In this document: piece after piece, positions 1 through 64,000 of the stretch
How the letters are laid out: every line of letters begins with the position of its first letter
How positions within the stretch are numbered: position 1 is the stretch's first letter
From: an uncultured Gammaproteobacteria bacterium
GTDB lineage: Bacteria; Pseudomonadota; Gammaproteobacteria; JACCXJ01
DNA: 64,000 bases
Assembly (NCBI GenBank): GCA_963764725.1
Contig: CAVXTM010000016.1
Location: forward strand, 288,001 to 352,000
Direction of reading: 5' to 3'
Notes under the pieces: generated by a model
What the model was told of the DNA's origin: nothing
The model's database searches: none
The model's input: the letters and a program-made list of their open reading frames with translations, nothing else
Position numbers and translations under genes: made by a program

Positions 1-54
1 AGCCTGCCGTCTCGTGCGTGCTGCCGCACTGCATCGATGGCGCGGCGCTCAAGG

Positions 55-753
55 CTATCCTGCTACCAGCGCATCATGATCCACTGTGTCCAGAATCGCT
101 CGGCCGTCTTGAATGTAAATCACGGCATCTGCAAAGCAGTCAACATCCTCTTCGTCGTGAGAAATCAGAATCAGTGGAATGTTGAGCTTGGCTTGAAGCT
201 CCGCCAGTTCCTGACGCAAATGCGCTCGTAGCCCGCGATCAAGCGCGGCAAGCGGTTCATCCAGCAGCAGTGCGCGGGGTTCGGCCACAAGACCACGGGC
301 CAAGGCGGCCCGCTGACGTTGTCCTCCCGACAGCTGCTCGGGGTATTGATGCGCCACGGGCGCAAGGTGGAATGTTTCAAGCCAGCGGGTTACGGAGTCG
401 TGCCGCACATTGCGTTTCGGATTCAATAGGCCGGGATGCAGCGCGAACGCAATGTTCTGAACCACCGTGAGGTGAGGGAACAGCGCGTAGTCCTGAAATA
501 CGTAGGCAAGCTCACGCCGCTGTGGCGGCAAGTCGATGCGTGCGCGATGATCAAACAGGGAAAGCCCTTCTAGTCGAACATGTCCATCGTCGGGTGCGCT
601 TAGACCAGCGATCATCTTCAGCGTCTGACTTTTGCCTGCACCTGACGGCCCAAACAGAACCAGCCGCCGTGCATTGCTGCGAAAGCGCACGTCGAGCTTG
701 CAGCTGCGTTTGGTGTTCTCAAAGTGCTTGCGCACATCAACATCCCAAATCAT
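55..753 (-). CDS. modC: Molybdate ABC transporter ATP-binding protein
   Basis: Walker A GPSGAGKS, LSGGQRQR signature and LLLDEP; follows modAB; start placed at MIWDVDV. Confidence 0.9.
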   Translation of the reverse strand: MIWDVDVRKHFENTKRSCKLDVRFRSNARRLVLFGPSGAGKSQTLKMIAGLSAPDDGHVRLEGLSLFDHRARIDLPPQRRELAYVFQDYALFPHLTVVQNIAFALHPGLLNPKRNVRHDSVTRWLETFHLAPVAHQYPEQLSGGQRQRAALARGLVAEPRALLLDEPLAALDRGLRAHLRQELAELQAKLNIPLILISHDEEDVDCFADAVIYIQDGRAILDTVDHDALVAG

Positions 754-763
754 GGAGTCATCC

Positions 764-1438
764 TCATGGCTGACCTGCAATTCGTCCCGGCGCCAGGCGA
801 CCGGCGGCAAGCAGCACCGTGATGCAGGTCACCGATGTCACCAGCACGAGAAAATTCGCAACGTTGTCCTGCCCTGCTTGAACCGCCTCGTAAACCGCAA
901 TGGACAAGGTTTGCGTTTTCCCGGGAATGCTTCCTGCTACCATCAACGTTGCACCAAACTCCCCGGTCGCCCGGGCGAAGGCGAGCAATACCCCCGCCAA
1001 AATGCCGCGCCATGCCAAGGGCAATGTCACCCGGAAAAATACCGCTGCCTCGCTGATACGGAGAACGCGCGCAGCCTGTTCAAACTGGGGATCAACGGCT
1101 TCAAACGCCGCCCGTGCCGACTTGAAAACCAGCGGGAAGGCGACGATGGTGGCCGCAATCACGGCTCCCTGCCAGGTAAAAATGAGGTTGATGCCGAAGG
1201 TCTCCTGAAGCCAGCCGCCAATCGGTCCGTGACGTCCGAGTAACACGAGCAGATAGTAGCCGAGCACGGTGGGAGGCATGACCAGGGGCAAGGTCAGAAG
1301 TGCGTCCAATAGGTCGCGACCTGGAAACCGCTTGCGCGCCAGCAAAAAACCGATGGCGACCCCAAATGCCAAGTTGAGAACCGTAGCCCAACCCGCGACT
1401 TTGAGTGTCAGGCTCAACGCGATCCAAGCGTTTTCCAT
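764..1438 (-). CDS. modB: Molybdate ABC transporter permease
   Basis: LPLVMPPTVLGYYLL, EAA-like loop (FEQAARVL), FARATGEFGAT. Confidence 0.95.
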   Translation of the reverse strand: MENAWIALSLTLKVAGWATVLNLAFGVAIGFLLARKRFPGRDLLDALLTLPLVMPPTVLGYYLLVLLGRHGPIGGWLQETFGINLIFTWQGAVIAATIVAFPLVFKSARAAFEAVDPQFEQAARVLRISEAAVFFRVTLPLAWRGILAGVLLAFARATGEFGATLMVAGSIPGKTQTLSIAVYEAVQAGQDNVANFLVLVTSVTCITVLLAAGRLAPGRIAGQP

Positions 1439-1447
1439 CGACAGAGA

Positions 1448-2191
1448 TCAAGGCTTGCCGAAACCGTACTTCGCGAGCACGGCTTGCGCTTGACGGGAAT
1501 TGACGAAGGCGACGAACTTCTGCGCGACTGCGTGGTTGGCGCTGGCGGCGACCGGTGCAATGGGGTAAAGAATCGGGAGATCAGTCGGCACGGTGATAGC
1601 TACTCTGACCTTGTCCGGCATGATGGCGGCGTCGGTCGCGTACACAAAACCGGCGTCCACCTCTGAGCGCGCCACATAGTCAAGTGCCTGTCGCACAGTC
1701 TGCGCGCCGATCATTTTGGGCTCGATGGCCGACCAAAGCCCCGATTTCTCCAGGGCGCTTTTCGCATAACGGCCTACCGGAACACTGGCCGGCAGTCCGA
1801 TAGCGATCCGCTTATAATGCGCCTGCAAGAGGTCGTTCAACGCCTTCAGTGTGTTACCACCATCCGAAGGCACAACAACGACCAGCGTGTTGGAAACGAA
1901 GTTGTGCCTTTCGTCTGCTTTCACAAAACCCTGTGCTTGCGCTTGATTCATCGTTTCTTGATCGGCGCTGGCAAATACATCAGCAGGGGCGCCCTTGGCG
2001 ATCTGTTGTAACAGAGCCCCCGAAGCGCCGAAGTTGAACTGCAGTTTTACCCCTGGATTTTGAGGCTCGAAGAGTGAGGCCAACTCACGAAAGGCGTTGG
2101 TCAGGCTGGCTGCCGCCGACACGATTAGTTCTGCGGCAAGTGCCTGCCAACTGAGAAGTAAACCAAAGAGAGCTACAAGAAGGCGGGACAC
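1448..2191 (-). CDS. modA: Molybdate-binding periplasmic protein
   Basis: Signal peptide, SAAASL, FGASGAL.QQI..GAPADVFASA, VPVGRYA, GFVYATD. Confidence 0.95.
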   Translation of the reverse strand: MSRLLVALFGLLLSWQALAAELIVSAAASLTNAFRELASLFEPQNPGVKLQFNFGASGALLQQIAKGAPADVFASADQETMNQAQAQGFVKADERHNFVSNTLVVVVPSDGGNTLKALNDLLQAHYKRIAIGLPASVPVGRYAKSALEKSGLWSAIEPKMIGAQTVRQALDYVARSEVDAGFVYATDAAIMPDKVRVAITVPTDLPILYPIAPVAASANHAVAQKFVAFVNSRQAQAVLAKYGFGKP

Positions 2192-2214
2192 GAGGAGCTT
2201 TCATTTAGTCGAAA

Positions 2215-2243
2215 ATCGTAATATACGCGTGTATATGACGGAT
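2215..2243. promoter_or_regulatory. ModE operator upstream of modA
   Basis: ATCGTAATATA-CGCGTG-TATATGACGGAT matches the ModE consensus ATCGNTATATA-N6-TATATANCGAT; about 24 bp before the modA start. Confidence 0.8.
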
Positions 2244-2439
2244 GTCACGGCGACGAGCGCACTACTGGACTCTAAGAAGCCACGGGACAAAGCCGCCCGA
2301 ACGTGCCCGCCCGAGCAGGGCGATCTTCACGCCCAAGATCAGCGTTGGAGTTGCGCTTTGCCAGGCCCTCTCCTCCCGTCTGCAGTGAACGGCGCCAACT
2401 CTACTATCAACTGTTCCACAACCGCACCCTTCACGCCTT

Positions 2440-3573
2440 TCACTCTTTCGCTCCTTCGCCTCTTGCCGTCCCTTCCGGTTCTTGAGGGGGCGAAATGACG
2501 AGACTCTCTTTCGGTTCGCCGTATAGTGCGCTGTCGGTGTATTTCTGGTGCAAATACTTAAACCCAACCACGAGCGCTGCACTCGCGGGCAGCGCCAGCA
2601 GCACACCGAAAAACCCGAACAACTGGCCAAAAGCGAGCAGCGCAAAAATCACCCATACCGGATGCAGCCCGATGCGGTCTCCCACCAACCAAGGTGTGAC
2701 GACCATTCCTTCCAGTAGTTGCCCGAGGAAGAAAACGATCCACACCGGGACCAACCCTCCGAGACTTTGGAATTGAATCAATCCGGCGAGCGTCGCGAGC
2801 ACGAACCCGACGATGGCGCCGAGATAAGGAACAAAAGTGAGCATCCCCGCCAGGATGCCGATCGGCAGGGCAAAGTTCAGACCCACGAGCCAAAGGCCCG
2901 TGACATAAAAAACGCTTTGCAACAGCATGACCGACAATTGGCCGCGTAAAAATTGTCCCAGGACTTTGTCGACATCGCGAGCCATAGAAATGGTTTCGTC
3001 TCGAGCGCGTCTTGGAATCGTCTCACCGATCTGCGCAAGCATGAGGTCCCAGTCGCGCAAGACGTAAAACAACACCACCGGCACGAGCACCAGATTGATC
3101 ACGAGTTCGGCTAATGCGAGGCCGCCGGTTGTCAAACTAGGTATCAGCTTGGCCGCGAAACTTTTGGCGGCGGGAAGATTCTCCATCAGCGCCTGTTTGA
3201 TTCCCTGGATATCCAGTTCGAAATCGATTCCGAAACGATGCAACCAGGGCGTTATGTAAGAGCTTAACGCTTCCAGATATCGCGGATAGTTTTGCATCAA
3301 GGTTGCCGCCTGCTGTTCGAACAAAGGCACCAGAATGACCAGTATCAGGATCATAAGCCCGATCAACAAGAACATGACTATCAATACACTGAGTGTGCGA
3401 GGAATTTTTTTGGCTTCCAGCCGATCCACCAGCGGGTCGCCCATGTAGGCCAGAATCGCAGCTAATAAAAACGGCGTCAGAATCGGGCTCAGGAGGTAAA
3501 TAAGAACGCCAAAGAGCACGGCAAGCGCGAGCCAGAAAAAAGAACGCGCGCTTATAACTTGTTCAGAAGACAT
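2440..3573 (-). CDS. AI-2E (PerM-family) transporter
   Basis: Multi-TM protein; LAYMGDPLVDRLE, FLRGQL, FVPYLG, GLHPVWVIFALLAFGQLFGFFG. Confidence 0.9.
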   Translation of the reverse strand: MSSEQVISARSFFWLALAVLFGVLIYLLSPILTPFLLAAILAYMGDPLVDRLEAKKIPRTLSVLIVMFLLIGLMILILVILVPLFEQQAATLMQNYPRYLEALSSYITPWLHRFGIDFELDIQGIKQALMENLPAAKSFAAKLIPSLTTGGLALAELVINLVLVPVVLFYVLRDWDLMLAQIGETIPRRARDETISMARDVDKVLGQFLRGQLSVMLLQSVFYVTGLWLVGLNFALPIGILAGMLTFVPYLGAIVGFVLATLAGLIQFQSLGGLVPVWIVFFLGQLLEGMVVTPWLVGDRIGLHPVWVIFALLAFGQLFGFFGVLLALPASAALVVGFKYLHQKYTDSALYGEPKESLVISPPQEPEGTARGEGAKE

Positions 3574-3670
3574 TAGTTAAAATCGGCGGCGTGCGGTTGA
3601 TCTTCGAGCGGTAACTTTAGCGGCTGACGATTCAGAACTCAAATGAAATGGGCATGACCGCGGACGTTTT

Positions 3671-4612
<942 letters not shown>

Positions 4613-4656
4613 TTATCTTGAGATATGCTATAAAGTCTTTTTATCGGGGAACCCCC

Positions 4657-5250
4657 ATGAGCCCACGCGCAGCACAGGTACAACGCGATACGCAGGAAAC
4701 CCAGATCGGCGTGACCTTGGATCTCGATGGCGCCGGTCGGTCGGATCTCGATACCGGGATCCCCTTTCTCGACCATATGCTCGATCAGGTGGCGCGGCAC
4801 GGGTTGATCGACCTCAAGATCGAAGCGCGCGGCGATCTCCACATCGACGCGCACCACAGCGTCGAAGACATCGGCATCGCGATCGGTCAGGCGCTCGCGC
4901 AAGCGCTCGGCGACAAGCGCGGGATTAGGCGCTACGGCCATGCATACGTCCCGCTCGATGAGGCGCTGTCGCGGGTGGTCATCGACTGTTCGGGACGGCC
5001 CGGTCTCGAGTTTCACGTGGATTTTCCGCGTGCGCGCGTCGGGGATTTCGATGTCGATCTTTTCTACGAATTCTTCCACGGGTTCGCCAACCACGCGCGC
5101 GTAACGCTTCACATCGACACGTTTCGCGGCCGCAACGCCCATCATATTATCGAGACCGTCTTCAAAGCCTTCGGTCGCGCCTTGCGCATGGCCGTCGAGT
5201 CCGACCCGCGGCTTGAGGGCGCCGTGCCCTCGACCAAGGGCAGCCTCTGA
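4657..5250 (+). CDS. hisB: Imidazoleglycerol-phosphate dehydratase (monofunctional)
   Basis: [27 protein letters not shown]. Confidence 0.97.
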
Positions 5251-5276
5251 GAGCTTGTGAATAAATCTACTGCGCA
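5247..5276 (+). repeat. Partial copy (left end) of the MITE-like element
   Basis: CTGAGAGCTTGTGAATAAATCTACTGCGCA matches the left end of 11504-11654 and contains the hisB stop codon. Confidence 0.75.
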
Positions 5277-5304
5277 GCCCACGCCGCGCGCCGTTCATCG
5301 CACG

Positions 5305-5955
5305 ATGCAAACCGTCGTTGTTCTCGATTACGGCATGAGCAACCTGCGCTCGGTTGCCAAGGCCATCGAGTACGTGTCGGAAGGCCGGCACCGCGTCCTC
5401 GTGAGCGGCCGCCCGGATGATCTCGTGCGCGCCGATCGCATCGTCTTCCCGGGACAAGGTGCGAGCGGCGACTGCATGGAGCATATCACGGCCATGGGGC
5501 TCGATCGCGTGCTGCGCGAGGTCCTTTCCGCGAAGCCGTTTCTCGGGATCTGCCTGGGGCTGCAATCCCTGATGGAGTGGAGTGAGGAGGGGGGCGGCAC
5601 GCCGGGCCTCGGGGTATACCCGGGACAGGTCGTGCGTTTTCCGCGAGAGCTGCATGCCCCGGACAGTGAGGATATTTTAAAGGTCCCGCACATGGGGTGG
5701 AATCAGGTGTGGCCGACGGATTCTCATCATTTGTGGGCGGGTATTGCTCCGGGCGAGCGCTTTTACTTCGTCCACAGCTATTTCGTGTTGCCCAAGGAAG
5801 AGGACCTTACGGCTGCTTATACGGAGTATGGCGTGCGGTTTACCGCAGCTCTCGCGCGCGGCAATGTATTCGCGGTGCAGTTCCATCCCGAGAAAAGCCA
5901 GCAGCCGGGACTGCGCCTACTCAGAAACTTTCTGCACTGGGACGGCAGCGCTTAA
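5305..5955 (+). CDS. hisH: Imidazole glycerol phosphate synthase glutaminase subunit
   Basis: DYGMSNLRSV, PGQG, GICLGLQ, VPHMGWN, QFHPEKS. Confidence 0.96.
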   Translation: MQTVVVLDYGMSNLRSVAKAIEYVSEGRHRVLVSGRPDDLVRADRIVFPGQGASGDCMEHITAMGLDRVLREVLSAKPFLGICLGLQSLMEWSEEGGGTPGLGVYPGQVVRFPRELHAPDSEDILKVPHMGWNQVWPTDSHHLWAGIAPGERFYFVHSYFVLPKEEDLTAAYTEYGVRFTAALARGNVFAVQFHPEKSQQPGLRLLRNFLHWDGSA

Positions 5956-7250
5956 GCCTCCGCTTCCCTCGTCTCCCGCGCCACCGCCCGGAAGCCGATG
6001 TCCGGACGGTAATACATCCCCTGCCATTGGATTTTTTTGATCCGGGCATAGGCGAGCGACTGGGCCTCGCTGACTGTCGCGCCTAGTGCGCACACACACG
6101 CCACGCGGCCGCCGGCCGTGACGATCCGTCCCTCCCTTATCGCAGTGCCGGAATGAAAGACCGTGGTGTCCGCGGGATGTTCGGCATCGAGGCCCGCGAT
6201 CACATCGCCTATGCGAGGGGCGCCGGGATAGCCCGCCGCCGCGAGCACGACACCGAGGGCGGCGCGTTGATCCCAGTGCGGCTGGATTATCTTCAGACGG
6301 CCCGCGAGCCCTGCCTCGATGATCTCGACGAGATCCGAGCGTAATCGCAATAAAATGACCTCGGCCTCCGGATCGCCTAAGCGGCAATTGTACTCAAGCA
6401 CCCGCGGCGTGCCGTCGGGAGCCACCATGACACCGACATACAGGAAACCCCGATAGGGCCGGCCTTCCCGCGCCATCCCGTGTATCGTCGGCAGCAGGAT
6501 TTCGCTCATTACCCGATCGCTCACCTCTTGGGTGAGCACGGGGGCAGGCGAATAAGCTCCCATGCCCCCAGTATTGGGTCCGCGGTCCCCGGCATCGCGC
6601 GCCTTGTGATCCTGTGCGCTCGCGAGAGGCACGACATCGATGCCGTCGCTTACCACGATAAAGCTCGCCTCCTCGCCTTCCAAGAACCCCTCGACGACGA
6701 TTTCCTGCCCGGCGCTGCCGAAGGCGTGGCCCGCGAGCATATCGCTGGCCGCCCGGACGGCCTCATCAGTGGATTGAGCGATAACCACGCCCTTACCCGC
6801 CGCGAGGCCGTTGGCCTTGATGACCAGCGGGAGCGCCTGGGCTCGAATATACGCGCTGGCGGCGTGGAGATCCGAAAAAGATGCGTAAGGCGCCGTGGCT
6901 ACGCCGTGGCGGTCCATAAAGGACTTCGCATAGACTTTGGAGCCCTCGAGCACGGCCGCCGACCGGCTCGGACCAAAGCACCGGAGCCCCGCCTCGTCGA
7001 AGCGGTCCACGATCCCGGCCACCAGTGGCACCTCCGATCCGACCAGAGTGAGGTCAACCCGAGCGCTCCGGGCGAAGGCGAGGAGGGCCGCGAGATCGCC
7101 GGCCGGGATGGCGACGTTTTCAACCTTGTGTTCGCGCGCCGTGCCGACGTTCCCCGGCGCCACGTAGACGCGATCGACGTGTGCGGAGCTCGCCACCTTC
7201 CACGCAAGGGCGTGCTCGCGCCCTCCCCCGCCAACGATTAGAACCTTCAC
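5952..7250 (-). CDS. purD: Phosphoribosylamine-glycine ligase
   Basis: [41 protein letters not shown]; GTG start at 7250. Confidence 0.95.
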
Positions 7251-7251
7251 T

Positions 7252-8805
7252 TCATGAATGGCGGAAGTGCCGGATCCCCGTGAAGACCATGGCCATGCCG
7301 TGCTCGTCGGCGGCACCGATCACTTCAGTGTCGCGGATGGAACCGCCGGGCTGGATCACTGCGGTGACGCCGACCGCCGCGGCGGCGTCGATGCTATCGC
7401 GAAACGGGAAGAAGGCGTCCGAGGCCATGACCGAAGCCCGGAGATCGAGGCCCGCGTCGGCGGCTTTCATGACGCCGAGGCGGGCGCTGTAGACCCGGCT
7501 CATCTGGCCGGCGCCGATACCCGCGGTCTGGCCGGCTTTGGCGTAAACGATGGCATTCGATTTGACGAACTTCACCACTCGCCAGGCAAACAGCAGATCG
7601 GCGATTTCGGCTTCGGTCGGGCCACGCTGGGTCACGACTTTCACGTCGGCAAATTCTACCGCGGCCTCATCCCGCTCCTGCACTAAGAGGCCACCCTGCA
7701 CGCGCTTGTAATCGAATGCCTTCCGAGCGTGTGCCTCCGGCTGACCGACGGTGAGCACGCGCACGTCTTGTTTGCGTTGCACTACCGGGAGGGCCTCCGG
7801 CGCGACGCCCAGCGCGGCGATCACCTCTACGAATTGGCGTGCGAGGATGGCCTCGGCGGTGTCCGCGTCAAGGATGCGGTTGAAGGCGATGATCCCGCCG
7901 AAGGCGGAGGTAGGATCGGTCGCGTAAGCGCGTTCGTAGGCCACTCGCGGCGATTCGGCGAGCGCTACCCCACACGGATTGGCGTGCTTGACGATGGCAC
8001 AGGCGGGCGCGGAAAAGGAAAACACGCACTCCAAGGCCACATCGGTGTCGGCGATATTGTTGAAGGAGAGATCTTTGCCTTGCAGTTGTTTGGATGCGGC
8101 GACGCTGCCCGGCGGCGGATCGGTTTCCGCATAGAAGGCGGCGCGTTGGTGAGGGTTTTCGCCGTAACGGAGCTCTTGGCGCTTGGCATAGCACGGGCAA
8201 TACAGGCGCGGGAAACCTTGGTCCGCCGCGTCCATATAAGCGGCAATCAAAGAATCGTAGCGCGCAGTATAAGCGAATGCCTTGGCCGCCAAGCGGTAGC
8301 GCGTTCCGGTGCTGATGCTGGCGTTCGCGGTCCGCATCTCTTCGATGAGCGGGGCATAATCGCCCGGGTCGACCACGACCGTGACTGCGCCATGATTCTT
8401 GGCTGCGGCGCGCACCAAGGCCGGGCCACCGACGTCGATATTCTCAGTGGCCTCGGCGAGGGTGCAATCGGCCCTCGCGACGGTGCTTTCGAACGGATAC
8501 AGGTTGACGACGACCAGATCGATGGGACCGATCCCGTGGGCCTGCATCAGCGGCTCATCGATACCTCGACGGCCGAGGATGCCGCCGTAGACCTTCGGGT
8601 GCAGGGTCTTGACGCGCCCGCCCATGATTTCGGGAAAGCCGGTATAGTCCGACACCTCGATGGCTTGCAGGGCGTGCTCCGCCAGCAACCGCGCCGTACC
8701 TCCCGTCAACAATAGTTGCACGCCCTGCCCGGTTAAAAACCGCGCGAGATCCACGAGGCCGGTCTTATCGGAGACACTCAAAAGCGCACGTCGTATAGAC
8801 CGCAT
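7252..8805 (-). CDS. purH: Bifunctional AICAR transformylase/IMP cyclohydrolase
   Basis: [41 protein letters not shown]. Confidence 0.97.
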
Positions 8806-8830
8806 CGGCTGGGGCCGTTCCTGACCGTGG

Positions 8831-9145
8831 CTAGATCAAGCTGTATTTCTTGAGGCGGGTACGCAGTGTGTTGCGATTCAGGCCCAAGATTTGGGCCGCC
8901 TTCGAAAGGTTGCCCCCGGTCTGCGCCAGCACGGCCTCGAATAACGGCCGCTCGACTTCGCTAAGCACTAGCGCGTAGAGCCCGGCCGGGCTATGGCCGT
9001 TGAGATTGGCAAAGTAGATCTGCAAGGACTGCGTGATGCACTGACGAATCGGTTGATTTCTGCGCTCGACGAATACCGCTGGCCTAGAAAGCTCGTGGTC
9101 TAATATGCGAGTCATGCCGGCGACTTCTCCTACTATCATGTTCAC
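8831..9145 (-). CDS. fis: Fis-family DNA-binding protein
   Basis: C-terminal [27 protein letters not shown]; position upstream of purH. Confidence 0.85.
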
Positions 9146-9331
9146 CCTCCCCTCTGCTACCGGCGGTTATCGTAGTGTTTCGTTCTTAAGAGATTGCGCC
9201 GGCCCCGCCGGTACCCAACGCGTGTTCTCTCGATGATTTCTACGGCGATGTGGTAGGTACCCATGATAACGGGAAACGAGTCGTGATTGAAGCCATTGAC
9301 AACGGCTTTAAGCGATGTCGGGCGAAGCGCG

Positions 9332-10057
9332 TTACAGGAACTTAAACTCGAAACTCACCGGGTTTTTCCGCGGGCCTTGCACTTCCAGGACGATATGAAC
9401 CGGGATCCCAGGCGGCATCGCCAGCGCCGGGTCAACATGTTTTTCGAGGTACTCCTTGGGCACAAACCGGCGAGCGGCGAGGACTTGGCCGTCCGTATCG
9501 TACAAACCGAGCTGCAGCACCGGGTAGGGCTGGGGGAATTCCGCATAATTGGTGAAGAGGGCGTTGATCAACAGTGCGTCTGCGGCACGCGGATGGACGC
9601 GCACATCGCGCGAGACCAGCCGGATGAGGCTCGGATCGCGGTAGTGGGGCAACTGGCAATGCCCGCAAGCCCACTCCAGCGGCGGGCGCGCTACGGGGAA
9701 CAGCGCGAGCAGGCGGGACCCTTGAAACCATGCGATCTGACCCAGCAACAGCATCAAGAGTATGACGGCCGCCGCGCCCCACGCGCTCGGGCGGTGTTTC
9801 GGGACCAGCCCCTCGATGGCGGTCAGATCGAGCGCCTGGGCTAGGGCGCTGTCGGCAGCCTGAGCCACATCGGTGCGGCCCGTCGTGGCGTCCCCGGCCG
9901 CAGCGCGCGTTGGGGGTTCGCTTTGCGCGTCAACCAAAGCCTCCAAGGCATCGAAGACGCTGTGGCAAATCCCGCAGCGCACCTTGCCGTGTGCCGCCTT
10001 GAGCTCGCTCGCGGAAAGGCGAAATAGCGTACGGCATTCCGGACAGCGCGCCAGCAT
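9332..10057 (-). CDS. Zinc-ribbon and DUF3426 domain protein
   Basis: CPECRT..VRCGIC zinc ribbon, TM segment, RRFVPKEYL; usual acc-fis context. Confidence 0.85.
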   Translation of the reverse strand: MLARCPECRTLFRLSASELKAAHGKVRCGICHSVFDALEALVDAQSEPPTRAAAGDATTGRTDVAQAADSALAQALDLTAIEGLVPKHRPSAWGAAAVILLMLLLGQIAWFQGSRLLALFPVARPPLEWACGHCQLPHYRDPSLIRLVSRDVRVHPRAADALLINALFTNYAEFPQPYPVLQLGLYDTDGQVLAARRFVPKEYLEKHVDPALAMPPGIPVHIVLEVQGPRKNPVSFEFKFL

Positions 10058-10133
10058 CGTTTCAGCGCCCTGGCGCGCCCGCCCCGGTCAGCCGCCTGGC
10101 AGGCACGAGGACCCACTCCTCGATCCGTTCTAC

Positions 10134-10161
10134 CGCAGTAGATTTACTCACAAGCTCTCAG
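10134..10161 (-). repeat. Partial copy (left end) of the MITE-like element
   Basis: Reverse complement CTGAGAGCTTGTGAGTAAATCTACTGCG is 27/28 identical to the hisB copy and contains the accC stop codon. Confidence 0.75.
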
Positions 10162-11501
10162 GTCAGTCCCAGCTTCTTTTCGAGATAATGGATATCCATA
10201 GCGCCCGCGCGAAATCCTTCGTCATTCATCATATTGCGATGCAAGGGCAGGTTGGTCTTGATCCCGTCGATCACAATCTCAGTGAGGGCGTTAATCATGC
10301 GCGCGAGCGCGATGCTTCGGCTCTCGCCGTGAGCGATGAGCTTGCCGATCAAGGAATCGTAGTAAGGCGGAACCGCATAGCCTTGGTAAATATGCGTATC
10401 CAAGCGGATCCCGGGACCGCCGGGCGGATGAAATAAAGTGATCGTGCCGGGCGAGGGCATGAAGGTTTCGTGATCTTCGGCGTTGATCCGGCACTCGATT
10501 GCATGACCACGGAGGATGATCTGGTCCTGGCGATAACTCAGAGGTTCGCCGCTCGCGATGAGGATCTGTTCTTTGACGAGATCCACCCCAGTGACCATTT
10601 CGGTGACTGGATGCTCCACCTGAATGCGCGTGTTCATTTCGATGAAGTAAAACTGAGCATCTTGATAGAGAAACTCAAACGTGCCGGCGCCGCGGTAGCC
10701 GATTTCCTGGCAGGCTTGCACACATCGCATGCCGATAGCGTCTCTAATTTCCGCGCCGAGACCCGAGGCGGGCGCTTCTTCGATGACCTTTTGGTGGCGC
10801 CGCTGCGTCGAGCAATCGCGTTCCCCGAGGTGTATGGCGTTGCCGAGGGTGTCGGCGAGGACCTGGATCTCGATGTGGCGCGGTGTCTCAAGGTATTTTT
10901 CAAGATAGACGGAACCGTTTCCGAAAGCCGCGCGGGCCTCCCCGCTGGTAAGGGCGATGGCATTGAGCAGCGCGGCTTCGCCATGCACCACTCGCATGCC
11001 GCGCCCTCCCCCGCCTCCCGCGGCCTTGATCATGATCGGATAACCGATCGCGCGTGCGATCCGGAGGTTCTCGTCGACATCGACGCCGAGGGGTCCGTCG
11101 GAACCAGGCACGCAGGAGACTCCTGCTTGTTTCATCACGCGGATGGCGGATACCTTGTCGCCCATCAGCCGGATCGTTTCCGGCCTCGGGCCGATGAAGA
11201 TGAAACCGCTTTGCTCGACGCGCTCGGCGAAGTCGGCGTTTTCCGCGAGGAACCCATAACCCGGGTGGATGGCCACGGCGTCGGTGACCTCGGCGGCGCT
11301 GATCAAGGCTGGGCCGTTCAAATAACTTTCCGCCGAGGGCGCCGGACCGATGCACACCGACTCGTCGGCGAGACGCACCGGTTTTAGATCGCGATCCGCG
11401 GTCGAATGAACCGCAACGGTCTTGATCCCCAACTCGCGGCAGGCGCGTAAAACTCTGAGCGCGATCTCACCCCGGTTGGCTATCACGATTTTGTCAAGCA
11501 T
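10158..11501 (-). CDS. accC: Acetyl-CoA carboxylase biotin carboxylase
   Basis: [35 protein letters not shown]. Confidence 0.97.
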
Positions 11502-11503
11502 GG

Positions 11504-11654
11504 CTCAGAGATTGTGAATTAATCTACTGCGCATCCCGATCGCTGCGGCGCGTGCTCGCTCGCTCCTCGCCTATCTACCGGATATGTCTCGTCGCTTGCT
11601 CCGCGGCTCCTTGCGCTCGGGCTTGCTCGATAAGATTTATTCACAACCTCTTAG
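11504..11654. mobile_element. Non-coding MITE-like element, about 151 bp
   Basis: 22-bp imperfect terminal inverted repeats CTCAGAGATTGTGAATTAATCT / AGATTTATTCACAACCTCTTAG; three partial copies elsewhere in the window. Confidence 0.75.
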
Positions 11655-11701
11655 TTAACAAATGCCGGACGAAACCGGGAGGCCTCCCTGCGCGCAGGGA
11701 T

Positions 11702-12157
11702 TCAAGTTCGTTTCAGTACGAACAGGGGCTGGTCGTATTCCACCGGTTGGCCGTTGTCGACCAGAATCGCGGCGATCGTGCCGTCGCTATCGGCTTCGAT
11801 CTGATTCATTACCTTCATGGCCTCGATGATACACATAATCTCGCCCCGTTTTACCCGCTGACCCACCTCAACGAACGGTTTGCTGGTCGGAGAGGCGCCG
11901 AGATAAAAGGTGCCGACCATCGGAGCGGTGATGGAATGACCTTCAAAGTCTGGTTTCGGTTTAACATCGGTGGGAGCGACGGCATGCCCGGACGGGGCGG
12001 GGAGCTGCGGATCCGCTAGCTGTAAGAAGGTTTGACCCGCCGGCGGCGCCCGATAGCGGCTGATCCGGACCGATTCCTCTCCCTCGTGGATTTCGAGCTC
12101 GGCAATGCCGGACTCTTCCAGGAGCTCGATTAGCTTTTTTACTTTACGGATGTCCAT
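11702..12157 (-). CDS. accB: Biotin carboxyl carrier protein
   Basis: [30 protein letters not shown]. Confidence 0.97.
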
Positions 12158-12626
12158 CTTTTTCCTGGTCGGGCGAACGTGTGGCATGGGCTCGCAAACG
12201 AGCGATCGCTGCTTGCAAGGCAAGCTCATATCCCTGTGGCCCGAGACCGCTAACTATCCCGACCGCGACTCCGGAAAGGTAGGACGTGTGGCGAAAAGGC
12301 TCGCGCGCGAAGATATTGGATAGATGAACTTCGATAAACGGTATCTTGACTGCTACGAACGCATCGCGTAGCGCGATGCTCGTGTGCGTGAAAGCGCCTG
12401 GGTTGATAATGATGAAGGCGACGTTTTCCGACTGCGCCCGATGAATACGCTCCACCAGCTCGTGTTCGGCATTGCTCTGAAACGAGGACAGCATGTGTCC
12501 CGCCGACAGCGCCAGAGCTTCGAGGCAGGACTCGATCTCGGCGAGCGTCGTGGTACCGTAAATCTCCGGCTCACGTGTTCCTAATAGATTAAGGTTGGGT
12601 CCGTTAATGAGCGCCAGTTGCGACAT
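12144..12626 (-). CDS. aroQ: Type II 3-dehydroquinate dehydratase
   Basis: [33 protein letters not shown]. Confidence 0.96.
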
Positions 12627-12773
12627 ACCCGGTTCTTGAATCGCGGTTAGTTGCCGCTTGTTTCCGACACATTAGCATAAGTTAACGGCGGAAACGAGCA
12701 AACTACCCGCTATTTAGCGGCGTGGCGGAAAGCGCACGGAACCGGCGGCGAGGAATTCAATTTGATTTCGCCA

Positions 12774-12870
12774 CCACGGGGTATGAACCCCGTGGGGCGA
12801 CCAAAGGGGAGAGCTGCGCCTCTCCCCTTTGGAAACCCCATGGCTAAGGATCCCGCGGCAGGACCGCGGG
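12774..12870. repeat. Cluster of three GC-rich hairpins (REP-like)
   Basis: Stems CCACGGGGT/ACCCCGTGG, CCAAAGGGGAGAG/CTCTCCCCTTTGG and CCCGCGG/CCGCGGG. Confidence 0.6.
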
Positions 12871-12879
12871 GAATAAATT

Positions 12880-13428
12880 TTAGGCGGGAGCGCGGAGTAG
12901 CCGCCGGATGAGATTCTCAATTTCGTCCTTGCGGACTTGGCCGGGCTGGGTGAAGGTGATTCTCTTGTTACGATCAATGATCACCGTGTAGGGTAGCGCG
13001 CCGCTCGTATTACCGTAACTCAGAGCGACTTGGATGGCCTCCCACTCGCCGGTCAGCGTCGGGTAATTGATCCCGGCCTTGTTCGCGAATTCTTGCGTCG
13101 TGCTAAGCTCATCGATCGCGATACCCACGATCTGCAAGCCTTTGACCTTATAGTCTTCTTGAAGCGCGATGAGATCCGGGATTTCTTTTTGGCACGGAGG
13201 ACACCAGGTGGCCCAAAAGTTGAGCAGCAAAACTTTTCCGTTCCACTCGCTGATGGGGCGGCTTTCGCCTCTGAAGTCCTTGAGTGAAAAATCGGGCCGC
13301 GCCTGCCCCACCAGGGTCGAAGATGAGGAGTCCGTCCGTGCGCCCAGGTGTTCGCGGAGAAGATAGCCCCCGCCTCCGGCGACGATCAGAAACAAACAAT
13401 AGAATCCAAAACGGTAAGCCGCGCTCAA
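12880..13428 (-). CDS. TlpA-family disulfide reductase
   Basis: N-terminal TM, NFWATWCPPC, LPYTVII. Confidence 0.9.
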   Translation of the reverse strand: MSAAYRFGFYCLFLIVAGGGGYLLREHLGARTDSSSSTLVGQARPDFSLKDFRGESRPISEWNGKVLLLNFWATWCPPCQKEIPDLIALQEDYKVKGLQIVGIAIDELSTTQEFANKAGINYPTLTGEWEAIQVALSYGNTSGALPYTVIIDRNKRITFTQPGQVRKDEIENLIRRLLRAPA

Positions 13429-15275
13429 CGGCGCAACACCCGATCGAGGTGCGAGCGAAACGTCTCCGGCTCGACGAACCCGACAAGACGTTTGTTGCGA
13501 AGCTCGGTACCGTCCGGTGTGTAAAAAAGCAAGGCCGGCGGCCCGAAGACTCCGAGGCTCGCAAGCAGCTCGCGGTCCTCCTTATCATTGGCAGTCACGT
13601 CCACTTTGATAAGCGTTAATTTGCTAAGTTGTTGACCGACAATTTGGTCGGCAAAGGTATGTTTTTCAAGCTCTTTGCACTCCACACACCAGTCCGCGTA
13701 AAGGTCTACCATCACCGGCTCGGCACTATCGCGGGCCGCGCGTAACGCCTTTTCCAAATCCGCCGCGCCTTTGACCCGTGCGAAGCTCAGCGTGAGTGGC
13801 GTCGCGGTGGATCCCTGCGCCAAGAGTGTGGCGCCCGCGAATGGACGCAACATATCGGTGGCCCCCGCGGCCGCGCCGACGATTAAGAGACCGCCGTAAG
13901 TCAAAACCAAAAACCCGGCGCCGCGCGTCAGACGGTGACCCCATGACGCGGTTTTATGGAAGAGATCGAGGGCCCCGAAGAAAATCGCCCCGGTCGTCAA
14001 TAACAGCCCCCATAACAATACGGTGAACGCCGGCGGCAGCAAGCGTTCCAGCATTAAGACTGCGACTGCGAGCATCCCAAACCCGAAGAACGCCTTGACC
14101 TGTTGCATCCAGGGCCCGGCTTTGGGCAGTAGCTGCCCGGTCGAGGTACCCACCGCTATCAGCGGCAATCCCATGCCTATGCCCAAGCAAAAGAGCGCCA
14201 TCCCGCCGAGCACCGCGTCACCAGTCTTACCGATATAAATCAAGGCCCCGGCCAGAGGCGGCGCCACGCAAGGTCCGACGATCAGCGCGGAGAACAATCC
14301 CATCGCCGCGGTTCCCTGCAAGGTTCCGCCTGCTTGCGCGTTGCTCGCCCGGGCGAGGCGCGTCTGCCAACTTGGCGGGAGTTGTAGCTCGAACCAACCG
14401 AACATCGACAAGGCGAGGCCGACAAAGACCGCAGCAAAGAACACCAGCACCCACGGATTTTGAAACGTCGCTTGCAAGTTGTGGCCGAAGCGTCCGGCGA
14501 TCACCCCCATGAGCGCGTAGGTCGCGGCCATCACCACGACGAATACGCTCGATAAAATAAATGCCTTGCGCGTAGTTACGTGCTCGCCTTGACCGGCGAT
14601 GATTCCGGAGAGAATCGGGACCATGGGAAACACGCACGGTGTAAACGCGAGGAGGATCCCGAACCCCGCGAACATGGCCAGCGTCGCGAGCACGGCGCCG
14701 CTTTCGAGTTGCCGCGCCAACGCATCGTGCTCGGCAACGGGTTCGCTTGCTTCCCCGGAAGCGGCGCCGGCCGCCACGTGCGCTGGCAATCGCAGGCTGA
14801 GCGTTTTCTGCATCGGAGGGTAGCAGATCCCGTCGTCGGCGCAGCCCTGATACCTAAGGGTTAAACCGACCTCGGCCTCGCCGGGGCCTGGGCGTCTGAG
14901 CGACAGCGGGACCGTGATGGACCCGGTATACACCTCGACGGATCCGAACTCCGGATCTTCCTTGAAGTGCCCCGAGGGAAGATTAACGCGCCCGAGCCGG
15001 ACGTCGCCGTCGGTCAGGTCAAATCCGAATTTATCCTTATATAGGTAATAACCGTCGGCGATGTCCCAGCGCGCGGCAAGGGTCACCGGATCTTTGATGT
15101 CGACCGTGATCCGAAATGCTTCGTCGGGAGGTAAAAACTCCCGGCGGGCCGGTTCGCCCGCGAAACCGCGCTTAAAATCCTCGAATATATTTGCCGCCCC
15201 GCGTTGTTCGTCGGCAAACACAGGTAGCAACGTTCCAAACAACCAAACGAAGCAGACAGCGCTGACGGTCTTCAC
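13425..15275 (-). CDS. dsbD: Protein-disulfide reductase DsbD
   Basis: YQGCADDGICYPP, FTPCVFPMVP, VGPCVAPP, ADWCVEC. Confidence 0.96.
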   Translation of the reverse strand: MKTVSAVCFVWLFGTLLPVFADEQRGAANIFEDFKRGFAGEPARREFLPPDEAFRITVDIKDPVTLAARWDIADGYYLYKDKFGFDLTDGDVRLGRVNLPSGHFKEDPEFGSVEVYTGSITVPLSLRRPGPGEAEVGLTLRYQGCADDGICYPPMQKTLSLRLPAHVAAGAASGEASEPVAEHDALARQLESGAVLATLAMFAGFGILLAFTPCVFPMVPILSGIIAGQGEHVTTRKAFILSSVFVVVMAATYALMGVIAGRFGHNLQATFQNPWVLVFFAAVFVGLALSMFGWFELQLPPSWQTRLARASNAQAGGTLQGTAAMGLFSALIVGPCVAPPLAGALIYIGKTGDAVLGGMALFCLGIGMGLPLIAVGTSTGQLLPKAGPWMQQVKAFFGFGMLAVAVLMLERLLPPAFTVLLWGLLLTTGAIFFGALDLFHKTASWGHRLTRGAGFLVLTYGGLLIVGAAAGATDMLRPFAGATLLAQGSTATPLTLSFARVKGAADLEKALRAARDSAEPVMVDLYADWCVECKELEKHTFADQIVGQQLSKLTLIKVDVTANDKEDRELLASLGVFGPPALLFYTPDGTELRNKRLVGFVEPETFRSHLDRVLRR

Positions 15276-15607
15276 GGGGTTGCGTTCACCATTTCGTTAA
15301 TCCAGCTTAAATACGGGCTCGAGCCTCGCACTATAGGGACCGCGATGATTTCGGGGAGTTCATACGGATGTTCCGATTTTAGCAAGGATTCCACCGCCTC
15401 GTAACGCCATCGGCGGGTTTTGATCAAGAGCAGGACTTCGGCACTCGATTCGAGCTTATCGGCCCAGCGGTAAATCGAGTGCACCGCGGGAAGGATATTG
15501 ACGCAAGCGGCGGCGCGTTGTTCGACCAACCGGGTAGCTATTCGGCCCGCGACCGCGTTGTCGGGGCACGTCGATAGCACGAGGAGGTAGTCTTCGGCAT
15601 CCGTCAT
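15272..15607 (-). CDS. cutA: Divalent-cation tolerance protein CutA
   Basis: [20 protein letters not shown]. Confidence 0.95.
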
Positions 15608-15640
15608 CGCCGGTCCTCGTTTCGGATCAGCGGAAGTCGG

Positions 15641-15668
15641 TTGACAGTAACGGCGCGCCGCCTATAAT
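15641..15668 (+). promoter_or_regulatory. Sigma70 promoter of groESL
   Basis: TTGACA (15641-15646), 16 bp, TATAAT (15663-15668). Confidence 0.8.
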
Positions 15669-15694
15669 TAGCACTCACAAGAAGCGAGTGCTAA
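15668..15694. promoter_or_regulatory. CIRCE element (HrcA operator)
   Basis: Perfect TTAGCACTC-N9-GAGTGCTAA upstream of groES. Confidence 0.95.
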
Positions 15695-15738
15695 TACCGC
15701 TTTGTTTTTCTATCGCACATCGGAGGAGGTTAATCATC

Positions 15739-16029
15739 ATGAATATTCGTCCCTTACACGATCGCGTCATCATCCGCCGCCTAGAGGAAGATCGCAAGAG
15801 CGCCGGGGGTATCGTCATCCCGGACACGGCCGCGGAAAAACCTATGAAAGGAGAAGTCGTTGCCGCGGGTCCAGGTAAGCTCTCGGAAGACGGCAAAGTC
15901 AGACCGCTCGACGTCAAACCCGGTGATAAGGTGCTTTTCGGCAAGTATTCTGGTACCGAAGTCAAAATGAACGGCCAGGACATAGTGGTCATGCGGGAAG
16001 ACGACATCATGGGCGTCATCGAAGGTTGA
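15739..16029 (+). CDS. groES: Co-chaperonin GroES
   Basis: [23 protein letters not shown]; RBS GGAGGAGG. Confidence 0.98.
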
Positions 16030-16056
16030 ATTTAGAATCTTTAATATAAGAGGTGA

Positions 16057-17700
<1,644 letters not shown>

Positions 17701-17727
17701 TCCCGAAGGGAATCCACGCACATCACT

Positions 17728-17758
17728 AAAAACCCCGCGCAACCCGCGGGGTTTTTTT
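17728..17758. terminator. Bidirectional rho-independent terminator after groEL
   Basis: AAAAACCCCGCG-loop-CGCGGGGTTTTTTT between convergent genes. Confidence 0.85.
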
Positions 17759-19475
17759 ATAGGCGGGAGAGATCGAGCCCTGCGCGATCGCTGGCCCAGG
17801 CCTCTGCCAGTCGTCTCTCGGCGACACGTGCTTGGTCTTTATCACCCCGCCGCTTGTAGACTTGCGTTAAGCCATAGAGCGCCCAACCGTTGTGAGGCGC
17901 CTCGCGCAGGCTCGCCCGGAATGCGTCCTCGGCGCCGGCGAGATCGCCCGAGAGCAGGAGCACGGCGCCGAGCGACTGGCGCACCGGATAGTACCAGTAC
18001 GGCGGCTCCGTGTAGGAAAGCTTATCCTGAATGGCTACCGCCCGCGCGAGCTCGGTACGCGCGGACTTTAGGGCGCCTCCGGCTTGAGCGATGCGAGCGC
18101 GTAGCACGTGGCGGGCGAGTGCCAGCACGTCGCCCGCGGGGATCCCGCCGGCCGTGAGCGCGGAAAAGTCCGCGCGGGCGGCGATCGCCGCGATCGCCGC
18201 CGCCGCGCGCTCGGCGGCCTGGATATCCTTACGGGACGCATGGGCCACGCCGCGAGCGTACTGCCACATCGCCTGCACATAGGGCAGACTGGATCCGGGA
18301 TCCCGCAAGGCCAACACAATCTCGGGCGCGCTGAACTGGGCGTGGGCAAAATAGGGCGCCGCTTTAATGGGCTGCACCCAGGGAATGGCCCGGGCCGCAT
18401 CAGCGGTCACCACGCGCGAGAGCTTCTCAGCCGCGGCGATCGCGGTCTTGCCGTCGCCCGCCATCTGGGCCGCGGCCATGAGCGAGTGCACGTTGTGCGG
18501 ATAATAGGCCTGCGGATAGATGCCCTCGGGCGCCGCCTCGGCGATATAGGCCTCATCGGCCGCTACCCCCGCCTTATTCACGGCAAGCGCGTCCAGATAG
18601 CGGCCCATGCGGAAATAGATGTGAAAGGGCATGTGCACGAGATGGCCGGCGCCGGGCATGAGATCCGCGAGACGCGTGGCATACGGTTCCGCCCGCTCCG
18701 GCCGGTCCGAGGCCTCGACCATGTGGATATAGTAGTGGATCGCCCCCGGATGGTCAGGATGTTTGTCCAGCACCCGTTCCAGGACGGCGAGGATCTCCGC
18801 CGTTCTGCCTTTCGGCCGGCGGCCGTTCGATGCCCAGTAGTCCCAAGGCGTGAGATCCATCAGGGACTCGGCGTAGAGAATCTGGATGTCCGCGTCCTCG
18901 GGATAGCGGGCCGCCACTCGATTCATGGCCGTAGCGTAGGCGGCATCCAAGGTCGCCCGCTCGGCGTTTTCGGAATAGCGCCTGCCGAGCGCCTCGATCA
19001 GCGCTCGTTCACGGCGCGAAGCGTAGCGGGCTTTCTTTTGCGCCTCGCGCAGGGCCGCGAGCGCAGGTTTTACTGCGGCGGAGTCCATCGGCGCGTTGAT
19101 GTTGGGGCCGAGCACGAGTGCCTCACCCCAAGCGCAGAGGGCGCATTTCGGATCGAGCTTCTGCGCCATTCGAAAGGCGCGCCGCGCTTCGGTATGGTTG
19201 AACGCGTAGGTGAGCCGCAGGCCTTGATCGAAGTACTTCTGAGCGCGTGGACTCGTTGTCGTGACCTTGTAGCTCAGCGTGCCGAGGTTGTCCCAAAGCG
19301 GCGGCGCGCTCTCGACGAAGGATTCAGACGGGCGGCGGACTTGATCCGCGAAGCCCCCGACCTCGCCCCGGACCGCGTGGTCGTGCCCAGGGGCTGCTTG
19401 AGCACTGGCCGGCAGTACCGCCGCGATTCCAACGAATATCATCGAGCAAACCGCAACCATATGCATGCAAAACAT
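17757..19475 (-). CDS. Exported TPR-like helical protein with His motifs
   Basis: Signal peptide; AQKYFDQGL, HPGAIHYYIH, GHLVHMPFHIY, YYPHNVH; RBS GGAGGA before 19475. Confidence 0.75.
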   Translation of the reverse strand: MFCMHMVAVCSMIFVGIAAVLPASAQAAPGHDHAVRGEVGGFADQVRRPSESFVESAPPLWDNLGTLSYKVTTTSPRAQKYFDQGLRLTYAFNHTEARRAFRMAQKLDPKCALCAWGEALVLGPNINAPMDSAAVKPALAALREAQKKARYASRRERALIEALGRRYSENAERATLDAAYATAMNRVAARYPEDADIQILYAESLMDLTPWDYWASNGRRPKGRTAEILAVLERVLDKHPDHPGAIHYYIHMVEASDRPERAEPYATRLADLMPGAGHLVHMPFHIYFRMGRYLDALAVNKAGVAADEAYIAEAAPEGIYPQAYYPHNVHSLMAAAQMAGDGKTAIAAAEKLSRVVTADAARAIPWVQPIKAAPYFAHAQFSAPEIVLALRDPGSSLPYVQAMWQYARGVAHASRKDIQAAERAAAAIAAIAARADFSALTAGGIPAGDVLALARHVLRARIAQAGGALKSARTELARAVAIQDKLSYTEPPYWYYPVRQSLGAVLLLSGDLAGAEDAFRASLREAPHNGWALYGLTQVYKRRGDKDQARVAERRLAEAWASDRAGLDLSRL

Positions 19476-19625
19476 GGTCATTCCTCCGCAACAGCTACAG
19501 GTTCCGCGATAACAGACCGAGCGTCGCAAACCAGGGGCTGCTCTATGGACCCTACCATCCGAAAAATGGCGCCTTACCGCCATTGATATCGGGCTTTCGG
19601 AGGCGCGCACCGTGCTGGTGGTGGA

Positions 19626-20957
19626 TCAGCCACGCTCCTCCACGGGCAGGAAGGGCCTGGCCGCGGACCCTGTATAGCGCTGGCGCGGACGGCTGATTCT
19701 CTGATCGGTATCCGCGATCATCTCCTTCCACTGCGCGACCCAGCCGACCGTGCGGGCCACGGCAAAGAGCACCGTGAACATGCTGGTCGGAAAGCCCATA
19801 GCCTTAAGGATGATCCCGGAGTAGAAATCTACGTTAGGATACAGCTTGCGCTCCACGAAATAGTCATCCTCAAGCGCGATGCGTTCCAGTTCCATGGCGA
19901 TCTCCAGCAGCGGCTCCCGGATGACGCCAAGTTCCGCGAGCACCTCGTGACAGGATTCACGCAGCACCGCTGCCCGCGGATCATAGTGCTTGTAGACCCG
20001 ATGGCCAAAGCCCATGAGCCGCAGCGCGCTGTTCTTTTCCTTGACCCGCCCGATAAACTCGGGGACGCGATCCTTGGAGCCGATTTCCTGCAACATTGTG
20101 AGCACGGCTTCATTCGCCCCGCCGTGGGCCGGGCCCCAGAGCGAGGCAATACCCGCGGCGACACAGGCAAAGGGGTTGGCACCGCTCGAGCCGGCCGTGC
20201 GCACGGTTGAGGTAGAGGCATTCTGTTCGTGATCGGCATGCAGGATAAAAATCCGGTTCATCGCGCGCGCCATGACCGGGCTGAGCTTGTACGTCTCGCA
20301 CGGCACGGAGAACATCATTTGCAGGAAATTGTCGGCATACCTCAAGTCGTTGCGCGGATAAACGAACGGCTGGCCGATGGAGTATTTGTAGGCCATGGCG
20401 GCGATGGTCGGCATTTTGGCGATGAGCCGCTGCGCGGCGATCTTGCGCTGCTCAGGGTCGGTGATGTCGGTGCTGTCATGATAGAACGCGCTCAGCGCCC
20501 CCACCACGCCCACCATCACGGCCATGGGGTGAGCGTCGCGCCGAAAACCACGGTAAAAGGAAAGCACCTGTTCATTGAGCATGGTGTGATAGGTGATGAT
20601 ATCCTCGAAACCGGTCTTTTGACTGGCGTTTGGCAGTTCGCCGTAAAGAAGCAGGTAGCAGACCTCGAGGAAATCACAATGCTCGGCGAGATCCTTGATC
20701 GGGTAGCCGCGATGCAGAAGCACCCCCTGCTCGCCGTCGATGAAGGTGATCCGTGATTCGCAGCTCGCGGTCGAGGTAAACCCGGGGTCATAGGTGAAAT
20801 AGCCAAGCTCGCTGTAGAGCTTACGGATATCGATGACGCTCGGGCCTAGGGTGCCGCCGAGCAAGGGCAGTTCCACCCGTCTTCCCGAAGCCTCATCGAT
20901 GAGCGCGATGGTCGCGGGCCCGGAGGCCGGATCCGGTATCTCGGGTGTTTGACTCAT
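19626..20957 (-). CDS. gltA: Citrate synthase
   Basis: [46 protein letters not shown]. Confidence 0.97.
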
Positions 20958-20969
20958 AGATAATCCTCC

Positions 20970-20985
20970 ATTCACAACCTCTTAG
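20970..20985 (+). repeat. Partial copy (right end) of the MITE-like element
   Basis: ATTCACAACCTCTTAG is identical to 11639-11654 and abuts the gltA RBS. Confidence 0.65.
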
Positions 20986-21302
20986 TCGACCTGGCTAGGG
21001 AATAGCGCGGCTTCGGTCAGCTTGTCCCAGTCTTTCCGCGCCTCCAGGTTGATGCTCAGGCCAGTGTTGTTTTGCCGACCTGACGGGGACCGATCAAGGC
21101 GACGACGGCTTGGCTAGCCAAGGCCTCTCGAACAAGTTTGGCGTTACGACGCAATAACATCCGTGTAAATTATCCATCCTATGGATGATTTACAAGGATC
21201 ACAAGTCCGAAGCGTGTCGCTCGCGTCCTCGTCCTAGAAGAGCTGGAAATCCACGAAGAAAGTCGCTCTGCCGAAGCGGTCGGTCGATGAGTCCGGAGTC
21301 TC

Positions 21303-21674
21303 CTACCCCGCCGTAGACACACGGGCGAGGGCGTCGCGGATATCCACGACGGCTGCGAGCGGATCGACCAGGCAGGCAGGTTCGTGAGCGATCCCGGCCG
21401 CCGATAATCGGTAGGCGATCGCCGGGCATGCATGGACCACGCGCACACGCGCGCCGCTCCGCCGCGCCCACTGACAAAACATAATGAGCCAATTGAGACC
21501 CGAGTCGCGCGTGTCCGTCACATCGGCCAGATCGATGATGTAGTTCTCATGGCGGTTTCGCTCCGGCTCGCAATACTGCCAGAGCGCGAAACCGTGCGAC
21601 AAATCAAAATGACCCATGGCGCTCAGCGTGACCGTCTTGCGATCCGCCGATAACGTAATGGTAAAGGCTGCCAT
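21303..21674 (-). CDS. STAS-domain (anti-sigma antagonist-like) protein
   Basis: GHFDLS, YIIDLADVTDTRDSGLNWL resembles the STAS D-L-x-x-V-x-x-x-D-S-S-G-L motif; RBS AGGAG. Confidence 0.75.
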   Translation of the reverse strand: MAAFTITLSADRKTVTLSAMGHFDLSHGFALWQYCEPERNRHENYIIDLADVTDTRDSGLNWLIMFCQWARRSGARVRVVHACPAIAYRLSAAGIAHEPACLVDPLAAVVDIRDALARVSTAG

Positions 21675-21711
21675 CGTCGTCTCCTAGCGTTTCGAGATTA
21701 ATAGCACCTGC

Positions 21712-21771
21712 ATTTAACCCTAGGCCCGTACGCCGCGCAATATGACAAATTGCCGCGCGTCAATTCGTCGC
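21712..21771 (-). promoter_or_regulatory. Tandem RegA/PrrA-like boxes and promoter of the STAS gene
   Basis: Minus strand GCGACGAATTGACGC-GCGGCAATTTGTCAT-A-TTGCGC-17bp-TTAAAT. Confidence 0.55.
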
Positions 21772-21785
21772 AGCTTGAACGCCAT

Positions 21786-21835
21786 GGGGTGCGACAATTT
21801 GTCGCATTTTAAAAGGCGATCGCCATTGCTATGAT
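21786..21835 (+). promoter_or_regulatory. RegA/PrrA-like box plus promoter pointing into an unannotated gap
   Basis: GGGGT-GCGACAATTTGTCGC-A-TTTTAA-17bp-TATGAT with TGn extension. Confidence 0.65.
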
Positions 21836-21881
21836 TGCCGGGGCTGAAGGACAGAAGATGCGAATATCGCAAAACGGAGAA

Positions 21882-21911
21882 GGAAAGAAAGGCCGCGCCA
21901 GAGGCGCGGCC
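21882..21911 (-). terminator. Rho-independent terminator downstream of csp
   Basis: GGCCGCGCC-TCT-GGCGCGGCC followed by TTTCTTTCC on the minus strand. Confidence 0.65.
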
Positions 21912-22027
21912 ATAAAGCGCGGTGGTGAGAGACGAGTGTCGAGGCCGCTAAACCTGAAAGACGCTCGAATCTTCCACTACGTGCCGGAGCCCTACGGCCT
22001 TGCTAGGTCGCTGGCCCTATGCACAGC

Positions 22028-22510
22028 TTAGGCTACCTTCTTGACTTCCCGCACCAAGGCGGCGCAGGCCTCGGCACAGTCCGCACAGCTCTGGTGCTTG
22101 GAGGCGTGTTTGCGGCATTCCTTTTCGCAGTCTGCACAGACCGCGGCACACGCGTTGGCGAACGCCTTCGTGTGTGCCGAATTACTTGCGCTCAACTGTG
22201 CCAGGGCATTGCACGCCGCGATGGTCTCTTGTACCGCGACCGCGCAGCTCGCGAGCGACGTGTCGCCGCCCTTGAAGGTGTTGATGCAGTGATTGAGGCA
22301 AGCGTGCCCCTTGGCCATGCAGGTTTCGGCGGCCATCATGAGGCCGCTGTACTGCCAGCTATGGTGATTGGCCGCCGCGAAGGCTCGCCCGGTGCCGGTC
22401 ATGAGCGCGGCCGCGCCCACCGCCGTGGCGCCGGCGAGGAATTTCCTGCGCGCGGACTGACAGGGGGCGTCACCGGTCTCCGGATGGGTATTTGAATGTA
22501 ACTCGGACAT
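22028..22510 (-). CDS. csp1: Tat-exported Cys-rich four-helix-bundle copper storage protein (Csp1/Csp2-like)
   Basis: Twin-Arg SARRKFL signal; 12 Cys in the mature part, many in CxxxC/CxxC spacing; RBS AAAGGAG. Confidence 0.85.
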   Translation of the reverse strand: MSELHSNTHPETGDAPCQSARRKFLAGATAVGAAALMTGTGRAFAAANHHSWQYSGLMMAAETCMAKGHACLNHCINTFKGGDTSLASCAVAVQETIAACNALAQLSASNSAHTKAFANACAAVCADCEKECRKHASKHQSCADCAEACAALVREVKKVA

Positions 22511-22705
22511 ATCAGCTCTCCTTTCAATATGGATGGATAAAGGGTTGCGCAGGCGTGTAACCCCAGTGTCGCTAGGGTGTTGCGGCGCTTTCGGTTGATG
22601 GGATGGCGGAGGAGAGCTGATTTTCCTGCCCATCCCGGACGAAAGCGTCGCACCTTCTCGGTACGCGGATCGCACGGAGGCGCAAACCCGCCAGGGATTA
22701 TATCA
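22511..22705 (-). promoter_or_regulatory. Extended -10 promoter and ~180-nt structured csp leader with anti-SD
   Basis: TG-A-TATAAT at 22705-22697; 22610-22621 is perfectly complementary to RBS region 22511-22522; long hairpin 22581-22652. Confidence 0.55.
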
Positions 22706-22772
22706 GACCGCTAGATCTCTGGATACTATTTATCTTCTATCTTCGCCGGGCGGCGTTCTGATGGCGCTGCGC

Positions 22773-24326
22773 TCAACGAACCAACAGATCGGTACCGTAC
22801 CAGCCGACGATGACGTCCCGGTAATGTTCGGCCTTCCGGGTTTGGAGTCGTTCGAGGGGATTGAAATTGTCCGTCAGAGTCACGCCTTGGGTCTCGTTCA
22901 CCGCGACGATCCGGTTCTTCAGCCACGCTGCTTGCTCTGCTCGGAGTCCCGGGGAGTTGAGGTCGATGGGTCGGCCAGCCGCGAGGAAGATGAAGTCGTT
23001 GAAATCCTTGCCGGGTTCGGAAATAAAGACCGAGTGATGGGGAAACACCTGCGCGATGGTGCGCCCGACGGACGCCAGGGCGGCATTCTGGCCGCCCTCC
23101 GAAAAGGCCACGAAATTAAGAGCGAGAATGCCCTGGTCTGACAGGAGCCCGCGCAGTTGAGACAAAGTCTCGACGGTCAAGAGGTGCACCGGTTCCGATC
23201 CTCCGGTGAAGCAATCATGGATGATCAAGTCGTAAGGGCCGGTCAAGCGGCCGATTTCATAACGTGCGTCACCCACCATGGCTTGGCCCGTGGGTTCAAA
23301 CCCAAAGTATTCGGACGCGGCGCTCGCCACTGCCGGATCGATCTCCAAAGTGTCGGTCACGATCCCGTAGCGGTCACGCAGCGTCGTTGCCATATGGCCG
23401 GCGCCCTGGCCGATGAGCAAGGCCCGTGTCATGTTGGGCGCCAAGGCCGGAATCAAATGAACGATCTCCTGGTAGGTGAGCCGGTTGTCGCCACTCGATA
23501 TGCTGGCGGCGCCGATCGTCGAAGCATCCGACATGAGAAGACGAAGATCGCCTTCTCTTTGATCAATCACCCGCACCCAACCGTACAGGCTTTCCCGCTC
23601 GGAACGGATTTGAAAGGGTTCCCCGCCGGTGTAAGCACGCCCCGCGCCGATGGCTTGGGGCAGCAATCCGATCCCGATCGCGGCCAAGAGAACACTGGGC
23701 AGCACGGCGGCGGTTCGCCCCAAGCGCTTTTGCTCATAGATCGCCACGGCCACGGCCAGCGCGAGCAGAGCTATACCCAGACCGATCAGGATCTGGCGTG
23801 AGCCCACCAAGGGAAACAGAAAGAAGCCCAATACCAAGGTGCCGACAACGCTCCCGAGCGTACTGACGGCATAGATCGAGCCGGCGCTGGAACCAACGCC
23901 TTCCAAGCGTGAGGTCGCGAGCTTGATGGCATAGGGCCCAACCATGCCTAGCATAGTCAGACTGGGCGAGAACAACACCAGCGCGCTCACGAAGGCGCCC
24001 GCTCGCAGGCCCAAAGGGTCGGTCGCCATCAAGACCGGCCGGGTTACCCACGGGATTAAGAGTGTAAACAGGGCCGCGAGTGAAATGACGAGTGAAAGTC
24101 CGGTGCGCTTCGCCCGGTCAGCCCACCGGCCGCCGGCAAAATAACCAATGGCAAGCGCGATCAACGCCACGGAAATCAGCGATGACCAGACGTAGAGGCT
24201 CACGCCGTAGAACGGGGCGATGATGCGCGTACCCAGAAGCTCGATTACCATCACCGCCGCTCCGGTCAGGAACACGGTCAGATAAAGCCCGGCACGTTCG
24301 TAGACGTGCAGTGGTTTGTAAGACAT
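22773..24326 (-). CDS. Fused membrane domain/spermidine synthase-like SAM-binding protein
   Basis: About 7 TM (VMVIELLGTRIIAPFYGVS, GSIYAVSTLGS), then LLIGQGAG, LEIDP, GDAR, YDLIIHD, LTDNFNP. Confidence 0.85.
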   Translation of the reverse strand: MSYKPLHVYERAGLYLTVFLTGAAVMVIELLGTRIIAPFYGVSLYVWSSLISVALIALAIGYFAGGRWADRAKRTGLSLVISLAALFTLLIPWVTRPVLMATDPLGLRAGAFVSALVLFSPSLTMLGMVGPYAIKLATSRLEGVGSSAGSIYAVSTLGSVVGTLVLGFFLFPLVGSRQILIGLGIALLALAVAVAIYEQKRLGRTAAVLPSVLLAAIGIGLLPQAIGAGRAYTGGEPFQIRSERESLYGWVRVIDQREGDLRLLMSDASTIGAASISSGDNRLTYQEIVHLIPALAPNMTRALLIGQGAGHMATTLRDRYGIVTDTLEIDPAVASAASEYFGFEPTGQAMVGDARYEIGRLTGPYDLIIHDCFTGGSEPVHLLTVETLSQLRGLLSDQGILALNFVAFSEGGQNAALASVGRTIAQVFPHHSVFISEPGKDFNDFIFLAAGRPIDLNSPGLRAEQAAWLKNRIVAVNETQGVTLTDNFNPLERLQTRKAEHYRDVIVGWYGTDLLVR

Positions 24327-24353
24327 GTGGATTGAACAGGCCTTTACCGCCCC

Positions 24354-25337
24354 TCAGGGTTCATCGAGCACGGCAAAGGCCGGCGCATCCCGCGCGCGGC
24401 TCGGTGGTGCCACGCATCCTTCGCTACTGGCTGGCGCCGCGAGCGAGCCACCGGCTTCACCGTGCACGTCTACCCAGAAATGCGGCAAACCCATGCCCGC
24501 CAGCCATGCCGGGCCGGCAGCCTCCTTGAGCATGGCAATCGTCGAGGCACTGCCCGCGATGAGACACAGATCGCCAACTACGCTGACCGACGCCAAGTGG
24601 CGCACCGGCCAACCGGTTTTCGGGTTGAGGATATGACCGTAACGCACACCATCGAGCACGATGCAACGCTCGTAGTCACCGCTACTGGCAAGCCCGCCGT
24701 GGTGCAACGAGACCGTTTGTATGAGGGCCCCCGGACGACGGGGATGGCGTATGCCTATCCGCCACGGGTTGCCATCCGGTCGCGGCCCGATGACCTTGAT
24801 GTCGCCGCCTAAATTGACGTGGCCGGATCGGGCGCCGGCCTCGTAGCATAGCGTTGCTGCCCGATCGACGGCGTATTCCTTGACGACACCGCCGAAATCA
24901 ATCTCCATGCCCGGCAGTGGAAATTCGAGAACGGGAGGTGTCCAGCGGAGCCGGTGCCACCCGACCTTGCCGAGTAGGCTTTGGATCTGCGCCCCATCGG
25001 GCAGCGCGCCTCGATCGAAGCGCCACGCGCGACGCAATATACCAGAGCTGATGTCGAAGAGCCCATCGCTCTCACGGTAACAGGTCGCGGCGTAATTGAG
25101 CAGCCCAACAGTCTCTTGGTCTACGGAGATGCTTCCCCCACGGGATGCCACGCGATTGATCTCCGATAGAAAGCTGTCGCTGCGAAAGCGCGAATAACGC
25201 GCTTCCAGCCGGTCGACTTCAGCGATGGCGATGCCCGCAATGCGCTCGGCTTCTGCATGGCTTGTGGCAAAGAGCTGGATCTCACAGGGAGAGCCCATCG
25301 CCTTGAAAGCCAAGCGGTAAGACCTCATGCCGTTCAT
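24354..25337 (-). CDS. apbE: FAD:protein FMN transferase
   Basis: AMGSPC, SDGLFDIS, IDFGGVVKEYAVD, NLGGD, ASSGDYER, HILNPKTG. Confidence 0.92.
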   Translation of the reverse strand: MNGMRSYRLAFKAMGSPCEIQLFATSHAEAERIAGIAIAEVDRLEARYSRFRSDSFLSEINRVASRGGSISVDQETVGLLNYAATCYRESDGLFDISSGILRRAWRFDRGALPDGAQIQSLLGKVGWHRLRWTPPVLEFPLPGMEIDFGGVVKEYAVDRAATLCYEAGARSGHVNLGGDIKVIGPRPDGNPWRIGIRHPRRPGALIQTVSLHHGGLASSGDYERCIVLDGVRYGHILNPKTGWPVRHLASVSVVGDLCLIAGSASTIAMLKEAAGPAWLAGMGLPHFWVDVHGEAGGSLAAPASSEGCVAPPSRARDAPAFAVLDEP

Positions 25338-25493
25338 GTTCAAAACCACGTTCGCGGTCGATGTAGCCCGGGTCGAACGCAGCCCCGCCCCGCCGCGGTG
25401 AGTGCCCGCGACTAGTCCCGGTCGCTCAAGCGGTGGCGGAACGTAGCTACGCCACATATTCTCAGGCACATGACGCACGCTAAACAAGGCCCA

Positions 25494-26498
25494 TCAAAAC
25501 GTCAGGCTGAAGCTCACGAACAGTGAGCCGTCACGTTCGAGCTGGAACCCGTTGAAGTCGTCCTCCACGGGTTGCAGCCACTCGACGCTCAAACGGTTGT
25601 CCTTAAGCCCGGCGATCGGAATCTCGGCGCTGAGCCCGAAGCCCACGTCCCAGAACTGCCCGCCGTAGTTCTGCGGGAAGTCCACCGGGCTCAGTTCCGA
25701 GTGCACGTCGTTGAACTCGCCCGTGATCTCCCCTTGCGTCGTGTAAACGCCGCGCACCGAGGCGGAGAGCCAGTCGAACAGGCCGATGCTTCCCCAGGCG
25801 GTGGCCTGGAACTGATTGCCCAACGCATAGCCCGACTCGTTCGCGTTCTCGAGGCGATCGATGCCGCTCACTTGCCCCCCCCACGACCAGCGCCCCCACG
25901 CGCCCGTGTAGGTGAGGTTCGGCAGCAGATCCCAGGTGCCGCTGCCGAGCTGCATGCCATAGTGATAAAAGCCTTGATCCGTTTGATGGCTGCGTCTGAG
26001 CTGCTCGTCGACGGAGCCGGTCGGTGCGCTCACGCCCAGAGCCAGGTGCAGGTGATGTCCGGGCACATCCAACAGTTTGAAGAGCGCGTACATGGAGGTG
26101 TCACCGACGCCGCCCGTGGCTTCGGAGTGGAGCACATGGTGCTGTTCACTGCTGTCGAGCTGAGCGCCTTCGAGGGCCTGCATCGACATCTCCATGTCCA
26201 CGAACTGCGGCATGAGCATCAGGTTCAGCCAGTCGGTCGGGGCGTACATGATGTCGATCATGTGCATGTTCATGGTGTGGTCGACCGGCTTCACTTTGCA
26301 CGGCACCGAGCCACAGCCATTGCTGGTGATGACGGCATCGCCGACGGCGTCCGAACCGCGCAGGATGTTGCCGTCCTGACTGTGGTACATGTAGCGGTAG
26401 TCGACCATGAAGTCGCCGGCCTCGGGCAGCATGTGGTCGAGCATGACACCCGCCGGCGCGTGGCCGTGGGCGTGCGACGTGGCTATCGTGGGCGTCAT
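25494..26498 (-). CDS. His/Met-rich outer-membrane beta-barrel, probably the C-terminal half of the DUF3570 protein
   Basis: HAHGHAPAGVMLDHM, HTMNMHM, MQLGSGTWD, C-terminal Phe; no signal peptide of its own. Confidence 0.7.
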   Translation of the reverse strand: MTPTIATSHAHGHAPAGVMLDHMLPEAGDFMVDYRYMYHSQDGNILRGSDAVGDAVITSNGCGSVPCKVKPVDHTMNMHMIDIMYAPTDWLNLMLMPQFVDMEMSMQALEGAQLDSSEQHHVLHSEATGGVGDTSMYALFKLLDVPGHHLHLALGVSAPTGSVDEQLRRSHQTDQGFYHYGMQLGSGTWDLLPNLTYTGAWGRWSWGGQVSGIDRLENANESGYALGNQFQATAWGSIGLFDWLSASVRGVYTTQGEITGEFNDVHSELSPVDFPQNYGGQFWDVGFGLSAEIPIAGLKDNRLSVEWLQPVEDDFNGFQLERDGSLFVSFSLTF

Positions 26499-28181
26499 GG
26501 TGCGCCGCCGGCAGCGGACAAGGCTGCGTCGAGGCTGACATTCAACGCCGCATTGACCTGATAGTAGTTGAAATCGGCATAGTCGCCCTCACCACCTCCG
26601 CCGAGCTTGAGCCCGCCCTCATGGGTGTAATACTCGAAACCGGCCTCGAGACTGATCCCCCTAGCGAATTCCTTGCTCACGATCAATCCGCCGCTCAAGG
26701 CCCCATAGCCCGACAGGCGGTGGTCGCTGGAGAAGTTGGCCGGAAGTTTTTTCGGATCGAACGGGATGATTGTGACGTCTCCCGTCAGGTCATCAAAAAT
26801 GAACTGTTTGGTATGCTTGCCTGGAGATGAGAAACGGCTGATAGAAATCGGCGGCGTCTTGCGAGTAATAGCGAATCCAGGGCATCACGGTCCAACCCCG
26901 GCCTAGCGGTTGACCCCAGCTCGACTCGAGGGTGTGGGCATCGATCCCCCAATCATCGGAGTAGAAGCGGTATCCGAGATGCAGGGCCGCATTCAATGGT
27001 TCGACATACTGCACATAGCGCGCGTCCCAAGTCCATTGGTTACGCGTATCGGGCCGCTGTTCCAGGAGGGCCTGAACTTGCCCAAAAAACCCGCCGGGAG
27101 GTGCCAAGAACTGTTGCTCGGGATCGATGAACGCGACCTCCATCACCTTGTAGGGGTTCGCCAGATATCCTGTGCTGCGGGTATAACCGAGGGTGGTCTC
27201 GATGAGCGAGTCATTGGTCAGGACCTGCGTCAGACCAAAACGCGTAGCCCAATCCTGTCGATTGCCCTCCAGGGTGTCGATGCTTAAATCCGTCGTGTTT
27301 GGCACCGGCGTCTTTTCAATCTGGTCCGTGTATGCGGAGGTATCGATGTAGGGAAGAGCGTCGTGATCGAGTATGGCCTCGGTGTCGCTGGCGGTGTAAC
27401 TCAAGCCCAGGTTCAAGGTGGTGCGCTTCTGATTGAGGTCCCAGCGCCCGCCCAGGCTGCCCCATCGCGATTCATAGTCGTTCTCCAGGGAGATGCCACC
27501 GCCCACATCCAGCGCCGCCTCGTTCCACTCGTAGCTCAGCCCGAAGTCCCCCTGCTTGCGCGCCTCGGGTGAGGCGAAGGAGATCGTATCCACCAATTGC
27601 CCGTTTTTTTGAAAGAGCTGGTTACCATCCTCGTCGAAGAGTACTTCGAGCGGGTTGAATTGAGAATCGAAAAACAGATCACCATTGATGAAAGGCGTCG
27701 CCCCGGAGACCCCATCCGGGGCTGTGGGACAATTCCCCCCCGAACAATTAAAGCCACCGGAAACAAGTCCCTGCGGTGCGGTGGCGATCGGCGTGGCCCC
27801 GGACCAGGTGTCCTGGACGTAGTTGGCAAAGAACTTCAGCCGATCGAAGAGCGTGAGGCTAGCGCTGCCATGGAGGCTGTCCACCAGGATAGGATCGAAC
27901 GCGCTCTTCACGCCGAAGAGGTTACGTTCACTCTCTTGGTAGCGGCCATACTGAAAGTTGAAATCGTCACCCTCGGCGGCATGAGCAGGTGAGGGAGTCA
28001 GGCCGGGCAAGGCCAGAGCGGCGGCCGTCAGCGCCCGCGAGGATGCGCTTGCCTGCGTCAATGATTGCGGTCCGGTGGCCGACCGCCGCCCGAAGCGACG
28101 CGGTAAAAGTAGCCCTGCGAGGTGCCGAAATGCGCCGCGCAGGCTAGTAACAGCCACACCCGCCGCCGGCGGTGGACCCAC
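26495..28181 (-). CDS. DUF3570-family outer-membrane protein, frameshifted near 26800
   Basis: AALALPG, DTWSGAT, DGVSGAT, ENDYES, GYLANPYK, EQRPDTR, YRFYSDDWGIDAHT, RYYSQ; continues in the next frame as IFDDLTG..FSSDHRLSGYGALSGG to the stop at 26495. Confidence 0.8.
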
Positions 28182-28368
28182 CGGCCAATGCGGCCTCGCG
28201 GCTCATGTAGGTGTGCACGCGTAAGGCGCGCAACGCGGGGTTGGGTTCCAAGGCCATGTGCGGCTTGGCGAGATTGCCGCGTTCCCACGGGGCTACCGGC
28301 GCGCAGCCCGGTAGCCCGATAGCCAGCCCAAGTAGAAGCGCCGTCAGCACCCAGTTAGATTTTTTCAT
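28144..28368 (-). CDS. DUF4266 lipoprotein
   Basis: Lipobox LPGC, VAPWERGNLAKPHM, C-terminal GGGCGCY. Confidence 0.9.
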   Translation of the reverse strand: MKKSNWVLTALLLGLAIGLPGCAPVAPWERGNLAKPHMALEPNPALRALRVHTYMSREAALAGGSTAGGGCGCY

Positions 28369-28398
28369 ATAGGGCTTTTCGTCGAACCGACCGAGCGC

Positions 28399-28893
28399 CT
28401 ATCCGCCCTCGGGACGCTCCGCCAACAACTGTTCCACCAGCCCACGGAGCTGCTCAGCCTCTCCGCGCCGAAAGCCTAGGTGCACGTGGCGAATGATACC
28501 CTGGCGGTCCACCAGATAGGACGACGGCATCGCTTGGACGCCGAAGTCTCGGGGACACTGCCCGTCCGCATCGACAGCGACGGTGAAGCTGGCCGGGTGT
28601 TTTTCAAGAAAGGCCTTCGCATCGTCGGGTTTCTCATCCAAGTTGATCCCCAGAACGTGCAAACCCTGTCCCCGCAACTCGCTGTCCAGATCGTTCAAGA
28701 ACGGAAAGGACTGTGCGCAGGGGGAACACCAGGAGGCCCAAAAATCGACATAAACAACCTTGCCGCGCAGTTGCCGCATGTCATAGCGTTGTCCATCGCC
28801 GACCGGGGTCAATGAACAGTTAGGCGCCGCCTGACCAGCTTCGAAACTATAGACGTTCGAATAAACCGCGAGCGCCAGTGCGGTGAGAAGCAC
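28399..28893 (-). CDS. TlpA-family thioredoxin-like protein (5' end uncertain)
   Basis: VYVDFWASWCSPC, QAMPSSYLVDRQG; in-frame TAG just upstream of the GTG. Confidence 0.88.
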   Translation of the reverse strand: MLLTALALAVYSNVYSFEAGQAAPNCSLTPVGDGQRYDMRQLRGKVVYVDFWASWCSPCAQSFPFLNDLDSELRGQGLHVLGINLDEKPDDAKAFLEKHPASFTVAVDADGQCPRDFGVQAMPSSYLVDRQGIIRHVHLGFRRGEAEQLRGLVEQLLAERPEGG

Positions 28894-29015
28894 CTATGAG
28901 CGGGTTGCACTAATTCGCAACGGCAGGAAGTCATAGTCCTTAGCCATCATCTTCGGATCCAAGTAGCAGCCCGCGACCAAGCGCCGCCAAGCGCCGAGCT
29001 CAGCGAATCACCGGC

Positions 29016-29448
29016 TTACTGATTCTGCGTCTGGTAATTGACGTCCCGGTGTGAACCCCCGTAGCGGTTTCGCAATGGTAATTCGAGCGTGTAATTATTT
29101 ACGCCGCCGCGGATTTATCGACGTTATACGATGTACGCCCCGACGCCACTGTTATTGTAGCACCTTTGAGGACTATACGCTGCGTTTCCACCGATGGGAT
29201 CCGTGCTGGTCGTGGAATGCCGCCCTTGTCGCGTCAACCTGCACCAGTGACGAGCCCGCAGTGTCGTCCTTCACGCGTGATCGTGAAGACGGACAGAGTT
29301 CGTGGAGCACGTGACGGGTAGATCATCGGTCGCGCCCGCCGCGGAAAGGAGCGATCCGATCTTTGAATCGCCAGACGCGATACGGCGTGTGCCTACCGCG
29401 ACCAGCAACGATGCGTGCGAATGCGCTCTTAAAGAAAGTATTTTTCAT
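29016..29448 (-). pseudogene. Multiply frameshifted gene for a small secreted protein with a YHC..HTGT motif
   Basis: RBS AAGGAG; fragments across frames MKNTFFKSAF / SLLVAVG..GSLLSAAGATD..VTCS / STDPIGGNAAYSP / NVDKS / NYTLE / YHCETATGVHTGTSIT / QNQ-stop. Confidence 0.6.
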
Positions 29449-29586
29449 ACATATTCATAATAGTCTCCTTCAGTCGTTAATCGGGAAAAACGGTGACCTG
29501 GGTATACTAGAGAAGCACTGACGGTCGGGTACGGCGGGAAATCGCCGGCTCGAGGAGAGCGGAGCCTGCCCGTTACGTCCCACTCG

Positions 29587-30561
29587 CTACTCACGTCGCG
29601 GTGCTCGCACGGCGCGATGTCCTATCTCCTCCAGTTTCATGGCGGCCAATACACGCACCGTCTCGTCGGTGTCAGCCAGCGCGTCTTGAAGTAGTGCGGC
29701 GCTCTCCGCATCTGTGCCGGCAGCTGTCCACCGCCATCAGCCTCACCGAAGCGTCGCTATCGCCCAGGGCACTGCGCAGCACATTCATGGCCTCGGTCTC
29801 CGCCATCTTTCGCCAAGGCGTAAACGCCCTGCGCCCGCACGCTCCCGTCCTCGTCCGTCAGCGCGGTCCGAAACACCGCTTGTACCGCAGGATCGTTGCG
29901 TTTGCTGCTCGCAGCCAGGCTGCCCAGCGCCTGCATCCGCGCTTCGGATCATCGGCCGTGCTCAGGTCCATGAGCATATTGAATCGTCATGCTCTGCCGC
30001 CGCGGGATCTTTACTCGTCGCTTGCTGCGGGGCCGCCCGCGAACATTCCGCACCGGTGTCTCCACAACGACCCCATTGCTACTACTGCTACCGTCGGGAG
30101 GTCCGGGCGGCTCCTAAAAGCCACACGTCCGAAGGCAGGGATCGGTCGCAGACTCCGCTCTCTCGGGGGCATAGCGCACTATGCTGCGCGGCGTCACGCC
30201 CAAAAAGACACTCGAGTGCACGCGTGAGGCGTCATGCGCTGGCAGGAGAGCCGTGACCACGCCTTCGGGCGTCACTACGTCATGGAAGCGGGTACCCGTT
30301 TTCTGCCGAATTCGCCGAGCACCTCTGTCCACGGGGCCCGCGTGACATTCAAGCTCATCAGTGCCGCGATGGAGCTCGATTTCCACCGATGCGGAAGGCC
30401 CTGCTTTCAAAAGCGCTCGAGACGGCGTGTCAGGCCCTGCGATAACATGGCTGTTCCACAGCATCATTCCCGGCACCAACGAAAGCAGCCCGACCTCCGC
30501 CAGCCCGTCTCTTACGCCGCGTTCGAGTACTGCTCATCGAATAAACACCCTGCGTGGCCAT
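29587..30561 (-). pseudogene. Multiply frameshifted HEAT-repeat protein gene
   Basis: ALTDEDGSVRAQGVYAL, ALGDSDASVRLMAVDS and ALADTDETVRVLAAMKL lie in three different frames. Confidence 0.65.
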
Positions 30562-30594
30562 GTCTGCTGTCGTTCTAATTCTCCGACCGTTCGG

Positions 30595-30644
30595 AGTCTA
30601 TGATTCGTAGCCGCGCTTGTAAATGCGACAAATTGTCGCACCCC
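30595..30644 (-). promoter_or_regulatory. RegA/PrrA-like box plus promoter of the leftward operon
   Basis: Minus strand GGGGT-GCGACAATTTGTCGC-A-TTTACA-17bp-TAGACT; 24 bp identical to 21786-21809. Confidence 0.7.
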
Positions 30645-30756
30645 CACACTCAACATCGAGACCGGGGAGCGGCAAGTCACCGGTACGCTATCCTGCTTTT
30701 GCCTTTCGTTAATCCCGTAGTTTATATAATAGAACTCTGGTCATGGAATCAGTTCC

Positions 30757-30806
30757 GGGGTGCGACAATTTGTCACATTCACACGCGATGCTCAGTGAGA
30801 TAGTCT
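30757..30806 (+). promoter_or_regulatory. RegA/PrrA-like box plus promoter of the rightward gene
   Basis: GGGGT-GCGACAATTTGTCAC-A-TTCACA-17bp-TAGTCT. Confidence 0.7.
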
Positions 30807-30925
30807 TCTTAGCAGGGAACAGCTAGTGATGCAGGGTACGACCAGTTGTCTCTGGCGTGCTTTTTAGTTGGTAGAAACCAGTTATATCTGTTCTGTGAAT
30901 CCATAAGTCAATACAGGAACCATTT

Positions 30926-31715
30926 ATGCCAAGCTTAAACATAAGAAGACTGACGATGTGCTCGCTGACGACCTTGCTGTGCACCGCAGGGCCGAATGTC
31001 TTTGCCCACACCGGCGTTCAGAATGCGGCTGACCGCAGGGACGACGACCTATAACGGTTTCACGATAACGCACGGCTGTGGCGGCCATGATGAGACGAAG
31101 CCTCCGTTGAAGGTGTTGGGACAGTCGGCGGTGTTTCCGTTCGGAGTCGCCGTGTGGACGAACCTCAACCCACCGGTGAAATCATACCGACGGGTGGCCA
31201 GGGTATCGTCAGCGAGGACAGATGATTTTATCACTCTCAATGTCGGCGGTATTCAGGATAACGATCCCTTCGCAAAAACAGAGGAAGAGACGGATGATCT
31301 TGAAAACGTGCGTGCGCTCAATTGGAAGAATGGCAAACTAGCGACCAACCTGGTCGGTATACCCGAGTGGCGGGCATCGGCGCCGACCATTCTGGATAAT
31401 TGCGTGTCGGCATTGCACGTGCGTATCGCGGTTGCCAACTGGTGCAAAAAGAACGCAAACGAAAAGAACGACCATGCTAACAACCGGGCCGACTGGTGGT
31501 TCACGGGACCGGACCAGACCGGGAGCACGCAGTTCGTCGATCCCGATCTGGTTCAGGAGGACTTCTGGACGACATTGACCGTTAACAACCCGGGCAACCC
31601 GGACGCCCCTGCATGCACCGGGGAGACTCGCGAGGTTGCGGTCCAGCCGACGGGTGCGGACATCGATACCTACCTGCCATACAAGCCGTTCACCAAGAAT
31701 CCGGGACCGTATTGA
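30926..31715 (+). CDS. Secreted protein with predicted N-terminal His and HGC motif (YcnI-like), frameshift near 31028
   Basis: ATG 30926 after AGGA; signal ends NVFA then HTGVQNA; continues in another frame as GTTTYNGFTITHGC..RADWW.. Confidence 0.7.
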
Positions 31716-31797
31716 TCCCGAGATCGTAGGAGAGTAGGAAAGCGACCGGCAGCCGAAGCCGCCTTCTAACTCGGTGGCCGGTCGTGGTGTAGCCCTT

Positions 31798-31831
31798 GTC
31801 CCAGGACCCTCGCTCGCGAGGGTCCTGGGAC
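31798..31831. terminator. Perfect long hairpin downstream of the YcnI-like gene
   Basis: GTCCCAGGACCCTCGC-TC-GCGAGGGTCCTGGGAC; weak U-tract. Confidence 0.5.
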
Positions 31832-32137
31832 TTCCGTCAGTCAGGTGACGGCGCCCGCGGTCCGCAGTAGAGAGTCCAGGCACCCTGCCATCTCGGTGGC
31901 CGTGCGGGCGAAGGTCTTGACCCTGACAATAATGGTAGCCATCGCCCCGCAGCTCGCCGATTCGGATAAACACGCGGGAATCGCGCACGGCGCGTGCGCT
32001 ACCGAAACGGGCCGACGACTGCCGGTTGCGAGCCGATCTTCTGTCCTGGTTGCAGATCCTGCGAATAGAGTACGTTGCAACCGCTGGGCGACGCGGGGTT
32101 AATGGTAGCCGCAAAGCGCAAACGGTAAACTTGGCCG

Positions 32138-35026
32138 ATGACCGCGCCTTCTCACGCCGCACCCGCGTTGACTCCGGAATTGGCTTCGGAGGCGAAGCGG
32201 TATTGGGACCAATTCGCTGAGGCAATCCCAAGGTCACCGCTAGGCACCGTCGTTGAGGAGGCACACCGGCAGAACATCATCCGAGTGTGCGTGTGCAGTC
32301 CGTTCGCCGCGCACTATTTCGCGAAGGATCCAAGCCGCCTCACGCAGCTTCTCGAGAGCGGCGATCTCGACCGCGGTTTCGGCGAACAAGAATATCCCGA
32401 ACGGATCAAGCGTGCTGTCGCCGGCGCGCCGGACCAGGCGGCGCTCATGCGCGCTCTTCGCCAGGCACGTTACCGCGAATTCGTGCGCATCACCTGGCGC
32501 GATATCACCGCAGCCGCCGATCTCGATGAAACGATGGGAGATCTCTCGCGCTTTGCCGATGCCGCACTCGATGGTGCGCTCGGCTGGCTTTACCGAAAAC
32601 AAGTGGAAACCTTTGGCGCCCCGCGGGATATTGATGAGACGGCCCAGTCGCTGGTCGTGATCGCGATGGGCAAGCTCGGCGCCCATGAGCTCAATTTTTC
32701 CTCGGACGTCGATTTCATCCTTGCTTATCCGCGCGCCGGGGAGTCGCATGGCGGAGCACGCTCGATATCCAACCAGGAATTCTTCAACCGCCTGGGCCAA
32801 GCCTTGATCAAAGTGTTGTCGGAAGTTACCGAGGATGGATTCGTGTTTCGTGCGGACATGCGCCTGCGGCCGTTTGGCGACAGCGGGCCGCTGGTGTTGA
32901 ATTTTGACGCCATGGAGGCGTACTACGTGACTCATGCGCGCGATTGGGAGCGCTACGCCATGATCAAAGCCCGCATCGCCGCGGGGGATAAGCCGGCCGG
33001 GGAGAATCTGCTGGAGCGGCTGAAACCGTTTGTCTATCGCCGCTATCTCGATTTCGGCGCGATCGAGGCCTTACGCGACATGAAACGATTAATCGATAGC
33101 GAGGTGACGCGCAAGGGGCTTGCGGAGAATATTAAGCTTGGGCGAGGAGGGATCCGCGAGATCGAGTTCATCGGGCAGACCTTTCAACTAATCCGCGGCG
33201 GACACCGGCCGGCGCTGCGCGACCGCCGCATTCTGGCCGTTCTCGAGTCCCTCGGGAACCTAAACTATCTGCCCGCGCCCGCCGTTGCCGAGTTGACCGA
33301 AGCTTACCGCTTTTTGCGCCAGACGGAACATCGCTTGCAGCAAGTCGAGGACCAGCAGACTCATGTCTTGCCGAGAGGGGAGATAACCCGGCAGCGCGTG
33401 GCCTTGGGAATGGGGTTTAACGATTGGCCGAGCTTTCATGCGGCGCTCACACGGCACCGGGAGCGCGTTCAAACCCATTTCGATGCGCTCTTGGTCGGGC
33501 CGCACGATCCCGCCGCCAACGGTCCGCCGCTCATGCTGGCGCCGCAGCCGTGGCAGGGGATGGCCGACACCGCATCTCTATTACGCTGGTTGGAAGGCGC
33601 GGGGTTCAGCGATCCGCCCTCGATACTCGCAAGCATCGAGAAGTTGAGTAAAAGCGGGGGCGTGAGGCGGCTCAGCAATACCGATCAAATGCGGCTGGAC
33701 CGGGTCCTGCCGAAGCTGCTTGAGGCCATAACGCGGGTAGCCGAACAGCCAACGGTGGCTGAACGCCTATTGACCATCGTCGAGGCGATAGCGCAACGCA
33801 GCGTCTATCTGGTTTTGCTCGATGAGCATCCCGGCGCGCTCGAGCAACTGGTGCGCCTGTGCGCGGCCAGCCCCTGGATCGCGAATCGTATCGCCCGCCA
33901 ACCGCTGCTGCTCGATGAGCTCATCGATCCGCGCACACTCTATGCGCCGCCGCGGGTGAGCGAGTTGAAGCGGGATCTCGCCGAGCAGTTAGCGCATTTG
34001 GCGCGCGGGGATCTCGAGCAAGCCATGGAGATTCTGCGGCATTTCAAGCATGCGCAGGTCCTGCGCGTCGCGGCGGCCGACGTGGCCGGAGTGCTGCCCG
34101 TGCGCAAGGTCAGTGATCACCTAACCGGGATCGCCGAAACCGTGTTGCAGGCGGCCTTGGAAATCGCGCGGGACACCATGGCGCAACGCTATGGTGAACC
34201 GATGTGTGGAGACGGCGCGGCGCGGCGCATCGCCGGTTTTGCGATCATCGCCTACGGTAAGCTCGGCGGCATTGAGCTCGGTTACGGATCCGACCTGGAT
34301 CTCGTCTTCTTACACGATAGCTGCGGCGATGAGCAGCAGCCTGGCGGGCCGGTGCATCACCAAGAATTCTTCACCCGCCTGGGGCAGAGGATCATTCACA
34401 TGATAACCACGGCCACGGCTGCCGGAAAAGCATATGAGATCGATACCCGGTTGCGGCCGAGCGGGTCGGCGGGGTTATTGGTTAGCAGCCTCGATGCGTA
34501 TCGCGAGTACGAACAAGCGCATGCGTGGACCTGGGAGCATCAAGCGCTCGTACGGGCGCGCGCAATCGCGGGAGATCCGAATACCGTACGCGAATTCGTA
34601 CACCTACGGCGTGCCATCCTCGGCCGGCCTCGCGATGAGGACCGGCTCCGGCACGATGTGCGGGAGATGCGCGAGCGGATGCGCCGGGAGCTGTCCCGCG
34701 ATGCGCCCGGGGACTTCGATATCAAGCACGGGCAGGGTGGTGTCACCGAGATCGAATTTGTGGTGCAATATGCGGTTTTACGCTGGTCTGCTCAGCACGC
34801 AGAGCTTGTGGATTTCACCGACAATCGCCGTTTGCTGGAACTCTTATCGCGCCTGCGGCTGTTATCGGACGAGGACTGCCAGGCTTTGCAAGAGGCTTAT
34901 TTCGCTTACCGTGCCAAGCTTCACGCCTTGGCGTTGCAGGAGCGGCCGGCCTTGGCCGACAATGCGGAATTCGGCGCCCAGCGTGCAAGGGTCGGTGAGG
35001 CGTGGCGCCGGGTGATCGGGGCATGA
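32138..35026 (+). CDS. glnE: Glutamine synthetase adenylyltransferase/adenylyl-removing enzyme
   Basis: Two NT domains: MGKLGAHELNFSSDVD and YGKLGGIELGYGSDLD; DMRLRP and DTRLRP. Confidence 0.96.
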   Translation: MTAPSHAAPALTPELASEAKRYWDQFAEAIPRSPLGTVVEEAHRQNIIRVCVCSPFAAHYFAKDPSRLTQLLESGDLDRGFGEQEYPERIKRAVAGAPDQAALMRALRQARYREFVRITWRDITAAADLDETMGDLSRFADAALDGALGWLYRKQVETFGAPRDIDETAQSLVVIAMGKLGAHELNFSSDVDFILAYPRAGESHGGARSISNQEFFNRLGQALIKVLSEVTEDGFVFRADMRLRPFGDSGPLVLNFDAMEAYYVTHARDWERYAMIKARIAAGDKPAGENLLERLKPFVYRRYLDFGAIEALRDMKRLIDSEVTRKGLAENIKLGRGGIREIEFIGQTFQLIRGGHRPALRDRRILAVLESLGNLNYLPAPAVAELTEAYRFLRQTEHRLQQVEDQQTHVLPRGEITRQRVALGMGFNDWPSFHAALTRHRERVQTHFDALLVGPHDPAANGPPLMLAPQPWQGMADTASLLRWLEGAGFSDPPSILASIEKLSKSGGVRRLSNTDQMRLDRVLPKLLEAITRVAEQPTVAERLLTIVEAIAQRSVYLVLLDEHPGALEQLVRLCAASPWIANRIARQPLLLDELIDPRTLYAPPRVSELKRDLAEQLAHLARGDLEQAMEILRHFKHAQVLRVAAADVAGVLPVRKVSDHLTGIAETVLQAALEIARDTMAQRYGEPMCGDGAARRIAGFAIIAYGKLGGIELGYGSDLDLVFLHDSCGDEQQPGGPVHHQEFFTRLGQRIIHMITTATAAGKAYEIDTRLRPSGSAGLLVSSLDAYREYEQAHAWTWEHQALVRARAIAGDPNTVREFVHLRRAILGRPRDEDRLRHDVREMRERMRRELSRDAPGDFDIKHGQGGVTEIEFVVQYAVLRWSAQHAELVDFTDNRRLLELLSRLRLLSDEDCQALQEAYFAYRAKLHALALQERPALADNAEFGAQRARVGEAWRRVIGA

Positions 35027-35047
35027 CGATGCGGGGAGAAGACAATA

Positions 35048-35974
35048 ATGACAATGGCTGATCGCGACGGCCTCATCTGGATGGACGGGGAGATGCTGCC
35101 TTGGCGCGAGGCCAAGGTGCACGTCCTCACCCACACGTTGCATTACGGCATGGGGGTGTTTGAAGGCATACGCGCCTATAAGGCCGAGCGGGGAACAGCC
35201 ATCTACCGCCTGCGCGAGCACATCCAACGCTTGTTTCGTTCGGCGCACATCCTCGGGATGCCGATGCCTTACGAGCGATCGGCCTTGACCCAAGTGTGCC
35301 GGGAAGTCGTGCGCGCCAACCATCTGGAGAGCGCCTACCTCCGGCCCTTGTGTTTTTACGGCTCGGAGGGGATGGGCTTGCGTGCGGATAATCTAAAAAC
35401 TCATATTATGGTGGCGGCCTGGCATTGGGGCCCTTATCTCGGCGCCGCGGGTCAGGAGCAAGGGATCCGCATCAAGACCTCGTCCTTTACCCGCCATCAC
35501 GTCAATATCACGATGTGTAAGGCCAAGGCCAACGGCAACTACATGAATTCCATGCTGGCGCTGCAAGAGGCCCTGCAGGCCGGATACGACGAAGCCTTGT
35601 TGTTGGATGTCGAGGGCTACGTGACGGAAGGCAGCGGAGAGAATATCTTCATCGTGCGTGACGGCATCCTGTACACACCCGATTTGACTTCCGCATTGGA
35701 GGGAATCACGCGCGCCAGCATCATCACGCTCGCCGGAGAGATTGGGATCCCGGTGCAGGAGAAGCGCATCACGCGCGATGAGGTCTATATCGCGGACGAA
35801 GCGTTCTTTACCGGCACCGCCGCCGAGGTAACGCCGATCCGGGAGCTTGACGGGCGGCGCATCGGCGCCGGACAACGCGGCCCCATTACGGCTAACCTGC
35901 AGACCCTGTTTTTCGATCAGGTGCATGGCCGCCGGGCGGAACACTCCGAGTGGCTCACGCCCGTCGCTGATTAA
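35048..35974 (+). CDS. ilvE: Branched-chain amino acid aminotransferase
   Basis: LHYGMGVFEG, KAKANGNY, EGSGENIF, LEGITR, TGTAAEV. Confidence 0.97.
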   Translation: MTMADRDGLIWMDGEMLPWREAKVHVLTHTLHYGMGVFEGIRAYKAERGTAIYRLREHIQRLFRSAHILGMPMPYERSALTQVCREVVRANHLESAYLRPLCFYGSEGMGLRADNLKTHIMVAAWHWGPYLGAAGQEQGIRIKTSSFTRHHVNITMCKAKANGNYMNSMLALQEALQAGYDEALLLDVEGYVTEGSGENIFIVRDGILYTPDLTSALEGITRASIITLAGEIGIPVQEKRITRDEVYIADEAFFTGTAAEVTPIRELDGRRIGAGQRGPITANLQTLFFDQVHGRRAEHSEWLTPVAD

Positions 35975-35980
35975 GACGTC

Positions 35981-36190
35981 ATGATGAACGACGTTCGAAT
36001 CGAGCCCGAGCGGAATACGCCGAACGACCGGCGCTTGGTTGAGATCACCCCAGTCGATCTGCCCTTGCACTGCCCCCTGCCGAGCATGAGTCTGTGGAAT
36101 TCCCATCCCCGGGTGTATCTGCCGATCGAGGCCACCGGCAAGGCCAAATGCCCCTATTGCAGCACCGACTTCGTGCTCGTCGAACGCTAA
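35981..36190 (+). CDS. Zinc-finger (zf-CHCC) protein
   Basis: LPLHCP..WNSHPRVYL..CPYC, typical after ilvE. Confidence 0.88.
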   Translation: MMNDVRIEPERNTPNDRRLVEITPVDLPLHCPLPSMSLWNSHPRVYLPIEATGKAKCPYCSTDFVLVER

Positions 36191-36383
36191 CCGTCCGCAG
36201 CCCCTCGCAGGATGGCAAGCGCCGGTGAGGTTGAAGGTGGTATCGGATCCACCGGTGCGGGGTGCTTAGTCGGGTTGCAGGATGTGGTTGGTCGGGTTGA
36301 CAGCGCTATACTTAGCTTGTAAACCCGATCCCGCGGCTAACACCGACAAACGTAACTGCGAATGGCAATTTTGGAGGTGGCCA

Positions 36384-36620
36384 ATGCAAGAATATAAATC
36401 GGACAAGCTTGTCGTGCGTTACGATCCTGAGATATGTATTCACGCGGGGAACAGTGTCCGTGAGCTTCCGGCAGTCTTCGACGTCGCGAAGGACCCCTGG
36501 ATCACTATACACGGCGCGCCCGTTGACGAGATCGGGAACCAGGTTAAGCACTCTCCCTCGGGGGCGTTAAGCTACGAGATCCTGGATAAGACAAGTAAGT
36601 CGCCGGACGTACACCCGTGA
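36384..36620 (+). CDS. YjdI/DUF1271-like Fe-S mono-cluster protein with two Cys replaced by Ser
   Basis: CIHAGNSVRELPAVFD..PWI..HSPSGALSY; RBS GGAGG. Confidence 0.75.
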   Translation: MQEYKSDKLVVRYDPEICIHAGNSVRELPAVFDVAKDPWITIHGAPVDEIGNQVKHSPSGALSYEILDKTSKSPDVHP

Positions 36621-38554
36621 CACAAAAGCTGTGCAGACCCTACGGTTCCTGGACCTCGCCGATCACAAGTGATCTCATCGTTGCCAAGTCCATCGGCCTC
36701 GGCGGCATTCAGTCCGACGGCCGGAATCTTTATTGGCACGAGATGCGGCCCGAGGAGGGCGGCCGCGGCGTCATCGTTTGTTACGACGGGCAAGAGGCGG
36801 TATCAGCGCTGGTACCGCCGCCGTTCAATGCTCGTAGCCGTGTTCACGAGTATGGCGGCGGATCTTTCCTCGCGGCGGATGGGATCGTCTATTTCTCGAA
36901 CTTCGAGGACCAACGCATCTACCGCGTCATGCCCGGTGTTCCACCGGAAGCCCTGACGCCCGAAGGCGCGTTTCGCTACGCCGATACTGCCCTCGATCGA
37001 ATAAGGGAACGCCTGATCTGCGTGCGCGAAGATCATTCCGATCCCGGCCGGGAACCCATCAATACCGTAGTTGCCATATCGCTTGCGAAAACCACGGACG
37101 CAGAGGTGCTGGTTTCGGGCTCGGATTTCTATTCCAACCCGCGCCTGAGCCCCGATGGCCGGCACATCTGTTGGCTCTGTTGGTATCACCCGAACATGCC
37201 TTGGGACGGGACCGAGCTCTGGGTTGCAAGCGTCCGGGATGATGGTTCCTTGGGCGATGCGCGCCGCATCGCGGGCAGTCCCACGGAATCGATCTTCCAG
37301 CCCGAGTGGTCTCAGGACGGCCGCAGCCTTTTTTTCGTCTCCGATCGGAGCGGGTGGTGGAACCTTTATTGTTGGACCGATCTCGAGGTCAAGGGGCTGG
37401 CGCCGATGGAAGCGGAGTTCGGCCTTCCTCAGTGGGTGTTCGGAGAAAGCACGTATGCTTTTCTATCACCACGTGAGATCGCGTGCACGTATATACAAGG
37501 CGGATCCAGCCACTTCGCTTACCTCAATGTGGACTCGGGCAAGTTGCGCGCGGTTGAGTTACCCTATACCGCCATCGGTTCGCTGCGCGCACACGGGCGC
37601 GAGATAGCGTTTATCGGCGCCTCGCCCACGGAGTTTCCTTCCGTCGTTTCGATTAACCCGGCTTCGGGTAGCACGCGCGTTCTGAAGCGCTCCAGTGATC
37701 TCGATCTCGACCCCGGCTATGTTTCGGCCGGCGAGCCGATCGAGTTTCCGGTCGACGGCGGCCGTTGCGCACACGGGTTTTTCTATGCGCCCGTGAATAT
37801 GGACTTTACGGCCCCGGCGGACGAGCGCCCGCCGCTCCTCGTGACCAGCCACGGGGGGCCCACAGCCGCAACCAACAACGGCTTGAAGCTCATGACACAA
37901 TTCTTCACCAGCCGAGGATTCGCGGTCTTGGATGTCAACTACGGGGGCAGCACCGGGTTCGGCCGCGTCTATCGCGAACGGCTCTACGGCCAGTGGGGGA
38001 TCGTCGATGTCCAGGATTGCATCCAGGGCGCGCTGCATCTGGTCGGCCAAGGCAAGGTCGATCCCAAGCGGCTGGCCATTCGCGGCGGCAGTGCCGGGGG
38101 TTTCACGACGCTTGCCGCGCTCACGTTTCACGATGTGTTTACCGCCGGGGCGAGCCACTATGGCGTGAGTGATCTCGAAGCCTTGGTCCGCGATACGCAC
38201 AAGTTCGAATCGCGTTATCTCGACCAGCTCATCGGCGCTTACCCGGCGCGCGCTGATCTCTACCGCGCACGTTCACCGATCCACGCGCTGGAACGTCTGT
38301 CTTGTCCCGTGATCTTTTTCCAGGGCTTGGAGGACAAGGTGGTGCCGCCGAACCAAAGCGAGCGGATGGTCGCCGCCTTGCGGAGTAAAGGGTTGCCCGT
38401 GGCCTATGTCTGTTACGAGGGCGAACAGCATGGCTTTCGCCAGGCTAAGAATATCAAACGCACCTTGGATGCCGAGCTTTATTTCTACTCGCGCGTCTAC
38501 GGTTTCGATCTCGCGCAACCCGTCGAGCCAGTGACAATAGAGAACCTCCATTGA
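36617..38554 (+). CDS. S9-family peptidase (acylaminoacyl/dipeptidyl peptidase-like)
   Basis: HGGPT, GGSAGG nucleophile, DKVVP, GEQHGF. Confidence 0.92.
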   Translation: MTQKLCRPYGSWTSPITSDLIVAKSIGLGGIQSDGRNLYWHEMRPEEGGRGVIVCYDGQEAVSALVPPPFNARSRVHEYGGGSFLAADGIVYFSNFEDQRIYRVMPGVPPEALTPEGAFRYADTALDRIRERLICVREDHSDPGREPINTVVAISLAKTTDAEVLVSGSDFYSNPRLSPDGRHICWLCWYHPNMPWDGTELWVASVRDDGSLGDARRIAGSPTESIFQPEWSQDGRSLFFVSDRSGWWNLYCWTDLEVKGLAPMEAEFGLPQWVFGESTYAFLSPREIACTYIQGGSSHFAYLNVDSGKLRAVELPYTAIGSLRAHGREIAFIGASPTEFPSVVSINPASGSTRVLKRSSDLDLDPGYVSAGEPIEFPVDGGRCAHGFFYAPVNMDFTAPADERPPLLVTSHGGPTAATNNGLKLMTQFFTSRGFAVLDVNYGGSTGFGRVYRERLYGQWGIVDVQDCIQGALHLVGQGKVDPKRLAIRGGSAGGFTTLAALTFHDVFTAGASHYGVSDLEALVRDTHKFESRYLDQLIGAYPARADLYRARSPIHALERLSCPVIFFQGLEDKVVPPNQSERMVAALRSKGLPVAYVCYEGEQHGFRQAKNIKRTLDAELYFYSRVYGFDLAQPVEPVTIENLH

Positions 38555-38557
38555 TAC

Positions 38558-39634
38558 TCAGAGCTTTGATCCTGCTCGGGGCACCCCGGCGGCCTGCCGG
38601 GCAAGGGCCCAGGCGACGTGCTCGCGGACCAATTCCGAGGGATGCGCGCGCCTTTGCTCCAGGGCCGCGACAACCTCGGGTGAGGCGGGCGCGTTTCCCA
38701 AGGCCACGGCGATATTGCGTAGCCACCCTTCGTAACCGATGCGCCGAATCGCGGAACCTTCAGTGTTTTTCAGAAACACCTCCTCGGTCCAATTAAACAG
38801 AGCAATGAGATCGGACGCATCCAATCCATGGCGAGGTTTGAAATCGGTCTCCCGGCTCAAGTGCGCGAAGCGGTTCCAAGGGCAGACCAGTTGGCAGTCG
38901 TCGCAACCGAAGATGCGGTTGCCGATCAAGGGCCGCAGCGGTTCCGGGATCGAACCGCGAAGCTCGATCGTGAGATACGAAATACAACGCCGAGCATCGA
39001 GCCGATAAGGCCCGAGGATCGCTCGGGTAGGACAGATTTCGATACACGCGCTGCAGCGGCCGCAATGGTTCGCAGCGTGAGGCGGATCGGTCGGCAGCGG
39101 CAGATCGGTATAGATCTCACCCAAAAAAAACCAGGAACCCGCCTGGCGATGAATCAGGTTCGTGTGCTTGCCGATCCAGCCAAGACCGCCGTTGCGCGCC
39201 AAGGCCTTCTCCAGAACCGGGGCGCTGTCGGAGAACACGCGATAGCCGTGGCGCCCGGCGCGCGCGCCGATGCGATCGGCCATGCGCCGCAGCCGTTGCC
39301 GGAGCACTCGATGGTAATCACGGCCGAGGGCATAGCGGGCGATATAGCCTAAGCGGGGGTTGTCGAGTACGGCTTGCGCTGAAGCGGCGCCGGACGGGAG
39401 ATAGTCCAGGCGTGCCGAGATCACTCGCAGTGTCCCCGGCACCAACTCATCCGGGCGGCTTCTTTTCGTGCCGTGCCGTGCCATGTAGCGCATCTCGCCG
39501 TGATAACCCGCGGCGAGCCAGTCGCGAAGGCGGTGCTCGTCGTCGCCGAGATCGATCCCGGCAATGCCGATCTGCTGAAAACCGAGATCTCGGCCCCACG
39601 CTTTGATTTCCGTTGCTAAGCGAGCGTAGTTCAA
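38558..39634 (-). CDS. queG: Epoxyqueuosine reductase
   Basis: YALGRDYH, DSAPVLEK, CGRCSACIEICP, GCDDCQLVCPWN; start approximate. Confidence 0.95.
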   Translation of the reverse strand: MNYARLATEIKAWGRDLGFQQIGIAGIDLGDDEHRLRDWLAAGYHGEMRYMARHGTKRSRPDELVPGTLRVISARLDYLPSGAASAQAVLDNPRLGYIARYALGRDYHRVLRQRLRRMADRIGARAGRHGYRVFSDSAPVLEKALARNGGLGWIGKHTNLIHRQAGSWFFLGEIYTDLPLPTDPPHAANHCGRCSACIEICPTRAILGPYRLDARRCISYLTIELRGSIPEPLRPLIGNRIFGCDDCQLVCPWNRFAHLSRETDFKPRHGLDASDLIALFNWTEEVFLKNTEGSAIRRIGYEGWLRNIAVALGNAPASPEVVAALEQRRAHPSELVREHVAWALARQAAGVPRAGSKL

Positions 39635-39638
39635 GGCA

Positions 39639-39827
39639 TTAGCCGTTGCCGAATAGGCGCTCAAACCGCTCCCGCGTCTCCCTGCTCGCGAAGCGCTCCG
39701 TGAATTTCTTACCGCTCTTGCGCAGTTCGTGCAGGGTTGCGCCGGGCGCGCCCTCCCCCGCATGGCGTCCCCCTGCCAGCGCCTTACGATAGCGTTTGCG
39801 GATGACGCGGCTCGCGAGCGTCATCAT
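39639..39827 (-). CDS. Small basic hypothetical protein (62 aa)
   Basis: Fills the djlA-queG gap almost exactly on the same strand; no recognised motif. Confidence 0.4.
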   Translation of the reverse strand: MMTLASRVIRKRYRKALAGGRHAGEGAPGATLHELRKSGKKFTERFASRETRERFERLFGNG

Positions 39828-39829
39828 GG

Positions 39830-40642
39830 CTAAAATCCGCGCGCTTCGCGGATGCACTCATAGGCGGCGCGGATCTCGCGGGTTTTTTGCGTCGCGAGCT
39901 TGATCATCTCCTCCGGCAGCCCCTTCGCCACAAGCTTATCCGGGTGGTGTTGGCTCATGAGCCGGCGATAGGCTTTCTTGACTTCAGCGTTGGTCGCGGT
40001 CGCCGTCAGGTTCAGGATCGCGAAGGCATCCTCCACGCCATACTCTTCCCGCGCTTCCCGCGGGGCCTCGGCGCGCGAACGCCACCTGTGGCCGGCTTCC
40101 GCGCGCGCCATCGCTTCGAGACGCTGGTACTCCAGGCGCGAGAACCCGAGCCGGTCGGACACATACAATAGGAGCCGGTGCTCGGCGGGATCGAGCTGAG
40201 CGTCGGCCCATGCCGCCGCGAGCTGGATCTCGAGGAACATACGCATGAGGCTGTGCCGGTTGCGGATTTCGTGGCGAAGCTGCGCCAAAACCGCATCCAG
40301 GGGGAAGTCCTGGGACTTGCCTTCACTGAATAAGTGCATCGCAGTCCGCATCTGATCCGGGGCCAGATCCATCCGCCCCATCACGCTGCGCGCCAGGTTG
40401 ATCTCGCGATCCGTGACCCGTCCGTCGGCCTTGCAGATATGTCCCATCACGGCGAAGGTCGCAGTATAGAAGGCCGTCTGGACGCTCTCGCGGGCGTCGG
40501 GACCGTCGGGACGCCTGCCCTCGAAGGGCCGCGCGAGGCCTTCATCCACGTTGTGCCCGAGCGCCGCCCCGAGCATGGCCCCAAGGGGCCCCCCCAGCAT
40601 GTAGCCGAAGGCGCCGCCGATTATCTTGCCCCACCATGCCAT
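39830..40642 (-). CDS. djlA: Co-chaperone DjlA
   Basis: WGKIIGG TM, TerB-like KADGRV, C-terminal J domain HHPDK. Confidence 0.95.
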   Translation of the reverse strand: MAWWGKIIGGAFGYMLGGPLGAMLGAALGHNVDEGLARPFEGRRPDGPDARESVQTAFYTATFAVMGHICKADGRVTDREINLARSVMGRMDLAPDQMRTAMHLFSEGKSQDFPLDAVLAQLRHEIRNRHSLMRMFLEIQLAAAWADAQLDPAEHRLLLYVSDRLGFSRLEYQRLEAMARAEAGHRWRSRAEAPREAREEYGVEDAFAILNLTATATNAEVKKAYRRLMSQHHPDKLVAKGLPEEMIKLATQKTREIRAAYECIREARGF

Positions 40643-40771
40643 AGCGCCCCATTGTACCAATTCCGTCCGCCGCGGTTTGGGCGGCTTCGGATTACGCGGG
40701 CGGAATGAATCCGGTTAAACTAGGGACGGTTCACGCCGAAGCCGAACTCCGTACATCCAGTAGAAGGCACC

Positions 40772-41866
40772 ATGATCAACTTCATTCAAGACTGGTATCG
40801 CAGGAATTTCGCCGATCCCCAGGCGATGCTGCTGGCAGTGTTCATGGCCGTGACTTTCAGCGTCATTCTCGTCATGGGCGACATGTTGGCGCCGTTCTTG
40901 GCCGCGATCATTATCGCCTACCTCTTGGAAGGGCCGGTGCAGTATCTGCAAAAGGCGTCGGGCTCGCGCAGCATCGCTGTCGTGGTGGTGTTTCTCCTGT
41001 TCATGGCCGTCCTGCTGTTCCTGGTCTTGGGGCTCATTCCTCTCCTCTACCGCCAGGTCGCGGAATTTTTTCAGGAGCTTCCAAATCTCATCAACGACGG
41101 GCGCACGACCTTGCTGACCTTGCCCGAGTCCTATCCGGCTTTCGTATCCGTCGAGCACGTGGAAGAGCTGATGACGATGATGCGGCGGAGCATCGCAGCG
41201 TTCGGTGAAAACGTTTTGTCCGTCTCCCTGGCGTCCATCCCCACCCTCATCACCGCCCTGGTGTATTTGATCGTGGGTCCTCTGCTCCTGTTCTTCTTCC
41301 TCAAGGACAAAGCTCTCATTCTCGGCTGGGCGCGGGATTTCTTGCCGCACGATCGCAGGCTCTTGCTCAAGGTCTGGCGGGAGATGGATGATCAGATCGG
41401 CAATTACGTGCGCGGCAAGATCAACGAGATCCTGATCGTCGGTGTCGTCACCTACGTCATCTTCGCGCTCATGGGCTTGTCGTACGCCGCGCTTCTCGCG
41501 GTGCTTGTCGGGGTATCGGTGATCATCCCGTACATCGGCGCCGTGGCGGTGACCTTTCCGGTGGCCTTCGCCGGCTACGGCCAGTGGGGCTGGGGACCGG
41601 ATTTCGCCTGGTTCATGGTCGCCTATGCCGTCATCCAGGGCTTGGACGGCAACCTGCTCGTCCCACTGTTATTCTCGGAAGCCGTGAATCTCCATCCGGT
41701 GGCGATCATCCTTGCCGTGCTGGTGTTCGGCGGGTTCTGGGGGTTTTGGGGGGTGTTCTTCGCGATCCCGCTCGCGACCTTGGTCAAGGCATTGCTCAAT
41801 GCCTGGCCGAAAACTCCGGGCGAGGCGCCCGTTCAACTCCCGGAAATGCGCCAGCAAGCGCGATAG
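40772..41866 (+). CDS. AI-2E (PerM-like) transporter
   Basis: IAYLLEGPV, QIGNYVRGK, IPYIGA, LFSEAVNLHP. Confidence 0.92.
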   Translation: MINFIQDWYRRNFADPQAMLLAVFMAVTFSVILVMGDMLAPFLAAIIIAYLLEGPVQYLQKASGSRSIAVVVVFLLFMAVLLFLVLGLIPLLYRQVAEFFQELPNLINDGRTTLLTLPESYPAFVSVEHVEELMTMMRRSIAAFGENVLSVSLASIPTLITALVYLIVGPLLLFFFLKDKALILGWARDFLPHDRRLLLKVWREMDDQIGNYVRGKINEILIVGVVTYVIFALMGLSYAALLAVLVGVSVIIPYIGAVAVTFPVAFAGYGQWGWGPDFAWFMVAYAVIQGLDGNLLVPLLFSEAVNLHPVAIILAVLVFGGFWGFWGVFFAIPLATLVKALLNAWPKTPGEAPVQLPEMRQQAR

Positions 41867-41986
41867 CTGTTCCTGAGGCTGCAACCCGAAATCTTGCATA
41901 ATGCGTTCGATTTGTCCGCCTGCGGCCCAATTGCAGCCGGCACGTCGCCCGCACACGCTGCGGACGACGTCCTCAATCTTCAAGAC

Positions 41987-42142
41987 TTAAAGCTGCGGCT
42001 TCTCCGCACCGCTTCCCTTCATAATGATCTTCTTCGCCGTCTCGAACCAAGAATCTATCGTGGTTACCATCGGCATGAGCTTGGCGTAAAATTTAGCGCC
42101 TAGGTAGAGACCTAGGACGATACCTAGAATCAACCAGACCAT
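41987..42142 (-). CDS. Small single-TM protein (51 aa), below the ORF-track cutoff
   Basis: RBS GAGGAGG; MVWLILGIVLGLYLGAKFYAKLMPMVTTIDSWFETAKKIIMKGSGAEKPQL. Confidence 0.65.
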   Translation of the reverse strand: MVWLILGIVLGLYLGAKFYAKLMPMVTTIDSWFETAKKIIMKGSGAEKPQL

Positions 42143-42165
42143 AGAACACCTCCTCTAAATTATCT

Positions 42166-42467
42166 TTATAAACAAGCGATCGTGCGTCTATAAATATACC
42201 AGCCGGTCATCCCGCTGCACACCTCCTCGTACGCCGGTTTCGGCGTGGAACCGCCGGCGTAACCCACCGCCGTCGAGTAGACGCCGCTAGTTTGCCAGTA
42301 TTTTCGTTCCGCGCCCCAAAAGCATCCGAGTCCGAACAAAGCCCGCTCCAACCCCGCCGGAAAAGGTGGTTCTAACCGGCGTCCATTCACGAAATGAGTG
42401 GCCACCACCACCCGCGCCGCACGCCCTACAACACCTCGTGGGGGATGCTCGTGTGCCTGCCGAACAT
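42166..42467 (-). pseudogene. msrA: Truncated methionine sulfoxide reductase A
   Basis: [28 protein letters not shown] then unrelated sequence; internal TAG near the 5' end. Confidence 0.85.
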
Positions 42468-42551
42468 GCCCTACCCCTTGAGTAAATTCGCCTTTAATGC
42501 GTGTCTCATTATAATTGGCCGCTTTTAATCAGTCTCGGGAATTGCTGCGCC

Positions 42552-44225
42552 ATGCCTCAATACGTTTATACCATGAATCGCGTCGGCAAGGTGGTTCCGC
42601 ACAAGCGGGTGATTCTACGCGATATCTCGTTATGTTTCTTCCCGGGGGCCAAAATCGGTGTGCTGGGACTCAACGGGGCCGGAAAATCGTCCTTATTGCG
42701 CATCATGGCCGGTATGGATAAGGACTATGACGGGGAAGCGATCCCGCAACCGGGGATCGCCATCGGTTTCCTTTCCCAGGAACCGCGGCTCGATCCCGGC
42801 AAGGACGTGCGCGGCAATGTGGAAGAGGCCATTGCGGGGAGCAAAGCGCTCCTCGACCGTTTCAATGCAATCTCGATGCGTTTCGCCGACCCGATGAGCG
42901 ATGAGGAGATGAACCGGCTGCTCGAGGAGCAGGCCACACTGCAAGAGGCGATCGACACGGCCGGCGCATGGGAGCTCGAACGCACACTTGAGATCGCCGC
43001 CGATGCGCTCAGGCTGCCGTCTTGGGACGCCGATGTGAGTCAGCTCTCCGGCGGGGAACGGCGCCGCGTCGCGCTTTGCCGGCTGCTGCTCTCACAGCCC
43101 GACATGCTGCTCCTGGATGAGCCCACCAACCATCTGGACGCAGAGTCCGTGGCCTGGCTCGAACGCTACCTTGCCGGCTATCCGGGAACGGTGATCGCGG
43201 TGACCCATGACCGTTACTTTCTGGACAATGTCGCCGGTTGGATCTTGGAGCTCGACCGGGGTTATGGGATCCCCTGGCAAGGGAACTATTCCTCGTGGCT
43301 GGAACAGAAACAGCAGCGGCTCGAACGCGAAGAGAAACAAGCGGAGGGCCGCCGCAAGGCCATGCTGCTCGAGCTAGAATGGGTGCGGACTAACCCAAAA
43401 GGACGGCACGCGAAAAGCAAGGCGCGGCTGCAACGCTTTCAGGAGCTTGCCTCACAGGAGTATCAGCACCGCAACGAGACCAACGAGATCTATATCCCGC
43501 CGGGTCCACGGCTCGGGGATTTAGTGATCGAGGTCTCGCATTTGCGCAAGGCCTACGGGGATCGGCTGCTCATCGATGATCTGAGCTTTAAATTGCCCCC
43601 CGGAGGTATCGTCGGCGTTATCGGCCCGAATGGGGCCGGCAAGACGACCTTATTTCGGATGCTGACCGGGCAGGAAGCGCTCGATGCGGGCGAGATCCGC
43701 ACAGGTGAGTCCGTGGTGCTCGCCTGTGTCGACCAGAGCCGCGATGCGTTGGCTGCCGAAAAAACCGTGTGGGAGGAGATCTCCGATGGACAGGACCTCC
43801 TACACGTGGGTAGCTACGAATGTCAGTCGCGATCGTACGTGGCCAGGTTCAATTTCAAGGGGGCGGATCAGCAAAAGCGGGTAGGAACGCTCTCCGGGGG
43901 CGAACGCAATCGCGTCCATCTCGCCAAAGTCCTGCGCCAGGGCGCGAATGTGTTACTCCTCGATGAACCGACCAACGACCTCGATGTCGAGACGCTCCGG
44001 GCCTTAGAGCAGGCGTTGCTGAATTTTCCGGGCTGCGCGGTGGTGATCTCGCACGATCGTTGGTTCTTGGACCGCGTGGCCACGCATATCCTGGCTTTCG
44101 AGGGCGACAGCCAGGTAATGTGGTTTGAAGGCAACTATGCCGGTTATGAAGCGGACCGGCATCGCCGGCTCGGCGGCGATGCGGATCAGCCCCATCGCGT
44201 CCATTATAAACCTCTCAAAGCGTAG
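42552..44225 (+). CDS. ettA: Energy-dependent translational throttle ABC-F protein
   Basis: [31 protein letters not shown], two ABC domains, [10 protein letters not shown] linker. Confidence 0.96.
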
Positions 44226-44236
44226 ACCTCGGCGGG

Positions 44237-45280
44237 TCAGATCCCCAGCGCCCGGATCTGTGCGACGATCTGCTTGTGAAACCGCGGCGCGGCGCAAACG
44301 ATGCCGCGGTTGGCCGTAAGGCCCATCCCTTGTGAGAAGTCGAGGGGTTTGTTGTCGATGTCGGTGACGATTACGCCAGCCTCAACGGCGATTAACATCC
44401 CCGCGGCGTGATCCCAGATGTTTTCAACGTAATCGCCGCGCGTCGGCAAACGCAGATAGGCATCGGCTTGTCCGCGGGCGACGACGCCATATTTGCACTG
44501 GCTATCCAGCCGCGCGGCCGCGCCCCCGCCGCCGAGCGCGGCGATCACTCGCGCCGCGTCTCCCTGATTGGAATGCCCTGATTCGACCGATTCGCACACC
44601 CGCATTGGTCCTTGGTAGGCATTGGCCTCGAGGCGTTGGGGGGGTGCGTGAGCGGCGCTCGCCGGACGCACGAAGCAACCGCCGCCCGCGATGGCCGAGA
44701 AGATAAGGCCGCTCGGATCAGGTTGATCGAAGGGTCGGTCGAAATCGGCCGAGAGATTCGGGCATCCCATCACGCCCACCACCACTTTGCCGGCTTCGAT
44801 GTAGGCGAGGGAGACGGCGTATTGCCCGCGGCGTAGGAAGCCCTTGGTGCCGTCGATGGGGTCCACGGTCCAGTACGCCGAGGCAGTGGCATCGTGGTTG
44901 CCGAGATCGATGGCCGCGAGCACATCACTCTCGTGCGCCTCCGGCCACACCTCATGTACCGCGTGAATCACGGCGGCGCGCATCTCCGCGTCCGATCGCA
45001 ATAGCCCGCTGCTCTCTTCACCCACCAGGAGCGTATCCGGCAACGACTCCACCAGCCGCTGCGCCACGATCGACTGCACCGCGAAATCGGCTACCGTGAC
45101 AGGGCTCTTATCGCTCTTTAGGATCCTGCGCGTGGTTTCCAGCCGCGCTTGTATACTCCGGGCTACCCGGCACGCATCCCCGACGGCGGTGAGGCTGACT
45201 GAGAGGAGACGATTCAGGTCGCTCAAGGGGAGGGTGGTCGATGATCTCGTAGGAAGCACGGAGCGAAGCATAGTCCTCAA
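44237..45280 (-). CDS. 3'(2'),5'-bisphosphate nucleotidase (HAL2/SAL-like)
   Basis: KSDKSPVTVADF, GEE, DPIDGTKGFLR, LDSQCKY, ENIWDHAAG. Confidence 0.88.
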   Translation of the reverse strand: MRTMLRSVLPTRSSTTLPLSDLNRLLSVSLTAVGDACRVARSIQARLETTRRILKSDKSPVTVADFAVQSIVAQRLVESLPDTLLVGEESSGLLRSDAEMRAAVIHAVHEVWPEAHESDVLAAIDLGNHDATASAYWTVDPIDGTKGFLRRGQYAVSLAYIEAGKVVVGVMGCPNLSADFDRPFDQPDPSGLIFSAIAGGGCFVRPASAAHAPPQRLEANAYQGPMRVCESVESGHSNQGDAARVIAALGGGGAAARLDSQCKYGVVARGQADAYLRLPTRGDYVENIWDHAAGMLIAVEAGVIVTDIDNKPLDFSQGMGLTANRGIVCAAPRFHKQIVAQIRALGI

Positions 45281-45470
45281 TTCCTTAATAAAAAAATAAT
45301 CCGGCGGATGCGTGACGCTGAGCTTCCCCCGATGAGGAGTGCTCCACGGCGCGTCTCACATGAGCTTGAAAGATGTTACTGATCAAATCACGGATGCAAG
45401 AATCGCGTCAATCCTGAACACCCGGCTTTCTCGGCGCCAAGTCGTGGCCGCGGGCCTTCCCAAGAACCCC

Positions 45471-46409
45471 TTACGGCGCCTTTTCCAACCCCAGAAACGT
45501 ATTCAAGGTGTCGGTATTCTCCACGTTGTAGACCGTGGCATGCGTGGCGATCTCCCGCATCAGACCTTTCAACACCTTTCGAGGCCCCACCTCTACGAAG
45601 TTTGTGAGTCCGTCGTCGATAAGCCTTCTCATCGATGCGCTCCAGAGGACCGGCGCGGACACCTGCCGCTCGAGCGCCTCCCGGATCTCCTCAGGGGCCG
45701 AGACCCGCCCGGCGGTCGCGTTTGCCACCACCGGTAGTTCCGCCTTTTTGATTTCAGCGTCCGCGAGAGCTGCTCTCATCCTTCCACCGGCTGCGGCCAT
45801 GAACTTGCTGTGCCATGCACCGCTCACCTTGAGGGGGATAACCATTCGCGCCCCGGCTTTCTTCAAAAGCTCCACCGCCCTTTCGATCCCGCTAGCCTCG
45901 CCGGTGAGTATGGTCTGGAGAGGGGAGTTGAAATTCGCCGGGGCGACGTAGCCTGCCGTGAGTGCCTCCTCGCAGATCATGGTCACCTTCTCGGCCCCCA
46001 ACCCGATGACTGCCACCATGCCCCCAGGGTTTTTCTCGGCCGCTTCCTGCATGAAAAGCGCTCTTTTTCTTACCAGATCCATCATGGTCCCGAAGGTCAT
46101 CGCTCCCGCCGCGTATAAAGCCGTGTATTCACCCAGACTATGGCCTGCCAGCGCATGCGGCTCTATGCCTTGCTGCTTCAGAACGCATAGGCATGCGGCG
46201 TTCACCAAAGCAACCGCGGGCTGGGCCATCTCGGTACGCTTCAGCACCTCGTCAGGGCCGTTGAAGCAGAGATCTGTCATGTGCATCGCCGTGGTTTCCG
46301 ACGCCTCCTCGAACAAGGCTCGCACTTCCGGATGGTGCTCATAAAGATCCCTGCCCATGCCAGTGTATTGGGATCCCTGTCCGGGGAACAGAAAAGCTAT
46401 CTTGTTCAT
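45471..46409 (-). CDS. fabD: ACP S-malonyltransferase
   Basis: FPGQGSQ, GHSLGEY, ANFNSP, VSGAWHS, EVGP. Confidence 0.93.
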   Translation of the reverse strand: MNKIAFLFPGQGSQYTGMGRDLYEHHPEVRALFEEASETTAMHMTDLCFNGPDEVLKRTEMAQPAVALVNAACLCVLKQQGIEPHALAGHSLGEYTALYAAGAMTFGTMMDLVRKRALFMQEAAEKNPGGMVAVIGLGAEKVTMICEEALTAGYVAPANFNSPLQTILTGEASGIERAVELLKKAGARMVIPLKVSGAWHSKFMAAAGGRMRAALADAEIKKAELPVVANATAGRVSAPEEIREALERQVSAPVLWSASMRRLIDDGLTNFVEVGPRKVLKGLMREIATHATVYNVENTDTLNTFLGLEKAP

Positions 46410-46462
46410 CACGTGTTGGTCGTAAACGAGATCCTGTGGCCCATGGCCGCCGGCCCAAGCTC

Positions 46463-47752
46463 TCACAGCAGGATCTCCCGGATATCGCAGAGCACCTCGC
46501 TCAAATACCGGCAAAACTCCGCGGCGGCGACACCGTCGATCACGCGATGATCGTATGAGAGCGACAGCGGCAAGGTAAGCCGCGGTATGAAGCTCCCATC
46601 GCGGTACACCGGTTTCATCGTTGCGCGCGATACTCCCAAAATCGCAACTTCGGGGAAGCTCACGAGCGGGGTAAAGCCGGTACCGCCCATGGCGCCTAAG
46701 CTCGAGATGGTAAAGCAACCGCCTTGTAGCTCGCGCAAGTCGAGTTTTCCCTCACGCGCCCGCGCGCCGAGACCCTGAAGCTCTCCCGCCAATTGCAACA
46801 GACCCTTCTGATCGGCATCGCGTACGACGGGCACAAGTAAGCCCTGCTCGGTGTTGACCGCCATGCCGATGTGAAAGTATTTCTTAAGGACCAGCGCTTC
46901 GCCATCGGTCGTGAGCGAGGCATTGAATTCGGGGAAGCGCTTGAGCGCGGCTACCGCGGCTTTCACCAGGAAGGCAAGATAGGTCAACTTGATATTTTGC
47001 TTGGCGGCTTCCTGCAGCTTCGAGCGGCGAAACTCCTCAAGATCCGTGATATCCGCCTCATCGAATTGCGTGACCTGCGGGACGGTGATCCAACTGCGTT
47101 GCAGGGTTTGTCCCGTGCTGCGCTTGACCTTCGACAGCGGCCGCAATTCCGTCTTGCCGTATCTAGAAAAATCCACAGCCGTGACCGCCGGCATCACACC
47201 GGCCGCTCCGTCCAAGTGAGCGCCGGAGAGCGCCTTGCGGGTAAAGGCTTTAACATCTTCTTTCAGGATCCGGCCCTTGGGACCGCTGCCTTGGACGAGC
47301 CCAAGATCGACGCCCAGCTCGCGCGCGGCCCGCCGCACCGAGGGACTGGCATGGGAGCGGGCCGAACGGCTCCCGCGGACCATCTCCGCACCTTGCGGAA
47401 GCCCGGCCGGCGGTACCCGCGTTGCGGCGGCAGGGCGTGGATCTTCCTTGGGCGTCGGGCGTGAGGCCACTGGCGCCGGGGCATCCACGATGTCCGCGAC
47501 CGGAGCATCGTCCGCCGGACTCAATACCAGGATTGCCGATCCCTCCGATACCTTTTCACCGACTTTGACGCGGATGTCTTTAACGATCCCGGCATAGGGA
47601 GAGGGGACCTCCATGGCCGCCTTATCGCTCTCTACGGTGATGAGCGGCGTCTCCACCTGGATTGTATCGCCCGGTTTGACCAGAATTTCGATGACATCGA
47701 TATCTTTGAAGTCACCGATGTCGGGCACGAGGACTTCGCGTTCAGCCGTCAT
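46463..47752 (-). CDS. aceF: Pyruvate dehydrogenase E2 (single lipoyl domain)
   Basis: [28 protein letters not shown]. Confidence 0.93.
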
Positions 47753-47984
47753 GGATCCCAATGTACCCGATCGGCGCGCGGCTGTTAATGCGGCCGAGTT
47801 GAAATGATTGGCTTCTTGGCAAAATCTATGGGTATTCCGTTATCGCCCTTTCCCACCGGGAGAGCAACCGTGTTTGACAGCTAAATAGGTTCAGTCGTAT
47901 CTTCCCTTTAGAAATAAGGGGTTTTGAAAATTCGTAGCGCGGCCTCTGGCCGCAACCAAATGGCAGGCGAAACTTCTTTGCCAA

Positions 47985-49922
47985 ATGCAGGCTGAAAAAT
48001 CTCCGCTAGCCCTTCTTTTTCAAAGCGGGGGACCTACGCCACGTCCCCTCTTACCAAGGGGGGACCGCAGGGGGGCTACCGTCGTCGCACTACTGCTCGT
48101 CTGCACCATCCTCTCCGCCTGCGCCGCCCCCGTCGGCGTGACGCGGATGGGTGCCCAAGACGTCAACCGCTCTCTGACCAGTAGTGTCGTGTCGAGCGGC
48201 GATCTCAGCGGCCCGACGCAGATCGCTCTGCGGCGCCACGATCTCACCGAGAGATTCGACGACGACCCGGAGGCAGCAATGCGCGCGCTGCACGCCGAGG
48301 TAGCAACCGGCGAGCTCGATCCGGGCGAGGCCTACGCCCTGGCAGAACTGTCCTACTACCATGCCGAAGCGACCGAGCAACGTCCTTACTATTTCGCCGC
48401 TGCCGCCTACGCCTACGCGTTCCTTTTCCCCGAACGCGAAGAGGATCAGGTCGACCGCATCGATCCGCGCGTACGCGTCGCCTGCGACATCTACAACATG
48501 GCCATCGCCCGTGCCTTCGCATCGGAGGACGGCGATCACGTCGAACTGCGCGGCGGGCACTTCCCGCTGCCGTTCGGCACGTTGACCGTAGCCTTCGATC
48601 CCGCCGACCTGATCTGGGGCAAGCGCAAACTGGTCGATCTCATACCTTCGGCCGAACTCGCCGTACGCGGACTGCAGAACCGCTACCGCCGCGGCGGCGT
48701 CGGCGCGCCGCTGGCGGCGCGCACCGAACCGATCGATCCGAGTCAACCGCTCGCCGACTTCATCGCGCCCGGCGTGCGCGTGCCGGGAACCGCCGTCCTG
48801 CGCTTCGAACCCCCACTGCTGCGGGGTTCCGAGCTAAACGCAACGCTCGATCTGTACACCGAAATCGAGACCGACACCGTGACCCTGGGCGGACAGGTGG
48901 TGCCGCTCGAATCGGAACCCAGCGCGGCGTTGGCAATGGCGCTGGCCGAATCGCAATTCTGGAAGCTGGAGCTGCAAGGCCTGCTCGGCAAGATGCTAAA
49001 CGTCTCGCGCGACAGCCGGCTGTTCGCGCGGTCACCGCATCGGCCCGGACGGATCCCGGTCGTCTTCGTCCACGGCACCGGCTCGAGCCCGGCGCGCTGG
49101 GCTGACATGGTCAACGACCTCAGCTCCGACACGGAGATCAGCAAGCGCTTCGAGTTCTGGTTCTTCACCTATGACTCCGGCAACCCCATCCCCTATTCGG
49201 CGATGATCCTGCGCCGATCGCTGCAGGACGCGGTGAAGAATCTCGACCCGAGCGGAACCGACAAGTGTCTGCGCGACATGGTCGTCATCGGGCACAGCCA
49301 GGGAGGGTTGTTGACGAAGATGACCGCCATCGATTCCGGCGACAAGTTCTGGGAGAACATCAACTCCAAGCCGTTCGATGAGGTGAATCTCTCCGACGCG
49401 ACGCGCAGTATCGTGCGCGACGCGCTGTTCATCGAGCCCCTCCCCTTCGTCAAACGCGTCATCTTCGTCGCCACGCCGCACCGCGGCAGCTACCTCGCCG
49501 GGCCGCAGATCATTCTCCGCCTTGCGGAACGGCTCATCAGCCTGCCGGGGGACGTCCTCGAGCTCGGCGCCGAGCTGATTCGGGTGAACGACGCGAGCGA
49601 CTCGTACCTCACGCTCGAACGCATCCCGACCAGCATCGACAACATGTCGCCGAACAACCGGTTTATCAAAACGATCTCGACCATCCCGATCGATCCCGGC
49701 ATCAAGGCGCACTCGATCATCCCGGTGGAAACCGACGGTTCGATCGAGGACGGCAACGACGGCGTCGTCGAGTACACGAGCGCAAATATCGAGGGCGTCG
49801 AGTCTGAGCTGGTGGTCCACTCGAATCACTCATGTCAGGCCAATCCGCATACCGTGGGAGAGGTCTGGCGGATTCTGCGCCTGCATGCCGAGGAGGCGTC
49901 ATGCAGTGCCGGTGCCCCGTGA
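47985..49922 (+). CDS. Alpha/beta-hydrolase lipoprotein
   Basis: Lipobox ILSAC, VFVHGTGSS, GHSQG, TPHRGS, DGVV, HS. Confidence 0.82.
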   Translation: MQAEKSPLALLFQSGGPTPRPLLPRGDRRGATVVALLLVCTILSACAAPVGVTRMGAQDVNRSLTSSVVSSGDLSGPTQIALRRHDLTERFDDDPEAAMRALHAEVATGELDPGEAYALAELSYYHAEATEQRPYYFAAAAYAYAFLFPEREEDQVDRIDPRVRVACDIYNMAIARAFASEDGDHVELRGGHFPLPFGTLTVAFDPADLIWGKRKLVDLIPSAELAVRGLQNRYRRGGVGAPLAARTEPIDPSQPLADFIAPGVRVPGTAVLRFEPPLLRGSELNATLDLYTEIETDTVTLGGQVVPLESEPSAALAMALAESQFWKLELQGLLGKMLNVSRDSRLFARSPHRPGRIPVVFVHGTGSSPARWADMVNDLSSDTEISKRFEFWFFTYDSGNPIPYSAMILRRSLQDAVKNLDPSGTDKCLRDMVVIGHSQGGLLTKMTAIDSGDKFWENINSKPFDEVNLSDATRSIVRDALFIEPLPFVKRVIFVATPHRGSYLAGPQIILRLAERLISLPGDVLELGAELIRVNDASDSYLTLERIPTSIDNMSPNNRFIKTISTIPIDPGIKAHSIIPVETDGSIEDGNDGVVEYTSANIEGVESELVVHSNHSCQANPHTVGEVWRILRLHAEEASCSAGAP

Positions 49923-49928
49923 CTCCAC

Positions 49929-50732
49929 ATGAGAAGGTTGCTTTTTGCAATGGCTTTGGCGTCGCTGGCCGTTGTGTCGGGATGCACAGTGCCGAGCGAA
50001 GAAATGGCGAGCGAGAACGAACCTGCTGCAACGTCGCTACCGAAGGTCTACCAGGTGGATTCGGTCGCGATCAATCGGCCCGGGAAGCCTGGCCCTCTCA
50101 CGATATGTGTGGAGGCAACGGCCCAGACTCCGGGATACACGAATGTGAGGTTGGAGCCCGCCACCACTGCCACACCTCCTGACGGGATCTATGATCTGAA
50201 CCTGGTTGGGGACGCGCCCACCGAGTCTGTGCTCCAGGTACTTACGCCCATCACGGTGCGCCATTCCTGGCTAGATTTTCCGGCAGACTTGAAGGCCGTT
50301 CGCATCGTGGCTGCATCCAATGCGAGCATCGCCCGACTCGGCGAAGAGGCAAAAGGCTGTTCGCCCGATGCCGCCCGGCAGCCCGCAGGATCGAGCCAGA
50401 CCTTGATCGGCGGCACATGGCTCGCCGAGGACATCCGCGGAGGCGGCGTCATCGACAACGCCCAGTCCACCATCAGCTTCGCTCCAGAGGGAAGCGCTGC
50501 CGGCTCGGGCGGCTGCAACAGGTTCCGTGGACCGGCGAAGCTTGAAGGCACCACGGTTACGATTGGCCCACTCGCCGCCACCCGCATGGCCTGCGCCCCC
50601 GCCCTCATGGATCAGGAGCAGAAGTTCCTTGCCGCGCTCGAGGCCGCGAGGTCGTTTCGACTTGAGGGAACTCTCCTGAAGCTTCTCGACGAGGCCGGGA
50701 GTGAAATCATGAGCCTCACACGCCTGCCATAA
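49929..50732 (+). CDS. Lipoprotein with C-terminal META domain
   Basis: VSGC lipobox; GSGGCNRFRG, ATRMAC..MDQEQKFLAAL. Confidence 0.85.
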   Translation: MRRLLFAMALASLAVVSGCTVPSEEMASENEPAATSLPKVYQVDSVAINRPGKPGPLTICVEATAQTPGYTNVRLEPATTATPPDGIYDLNLVGDAPTESVLQVLTPITVRHSWLDFPADLKAVRIVAASNASIARLGEEAKGCSPDAARQPAGSSQTLIGGTWLAEDIRGGGVIDNAQSTISFAPEGSAAGSGGCNRFRGPAKLEGTTVTIGPLAATRMACAPALMDQEQKFLAALEAARSFRLEGTLLKLLDEAGSEIMSLTRLP

Positions 50733-50934
50733 TTGCTACAGCCGATTGAGGAGTGAATGCAGCGATGATGTACGGCGAATCGCCCCGATGAATATCCAAT
50801 GCGATCCTGTGTGGCCTGCACGGTTACCATGGCGCTTCGTGCGCGCCACTGCCTCACCTGGTCATGGAAATCCGAAGAGTCTACGTTACCGGCGCGAAAA
50901 AGCATGGCATTTTCCTTAAGGAGAGCTGCGTCGG

Positions 50935-51639
50935 ATGATTAGATTACATCAATTCAAACGCCAATGGGGGATTGCCAATCCCAGCCCCTTCTGCATGAAG
51001 GTCGAGACCTATTTGCGTATGACGGGGCTTGCGTACGAGGTCATCGAGGAAGGTTCTCCTTTAAACGCCCCCAAGAAGAAACTGCCTTACATAAACGACG
51101 GGGAGAAGGTGATCCCGGACTCGGGTTTCATCATCGACTACCTCAAGGTGAGCTACGGAAACCCCCTCGACGGCGGCCTGTCGCGCGCGCAGCAAGCCGA
51201 AGCACACCTGTTGCGGCGGTTATGCGAAGAAAGCCTGCTTTGGCCTGTCGTGTATTCGCGTTGGATCGACTCTAGCGGGTGGAGCGTCATCAAACCGGCC
51301 TTCTTTGGCGCCTTGCCTCCCGTGCTGCGGGAGGCCGTGCCCTGGCTCGCGCAACGGCGCGTCAAACGCATGCTGTGGCTGCAAGGCATGGGCCGTCACC
51401 GGCCCGAGGAGATCTATCGCCTGGGCATCGAGGATCTCGCGGCGATCGCCGCCTGCTTAGGAGACAAGTCCTTTTTCTTCGGCACGGCACCGACCTCGAT
51501 CGATGCCGCGGTCTATGCGACCCTCGCCAATATCATCGCTCCGCCGATCGCATCGCCTCTCAAAGACCATGCCTTATCTCAGGAGAATGTCATCGCCTAT
51601 TGCGAACGGATGCGTGAGCGCTACTACGGCGCAGTTTAG
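50935..51639 (+). CDS. Glutathione S-transferase family (metaxin/FAX-like)
   Basis: SPFCMKVETYLR, PKKKLPYI, DSGFII, PTSIDAAVY. Confidence 0.88.
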   Translation: MIRLHQFKRQWGIANPSPFCMKVETYLRMTGLAYEVIEEGSPLNAPKKKLPYINDGEKVIPDSGFIIDYLKVSYGNPLDGGLSRAQQAEAHLLRRLCEESLLWPVVYSRWIDSSGWSVIKPAFFGALPPVLREAVPWLAQRRVKRMLWLQGMGRHRPEEIYRLGIEDLAAIAACLGDKSFFFGTAPTSIDAAVYATLANIIAPPIASPLKDHALSQENVIAYCERMRERYYGAV

Positions 51640-54287
51640 GCTTTAACGGGACTCGGTTTCTCAGGGTCAAGGCCGTATTTCCGCAGGGCCTCGATGACGA
51701 TGCTATGCGGCACGCCGCCTTCATCGGCCAGTGCGCTCAGCGCCGCGACGGTGATGTAGTAACGGCTCACCTCGAAAAACTCCCGCAGCTTGGCGCGGGT
51801 ATCGCTCCGGCCGTAACCGTCAGTGCCGAGCACGACGTACCGCCGAGGCACGAAGCAGCGGATCTGGTCGGCGTAGGCTTTCATGTAGTCGCTCGCGGCG
51901 ATCACCGGACCGGATCGTTCCTTCAGGCAGGCGCTGACATAGCTCACCTTGGGCGTGGCCTGCGGATGGTGTCGATTCCAGCGCTCGCACTCGAGCCCCT
52001 CGCGCCGCAACTCGGTAAAGCTGGTCACACTCCACACATCGGAGCCGATATTGAAATCCTGTTCGAGCAGCCGGGCGGCGGCGAGGACTTCATGGAGGAT
52101 GGCGCCCGAGCCCAGGAGTTGGACCTTGCCCTCAGTGCCGGCATCCTTAAACCGGTACATGCCGCGCAGCACGCCTTCCTCACTGCCCTCGGGTTTCCCG
52201 GGGTGAGCATAGTTCTCGTTGGTCACAGTGAGGTAGTAGAAGATGTCTTCCTGCAACTCAACCATGCGCCGCAACCCTTCTTGCACGATGAGTGCAATCT
52301 CGAACGCGAAGGTCGGATCGTAGCCGATGCAGCTTGGGAGACTGGCCGCGAGCAGATGGCTATGTCCATCCTGGTGCTGAAGGCCTTCCCCGGCCAAGGT
52401 GGTGCGTCCTGAAGTCCCGCCGATGAGAAACCCACGCGCGCGGCTATCGCCCGCGGCCCACAATAGATCACCGATGCGTTGAAACCCGAACATGGAGTAA
52501 AAGATAAAGAAGGGAACCATCTGCACGCCGTGGTTGCTGTATGAGGTCCCCGCGGCGATCCAAGACGAGATCGATCCCGCCTCGGTGATACCTTCTTCGA
52601 GGATTTGCCCGCCGCGGTCTTCACGGTAATACAGCAATTGACCGTAGTCCACGGGTTCGTAGAGCTGGCCCACGGAGGAGTAAATACCGAACTGCCGGAA
52701 CATGCCTTCCATGCCGAAGGTGCGCGCTTCATCGGCCACGATGGGAACGACGTGCCGGCCAATGGCTGGATCTTTGATCAAACCGGTCAACAGGCGCACG
52801 AAGGCCATGGTCGTGGAGATCTCTCGTCCCTCGGTCCCCTTGAGCAGAGGCTCGAAGGTACGCGCTTCCGGAAACTGAAGTGGCGGGGCCGCGCGCCGGC
52901 GCTGGGGGAGATCCCCGCCGAGGGCCTGGCGGCGCTCGGCGAGATAGCGCCGCTCGGGGCTGTCTTCGGGTGGTCGATAGAAGGGCGCCGCGGCTATGGC
53001 TTCATCCGAAATTGGGATATTGAAGCGGTCCCGGAAGCCTTTGAGCGCCTCCTCGCCCATCTTCTTCTGCTGGTGGGTGAAATTCTGTCCCTCGCCCGAC
53101 TCGCCCATGCCGTAGCCCTTGATCGTCTTGGCGAGGATCACGGTCGGCTGGCCGCTGTGCTTAACCGCCTGCGCATAAGCGGCGTAGACCTTATGGGGAT
53201 CGTGACCGCCGCGGTTGAGGCGCCACAGATCCGCATCGCTCATATTCGCGACCAGGGCCTTGAGCTCCGGATACTTGCCGAAGAAATGCGCGCGCACATA
53301 ATCGCCGCCCTTGGCGGCGTAGGCCTGGTAGTCGCCGTCCACGCACTCCTCCATCCGCTTGAGCAGAAGACCGCCGGTGTCGCGCGCGATGAGCGGATCC
53401 CAGTAAGAGCCCCAGATCACCTTGATGACGTTCCAACCGGCCCCGCGAAAAACCGCTTCGAGCTCTTGAATGATCTTGCCGTTTCCGCGCACCGGACCGT
53501 CGAGCCGCTGTAGATTACAGTTGATGACGAAGATGAGATTGTCGAGCCGTTCGCGCGCGCCGAGGCTGATCGCGCCCAAGGATTCCGGCTCATCCATCTC
53601 GCCGTCGCCGATGAAAGCCCAGACTCTACGATCGCTTCCGTCAACCAGCCCGCGATCGTGAAGGTAGCGCATGAAGCGGGCTTGATAGATGGCCATGATG
53701 GGCGTGAGCCCCATGGAGACGGTCGGGAATTGCCAGAAGTCCGGCATCAGCCGCGGGTGAGGATAAGATGAGAGCCCCTTCCCGGCGATCTCGCGGCGGA
53801 AGTAGCGCAATTGCTCCTCATTGAGCCTTCCTTCGACGAAGGCGCGCGCATAGAGGCCGGGCGCCGAATGACCCTGAAAATAAACCAGATCTCCGCCGTG
53901 GTGGGGGCTCGGCGCGCGAAAAAAATGGTTGAACCCCACATCATACAGCGTGGCGCAGGAGGCAAAGCTTGCGATGTGGCCGCCAATCCCTGGGTTGTCC
54001 CGGTTCGCTTGCACCACCATCGCCATAGCGTTCCAGCGGATGATGGATCGGATCCGCCATTCGATCGCCGCATCCCCCGGCGAGCGTTCCTCCTTCGAGG
54101 GTGGGATGGTGTTTAGATAGGCGGTGTTGGCCGAATAGGGTAGATAGGCTCCGGAGCGGCGCGCTTTCTCGACCAGCTTCTCCAGCAGAAAGTGGGCCCG
54201 CCCGGCGCCCCCGCGCTCGATGACAGCCTCGATCGATTCGATCCACTCTTGGGTCTCTTGGGGGTCCGGGTCGGGGTGATTTTCCAT
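51636..54287 (-). CDS. aceE: Pyruvate dehydrogenase E1 (homodimeric)
   Basis: DPDPQETQEW, YFQGHSAPG, GDGEMDEPES, LQHQDGHS. Confidence 0.97.
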   Translation of the reverse strand: MENHPDPDPQETQEWIESIEAVIERGGAGRAHFLLEKLVEKARRSGAYLPYSANTAYLNTIPPSKEERSPGDAAIEWRIRSIIRWNAMAMVVQANRDNPGIGGHIASFASCATLYDVGFNHFFRAPSPHHGGDLVYFQGHSAPGLYARAFVEGRLNEEQLRYFRREIAGKGLSSYPHPRLMPDFWQFPTVSMGLTPIMAIYQARFMRYLHDRGLVDGSDRRVWAFIGDGEMDEPESLGAISLGARERLDNLIFVINCNLQRLDGPVRGNGKIIQELEAVFRGAGWNVIKVIWGSYWDPLIARDTGGLLLKRMEECVDGDYQAYAAKGGDYVRAHFFGKYPELKALVANMSDADLWRLNRGGHDPHKVYAAYAQAVKHSGQPTVILAKTIKGYGMGESGEGQNFTHQQKKMGEEALKGFRDRFNIPISDEAIAAAPFYRPPEDSPERRYLAERRQALGGDLPQRRRAAPPLQFPEARTFEPLLKGTEGREISTTMAFVRLLTGLIKDPAIGRHVVPIVADEARTFGMEGMFRQFGIYSSVGQLYEPVDYGQLLYYREDRGGQILEEGITEAGSISSWIAAGTSYSNHGVQMVPFFIFYSMFGFQRIGDLLWAAGDSRARGFLIGGTSGRTTLAGEGLQHQDGHSHLLAASLPSCIGYDPTFAFEIALIVQEGLRRMVELQEDIFYYLTVTNENYAHPGKPEGSEEGVLRGMYRFKDAGTEGKVQLLGSGAILHEVLAAARLLEQDFNIGSDVWSVTSFTELRREGLECERWNRHHPQATPKVSYVSACLKERSGPVIAASDYMKAYADQIRCFVPRRYVVLGTDGYGRSDTRAKLREFFEVSRYYITVAALSALADEGGVPHSIVIEALRKYGLDPEKPSPVKA

Positions 54288-54378
54288 ATGATTCTCTCGG
54301 CTTCAACGTGATCTTAGTTCACCGGTCGGCGGTGTTACCAGGCGCACACCGGGATCCGCTTCAAGTATACTTAGGGCT

Positions 54379-55869
54379 ATGCCGTTCCCGCTTAAGCTCC
54401 AACAACATAAGACACTTCCCGGTAAAACGGCCCTCGATGCGCTAGAGCACTGGATCGCGTTGCTTCCGGCCGCGGAATTCGAGCAAACCTGCAAGACGCT
54501 GCCGTACGGTGATTTTATCCTGCGTGTATGCCGCCGAACCGAAAAGCCACAGCGGGATCGCGTGCCCGTGGTCTTGAATCTACCGAACGGTATCGCATCT
54601 CAACTATGTATCGCGGCCGCCGGGAATACGATGGCCGCTTTCGATCTACTGACGCTCGCACGCCGGTTGGTGGCGGACCCGCTACGCGGCGGGCCGTCCG
54701 AGATCGGTATCGTCATCGCGGGATTTCATGGCGCAGAGGCCACACGCATGGCCGAGGCGCTGCTGGCGGCCGTGCTGGCGGCGATCGCGGAGATGCCTCG
54801 CTACAAGCGTTCGCGGCAGGAGCGGCAGGCGCTCAAACTCGTACGCTTGTACGGTGCCGAGCCAAACGATGGGTATGAGCGGACCTTCGCGGAGGCTGAA
54901 GGTAATAATCTTGCCCGCTACCTCACCGGTCTGCCGCCTAATGCGTTGACGCCGCGCCTCTATCGCAAACGGGTAGCGGTGCTCGCCAAGGAAAACGGCT
55001 GGAGGATGGAATTCCTGGACAGTCGAGCGCTCATGAAAAAAAAAGCCGGTGCCTTCTTGGCCGTGGCCCAAGGAAGTCCCGAACCGGACGCGGGCATCAT
55101 CCACCTTCAATATCACCCAGCCCGCAAGCGCGAACGGGGCAGTGTCACGCTGGTCGGGAAAGGGATCTGTTTTGACACCGGGGGTGTGAATCTCAAACCC
55201 GCGAGCTTCATGCTCGGCATGCACAAGGATATGCAAGGCAGCGCGGTGGCGCTCGGGACCTTGCTTGCCTTGACGCGCTTGCAGGTCCCCTTTCCGGTGC
55301 ACTGTTGGATGGCGTTGGCGACCAACCACATCGGATCGCGCGCGTATAAACCCAATGATGTGGTGACGGCCTCGGACGGGACCACCATCGAGATCATCAA
55401 CACGGACGCCGAGGGACGCATGGTATTGGCGGATACGCTCGCGCTCGCCTCGGGCGAAAAGCCGGCCTTGGTAATTGATTTTGCGACTTTGACCGGAGCA
55501 TGCAAGCGCGCGCTCGGCAATGCGTACAGCGGCGTGTTTACCAATCGGCCCGCGTATCTGCCGGCCTTAATCGCGGCCGGAAGCGACAGCGGCGAGCGCG
55601 TATGGCCGTTTCCGGTTGATAAAGATTATGACGAATTCCTAGAAAGCACCGTGGCGGACACCAAGCAATGCCACGAAGAAGGCGTCGCCGATCACATCGT
55701 CGCGGCGCGCTTTCTACAGCGCTTCGTCAAGCGCGATATCCCCTGGATACACGTGGATCTCTCCAGCGGAACGCACAAGGGCGGCCTGGCGCATGTCCCG
55801 AGTGATATCACCGGCTTCGGCGTGAGGTTCGCGCTTAACCTCCTATTGGACAAAAAGCTGATCGGCTAG
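54379..55869 (+). CDS. M17 leucyl aminopeptidase family protein
   Basis: GKGICFDTGG, MHKDMQG, NTDAEGR, ATLTG. Confidence 0.92.
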   Translation: MPFPLKLQQHKTLPGKTALDALEHWIALLPAAEFEQTCKTLPYGDFILRVCRRTEKPQRDRVPVVLNLPNGIASQLCIAAAGNTMAAFDLLTLARRLVADPLRGGPSEIGIVIAGFHGAEATRMAEALLAAVLAAIAEMPRYKRSRQERQALKLVRLYGAEPNDGYERTFAEAEGNNLARYLTGLPPNALTPRLYRKRVAVLAKENGWRMEFLDSRALMKKKAGAFLAVAQGSPEPDAGIIHLQYHPARKRERGSVTLVGKGICFDTGGVNLKPASFMLGMHKDMQGSAVALGTLLALTRLQVPFPVHCWMALATNHIGSRAYKPNDVVTASDGTTIEIINTDAEGRMVLADTLALASGEKPALVIDFATLTGACKRALGNAYSGVFTNRPAYLPALIAAGSDSGERVWPFPVDKDYDEFLESTVADTKQCHEEGVADHIVAARFLQRFVKRDIPWIHVDLSSGTHKGGLAHVPSDITGFGVRFALNLLLDKKLIG

Positions 55870-56048
55870 CCGTTTCTTATATATCAAGAGTTGATGTTAC
55901 TTACATGGGATCCGCCTCGGACCGGCCAGCAGCCGTTTGTCCCGCATGGAACCCCTGTTCGGAGACCCAGCGTTCGACCCAAAGCCTTTCGCAGCGCGGC
56001 TATCCGAACCGAGCTCCAGAGTTGGGTGTTTGAGCTTGCCGCATGTGT

Positions 56049-56261
56049 TCAATCCACGTGGTACTGGGAGAGCAAGTCTCTGCCCTTGCGTGTCAGGTAT
56101 CCATCCTCACTGATGTAGCCAAGATGGGTCGCCAGAGAATATACTTCTCTGGGCATGCCGGGGGGCAAATAGATAGTCCCGTCGCCGAACCGGTGACTGA
56201 GAAGTCGTGCAAGCTCAGCTGGAGTCGGTTCCACCTGCCGCCGAGCGGTTAACGCGTGCAT
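56049..56261 (-). CDS. Small hypothetical protein (70 aa)
   Basis: Strong RBS GGAGGTGA; protein-like sequence ending LGYISEDGYLTRKGRDLL. Confidence 0.6.
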   Translation of the reverse strand: MHALTARRQVEPTPAELARLLSHRFGDGTIYLPPGMPREVYSLATHLGYISEDGYLTRKGRDLLSQYHVD

Positions 56262-56881
56262 GCGATCACCTCCGTTTCAATTTTCCCTCGTCACGGTCTG
56301 TGTACTGGATGATTGTCCCCAGCTACCCTCATATCCAAAAGGGGGTAACGGGGTCTCACGGGTTCCGAACAAACAATTCCGCGTTGAAGGTTTAAGCCGT
56401 CTTAACGTTGCATATGTGCGACAGAGTATATCAAGAATGTAGCTGAGACACAACAACCCGATTGTTGATGGGTCTCTCCACGTAGACCAAGGACGGCCGC
56501 AGTGCCAGCCGGCGGCGACGTGGATGCAGCGCTTTTAGTTGGTGTTTGTGAAACATGGGGTCTTCATCACGTTACATTTGTTCAACCGTCTAAGCCATAT
56601 AAAGCGTTGGTTTTGCGCTACTAAACAAACTCTTGCTTACAACATCGACATCCAAAAAACCCCACGAGTGTCCGCAAACCCGCGCCTTCCCGCAAAGAAA
56701 AAGGCCAACCGCGAGTGGATGGGTTGAAATGGTGGTGGGACGGCACCCGGCGTCCAACACCGCTCATAGTGCGGATGCGGCGTGGTGCTAGTCGGAGCGA
56801 ACTGCGTAGGAAGATAAGCGGGTTCCGCGTGGAAGGTGCAGGTCTCTGCGTGCGATAACCACTACACCTCGCCACCCTCGA

Positions 56882-56904
56882 TTCGATTCCCGTACGGGTA
56901 ACCA
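56882..56904 (+). other. tRNA 3'-end fragment (Glu-like), possible att scar
   Basis: TTCGATT-CCCGT-ACGGGTA-A-CCA (T loop, T-stem 3' strand, acceptor 3' strand, CCA) with no 5' half. Confidence 0.5.
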
Positions 56905-57241
56905 CATTAGACGGGCGCTGAACGACGACCTGCGGTTAGCTACGCTCCCCGATGCGCGCTGTCGCGGTTTGTGGTTCCAGGCTCTGTGAGCCCCGATTTC
57001 GCCGGCCCGCTTGGCCTGACAACCTACGGGTAGCGGTCGCGGTGCAATAGATAGCTCCGAACGCCGTCCCTAGGTCGGTATGCTACACTGGCTGTCGCAG
57101 CCCGCTTGACCACCGGCTCAAGCCGGGATCGCTCCTCGCTCTTGCGGGCGTTCGTGGTGCGCGCGGTTTGGCCGAAAGCCTTAGGCATAGGTTCGTTACT
57201 AAAAAGCTGTCGTAGGACTACATTTGAGTAGAGTCTTGCTC

Positions 57242-57781
57242 ATGAGCGTGACCAGCAGCAAGAACTTTGGGCCAATCCGTGATGATTACCTCTTTTTTGA
57301 AGAGCATGCCACGGAAGCCGCTGAGGATTTACGCGCCTGCATGCCCCACGTGCACGCCTTGGCGACGGAGAGTGGGCCAATTCGCGTGTTGGATTTCGGT
57401 TCTGGCTCGGGGCGATTCTCCTCCCAATTTCTCGCCCTGGCTAGATTTCCTCAGGAGCGATTGTGGCTCTCCCTGGTGGAACCGGAAGAGGCCCTGATTG
57501 GTAAACCTGTCCCTTTCCATACGGCCGAAGACCTTGAGGTTACCCTGGCCAAACAGCGAGAGGTTTACCGCAAACAGGATATACAGTACGAGCTGGTCTT
57601 TCCGGATTCGGAGGAGAATCGCTTGAAAATCCTGCGGTTCTTGTTGGGGAGCTATTTCGATGAAGTCCCGCGTCACGCCATGGTGGACCTCTTCAATCCT
57701 TATGCCCATGCCGACAGGATTGTAATACAGACTGCGCATGAGCAGTTTGTCATTCGGCACCAAGGAAAGAGGCCGGAATAA
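57242..57781 (+). pseudogene. Class I SAM methyltransferase, probably internally deleted
   Basis: VLDFGSGSG and LVEP motifs, then an abrupt jump; central motifs are missing. Confidence 0.55.
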
Positions 57782-58008
57782 AGGGATATTTGTAAGTTAT
57801 TCTCATTGCGCCTGCTTCGCAGGGGTGCGTTACGCGCCCCGTGAAGCCGAGTAGGAGACGACGTAAATACAGCGCGTATCTGGATATTATGATGGCTTGC
57901 GCCGTACCATCGGGGCGCGCTCCTCGTGCTTTCGTGATCCGCCGAGATTGCAGCTTGAACAAAAACTCACGTATGCGTTTTTGGGAACCACACGCTACCA
58001 ATTCCATC

Positions 58009-58827
58009 ATGAGTTCGTACCAACAACCGCCGGCCAGCAAACAGTGGAACACCGCGCTCTACGATAGCAAAGCAAACTTCGTCTGGAAGTACGGACGCGG
58101 CGTTGTCGAGTTACTTGCCCCGCGGCCGGGAGAACGAATCCTTGACCTCGGCTGCGGGACTGGCCACCTGACGAACCTGATCGCTCAGGCGGGCGCTGAG
58201 GTCATCGGACTCGACAGATCGGAGTCGATGATCGCTCAGGCACGCTCGCTTTTCCCCCAGCTTCGCTTCGAACTCGGCGACGGCGCCGACTTTCATTTCG
58301 ACCAGTCGTTCGATGCCGTCTTCTCGAACGCGGCGATTCACTGGATGCTAGACCAAACTGCAGTTGCGCGCCGCATCTGGCAAGCGTTGAAGCCGGGCGG
58401 CCGTTTTGTCGCAGAATTCGGCGGTAAAGGAAACGTCGAGGCGATTCGCGCGGCCCTGCGCGAAGCTATTGAAGTGGCAGGCGAGCGCGTTGGGTTAGAA
58501 CCGTTCGCGCGCTACTATCCGAGCATCGCCGAGCATGCAGCGCTTCTTGAGGCGCAAGGCTTTCGCGTGACCTTCGCCTCGCACTTTGATCGGCCCACAC
58601 AACTCGACGACGGTGGGGCTGGACTTCGCAACTGGTTGTTCACCTTCGCGGATAATGTTGTTGAGTCGCTGCCCGCTAGCAAACGCGATCAGATCATCGC
58701 CGCAGTAGAAGACGGGCTGCGCTCGCGGTTGTTCAGGGACGGGAGTTGGTACGCCGACTACCGGCGGATCCGCATCGCGGCGACTAAATCAGAGGGTCGG
58801 GGGTTCGAGTCCCTCCGGGCGCCATAA
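58009..58827 (+). CDS. Class I SAM methyltransferase (Tam-like)
   Basis: ILDLGCGTG, FDAVFSNAAIHW, LKPGGRFVAEFGGKGN, WYADYRRIR. Confidence 0.88.
   Translation: MSSYQQPPASKQWNTALYDSKANFVWKYGRGVVELLAPRPGERILDLGCGTGHLTNLIAQAGAEVIGLDRSESMIAQARSLFPQLRFELGDGADFHFDQSFDAVFSNAAIHWMLDQTAVARRIWQALKPGGRFVAEFGGKGNVEAIRAALREAIEVAGERVGLEPFARYYPSIAEHAALLEAQGFRVTFASHFDRPTQLDDGGAGLRNWLFTFADNVVESLPASKRDQIIAAVEDGLRSRLFRDGSWYADYRRIRIAATKSEGRGFESLRAP
58782..58824 (+). other. tRNA 3'-half fragment (Arg-like), probable att scar
   Basis: AATCAGA-GGGTC-GGGGG-TTCGAGT-CCCTC-CGGGCGC-CA with an intact T arm and no D arm. Confidence 0.65.
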
Positions 58828-59214
58828 AATCCATTAGTTAGCGCGGTTTGATCAAAACAGCATTAATAGATTTCGTCCCGCAAGAAAATTCCTTCTGCAA
58901 GTCAATTACATTGGCCCAGTGACGTAGTTTCTTCTCACAAGACACGGAGAGCCGAAGGCGAAGCCCGCGATAGGCGCGGCAGTGTCGTCGTCCGAGAGAA
59001 CCCGGAGGATTCAGTTAGCCCGTCTAAGTTCCCTGTTGGATCTCAGGACACAACCTCGGTACGGAGGGCACAGCGATGAGCATGCGACAGGTAGCACTCT
59101 ATGCAGCCTGCGACCGATTAAGAGACGCGGCACCCGCGAAGCCGAGTACCCCAGCGACATCCCGCAGTCATCCGTTTAGAAAAACGTCGGTTCGTTTGCC
59201 GGTGCACCGGTCGT

Positions 59215-59460
59215 TCAATTTACGGGGTGAGACCGAACCCAACGCACGATATCCTGCGCGCCCATCGCCCCCGGTTGCCGCGCGATCTCGCGTCCGCCTT
59301 TGAACAGCCCGAGCGTCGGGATACTGCGGATGTTATAGCGGATAGCGAGTGCTGGTTCGGCATCGGAATTTACTTTGGCCAAACGATAGTGCGGTTCGAG
59401 CAGTGCGGCCGCCCGCTCGTAAGCCGGCGCCATTGCCTGGCACGGACCGCACCACGGGGG
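59215..59460 (-). pseudogene. trxC: Thioredoxin C-terminal fragment
   Basis: PWCGPCQAMAP..LAKVN..IRSIPTL..GGREIARQPGAM; N-terminus missing. Confidence 0.75.
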
Positions 59461-59893
59461 AACGCTTTCGGAGATCGCTGCACAAGGCCGTAGGTCAGGG
59501 CCACCAGGCCGAAGAGTATAAAGACCGTAGTGATCGGGTGCTCCGCAATCACTGAACGATTTCGCCGGATTACGCAGTCACTTAAACCCCCCGCACTGCA
59601 GCTGGTTTAGTGACTAAGATTCGAGCGACCATTACAACATTCAAACTTCAAGGATGCGTCTTGCTTTCATATTTCAGCAAACTTTAGGACAACACCGTTG
59701 TCAGAGCGGCTACAACAAGGATTCGGTGTTACTCTAATCCACTGAACCATGAAGGAATCGCTCTGTTTAGCAATCACGATCAACGATTGTCAAGCGAGGG
59801 ATGCATGCTGGGCAACCACTATGTACTCCGTCACAAGATCTGGACTCTCCACTGATCGGATCAAGGGGATTAACGACTGGTGATTTCTAAAAC

Positions 59894-61333
59894 ATGAAAT
59901 CCACGTGTCCGATTAAGGTGAGTGGGTGGGTTCACAAATTAGCTCTTGTCTTAATGTTGGCGACATTTTGTATATCAACAGCGAGGATCACGGAGGCTGT
60001 TGAAACTCTCAGGTCTATTAACGTTAGTGAATTCGGCGAAGTAACTTTTTTTGGCCCGCAGCAGGTTGTCCCACGAGGCTTTGCCTTTCTGTTTTCTGGC
60101 GAAGACGGTCTTAATGTACACGATCAGACGGCAATTGATCGGTTAATGGAGAACGGTGTTGTAGTCGCCGCTATCAATTCACGTATCGCGCTCAAAAAGA
60201 TGGAGTCGCTCGAGGCGGGACAAGGGTGTATAGATTTGGCCCGTTCCTTACAAAGAGTGAGCCAAGGTGCGCAAACCGATTGGAAGTTCGGCCAGTATCA
60301 TCCACCTGTTCTGTTAGGTCGCGGGATTGGAGGGGCGCTGGTTTACGTTGCTCTCGCTCAAGCGTGGCCCTATTTGTTTGCCGGTGGGATAAGCGTCGAT
60401 ATCACCCCGACTATCAAGCTTGATCCAACACTGTGCGGTTTGATGACCAGCGCCGTTAATGCCGGACAGGGGTTAACCCCTCCATCGCGGCCGTTGCAGA
60501 GCATGTGGCAGCTCGGTAGTACAGGGCTAATCTCCCCAGACGTATTAGCATTGGCACTTGCTGTTACACGTGCTAACGATGCCGGAAAGGTACAAGTCGT
60601 TGGACCAAAAACGTTAGCAGCGCTCTATTACAACGCGGTTGATTTTTTCCTCAAACAAGCCACACCTGAAACAGGTCGACCGAGTTCTCTCGTCTCATTG
60701 CCGATCGCCGAGATTTCCAATGATGCTGCGGAAAACACGCTTGTAATTGTCTATTCCAACGACGCGGGGTGGCAAGTCATAGAACGCGGGCTCGTGGATG
60801 TATTTAAGAATGAGGGCTATGCGGTGCTGGGGATCGACGGATCACGTTATTTCTGGTCGCAAAAAACTCCAGCGAGTTTGGCGCAGGACCTCGCTCACAT
60901 TATGGAATATTACCAGTACAAGTGGGGTGTTGACCGCGTCGTCCTTGTTGGTTATACGTCTGGGGCTACTGTTCTACCCTTTGCGTACAATCGTCTCGCT
61001 GCCAAGTTTCAGAATTCAGTTAGTCTTATGGCGCTCGTTTCGCCAAAACGAGCTGCGCAGTTCGTTGTAGCTAGGGGCGGCTGGCTCAGCGACAAACCGC
61101 GACCGGTACTCTGGCCGCTGGAACCGGAGATACGGGAGCTCGATCTAGATCGGGTCCAATGTATCTACGCACACATTGAAGCGAATGATAGCCTCTGCAC
61201 AACAACGGCGATGCGCAAAGTGGAACTTATCGAGGAGCTCCGAATAGACCCCCGCCTTCCGGAGACGGGTAGCGCTCTTGCAGAGTTCATCATTTCACGT
61301 ATTGAGCGGAGTAGGCAAGGAGATTCGCAATAG
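59894..61333 (+). CDS. acvB: AcvB/VirJ-like two-domain exported protein with altered catalytic motifs
   Basis: FSGEDG, YSNDAGW, GIDGSRYFWSQKTP, LVGYTSGATVLP, QCIY; more AT-rich than the flanks. Confidence 0.75.
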   Translation: MKSTCPIKVSGWVHKLALVLMLATFCISTARITEAVETLRSINVSEFGEVTFFGPQQVVPRGFAFLFSGEDGLNVHDQTAIDRLMENGVVVAAINSRIALKKMESLEAGQGCIDLARSLQRVSQGAQTDWKFGQYHPPVLLGRGIGGALVYVALAQAWPYLFAGGISVDITPTIKLDPTLCGLMTSAVNAGQGLTPPSRPLQSMWQLGSTGLISPDVLALALAVTRANDAGKVQVVGPKTLAALYYNAVDFFLKQATPETGRPSSLVSLPIAEISNDAAENTLVIVYSNDAGWQVIERGLVDVFKNEGYAVLGIDGSRYFWSQKTPASLAQDLAHIMEYYQYKWGVDRVVLVGYTSGATVLPFAYNRLAAKFQNSVSLMALVSPKRAAQFVVARGGWLSDKPRPVLWPLEPEIRELDLDRVQCIYAHIEANDSLCTTTAMRKVELIEELRIDPRLPETGSALAEFIISRIERSRQGDSQ

Positions 61334-61399
61334 AGTTGTGCCCCAAATTCCTTTCTGCCAAGTTCGCTGCCGCATTCTTAAATACTGTTTTGGCTAGGG

Positions 61400-61745
61400 C
61401 TAGGGGGAACGCGTGTAGTTCGATAGCATTGGTATGATTACCGCCAAGATCCGGCACTTCGATGATCGTGCTGTGGTCAGGTGCCCTCTGAATCTCCCGC
61501 CCCTGCGGCGTGTCCATCTCTAGACCGAGGTGGGTTCGCCACCGATGGTAAAGTACCTCCTGAGGATCCTCTGTGGGGCCGTGATCACTTCTTTAATGAG
61601 GAGGCTCCGCACGCGGCGGCGGAATCGCTCACCATAGATGGCATCGCGATCGCGAAGCAGATAGCGCGGTGCGGTTTCCCACGGAAAGGCCTCGACCATT
61701 TTTTGTCCCACCGATTGGGCCGTTGGGTGCTCCGGGAAGGACAAC
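61400..61745 (-). mobile_element. Degenerate IS transposase (integrase-core) remnant
   Basis: EHPTAQ..EAFPWETAPRYLLRDRDAIYG..APQ, then in another frame YHRWRTHLGLEMDTP..VPDLGG. Confidence 0.8.
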
Positions 61746-62079
61746 ACAAAACACAAATTCCAACCGCATCCTGGGCATGTATTACGGGCGGCCGATTTGA
61801 TGGCTCCCATTGAAATCGCGGAAGACTTCACGCTGGGCATGCTCATGGACGCTGTCTTCTTCGACCTCGCTGCGAAGAGCACCAGTAGGAATAAATTGAC
61901 TATTGAAGAAGAGACAGAAAGAATGACGAAGGAAACCCGAGACGGTTCTCAGGCTATTTAATTAAACTAAGGTATAAATAACATGATTCGAAAGATCGGT
62001 ATTGTTGGTGCACTTATTTTCGGGCACCAGCGTTACCGGCACGAGTCCGGCGATTGGGAACGCTGAGGCAGGACTCCAG

Positions 62080-62104
62080 GAAGGGCCGGGCAGTCCGGCC
62101 CTTC
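62080..62104. terminator. GC-rich hairpin
   Basis: GAAGGGCCGG-GCAGT-CCGGCCCTTC followed by TAGTTT. Confidence 0.45.
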
Positions 62105-62268
62105 TAGTTTAGAATTGATGTGGTCTGGCGGCGTCACCATTGATGTGCTGAACGGAGTGGAGCGTGAGCCTGGTGAGGGGTATTTGATGCACCCCAACGG
62201 TCAGATAAACGATTCCCTCTGCACAAACTGAAAGCCCCCTGCATCGTGAATAGGGCCAATCCATTCCC

Positions 62269-63759
62269 ATGAGCACGACCCCAGGGACTGTATCGGGCCC
62301 ACATTCGCCGCACCCCGACTCACCGGCCAAGCGCGGAGAGTTCGGCGGGGCGATGCCGTGGTTATTGGTGATTACCCTGGTGCTGGCTGGAGGCAGCGGC
62401 CTTTGGCTGTGGAAGGCGCACGCGCCGGACGCCGCCGTTGCTGCGCCGCAGACCTCCGGTCAGCCGGGCGGTAGTTCGGACCAGCGTCGCTTCGATAGTG
62501 CTAAGGGCACACAGCCGGTATCCGTGCAGGCCGCGCGGCGGCAGGACATCCGGGTGACGGTCGACGCCATCGGCAGCATTGCCGCGTCGAACACGGCCAT
62601 AGTGCGCGCCCAGGTCAGCGGCGTGCTGCAAAGCCTGAACTTCAGGGAAGGCCAGCAGGTCCAGGCCGGCCAGCTGCTGGCGCAGATCGACCCGCGCGCC
62701 TTCCAGGCCAGTCTGGGCCAGGCTGAGGGCGCGCTGGCGCGTGACATGGCGCAGCTGGAAGGCGCGCGGGTCGATCTCGTGCGCTACCAGGACCTATTCA
62801 CCAAAGACGCTGTCGCCAAGCAGCAGGTGGACACCCAGGAGGCGCTGGTGCGGCAGCTCGACGGCACCGTCAAGCTCGACCAGGCCGCCGTGGACAGCGC
62901 GCGGCTTCAACTGTCCTACACCCGTGTCACGGCGCCGATTGCCGGCCGGGTTGGCCTGAAGCAGGCCGACCTCGGCAACGTGGTGCAGCCCACCGACGCC
63001 AACGGCATCGTCATCATCACGCAGACGCGGCCGATTGCGCTGACCTTCGCCGTACCTGCGGCTCATGTGCCGCGGATCACCGCGCGGCTGCACGCCAGCG
63101 AGCCGCTGCCGGTCGAGGCCTGGGACAGCGGCGGCAAGACGCGGCTGGCCGTGGGCCAGGTGGCAACGCTGGACAACGCGATTGATGCGAGCACCGACAC
63201 GATCAAGGTCAAGGCGCTCTTCGCCAATGACGATGACGCGCTGTTTCCCAACCAGGCGGTGAGCGTGCGGCTGCAACTCGACGTGCTGAAGGATGTGCTG
63301 GCGGTGCCGCAGGCCGCCGTGTTGCGCGGTGCGCAGGGTTTCTACGTCTATGTGGTCAAGGCCGACCACTCGGTGAGCACGCGCGTGGTCACGCCCGGCG
63401 CGGTGGACGGCGAGTGGATGGCCGTCGAAGGCCCGCTGCAAGCCGGGGAACCGGTGGTGATTGACGGCGTTGATCGCTTGCGTGAGGGCGCCAAGGTGGA
63501 GGTGATCGCCACCGATCCACAGCAGCGCGCCGGGGCCGCTGCGCCCGCCGGCAGTGGGCGGCACGGGGGGCACGCGGCCGCAGCCGACAGCGCCCCAGGC
63601 GAACACCCACACTGGATGGACCGCGTGCCGCCAGAGATGGCCGGGAAGCTGAAAGCGATGACGTCAGCGCCGCGCCTGGTTCCAGTAGCACCGCGAGGAG
63701 TTGGGCAAGCCCAGCGGCCCCACATCGAACTGACTGTCGAACTGAGCACCGCACCATGA
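62269..63759 (+). CDS. mdtA: RND efflux periplasmic adaptor (MdtA/MuxA type)
   Basis: [40 protein letters not shown]; precedes an mdtB-like gene. Confidence 0.9.
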
Positions 63760-64000
63760 ACCCGTCCCGCATCTTCATCGAGCGCCCGGTAGCCACCTCG
63801 CTGCTGATGCTGGCGATCGTGTTGGCCGGGCTGCTGGCCTACCGGCTGCTGCCGCTCTCGGCGCTGCCGGAAGTTGACTACCCGACCATCCAGGTCACCA
63901 CGCTTTATCCAGGTGCGAGCCCGGATGTCATGTCCACCAACATCACCGCGCCGCTGGAGCGCCAGTTCGGCCAGATGCCGGGCCTGAACCAGATGACCAG
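63756..64000 (+). CDS. mdtB: RND efflux permease MdtB/MuxB (partial, runs off the window)
   Basis: [43 protein letters not shown]. Confidence 0.9.

Follow-up and report, generated by a model that had tools for sequence, protein, structure and literature searches.

We found that a published flavinylation module (a thioredoxin-like protein, DUF4266, DUF3570 and ApbE) occurs here in an extended form, in which DUF3570 carries a fused, Met/His-rich 12-strand barrel with a predicted fold like that of COG4313 (Z 23). Genes for two secreted protein families, each with His as the first residue, accompany the cluster, and one of these families has a predicted YcnI fold. On sequence and models, we give about even odds that the extended cluster handles copper in the cell envelope, with the known module as its base. 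The cluster is found mostly in methanotrophs, the fusion also occurs in named ammonia oxidisers, and the genome that carries the cluster has three pmoA-type loci; the cluster may be a way in which copper-hungry methane and ammonia oxidisers handle copper.

Gene families, the fusion, folds, conserved residues, linkage, taxa, the operator and the model of DUF4266 in its barrel were computed. Analysis of the 64-kb window, the whole stretch of DNA that was studied, located all of the named gene families at 21303-31715, where the sequence-only reading had placed them. The redoxin, DUF4266, DUF3570 and ApbE core and the added genes are on the minus strand, and the gene for His1, a YcnI-like protein, is on the plus strand. 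The features are:

13425-15275, minus strand: DsbD, in a cutA-dsbD-redoxin operon outside the cluster
21303-21674, minus strand: STAS-like small protein (weak match), a separate transcription unit preceded by operator copy 1
21790-21806: operator copy 1 (TGCGACAATTTGTCGCA), in the intergenic region that separates csp from the STAS-like gene, with the same placement in locus L017
21891-21911, minus strand: terminator-like hairpin after csp, 9 G-C pairs and a T-rich tail (consensus match only)
22028-22675, minus strand: Csp1-family four-helix copper storage protein, Tat-exported (TIGR04401, 118.3 bits, cut-off 100), likely start 22510 (MSELH)
22773-24326, minus strand: fused MFS-like membrane and spermidine-synthase-like domains (NF037959, 201.4 bits, cut-off 40)
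24354-25487, minus strand: ApbE flavin transferase (PF02424, 239.6 bits), likely start near 25337
25494-28181, minus strand: fusion of the DUF3570 barrel with a His/Met-rich 12-strand barrel (profile matches, alignments, models)
27696-27803, minus strand: loop with two flavinylation motifs, DTWSGATP and DGVSGATP (sequence motifs)
28144-28368, minus strand: DUF4266 lipoprotein (PF14086, 72.9 bits), lipobox Cys22 and C-terminal CGCY
28399-28893, minus strand: TlpA/ResA-like redoxin with WCSPC (Redoxin, 93 bits)
29019-29462, minus strand: small secreted protein remnant, not an open frame here; mature protein with His first and ..HC..HTGT..QNQ at its end
29590-30644, minus strand: HEAT-repeat protein remnant, secreted or anchored, with 13 frame-breaking gaps here
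30623-30595, for the leftward genes: promoter-like site TTTACA-17-TAGACT, adjoining operator copy 2
30624-30640: operator copy 2, abutting that site
30761-30777: operator copy 3, with one mismatch, preceding the His1 gene
30926-31715, plus strand: His1, YcnI-like secreted protein, mature start AHTGV..., with THGC

The core agrees with the cluster of Meheust et al. (eLife 2021; PMC8238504), excerpts of which describe it as an ApbE substrate system with flavinylation at two [S/T]GA[S/T] sites, its function left open and no substrate assigned, as the sequence-only reading had stated. Relative to those excerpts, the ApbE, the DUF3570 with two flavinylation motifs, the DUF4266 with a C-terminal CXC and the thioredoxin-fold protein are the same, and no DsbD gene lies inside the cluster here, as in 316 published clusters. 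Several features depart from what is described there. DUF3570 continues, by fusion, into a second barrel rich in Met and His; no signal peptide is present on ApbE; Redoxin/AhpC-TSA is the match of the thioredoxin-fold protein, where PF13899 is named; and there are further genes, for two secreted His-start families, a HEAT-repeat protein, the MFS/spermidine-synthase fusion and, in certain lineages, Csp1.

Four genes, those for the DUF3570/His-Met barrel, the small secreted protein, the HEAT protein and His1, are not open frames in this assembly; the sequence-only reading had treated them as single genes by stitching across frames, and all four are intact in relatives. The DUF3570/His-Met gene runs through frames -1/-2/-1 (pieces 28181-26802, 26800-26519 and 26474-25497), His1 changes frame near 31031, and no ORF of at least 60 aa covers the small secreted ('YHC..HTGT') or HEAT gene. 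Relative to the intact locus L012, frame-breaking gap runs number seven in the small secreted gene, 13 in the HEAT gene and three in His1. Given the pattern of these indels, we consider a local assembly fault the likelier cause. Decay of the cluster in this genome, with the four genes true pseudogenes and the system no longer working, is a possible but less probable reading, and one that concerns this copy and not the function of the family. It draws on the concentration of 23 frame-breaking gap runs in three adjoining genes, with none in 5.4 kb of neighbouring cluster genes, while other genes of the window are intact; the cluster copy is also the only DUF3570 locus in the genome, and a third pmoA copy elsewhere is likewise split. 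However, the share of third-position substitutions in the broken genes (0.40-0.48) is the same as that among intact relatives (0.41-0.44), and their identity to L012 is equal or higher, so that the indels have come without extra substitutions. The indels are moreover single-base, some inserted and some deleted, and are not in homopolymers, as is typical of uncorrected long-read sequence, and the 95-residue middle piece of DUF3570 is 89% identical in its shifted frame.

In relatives the fused barrel is a single gene of 844-1052 aa, and at 29 of 33 loci one ORF spans both DUF3570 and the His/Met barrel. Within the window, the DUF3570 profile matches in two pieces (324.2 + 30.8 bits), and the His/Met-rich ORF (25494-26498, minus strand) contains 16 His and 16 Met among its 334 residues. 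The flavinylation motifs are WSGAT at 27792-27803 and VSGAT at 27696-27707; their GA[ST]P core is kept in 28/28 fusions for motif 1 and 27/28 for motif 2, and the strict [S/T]GA[S/T] is absent at both sites in 12 of 33 proteins, in which the first residue is G, A or V. Residues invariant in the fusion include H560, H577, M586, C617, C622, M631, M633, H634, M635, M639, M649, M651, M657, M659, H705 and H707. Both halves are predicted to be barrels, in a model with a mean pLDDT of only 69 (below 50 in the flavin loop): residues 69-548 resemble barrels of 16-18 strands (BamA, Z 21.2), and residues 572-893 give a Z of 23.1 against the COG4313 channel 4rl8, with an rmsd of 2.8 across 252 of 268 residues. 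The modelled second half is the same 12-strand barrel as that of the COG4313/PF13557 channel Pput2725 (4rl8), and its stand-alone relatives match PF13557, whereas here the barrel is fused behind another barrel and has invariant His/Met/Cys motifs and a His-rich linker; for the window copy, Pfam gives no match up to E 5.

The DUF4266 gene overlaps the start of the DUF3570 gene, and its product has invariant residues C22, M38, H52, C71 and C73. It was modelled within the DUF3570 barrel with a score of 0.84 in 3/3 runs (best control 0.00). Of 80 solved complexes, 58 attained this mark, as did 2 of 110 mismatched pairs; purpose-made alignments were used, the runs agreed to 61% or more, and partner pLDDT was 64 or higher. 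In the model, the contacts fall on alternate, lumen-facing strand residues of the barrel. The MtrAB electron conduit and LptDE are plug-in-barrel outer-membrane complexes, and a small partner inside a large barrel is what the model predicts here as well. MtrB is among the Foldseek matches (rank 3), and the idea of electron movement across the outer membrane would be in common with MtrAB (6r2q); there are, in contrast, no haems here, the proposed carriers being two FMN groups and the CGC motif, and the likeness to MtrAB and LptDE would be one of architecture only.

Two members of the proposed electron path call for comment. The redoxin scores below the cut-offs of both the ResA and the TlpA models, and a 2-base gap may affect the region of its N-terminal signal. 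DsbD, put forward by the sequence-only reading as the electron source, is encoded at 13425-15275, as part of an ordinary cutA-dsbD operon at a distance of over 13 kb; its gene is confirmed, and its role is one that we infer. The path is further complicated by ApbE: none of the 27 cluster ApbE genes has a signal peptide, which makes flavinylation of an outer-membrane protein harder to explain. ApbE could have a target other than DUF3570.

His1 has family-wide invariants H28, H49, C51, C185, W203 and W226, and its model (pLDDT 87) has YcnI as top fold match by a wide margin (Z 10.8/10.7/10.3/10.1, next fold 6.3; Foldseek E 5e-4). Its first mature residue, model residue 28, aligns with chain residue 27, the copper ligand His27 of YcnI, a point in support of the sequence-only reading. 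According to excerpts of PMC8424229, YcnI binds Cu(II) by His27, Glu50 and Trp137. His1 appears to share with YcnI/DUF1775 of Bacillus subtilis (7me6, 7mek, 8um6; excerpts of PMC8424229) the modelled fold, a signal peptide followed by an N-terminal His, and conserved tryptophans. By contrast, it has no PF07987 match, is roughly double the length of YcnI owing to insertions, has two pairs of conserved Cys and lacks both a C-terminal membrane helix and an adjacent copCD. The equivalent of Glu50 is not kept as Glu in the His1 family; an invariant His lies 21 residues after the first His, compared with 23 for YcnI Glu50, and this spacing suggests a two-His brace. The small secreted protein (about 150 aa in relatives) has invariants H31, D45, C51, K118, C132 and H139, the first His and H139 being invariant and H131 present in at least 90% of members; we found no PDB relative for it, and neither it nor the His1 family matches Pfam. 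The HEAT protein is 274-362 aa long in relatives, with HEAT_2 and HEAT matches in 27/27.

The csp product belongs to TIGR04401, the Csp1 copper storage family of methanotrophs (Methylosinus work). It has an RRKF twin-arginine signal followed by 12 Cys and is the sole above-cut-off copy in the genome. It resembles methanotroph Csp1 in family score, in its Tat signal and in a helical, Cys-rich body some 120 residues long; the difference is that operon and operator are here in common with a flavinylation cluster, an arrangement of which our literature searches turned up no other case. Csp1 lies within the cluster in this genome, in G004, G009 and G013, and also in the unrelated G217 (131.8 bits), there beside two other His-start proteins. 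The proposed linkage of csp is confined to this genome's family and G217, and so is narrower than the sequence-only reading had it; csp is missing from nearly all loci outside the family (present at 2/46 and 1/80). The MFS/spermidine-synthase fusion adjoins ApbE at 20/46 and 28/80 loci, many of them cut by contig ends, and also in G217.

These counts come from surveys of 46 His1 loci and 80 barrel-anchored metagenome loci; 18 His1 loci had 9 kb on both sides. Among the last, the small protein is present in 18/18 and TlpA, DUF4266, DUF3570 and the barrel together in 16/18, and the barrel-anchored loci have the small protein in 65/80 and His1 in 48/80, which bears out the linkage of His1 to the flavinylation genes. 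By name, 33 of the 46 His1 loci are from Methylococcales or Crenothrix and nine from Chromatiales or Gammaproteobacteria MAGs; named carriers of the fusion include Nitrosococcus halophilus, Nitrosococcus oceani (Noc_1224) and a Nitrosomonas MAG. PF02461 (pmoA/amoA-type) loci number three in this genome and are present in 14/14 genomes of its family, and these findings support the guess that the organism is a methane or ammonia oxidiser. No pmoCAB genes adjoin the cluster at the surveyed loci (0/46 and 0/80). Since two of the three fusion carriers outside this genome's family in the class sample (G217 and G179) have no PF02461 match, a Cu monooxygenase is not a fixed companion of the system. 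Metagenomes from caves, soil and sediment come closest to containing this DNA, with shares so small that they give no habitat evidence.

If it does handle copper, the system would probably carry out flavin-driven reduction of Cu(II) with passage of Cu(I). From sequence and models we infer that copper is the substrate, which way it is transported, how the electrons travel and what the HEAT protein and the MFS/spermidine-synthase fusion do. Housekeeping DsbD would keep the thioredoxin-like protein reduced, and this would pass electrons to the CGC motif of DUF4266, the plug inside the DUF3570 outer-membrane barrel. The two FMN groups on the long DUF3570 loop would deliver them to Cu(II), and the Cu(I) so formed would pass through the fused Met/His-lined 12-strand barrel, to be taken in the periplasm by the two kinds of His-start protein, one YcnI-like and one small. 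In this lineage it would be stored in Tat-exported Csp1, for particulate methane monooxygenase, and in this genome's family the 17-base palindrome would join the transcription units, csp included.

Met/His-rich outer-membrane proteins are also used for copper export, and Met-rich ones such as PcoB/CopB are linked to copper resistance. A role in tolerance, with the barrel letting Cu(I) out or buffering it, the His-start proteins and Csp1 sequestering it, and the thioredoxin/DUF4266/flavin module repairing or protecting copper-damaged thiols and methionines, would be served by the same copper evidence (YcnI fold, Met/His invariants, Csp1 in G217, and the multicopper oxidase and Cu/Zn superoxide dismutase in relatives' flanks) as the main reading. 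We think it unlikely, as the carriers are organisms with high copper demand, no P-type ATPase or RND efflux pump occurs in the surveyed clusters, and there is no CopB/PcoB Pfam match at E up to 5. Also improbable is a general outer-membrane redox module for another substrate, e.g. iron reduction, which has been put forward for some DUF3570 clusters, or repair of oxidised envelope proteins, with unrelated roles for the His-start proteins: the published survey, in the excerpts concerned, left the function open and listed 25 clusters with a VIT1 iron transporter (PMC8238504), stand-alone relatives of the His/Met barrel have no copper genes in their neighbourhoods, and the COG4313 family is linked to uptake of hydrophobic molecules (PMC4493636, in excerpt), but the His/Met motifs are invariant in the fusion, the YcnI-like fold has a conserved N-terminal His, Csp1 is in the cluster in two unrelated lineages, and carriers are enriched among Cu-monooxygenase bacteria.

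The 17-base palindrome TGCGACAA[A/T]TTGTCGCA occurs at 21790, 30624 and 30761 (three observed, 0.07 expected by chance; that count was reached in 0/100 shuffles), and these are the only sites in the genome at up to one mismatch, in line with the shared operator that the sequence-only reading had described; its label 'redox-regulated' found no support. In L014 and L015, two rearranged loci, the operator likewise stands upstream of csp. The STAS-like ORF behind operator copy 1 matches STAS_2 (E 0.0014, 19.2 bits, cut-off 29.2) and STAS (E 0.0039), both below cut-off, and the gene is found again in G004 (L017) and at 1/80 metagenome loci.

The cluster consists of a leftward gene run and one divergent gene (21303-31715), flanked on either side by an ordinary housekeeping gene.

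Genes of the window cluster and its flanks, in genomic order
19626-20975: citrate synthase
minus strand: STAS-like ORF, weak, scoring below the Pfam cut-offs
minus strand: Csp1, TIGR04401 118.3 bits (cut-off 100), with an RRKF Tat signal and 12 Cys in the mature part
minus strand: MFS/spermidine synthase fusion, NF037959 201.4 bits, passing the curated cut-off of 40
24354-25487, minus: ApbE, PF02424 239.6 bits
25494-28181, minus: DUF3570 barrel joined to a His/Met-rich barrel, PF12094 324.2 bits, with the DUF3570 part in two pieces in the window
minus strand: DUF4266 protein, PF14086 72.9 bits, with a C-terminal CGCY, whose CGC at 71-73 is kept by all 24 sequences compared
minus strand: thioredoxin-like redoxin, Redoxin 93 bits, with a CSPC motif
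29019-29462, minus: small secreted protein
minus strand: HEAT protein
30926-31715, plus: YcnI-like secreted protein, here called His1
32138-35026: glnE

To our knowledge, the widespread DUF3570 flavinylation system has no known substrate. In the sections of Meheust et al. that deal with this system (PMC8238504), DUF3570 is flavinylated by ApbE at two [S/T]GA[S/T] sites, and clusters that combine ApbE and DUF3570 with DUF4266 (bearing CXC) and a thioredoxin-like protein occur often, 227 times with DsbD and 316 times in its absence; their function is called "uncertain", with a guess at iron for 25 clusters. The sequence-only reading had treated the ApbE targets and the existence of such clusters as established, and on the strength of those sections it was right. 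The DUF3570 piece in the window carries the motifs DTWSGATP and DGVSGATP, with SGAT at residues 127 and 159, and across 28 fusions the constant part of these motifs is the core GA[ST]P only. The cluster redoxin belongs to the Redoxin family, whereas PF13899 is the family named for the published system in the same sections; it also missed the equivalog models for ResA (103.3 against a cut-off of 170) and TlpA (58.8 against 230), and these family scores mark it as a TlpA-like redoxin rather than a named orthologue. DsbD is encoded at 13425-15275, within a cutA-dsbD-redoxin operon (12880-15607): behind the classic cutA-dsbD pair comes another TlpA-like redoxin gene (12880-13428), paralogous to the one in the cluster.

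We found that DUF3570 and the His/Met barrel form a single ORF in 29 of 33 loci, with many invariant His, Met and Cys residues. The structural model of the fusion (pLDDT 69) has two barrels: residues 69-548 are predicted to resemble 16-18-strand barrels (BamA, Z 21.2; PelB, 19.9), and residues 572-893 the COG4313 channel 4rl8 (Z 23.1) and FapF; in the model this second part has 12 strands, in keeping with the COG4313/PF13557 fold. At the level of Pfam, a match to the COG4313/PF13557 family was seen only for stand-alone relatives and for two of the 120 listed fusions, and the window's own copy yielded no PF13557 match. A search for the outer-membrane copper protein CopB/PcoB found no such Pfam family at E up to 5, a PDB sequence search with the His/Met ORF returned nothing usable, and no copper genes were found around seven stand-alone relatives of the barrel (ten neighbourhoods fetched). 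The fusion family comprises at least 1194 clusters, and its named carriers include Methylobacter, Methylovulum, Methylocaldum, Methyloglobulus, Nitrosococcus halophilus, Noc_1224, a Nitrosomonas MAG and a Methylophilaceae MAG.

The DUF4266 protein has a lipobox cysteine, and models of the complex set it within the DUF3570 barrel; all three runs scored 0.84, against 0.00 for the best control, and this mark is reached by 58 of 80 solved complexes and by 2 of 110 mismatched pairs. The models, built on our own alignments with run agreement of at least 61% and partner pLDDT of at least 64, support rather than show binding of DUF4266 inside the barrel. The DUF4266 gene overlaps the start of DUF3570 by 38 bases (28144-28181), an arrangement suggesting that the two partners of the model are coupled in translation.

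Periplasmic ApbE enzymes carry a signal peptide or a lipobox. By a simple hydropathy test rather than a trained predictor, all 27 cluster ApbE genes (that of the window and 26 from related loci) have neither, nor the room or a hydrophobic stretch for such a leader, and often only 10-16 residues precede the domain. The cluster enzyme thereby differs from the extracytosolic ApbE of the published system, which is defined by such a leader; the expression experiments described for that system used a signal-peptide-truncated apbE (PMC8238504, in the part concerned). Either flavinylation takes place before export, or the leaderless enzyme has a different target. [S/T]GA[S/T] is absent from every other protein of the window cluster, which lends no support to the MFS fusion next door as an ApbE target.

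Two families of secreted proteins in the cluster have mature forms that begin with His. The first, His1, has about 90 clusters in a large protein collection; every one of them comes from a MAG or a metagenome, and no Pfam domain was matched in any. An alignment of 41 members has H28, the first residue after the signal peptide, in every sequence, and shows little or no variation at H49, W203, W226 and two pairs of Cys. The top match of the AlphaFold model (pLDDT 87) is YcnI (Foldseek E 5e-4), and a structural aligner gave Z scores of 10.8, 10.7, 10.3 and 10.1 to YcnI against 6.3 for the next fold, with an rmsd of 3.0 over 126 of 129 residues and model residue 28 placed on chain residue 27. In the description of the YcnI Cu(II) site (PMC8424229), His27 binds the metal with Glu50 and Trp137; His1 has invariant H49, W203 and W226, which may include counterparts of Glu50 and Trp137. 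His1 shares with YcnI the predicted fold and an N-terminal His at the copper site, but it lacks a PF07987 (YcnI/DUF1775) match, no Pfam family having been found at E up to 5 for an intact relative; a PDB sequence search also gave nothing usable. In the second family, the small secreted protein, H31, D45, C51, K118, C132 and H139 are invariant and H131 nearly so, and no relatives were found in Pfam or by sequence and profile searches of the PDB. An STN-like N-terminal domain in the HEAT protein was considered and found no support in Pfam or the PDB. In a Methylomicrobium record (L062:10001-13489), the first two genes of the cluster are paralogues that encode YcnI-like His1 proteins (343 and 236 aa), and a 275-aa protein resembling a tandem duplication of the small His-start protein comes ahead of a 146-aa copy.

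Scanning the His1 alignment over one genome per species gave 46 loci, which by name comprise 33 from Methylococcales or Crenothrix, nine from Chromatiales or Gammaproteobacteria MAGs and four others.

Genes found at 46 His1 loci (tblastn; many loci cut by contig ends), at the 18 of these with 9 kb on both sides, and at 80 fusion-anchored metagenome loci
Small secreted protein: 39 of 46; 18 of 18; 65 of 80
DUF4266: 35 of 46; 16 of 18; 75 of 80
DUF3570: 34 of 46; 16 of 18
His/Met barrel: 33 of 46; 16 of 18
TlpA-like redoxin: 31 of 46; 16 of 18; 70 of 80
HEAT: 30 of 46; 12 of 18; 31 of 80
ApbE: 24 of 46; 11 of 18; 62 of 80
MFS fusion: 20 of 46; 10 of 18; 28 of 80
Csp: 2 of 46; 1 of 18; 1 of 80
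His1: 48 of 80
pmoCAB beside the cluster: 0 of 46; 0 of 80

A neighbourhood survey of long DUF3570 proteins had been proposed from the sequence, with csp, YcnI-like and pmo genes as the expected company; the YcnI-like His1 gene does keep such company (48/80), but csp (1/80) and pmo (0/80) do not. In Methylococcales all cluster genes point in the same direction, as at L062, where the cluster lies between glnE and an aminotransferase gene, the same genomic place as in the window. In relatives, a two-domain multicopper oxidase, a Cu/Zn superoxide dismutase and a Spondin_N protein lie a few kb from the clusters (L012:12474-13463, from an unpublished genome; L014:19295-19966; L014:2490-3323). Toxin-antitoxin-type genes (DUF5615, BrnT/CopG-like and, by eye, a PIN-like ORF) stand between His1 and glnE at L011:9962-11820 and L012:9575-10021; the window has none of them. 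In G013 (L014:6209-6328, 11650-12305), the intact ApbE, DUF4266, DUF3570 and His/Met barrel genes have short degenerate fragments of themselves alongside, which look like scars of rearrangement or duplication.

The source genome has three loci of the pmoA/amoA-type family PF02461, one with flanking ORFs in the usual places of pmoC and pmoB (by position only). PF02461 occurs in all 14 genomes of the source family against one of 26 other families sampled; unpublished genomes and close relatives are among those counted. Of 401 genomes sampled evenly from the class, 35 had the His/Met barrel; PF02461 was found in 14 of 400, and seven genomes had both. The fused form was found in the source family and in three further genomes: G352, which has PF02461, and G217 and G179, in which no PF02461 match was found. 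Given these co-occurrence counts, the association with bacteria carrying copper monooxygenases is strong but not exclusive.

Csp1 is a member of the TIGR04401 family and is predicted to store Cu(I). It lies inside the cluster in the window, in G004, G009 and G013, and also in G217, a genome of a different family (131.8 bits), where its neighbours are the MFS fusion and two further His-start proteins; beyond the source family and G217 it is not linked. The two proteins of G217 (L099:5386-7449; cleavage AHA/HVDY and ASA/HVGY; PEP-CTERM/VPLPA-type sorting tails) are encoded between Csp1 and a TlpA-like gene. A 17-base palindrome, TGCGACAA[A/T]TTGTCGCA, occurs at 21790, 30624 and 30761 against a chance expectation of 0.07 matches, no shuffle reached the observed count, and no other site in the 4.2-Mb genome comes within one mismatch. 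Directly adjoining one copy is a promoter-like site that would serve the leftward genes, and a terminator-like hairpin follows csp. The exact palindrome is confined to source-family loci, where the clusters vary in arrangement and every promoter gap has a copy, the gap ahead of csp in L014 and L015 (the latter from the unpublished G009) among them. Weaker sites at C16:82415 (two mismatches) and C14:12874 (three) lie among mobile-element-like ORFs and were taken as chance. No regulator gene conserved beside the cluster was found in relatives.

We consider a copper function in the cell envelope the best explanation of the cluster, and put its chances at about even, because there are two His-start protein families, one with the YcnI fold, because the barrel is lined with invariant Met and His, because Csp1 joins the cluster in two unrelated lineages, and because the carriers depend on copper enzymes. 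On the path proposed from the sequence, electrons would pass from a thiol relay through the DUF4266 plug to FMN and reduce Cu(II), and Cu(I) would then cross the second barrel and be passed to the His-start proteins and to Csp1. That the cluster serves copper export or tolerance instead of supply seems improbable to us, and we hold a redox role without copper to be similarly doubtful. Within the envelope copper function, a bolder and distinctly tentative possibility is that the cluster encodes a cupric reductase of the outer membrane coupled to a Cu(I) channel, the first in bacteria, in which a lipoprotein plug and two covalent flavins would conduct electrons across one barrel and the fused Met/His barrel would let the reduced copper in, and that it may form the main copper route for pMMO/AMO in gammaproteobacterial methanotrophs and in ammonia oxidisers that lack methanobactin. 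If true, it would give the orphan DUF3570 system its substrate.

The source of copper for the monooxygenases of ammonia oxidisers, and of methanotrophs without methanobactin, is a long-standing question, which the cluster joins to the substrate-less DUF3570 system. It offers concrete candidates that are present in cultured strains, among them those behind L062, L036/L045 and L029 and Nitrosococcus oceani with Noc_1224: the double barrel, the plug lipoprotein, the two His-start families and the leaderless ApbE. What is new in this variant is His1, the small secreted protein, the DUF3570/His-Met fusion and the modelled placing of DUF4266 in the barrel; a search of freely accessible papers, supplements aside, found nothing on the variant or its copper and methanotroph context. 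Because the oxidation of methane in soils, caves and sediments is governed by the supply of copper, a new way of taking it up would matter for models of the methane sink.

The gene run described from the sequence has its families and its palindrome where they had been placed, but the "YHC..HTGT" (small secreted) and HEAT genes have no open frames in the window. Likewise, the DUF3570-plus-barrel and His1 genes are intact in relatives but frame-broken here, the fusion running through frames -1/-2/-1 and His1 changing frame near 31031. Same-genus relatives have an intact secreted protein (149-160 aa), HEAT protein (321-362 aa), His1 (258-271 aa) and fusion in a single ORF (893-902 aa), comparisons that rest on L012 (G005) and L013 (G008), both unpublished, and on the published L011 (G003); intact genes were also seen in G004, G011 and G013. 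Against L012, there are 13 frame-breaking gap runs in HEAT, seven in the small protein and three in His1, and none in 5.4 kb of adjoining genes. The window's indels are single bases of both signs outside homopolymers. The third-position share of substitutions is 0.40-0.48 in the broken genes against 0.41-0.44 among intact relatives, at equal or higher identity. As the indels came without extra substitutions, a local assembly or sequencing fault is probably the cause rather than decay. The window's DUF3570 locus is the only one in the source genome. Among public sequencing runs none contains this strain (no run exceeded 0.15 of sampled words) and no RNA run is listed for it; contigs from four runs belong to relatives only, some of them without the extra bases at 26475, 26499, 29123, 29450 and 31033. 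Outside the window, the third pmoA/amoA-type copy (G000:C3:34673-35361; L021/L022) is split, with PF02461 positions 7-54 and 73-234 in separate ORFs, and is another frameshift in this assembly.

Follow-up and report, generated by a model that had tools for sequence, protein, structure and literature searches.

The roughly 180-nt leader of the copper storage gene csp1, on the minus strand of the window (the whole 64,000-nt stretch of DNA analyzed here), is on balance probably a cis-acting element of translational control, in which the Shine-Dalgarno sequence (SD) would be sequestered in a pseudoknot with the apex of an upstream hairpin. The leader is a new, narrowly distributed structured element. 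We recovered six distinct full leaders from three lineages, each directly upstream of csp1, and the carriers of leader and gene are uncultured soil and cave bacteria. As is to be expected of an SD-sequestering leader, an upstream complement of the SD is kept in the relatives with compensatory change, more weakly in L033 and L181, the two loci of the third lineage; going by energy estimates, this pairing would probably lower translation.

The gene itself (22028..22510, minus strand, with its AUG at 22510-22508) encodes a 160-aa, Tat-exported four-helix-bundle copper storage protein. Its product matched TIGR04401 in a profile search (119.6 bits, cut-off 100), resembles the solved Csp1 (PDB 5fjd, E 8.5e-19) and carries a twin-arginine motif, RRKFLAGA, at residues 21-28; on all three counts it is Csp1. 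On the 3' side of csp1, a terminator-like hairpin with nine G-C pairs and a U tract (tail TTTCTTTCCT) occupies 21891..21911 on the minus strand, whereas no terminator was found within the leader. Over the same hairpin, Rfam gave a weak match resembling SorX (21885-21940, minus strand; 19 bits, cut-off 46.6), which most likely reflects the terminator shape and nothing else. On its other side the leader region adjoins a gene for a fused MFS/spermidine-synthase (24326-22773, NF037959). A 334-aa protein with a His-rich N-terminus (HAHGHAP; 25494-26498, minus strand) is encoded two genes upstream of csp1, next to an ApbE-family gene (24354-25487). Neither Pfam nor NCBIfam gave a match for this protein at the thresholds applied; judging from its ApbE/csp1 neighborhood, it may be related to metal handling.

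To locate leaders we combined scans guided by the protein, searches of genomes and a covariance model, R1. The window's genus (g1) is represented by the window, L001 and L002, with metagenome contig L011 identical to L002; L003 belongs to a second genus (g2) of the same family, and L033 and L181 to another family of the class. Within the window's family R1 matched 5 of 15 genomes, four of them strongly (E 1e-29 or better) and one, G009, partially (2e-6), and gave weak matches alone (E 0.03 or more) in the rest. Strong matches were located solely just upstream of csp1, and R1 never found a second leader copy in any of the 15 family genomes. Across the class, 21 of 400 scored genomes had a Csp1-family match; R1, run over 18 of those loci, matched L050 and L053 alone, both from the family of L033 and L181, L053 being the same as L181 over the 400 nt compared. 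We also examined 12 Csp1 loci of other families, in 11 of which a start could be chosen; upstream of these 11 genes no complement longer than 8 nt was found, the longest being 4-8 nt in each.

Pattern searches of all species representatives gave a similarly narrow picture: the exact-core pattern returned five records, every one already known, and among 80 fetched matches to a loose P1a pattern, which are largely GC-rich chance matches, R1 recovered known loci only. A metagenome scan by Csp alignment yielded four loci, with the leader intact in L011, broken in L012 and deleted in L013 and L014. Flanking genes are unlike between lineages and homology starts at the -10 box, so the conserved unit consists of promoter, leader and csp1. 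The narrow distribution limits present claims.

Read 5' to 3' on the minus strand, the unit begins with an extended -10 promoter element, TGATATAAT (22697..22705), which agrees with the TGnTATAAT motif of the preliminary description and has counterparts at the same place in the relatives (TGATATACT in L001 and L002, TGCTATAGT in L003, TGGTACCAT in L033 and TGGTAGCAT in L181). The promoter went unlisted in a consensus scan because its -35 hexamer is poor. Transcription would start near 22692-22690, which gives the predicted leader length of ~180 nt. The leader domain is closed by a helix, P0, assigned from the minimum free energy (MFE) fold together with covariation for its 5' strand (GGGUU, a bulged U and GCGC; 22680..22689) and the alignment for its 3' strand (GCGCAACCC, 22542..22550). 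Four of the nine P0 pairs changed on both sides and 87% of cells were paired, the third-lineage alignment being uncertain here. Next to the 5' strand of P0, the MFE fold contains a small, poorly conserved 5' hairpin (GUGCG/CGUAC, 22661..22675); L003 has a different, stronger hairpin at this site, and block identity between the window and L003 is 20/50.

The long hairpin that follows is built from three helices. Its base, P1a, pairs UGCGACGCUUUCG (22640..22652) with CGAAAGCGCCGCA (22581..22593), strands that also form a 13-nt inverted repeat at 92% with one mismatch, which is A.C in the window and a G-C pair in the other five leaders. P1b, placed by the hairpin fold and by covariation, pairs GGGAUGG (22636-22630) with CCAUCCC (22606-22600). 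In the apex helix, P1c, AGGA (22627-22624) pairs with UCCU (22613-22610) in the MFE fold; this AGGA is a mimic of the SD and a rival of the real SD for UCCU, and it is retained in every lineage with its register shifted (AGGA in the window, GGAGC in L003, GGAA in L033). The anti-SD, AUCAGCUCUCCU (22610..22621), contributes UCCU to P1c and holds its remaining eight bases in the 10-nt apical loop, so that four of its 12 bases are paired. Its partner, AGGAGAGCUGAU (22511..22522), is made up of the SD and spacer and abuts the AUG, with AAAGGAGAGCUGAU directly 5' of the start codon. A repeat finder returned the two arms as a 12-nt inverted repeat, 100% complementary and 87 nt apart, as the preliminary description had claimed, and the position of the anti-SD at the apex of a long hairpin with GGGAUGG/CCAUCCC and AGGA/UCCU helices was likewise seen in the MFE fold.

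Between the hairpin and the 3' strand of P0 lies P2, a variable 3' hairpin region placed from the MFE fold (CCCUAG/CUGGGG in the window, 22561..22577), in which just 66.7% of cells were paired in the six-leader alignment. Parts of the stretch occur in 20 sequencing runs, in each case with fewer than half of its words. Of four runs examined, the RNA run X16 yielded nothing; among the variants listed for metagenome contigs, most are located in the P2 region, and among those listed for the DNA contigs of runs X1, X2 and X6 none falls in 22511-22522 or 22610-22621. The csp frame is open upstream to a GTG at 22675 in the window (215 aa) and, in L001, up to an ATG within stem P1b (201 aa), which makes an annotation trap; an N-terminal extension of the protein was rejected on the ground that the upstream open frame is absent in L003. 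A leader peptide or CruR-like upstream ORF was rejected as well, the candidate ORFs differing in frame, length, end and start context and having no properly spaced SD.

The hairpin (22654-22578, about 73 nt) folded at -33.8 kcal/mol with a z-score of -4.65, and none of 200 shuffles was equally stable. It was found in all four lineage representatives folded, at z -4.1 to -5.7 with 0 of 200 shuffles as stable in each, and the full 206-nt leader did not stand out (z -1.95, with 10 of 200 shuffles doing as well). When the six leaders were aligned under guidance of the model (A7), the nested helices comprised 38 pairs, seven of them changed on both sides; 87.6% of their cells were paired, against 38.5-48.2% when slid, and 0 of 500 shuffles, which ignore relatedness, reached the covariation score. 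P1b, with all of its cells paired (100%), contributes two double-changed pairs out of seven.

The pairing between anti-SD and SD behaves in a similar way. Six of its 12 pairs are invariant and three changed on both sides (five cells), 84.7% of cells were paired, compared with 37.5-51.4% once the partner was slid, and the covariation score was reached by 3 of 500 shuffles, which again ignore relatedness; the complementarity first described in the window is conserved across the six sequences. The window's genus pairs AUCAGCUCUCC with GGAGAGCUGAU and L003 pairs GUUGGCUCUCC with GGAGAGCCAUC. Four spacer positions differ between the two, of which three are matched by loop changes and one becomes U.U. 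The helix measures 12 bp in g1 and 9-11 bp in g2, and is weaker in the third lineage, where L033 has 8 bp with a bulge or wobble, L181 has 6 bp plus a G.G mismatch, and one change is uncompensated. The covarying pairs connect loop bases with the spacer between SD and AUG, and there is no other obvious constraint on either. Since six sequences in three lineages provide few events, the covariation is suggestive and not proof.

The core of this match, CUCUCC:GGAGAG, may arise incidentally from a purine/pyrimidine apex helix combined with an ordinary SD. Base composition alone could yield it. On a rival reading the hairpin would act in mRNA stability or processing, as a 5' protective stem-loop or an RNase III site, with an anti-SD match of no regulatory role. 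The extent of the pairing speaks against such a by-product, as the complementarity reaches 8 nt into the loop in the window's genus and 5-7 nt in the second genus, and those loop bases covary with the SD-AUG spacer. The hairpin does have features that a processing signal would explain: RNase III substrates resemble its ~24 bp helix with internal loops, and the 11 bp of P1a that are invariant on both strands are better explained by a protein that recognizes them (e.g., a nuclease) than by mere pairing. It lies, however, away from the 5' end of the predicted transcript, and we regard a purely stabilizing or processing role as decidedly unlikely.

P1a deserves separate description. Nine of its 13 pairs never vary, and it is without covariation because its sequence is almost invariant; the stem (GCGGCGCUUUC / GAAAGCGCCGC; 22580-22593 and 22640-22652) keeps 11 bp unchanged on both strands in all six leaders, at a divergence where silent sites are near saturation. 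This invariance exceeds what pairing alone would require. As a neutral yardstick between the window and L003, 26 of 51 four-fold sites of csp are identical, and against this the identity was 12/13 in the 3' strand of P1a, 10/13 in its 5' strand, 5/7 in each strand of P1b and 13/18 across the segment that starts immediately before the SD and ends with the AUG. Identity was 0/3 in one internal loop and 3/6 in another; the 5' region (20/50) and P2 (9/32) have diverged, and a 3-nt CCG between P1c and P1b is the sole invariant unpaired stretch among the junctions and loops.

The match itself carries less weight. Among 3983 SD-bearing candidate starts, five, csp included, had a complement of at least 12 nt to the last 20 upstream bases within 240 nt, a crude control confined to the window's own genome, with an SD-like motif required and perfect complements counted. 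The csp complementarity is therefore rare, not unique, and alone not decisive, and the credibility of the pairing comes from conservation rather than from the match. The other four starts, C13 (-) 31170, C12 (+) 309406, C11 (-) 418520 and C18 (+) 170676, where the minus-strand coordinates (C13, C11) count along the reverse complement, each carry, no more than 240 nt upstream, a perfect complement of 12-17 nt to the SD region; these may be additional leaders that mask an SD, or else coincidental matches inside coding sequence.

That the csp complementarity, of a kind present at five of 3983 starts, arose by chance, or that it belongs to a functional RNA of the plus strand, is extremely improbable given conservation with compensatory changes across three lineages and a fixed place on the strand of csp1, with the conserved -10 box on one side and the AUG of the gene on the other. 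R1 scores 30.8 bits on the plus strand in the window, but a near-palindromic hairpin gives such a score by construction, and no promoter or gene lies nearby on that strand. Pair counts are near equal on the two strands (170 vs 166 of 189 cells), and a strand call from G.U pairs was abandoned for want of discrimination. The earlier caveat in favor of a plus-strand RNA, which cited several mismatches that are G-U pairs on the opposite strand, proved to rest on a single A.C specific to the window. We favor the sense strand from the position behind a conserved -10 box and the involvement of the SD.

The csp1 loci of this group are often damaged, at different sites. In L013 and L014 everything is gone from the -10 box to about codon 47, that is, the leader and signal peptide (positions about 640-700). 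Unrelated DNA replaces the 5' half of the leader in L012, with the break at GCUCUCC (about 590-600); this may be a chimeric contig. L034 has an N-terminally truncated csp, without signal peptide or leader. The gene reads as frameshifted in L033 (about 690-705) and in L181/L053, in different places, and also in L008 (genome G009 alone), where the 5' hairpin arm is absent; the frameshifts could be assembly errors. The weakest SD pairings coincide with broken csp, which, in small numbers, fits relaxed selection.

How the two pairings of the anti-SD relate to each other was addressed through their energies. Against the proposed masking, MFE folding without pseudoknots leaves the SD about half unpaired (probability unpaired 0.46-0.55). 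Forcing the anti-SD:SD helix as a nested helix destroys the hairpin, at a cost relative to the MFE of +5.0 kcal/mol in the window, where P1a has its A.C mismatch, and of +11.0, +8.7, +13.8 and +20.5 kcal/mol in L001, L002, L003 and L033, respectively. A nested two-state switch was rejected as the main model at this cost. The competing folds of the preliminary description survive in part: the AGGA/UCCU apex helix does compete, whereas the whole hairpin, at +5.0 to +20.5 kcal/mol, is not a simple alternative. Opening of the apex only, with the lower stems kept, gave -12.7, -12.3, -12.3 and -8.2 kcal/mol in the four intact-csp1 loci and -5.1 (L033) and +2.2 kcal/mol (L181) in the frameshifted-csp loci, values that are RNAup-like, with the opening cost taken from the ensemble and pseudoknot topology and loop entropy left out. 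The apex helix P1c (4-5 bp) is worth -2.3 kcal/mol in g1, and in L003 the value is -6.6. The anti-SD:SD duplex reaches -20.4 kcal/mol, and it counts against the reading that a perfect 12-bp helix of this kind is far stronger than typical regulatory helices. Given the nested cost and the favorable apex-only opening, a long-range pseudoknot masking the ribosome-binding site (RBS) is the likeliest architecture, with the apex helix as its sole competitor.

The mechanism that we propose for SD sequestration would work as follows. P0 would close the leader domain, from which the long hairpin P1a-P1b-P1c would rise to present the CU-rich anti-SD at its apex, a sequence that we take to resemble the anti-SD tail of 16S rRNA. 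The anti-SD would pair with the SD and with all of the spacer as far as the AUG, leaving the lower stems intact, and the resulting long-range pseudoknot would hide the RBS. Against it would stand P1c, in which an SD mimic (AGGA or GGAG) would hold part of the anti-SD, and in the window's genus eight loop bases could act as a toehold for the SD spacer. With P1c a weak competitor and the loop a toehold, the resting state is predicted to be off or strongly damped. Expression would need the apex helix to be stabilized or the anti-SD to be captured by something. We infer that a trigger exists, and we think that a trans-acting macromolecule is likelier in this role than a metal ion.

One version of such control, a cis-inhibited leader opened by a trans factor, would have either an sRNA acting on the anti-SD loop or a CsrA-type protein acting on GGA motifs; we hold it to be possible, if unlikely. 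Anti-antisense activation by an sRNA is known for the rpoS leader, and here the anti-SD is displayed in an apical loop, a favored site of RNA-RNA contact. The longest other genomic complement to the apex is 14 nt, near chance, although sRNA pairing can be shorter, and in the genome-wide search for trans complements to the apex nothing stood above chance and no opener of the SD helix was found. For a CsrA-type protein, every one of the six leaders keeps two GGA motifs, one on the 5' side of the apex and one in the SD, and CsrA is encoded in the genome (89.6 bits). About 100 nt separate the two sites, however, and the usual GGA spacing for a CsrA dimer is shorter. An SD helix this strong suggests that something opens it actively, yet neither an sRNA of this kind nor such binding is known from these uncultured bacteria.

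A true riboswitch, in which the P0/P1/P2 domain would bind a metal ion (e.g., copper) or a metabolite and shift the balance between apex helix and SD, is improbable. Its appeal is plain, as a closed multi-helix domain with covariation lies beside an expression platform that overlaps the SD, and the downstream gene stores copper. The conservation pattern is the wrong one, however. Between the window and L003, the junctions and internal loops, where conserved pocket nucleotides would be sought, are the least conserved parts and the helices are near-invariant, the reverse of the usual aptamer pattern; variable junctions and internal loops argue against a ligand pocket. A regulatory helix of -20.4 kcal/mol would also be too strong for typical ligand energies to tip. 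Rfam 15, searched at E up to 10 over 21800-23200, gave six matches, all far below threshold (best 19 bits vs 46.6) and none sensibly placed on the leader; no family, metal riboswitches included, reached threshold, among them NiCo/czcD, yybP-ykoY, M-box, ROSE, fourU, SAM-II and preQ1-II, in keeping with the initial impression that the element belongs to no recognized family. The earlier reading as a translational riboswitch or attenuator thus holds as far as a conserved structured leader and SD pairing with compensatory changes are concerned, and finds no support with respect to a ligand pocket.

Csps are strongly up-regulated at high copper according to a review (PMC7558416); in a 2026 transcriptome of Methylosinus trichosporium OB3b, csp1-3 transcript levels were reportedly similar under all conditions (PMC12811070). 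Flat transcripts in OB3b leave room for post-transcriptional control, with the proviso that this is another organism, without this leader. PMC9426467 states that no riboswitch has been described for Cu or Zn and reasons that free copper is too scarce for RNAs that bind with micromolar affinity. In the literature we found no description of a csp leader RNA or copper riboswitch. The suggestion that the leader is possibly metal-responsive did not gain from our results: nothing indicates a tie to metal sensing, and nothing points to a metal or small ligand. We consider it very improbable that this is the first RNA switch in copper homeostasis, one by which atmospheric methane oxidizers would adjust synthesis of a periplasmic copper store to their copper status, directly or via a copper-loaded factor, with the leader toggling between the SD-mimic apex helix and the 12-bp SD-masking pseudoknot.

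Csp1 is thought to supply copper to particulate methane monooxygenase. The leader-bearing relatives include MAGs labelled upland-soil-cluster gamma, a group of uncultured bacteria that consume atmospheric methane. If the RNA gates Csp1 synthesis, it would offer a new handle on copper budgeting in such cells. Post-transcriptional control of copper genes is barely documented and, according to a 2022 paper, was "yet to be characterized" apart from the upstream ORF described there (PMC9426467). If true, the proposed mechanism would also be a compact natural toehold-like design made of an SD mimic, an anti-SD and the SD.

Several known systems resemble the csp1 leader in part. The SAM-II and preQ1-II riboswitches form an initiation-blocking pseudoknot between an upstream loop and the SD region, with a short competing helix as the other state, and the csp1 leader is like them in that a loop is predicted to pair with the SD while a short helix competes. 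It differs in the length of the helix (9-12 bp against their few bp) and in the ~73-nt hairpin that presents it, as well as in having loops and junctions that are not conserved, no Rfam match and no known ligand. Leaders of the rpoS type are long, self-inhibited 5' UTRs that are opened by sRNAs; similarly, a csp1 segment ~90-100 nt upstream is predicted to pair with the RBS, and activation would need its capture. In the csp1 leader, by contrast, the inhibitory segment sits at the tip of a stable hairpin that forms independently and has an SD mimic next to it; there is no sequence relation to the rpoS type, and no sRNA was identified. With the metal riboswitches (czcD/NiCo, yybP-ykoY, M-box) it shares a multi-helix leader on a metal-homeostasis gene, and none of them was listed for it in the Rfam scan at E up to 10. 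RNA thermometers (ROSE, fourU) also mask the SD through base pairing in the leader, by short imperfect helices that melt near growth temperature. The csp1 duplex, perfect and at -20.4 kcal/mol, is unlike these and has no Rfam match; we rejected a thermometer, the duplex being too strong. A further parallel is CruR, which PMC9426467 describes as a copper-responsive upstream ORF; it is translated into a DUF2946 protein, bears CXXC and RAPP motifs and works by way of Rho. The csp1 leader has no upstream ORF conserved in frame, length or start context, and what it has in common with CruR is putative post-transcriptional control of copper-related gene(s).
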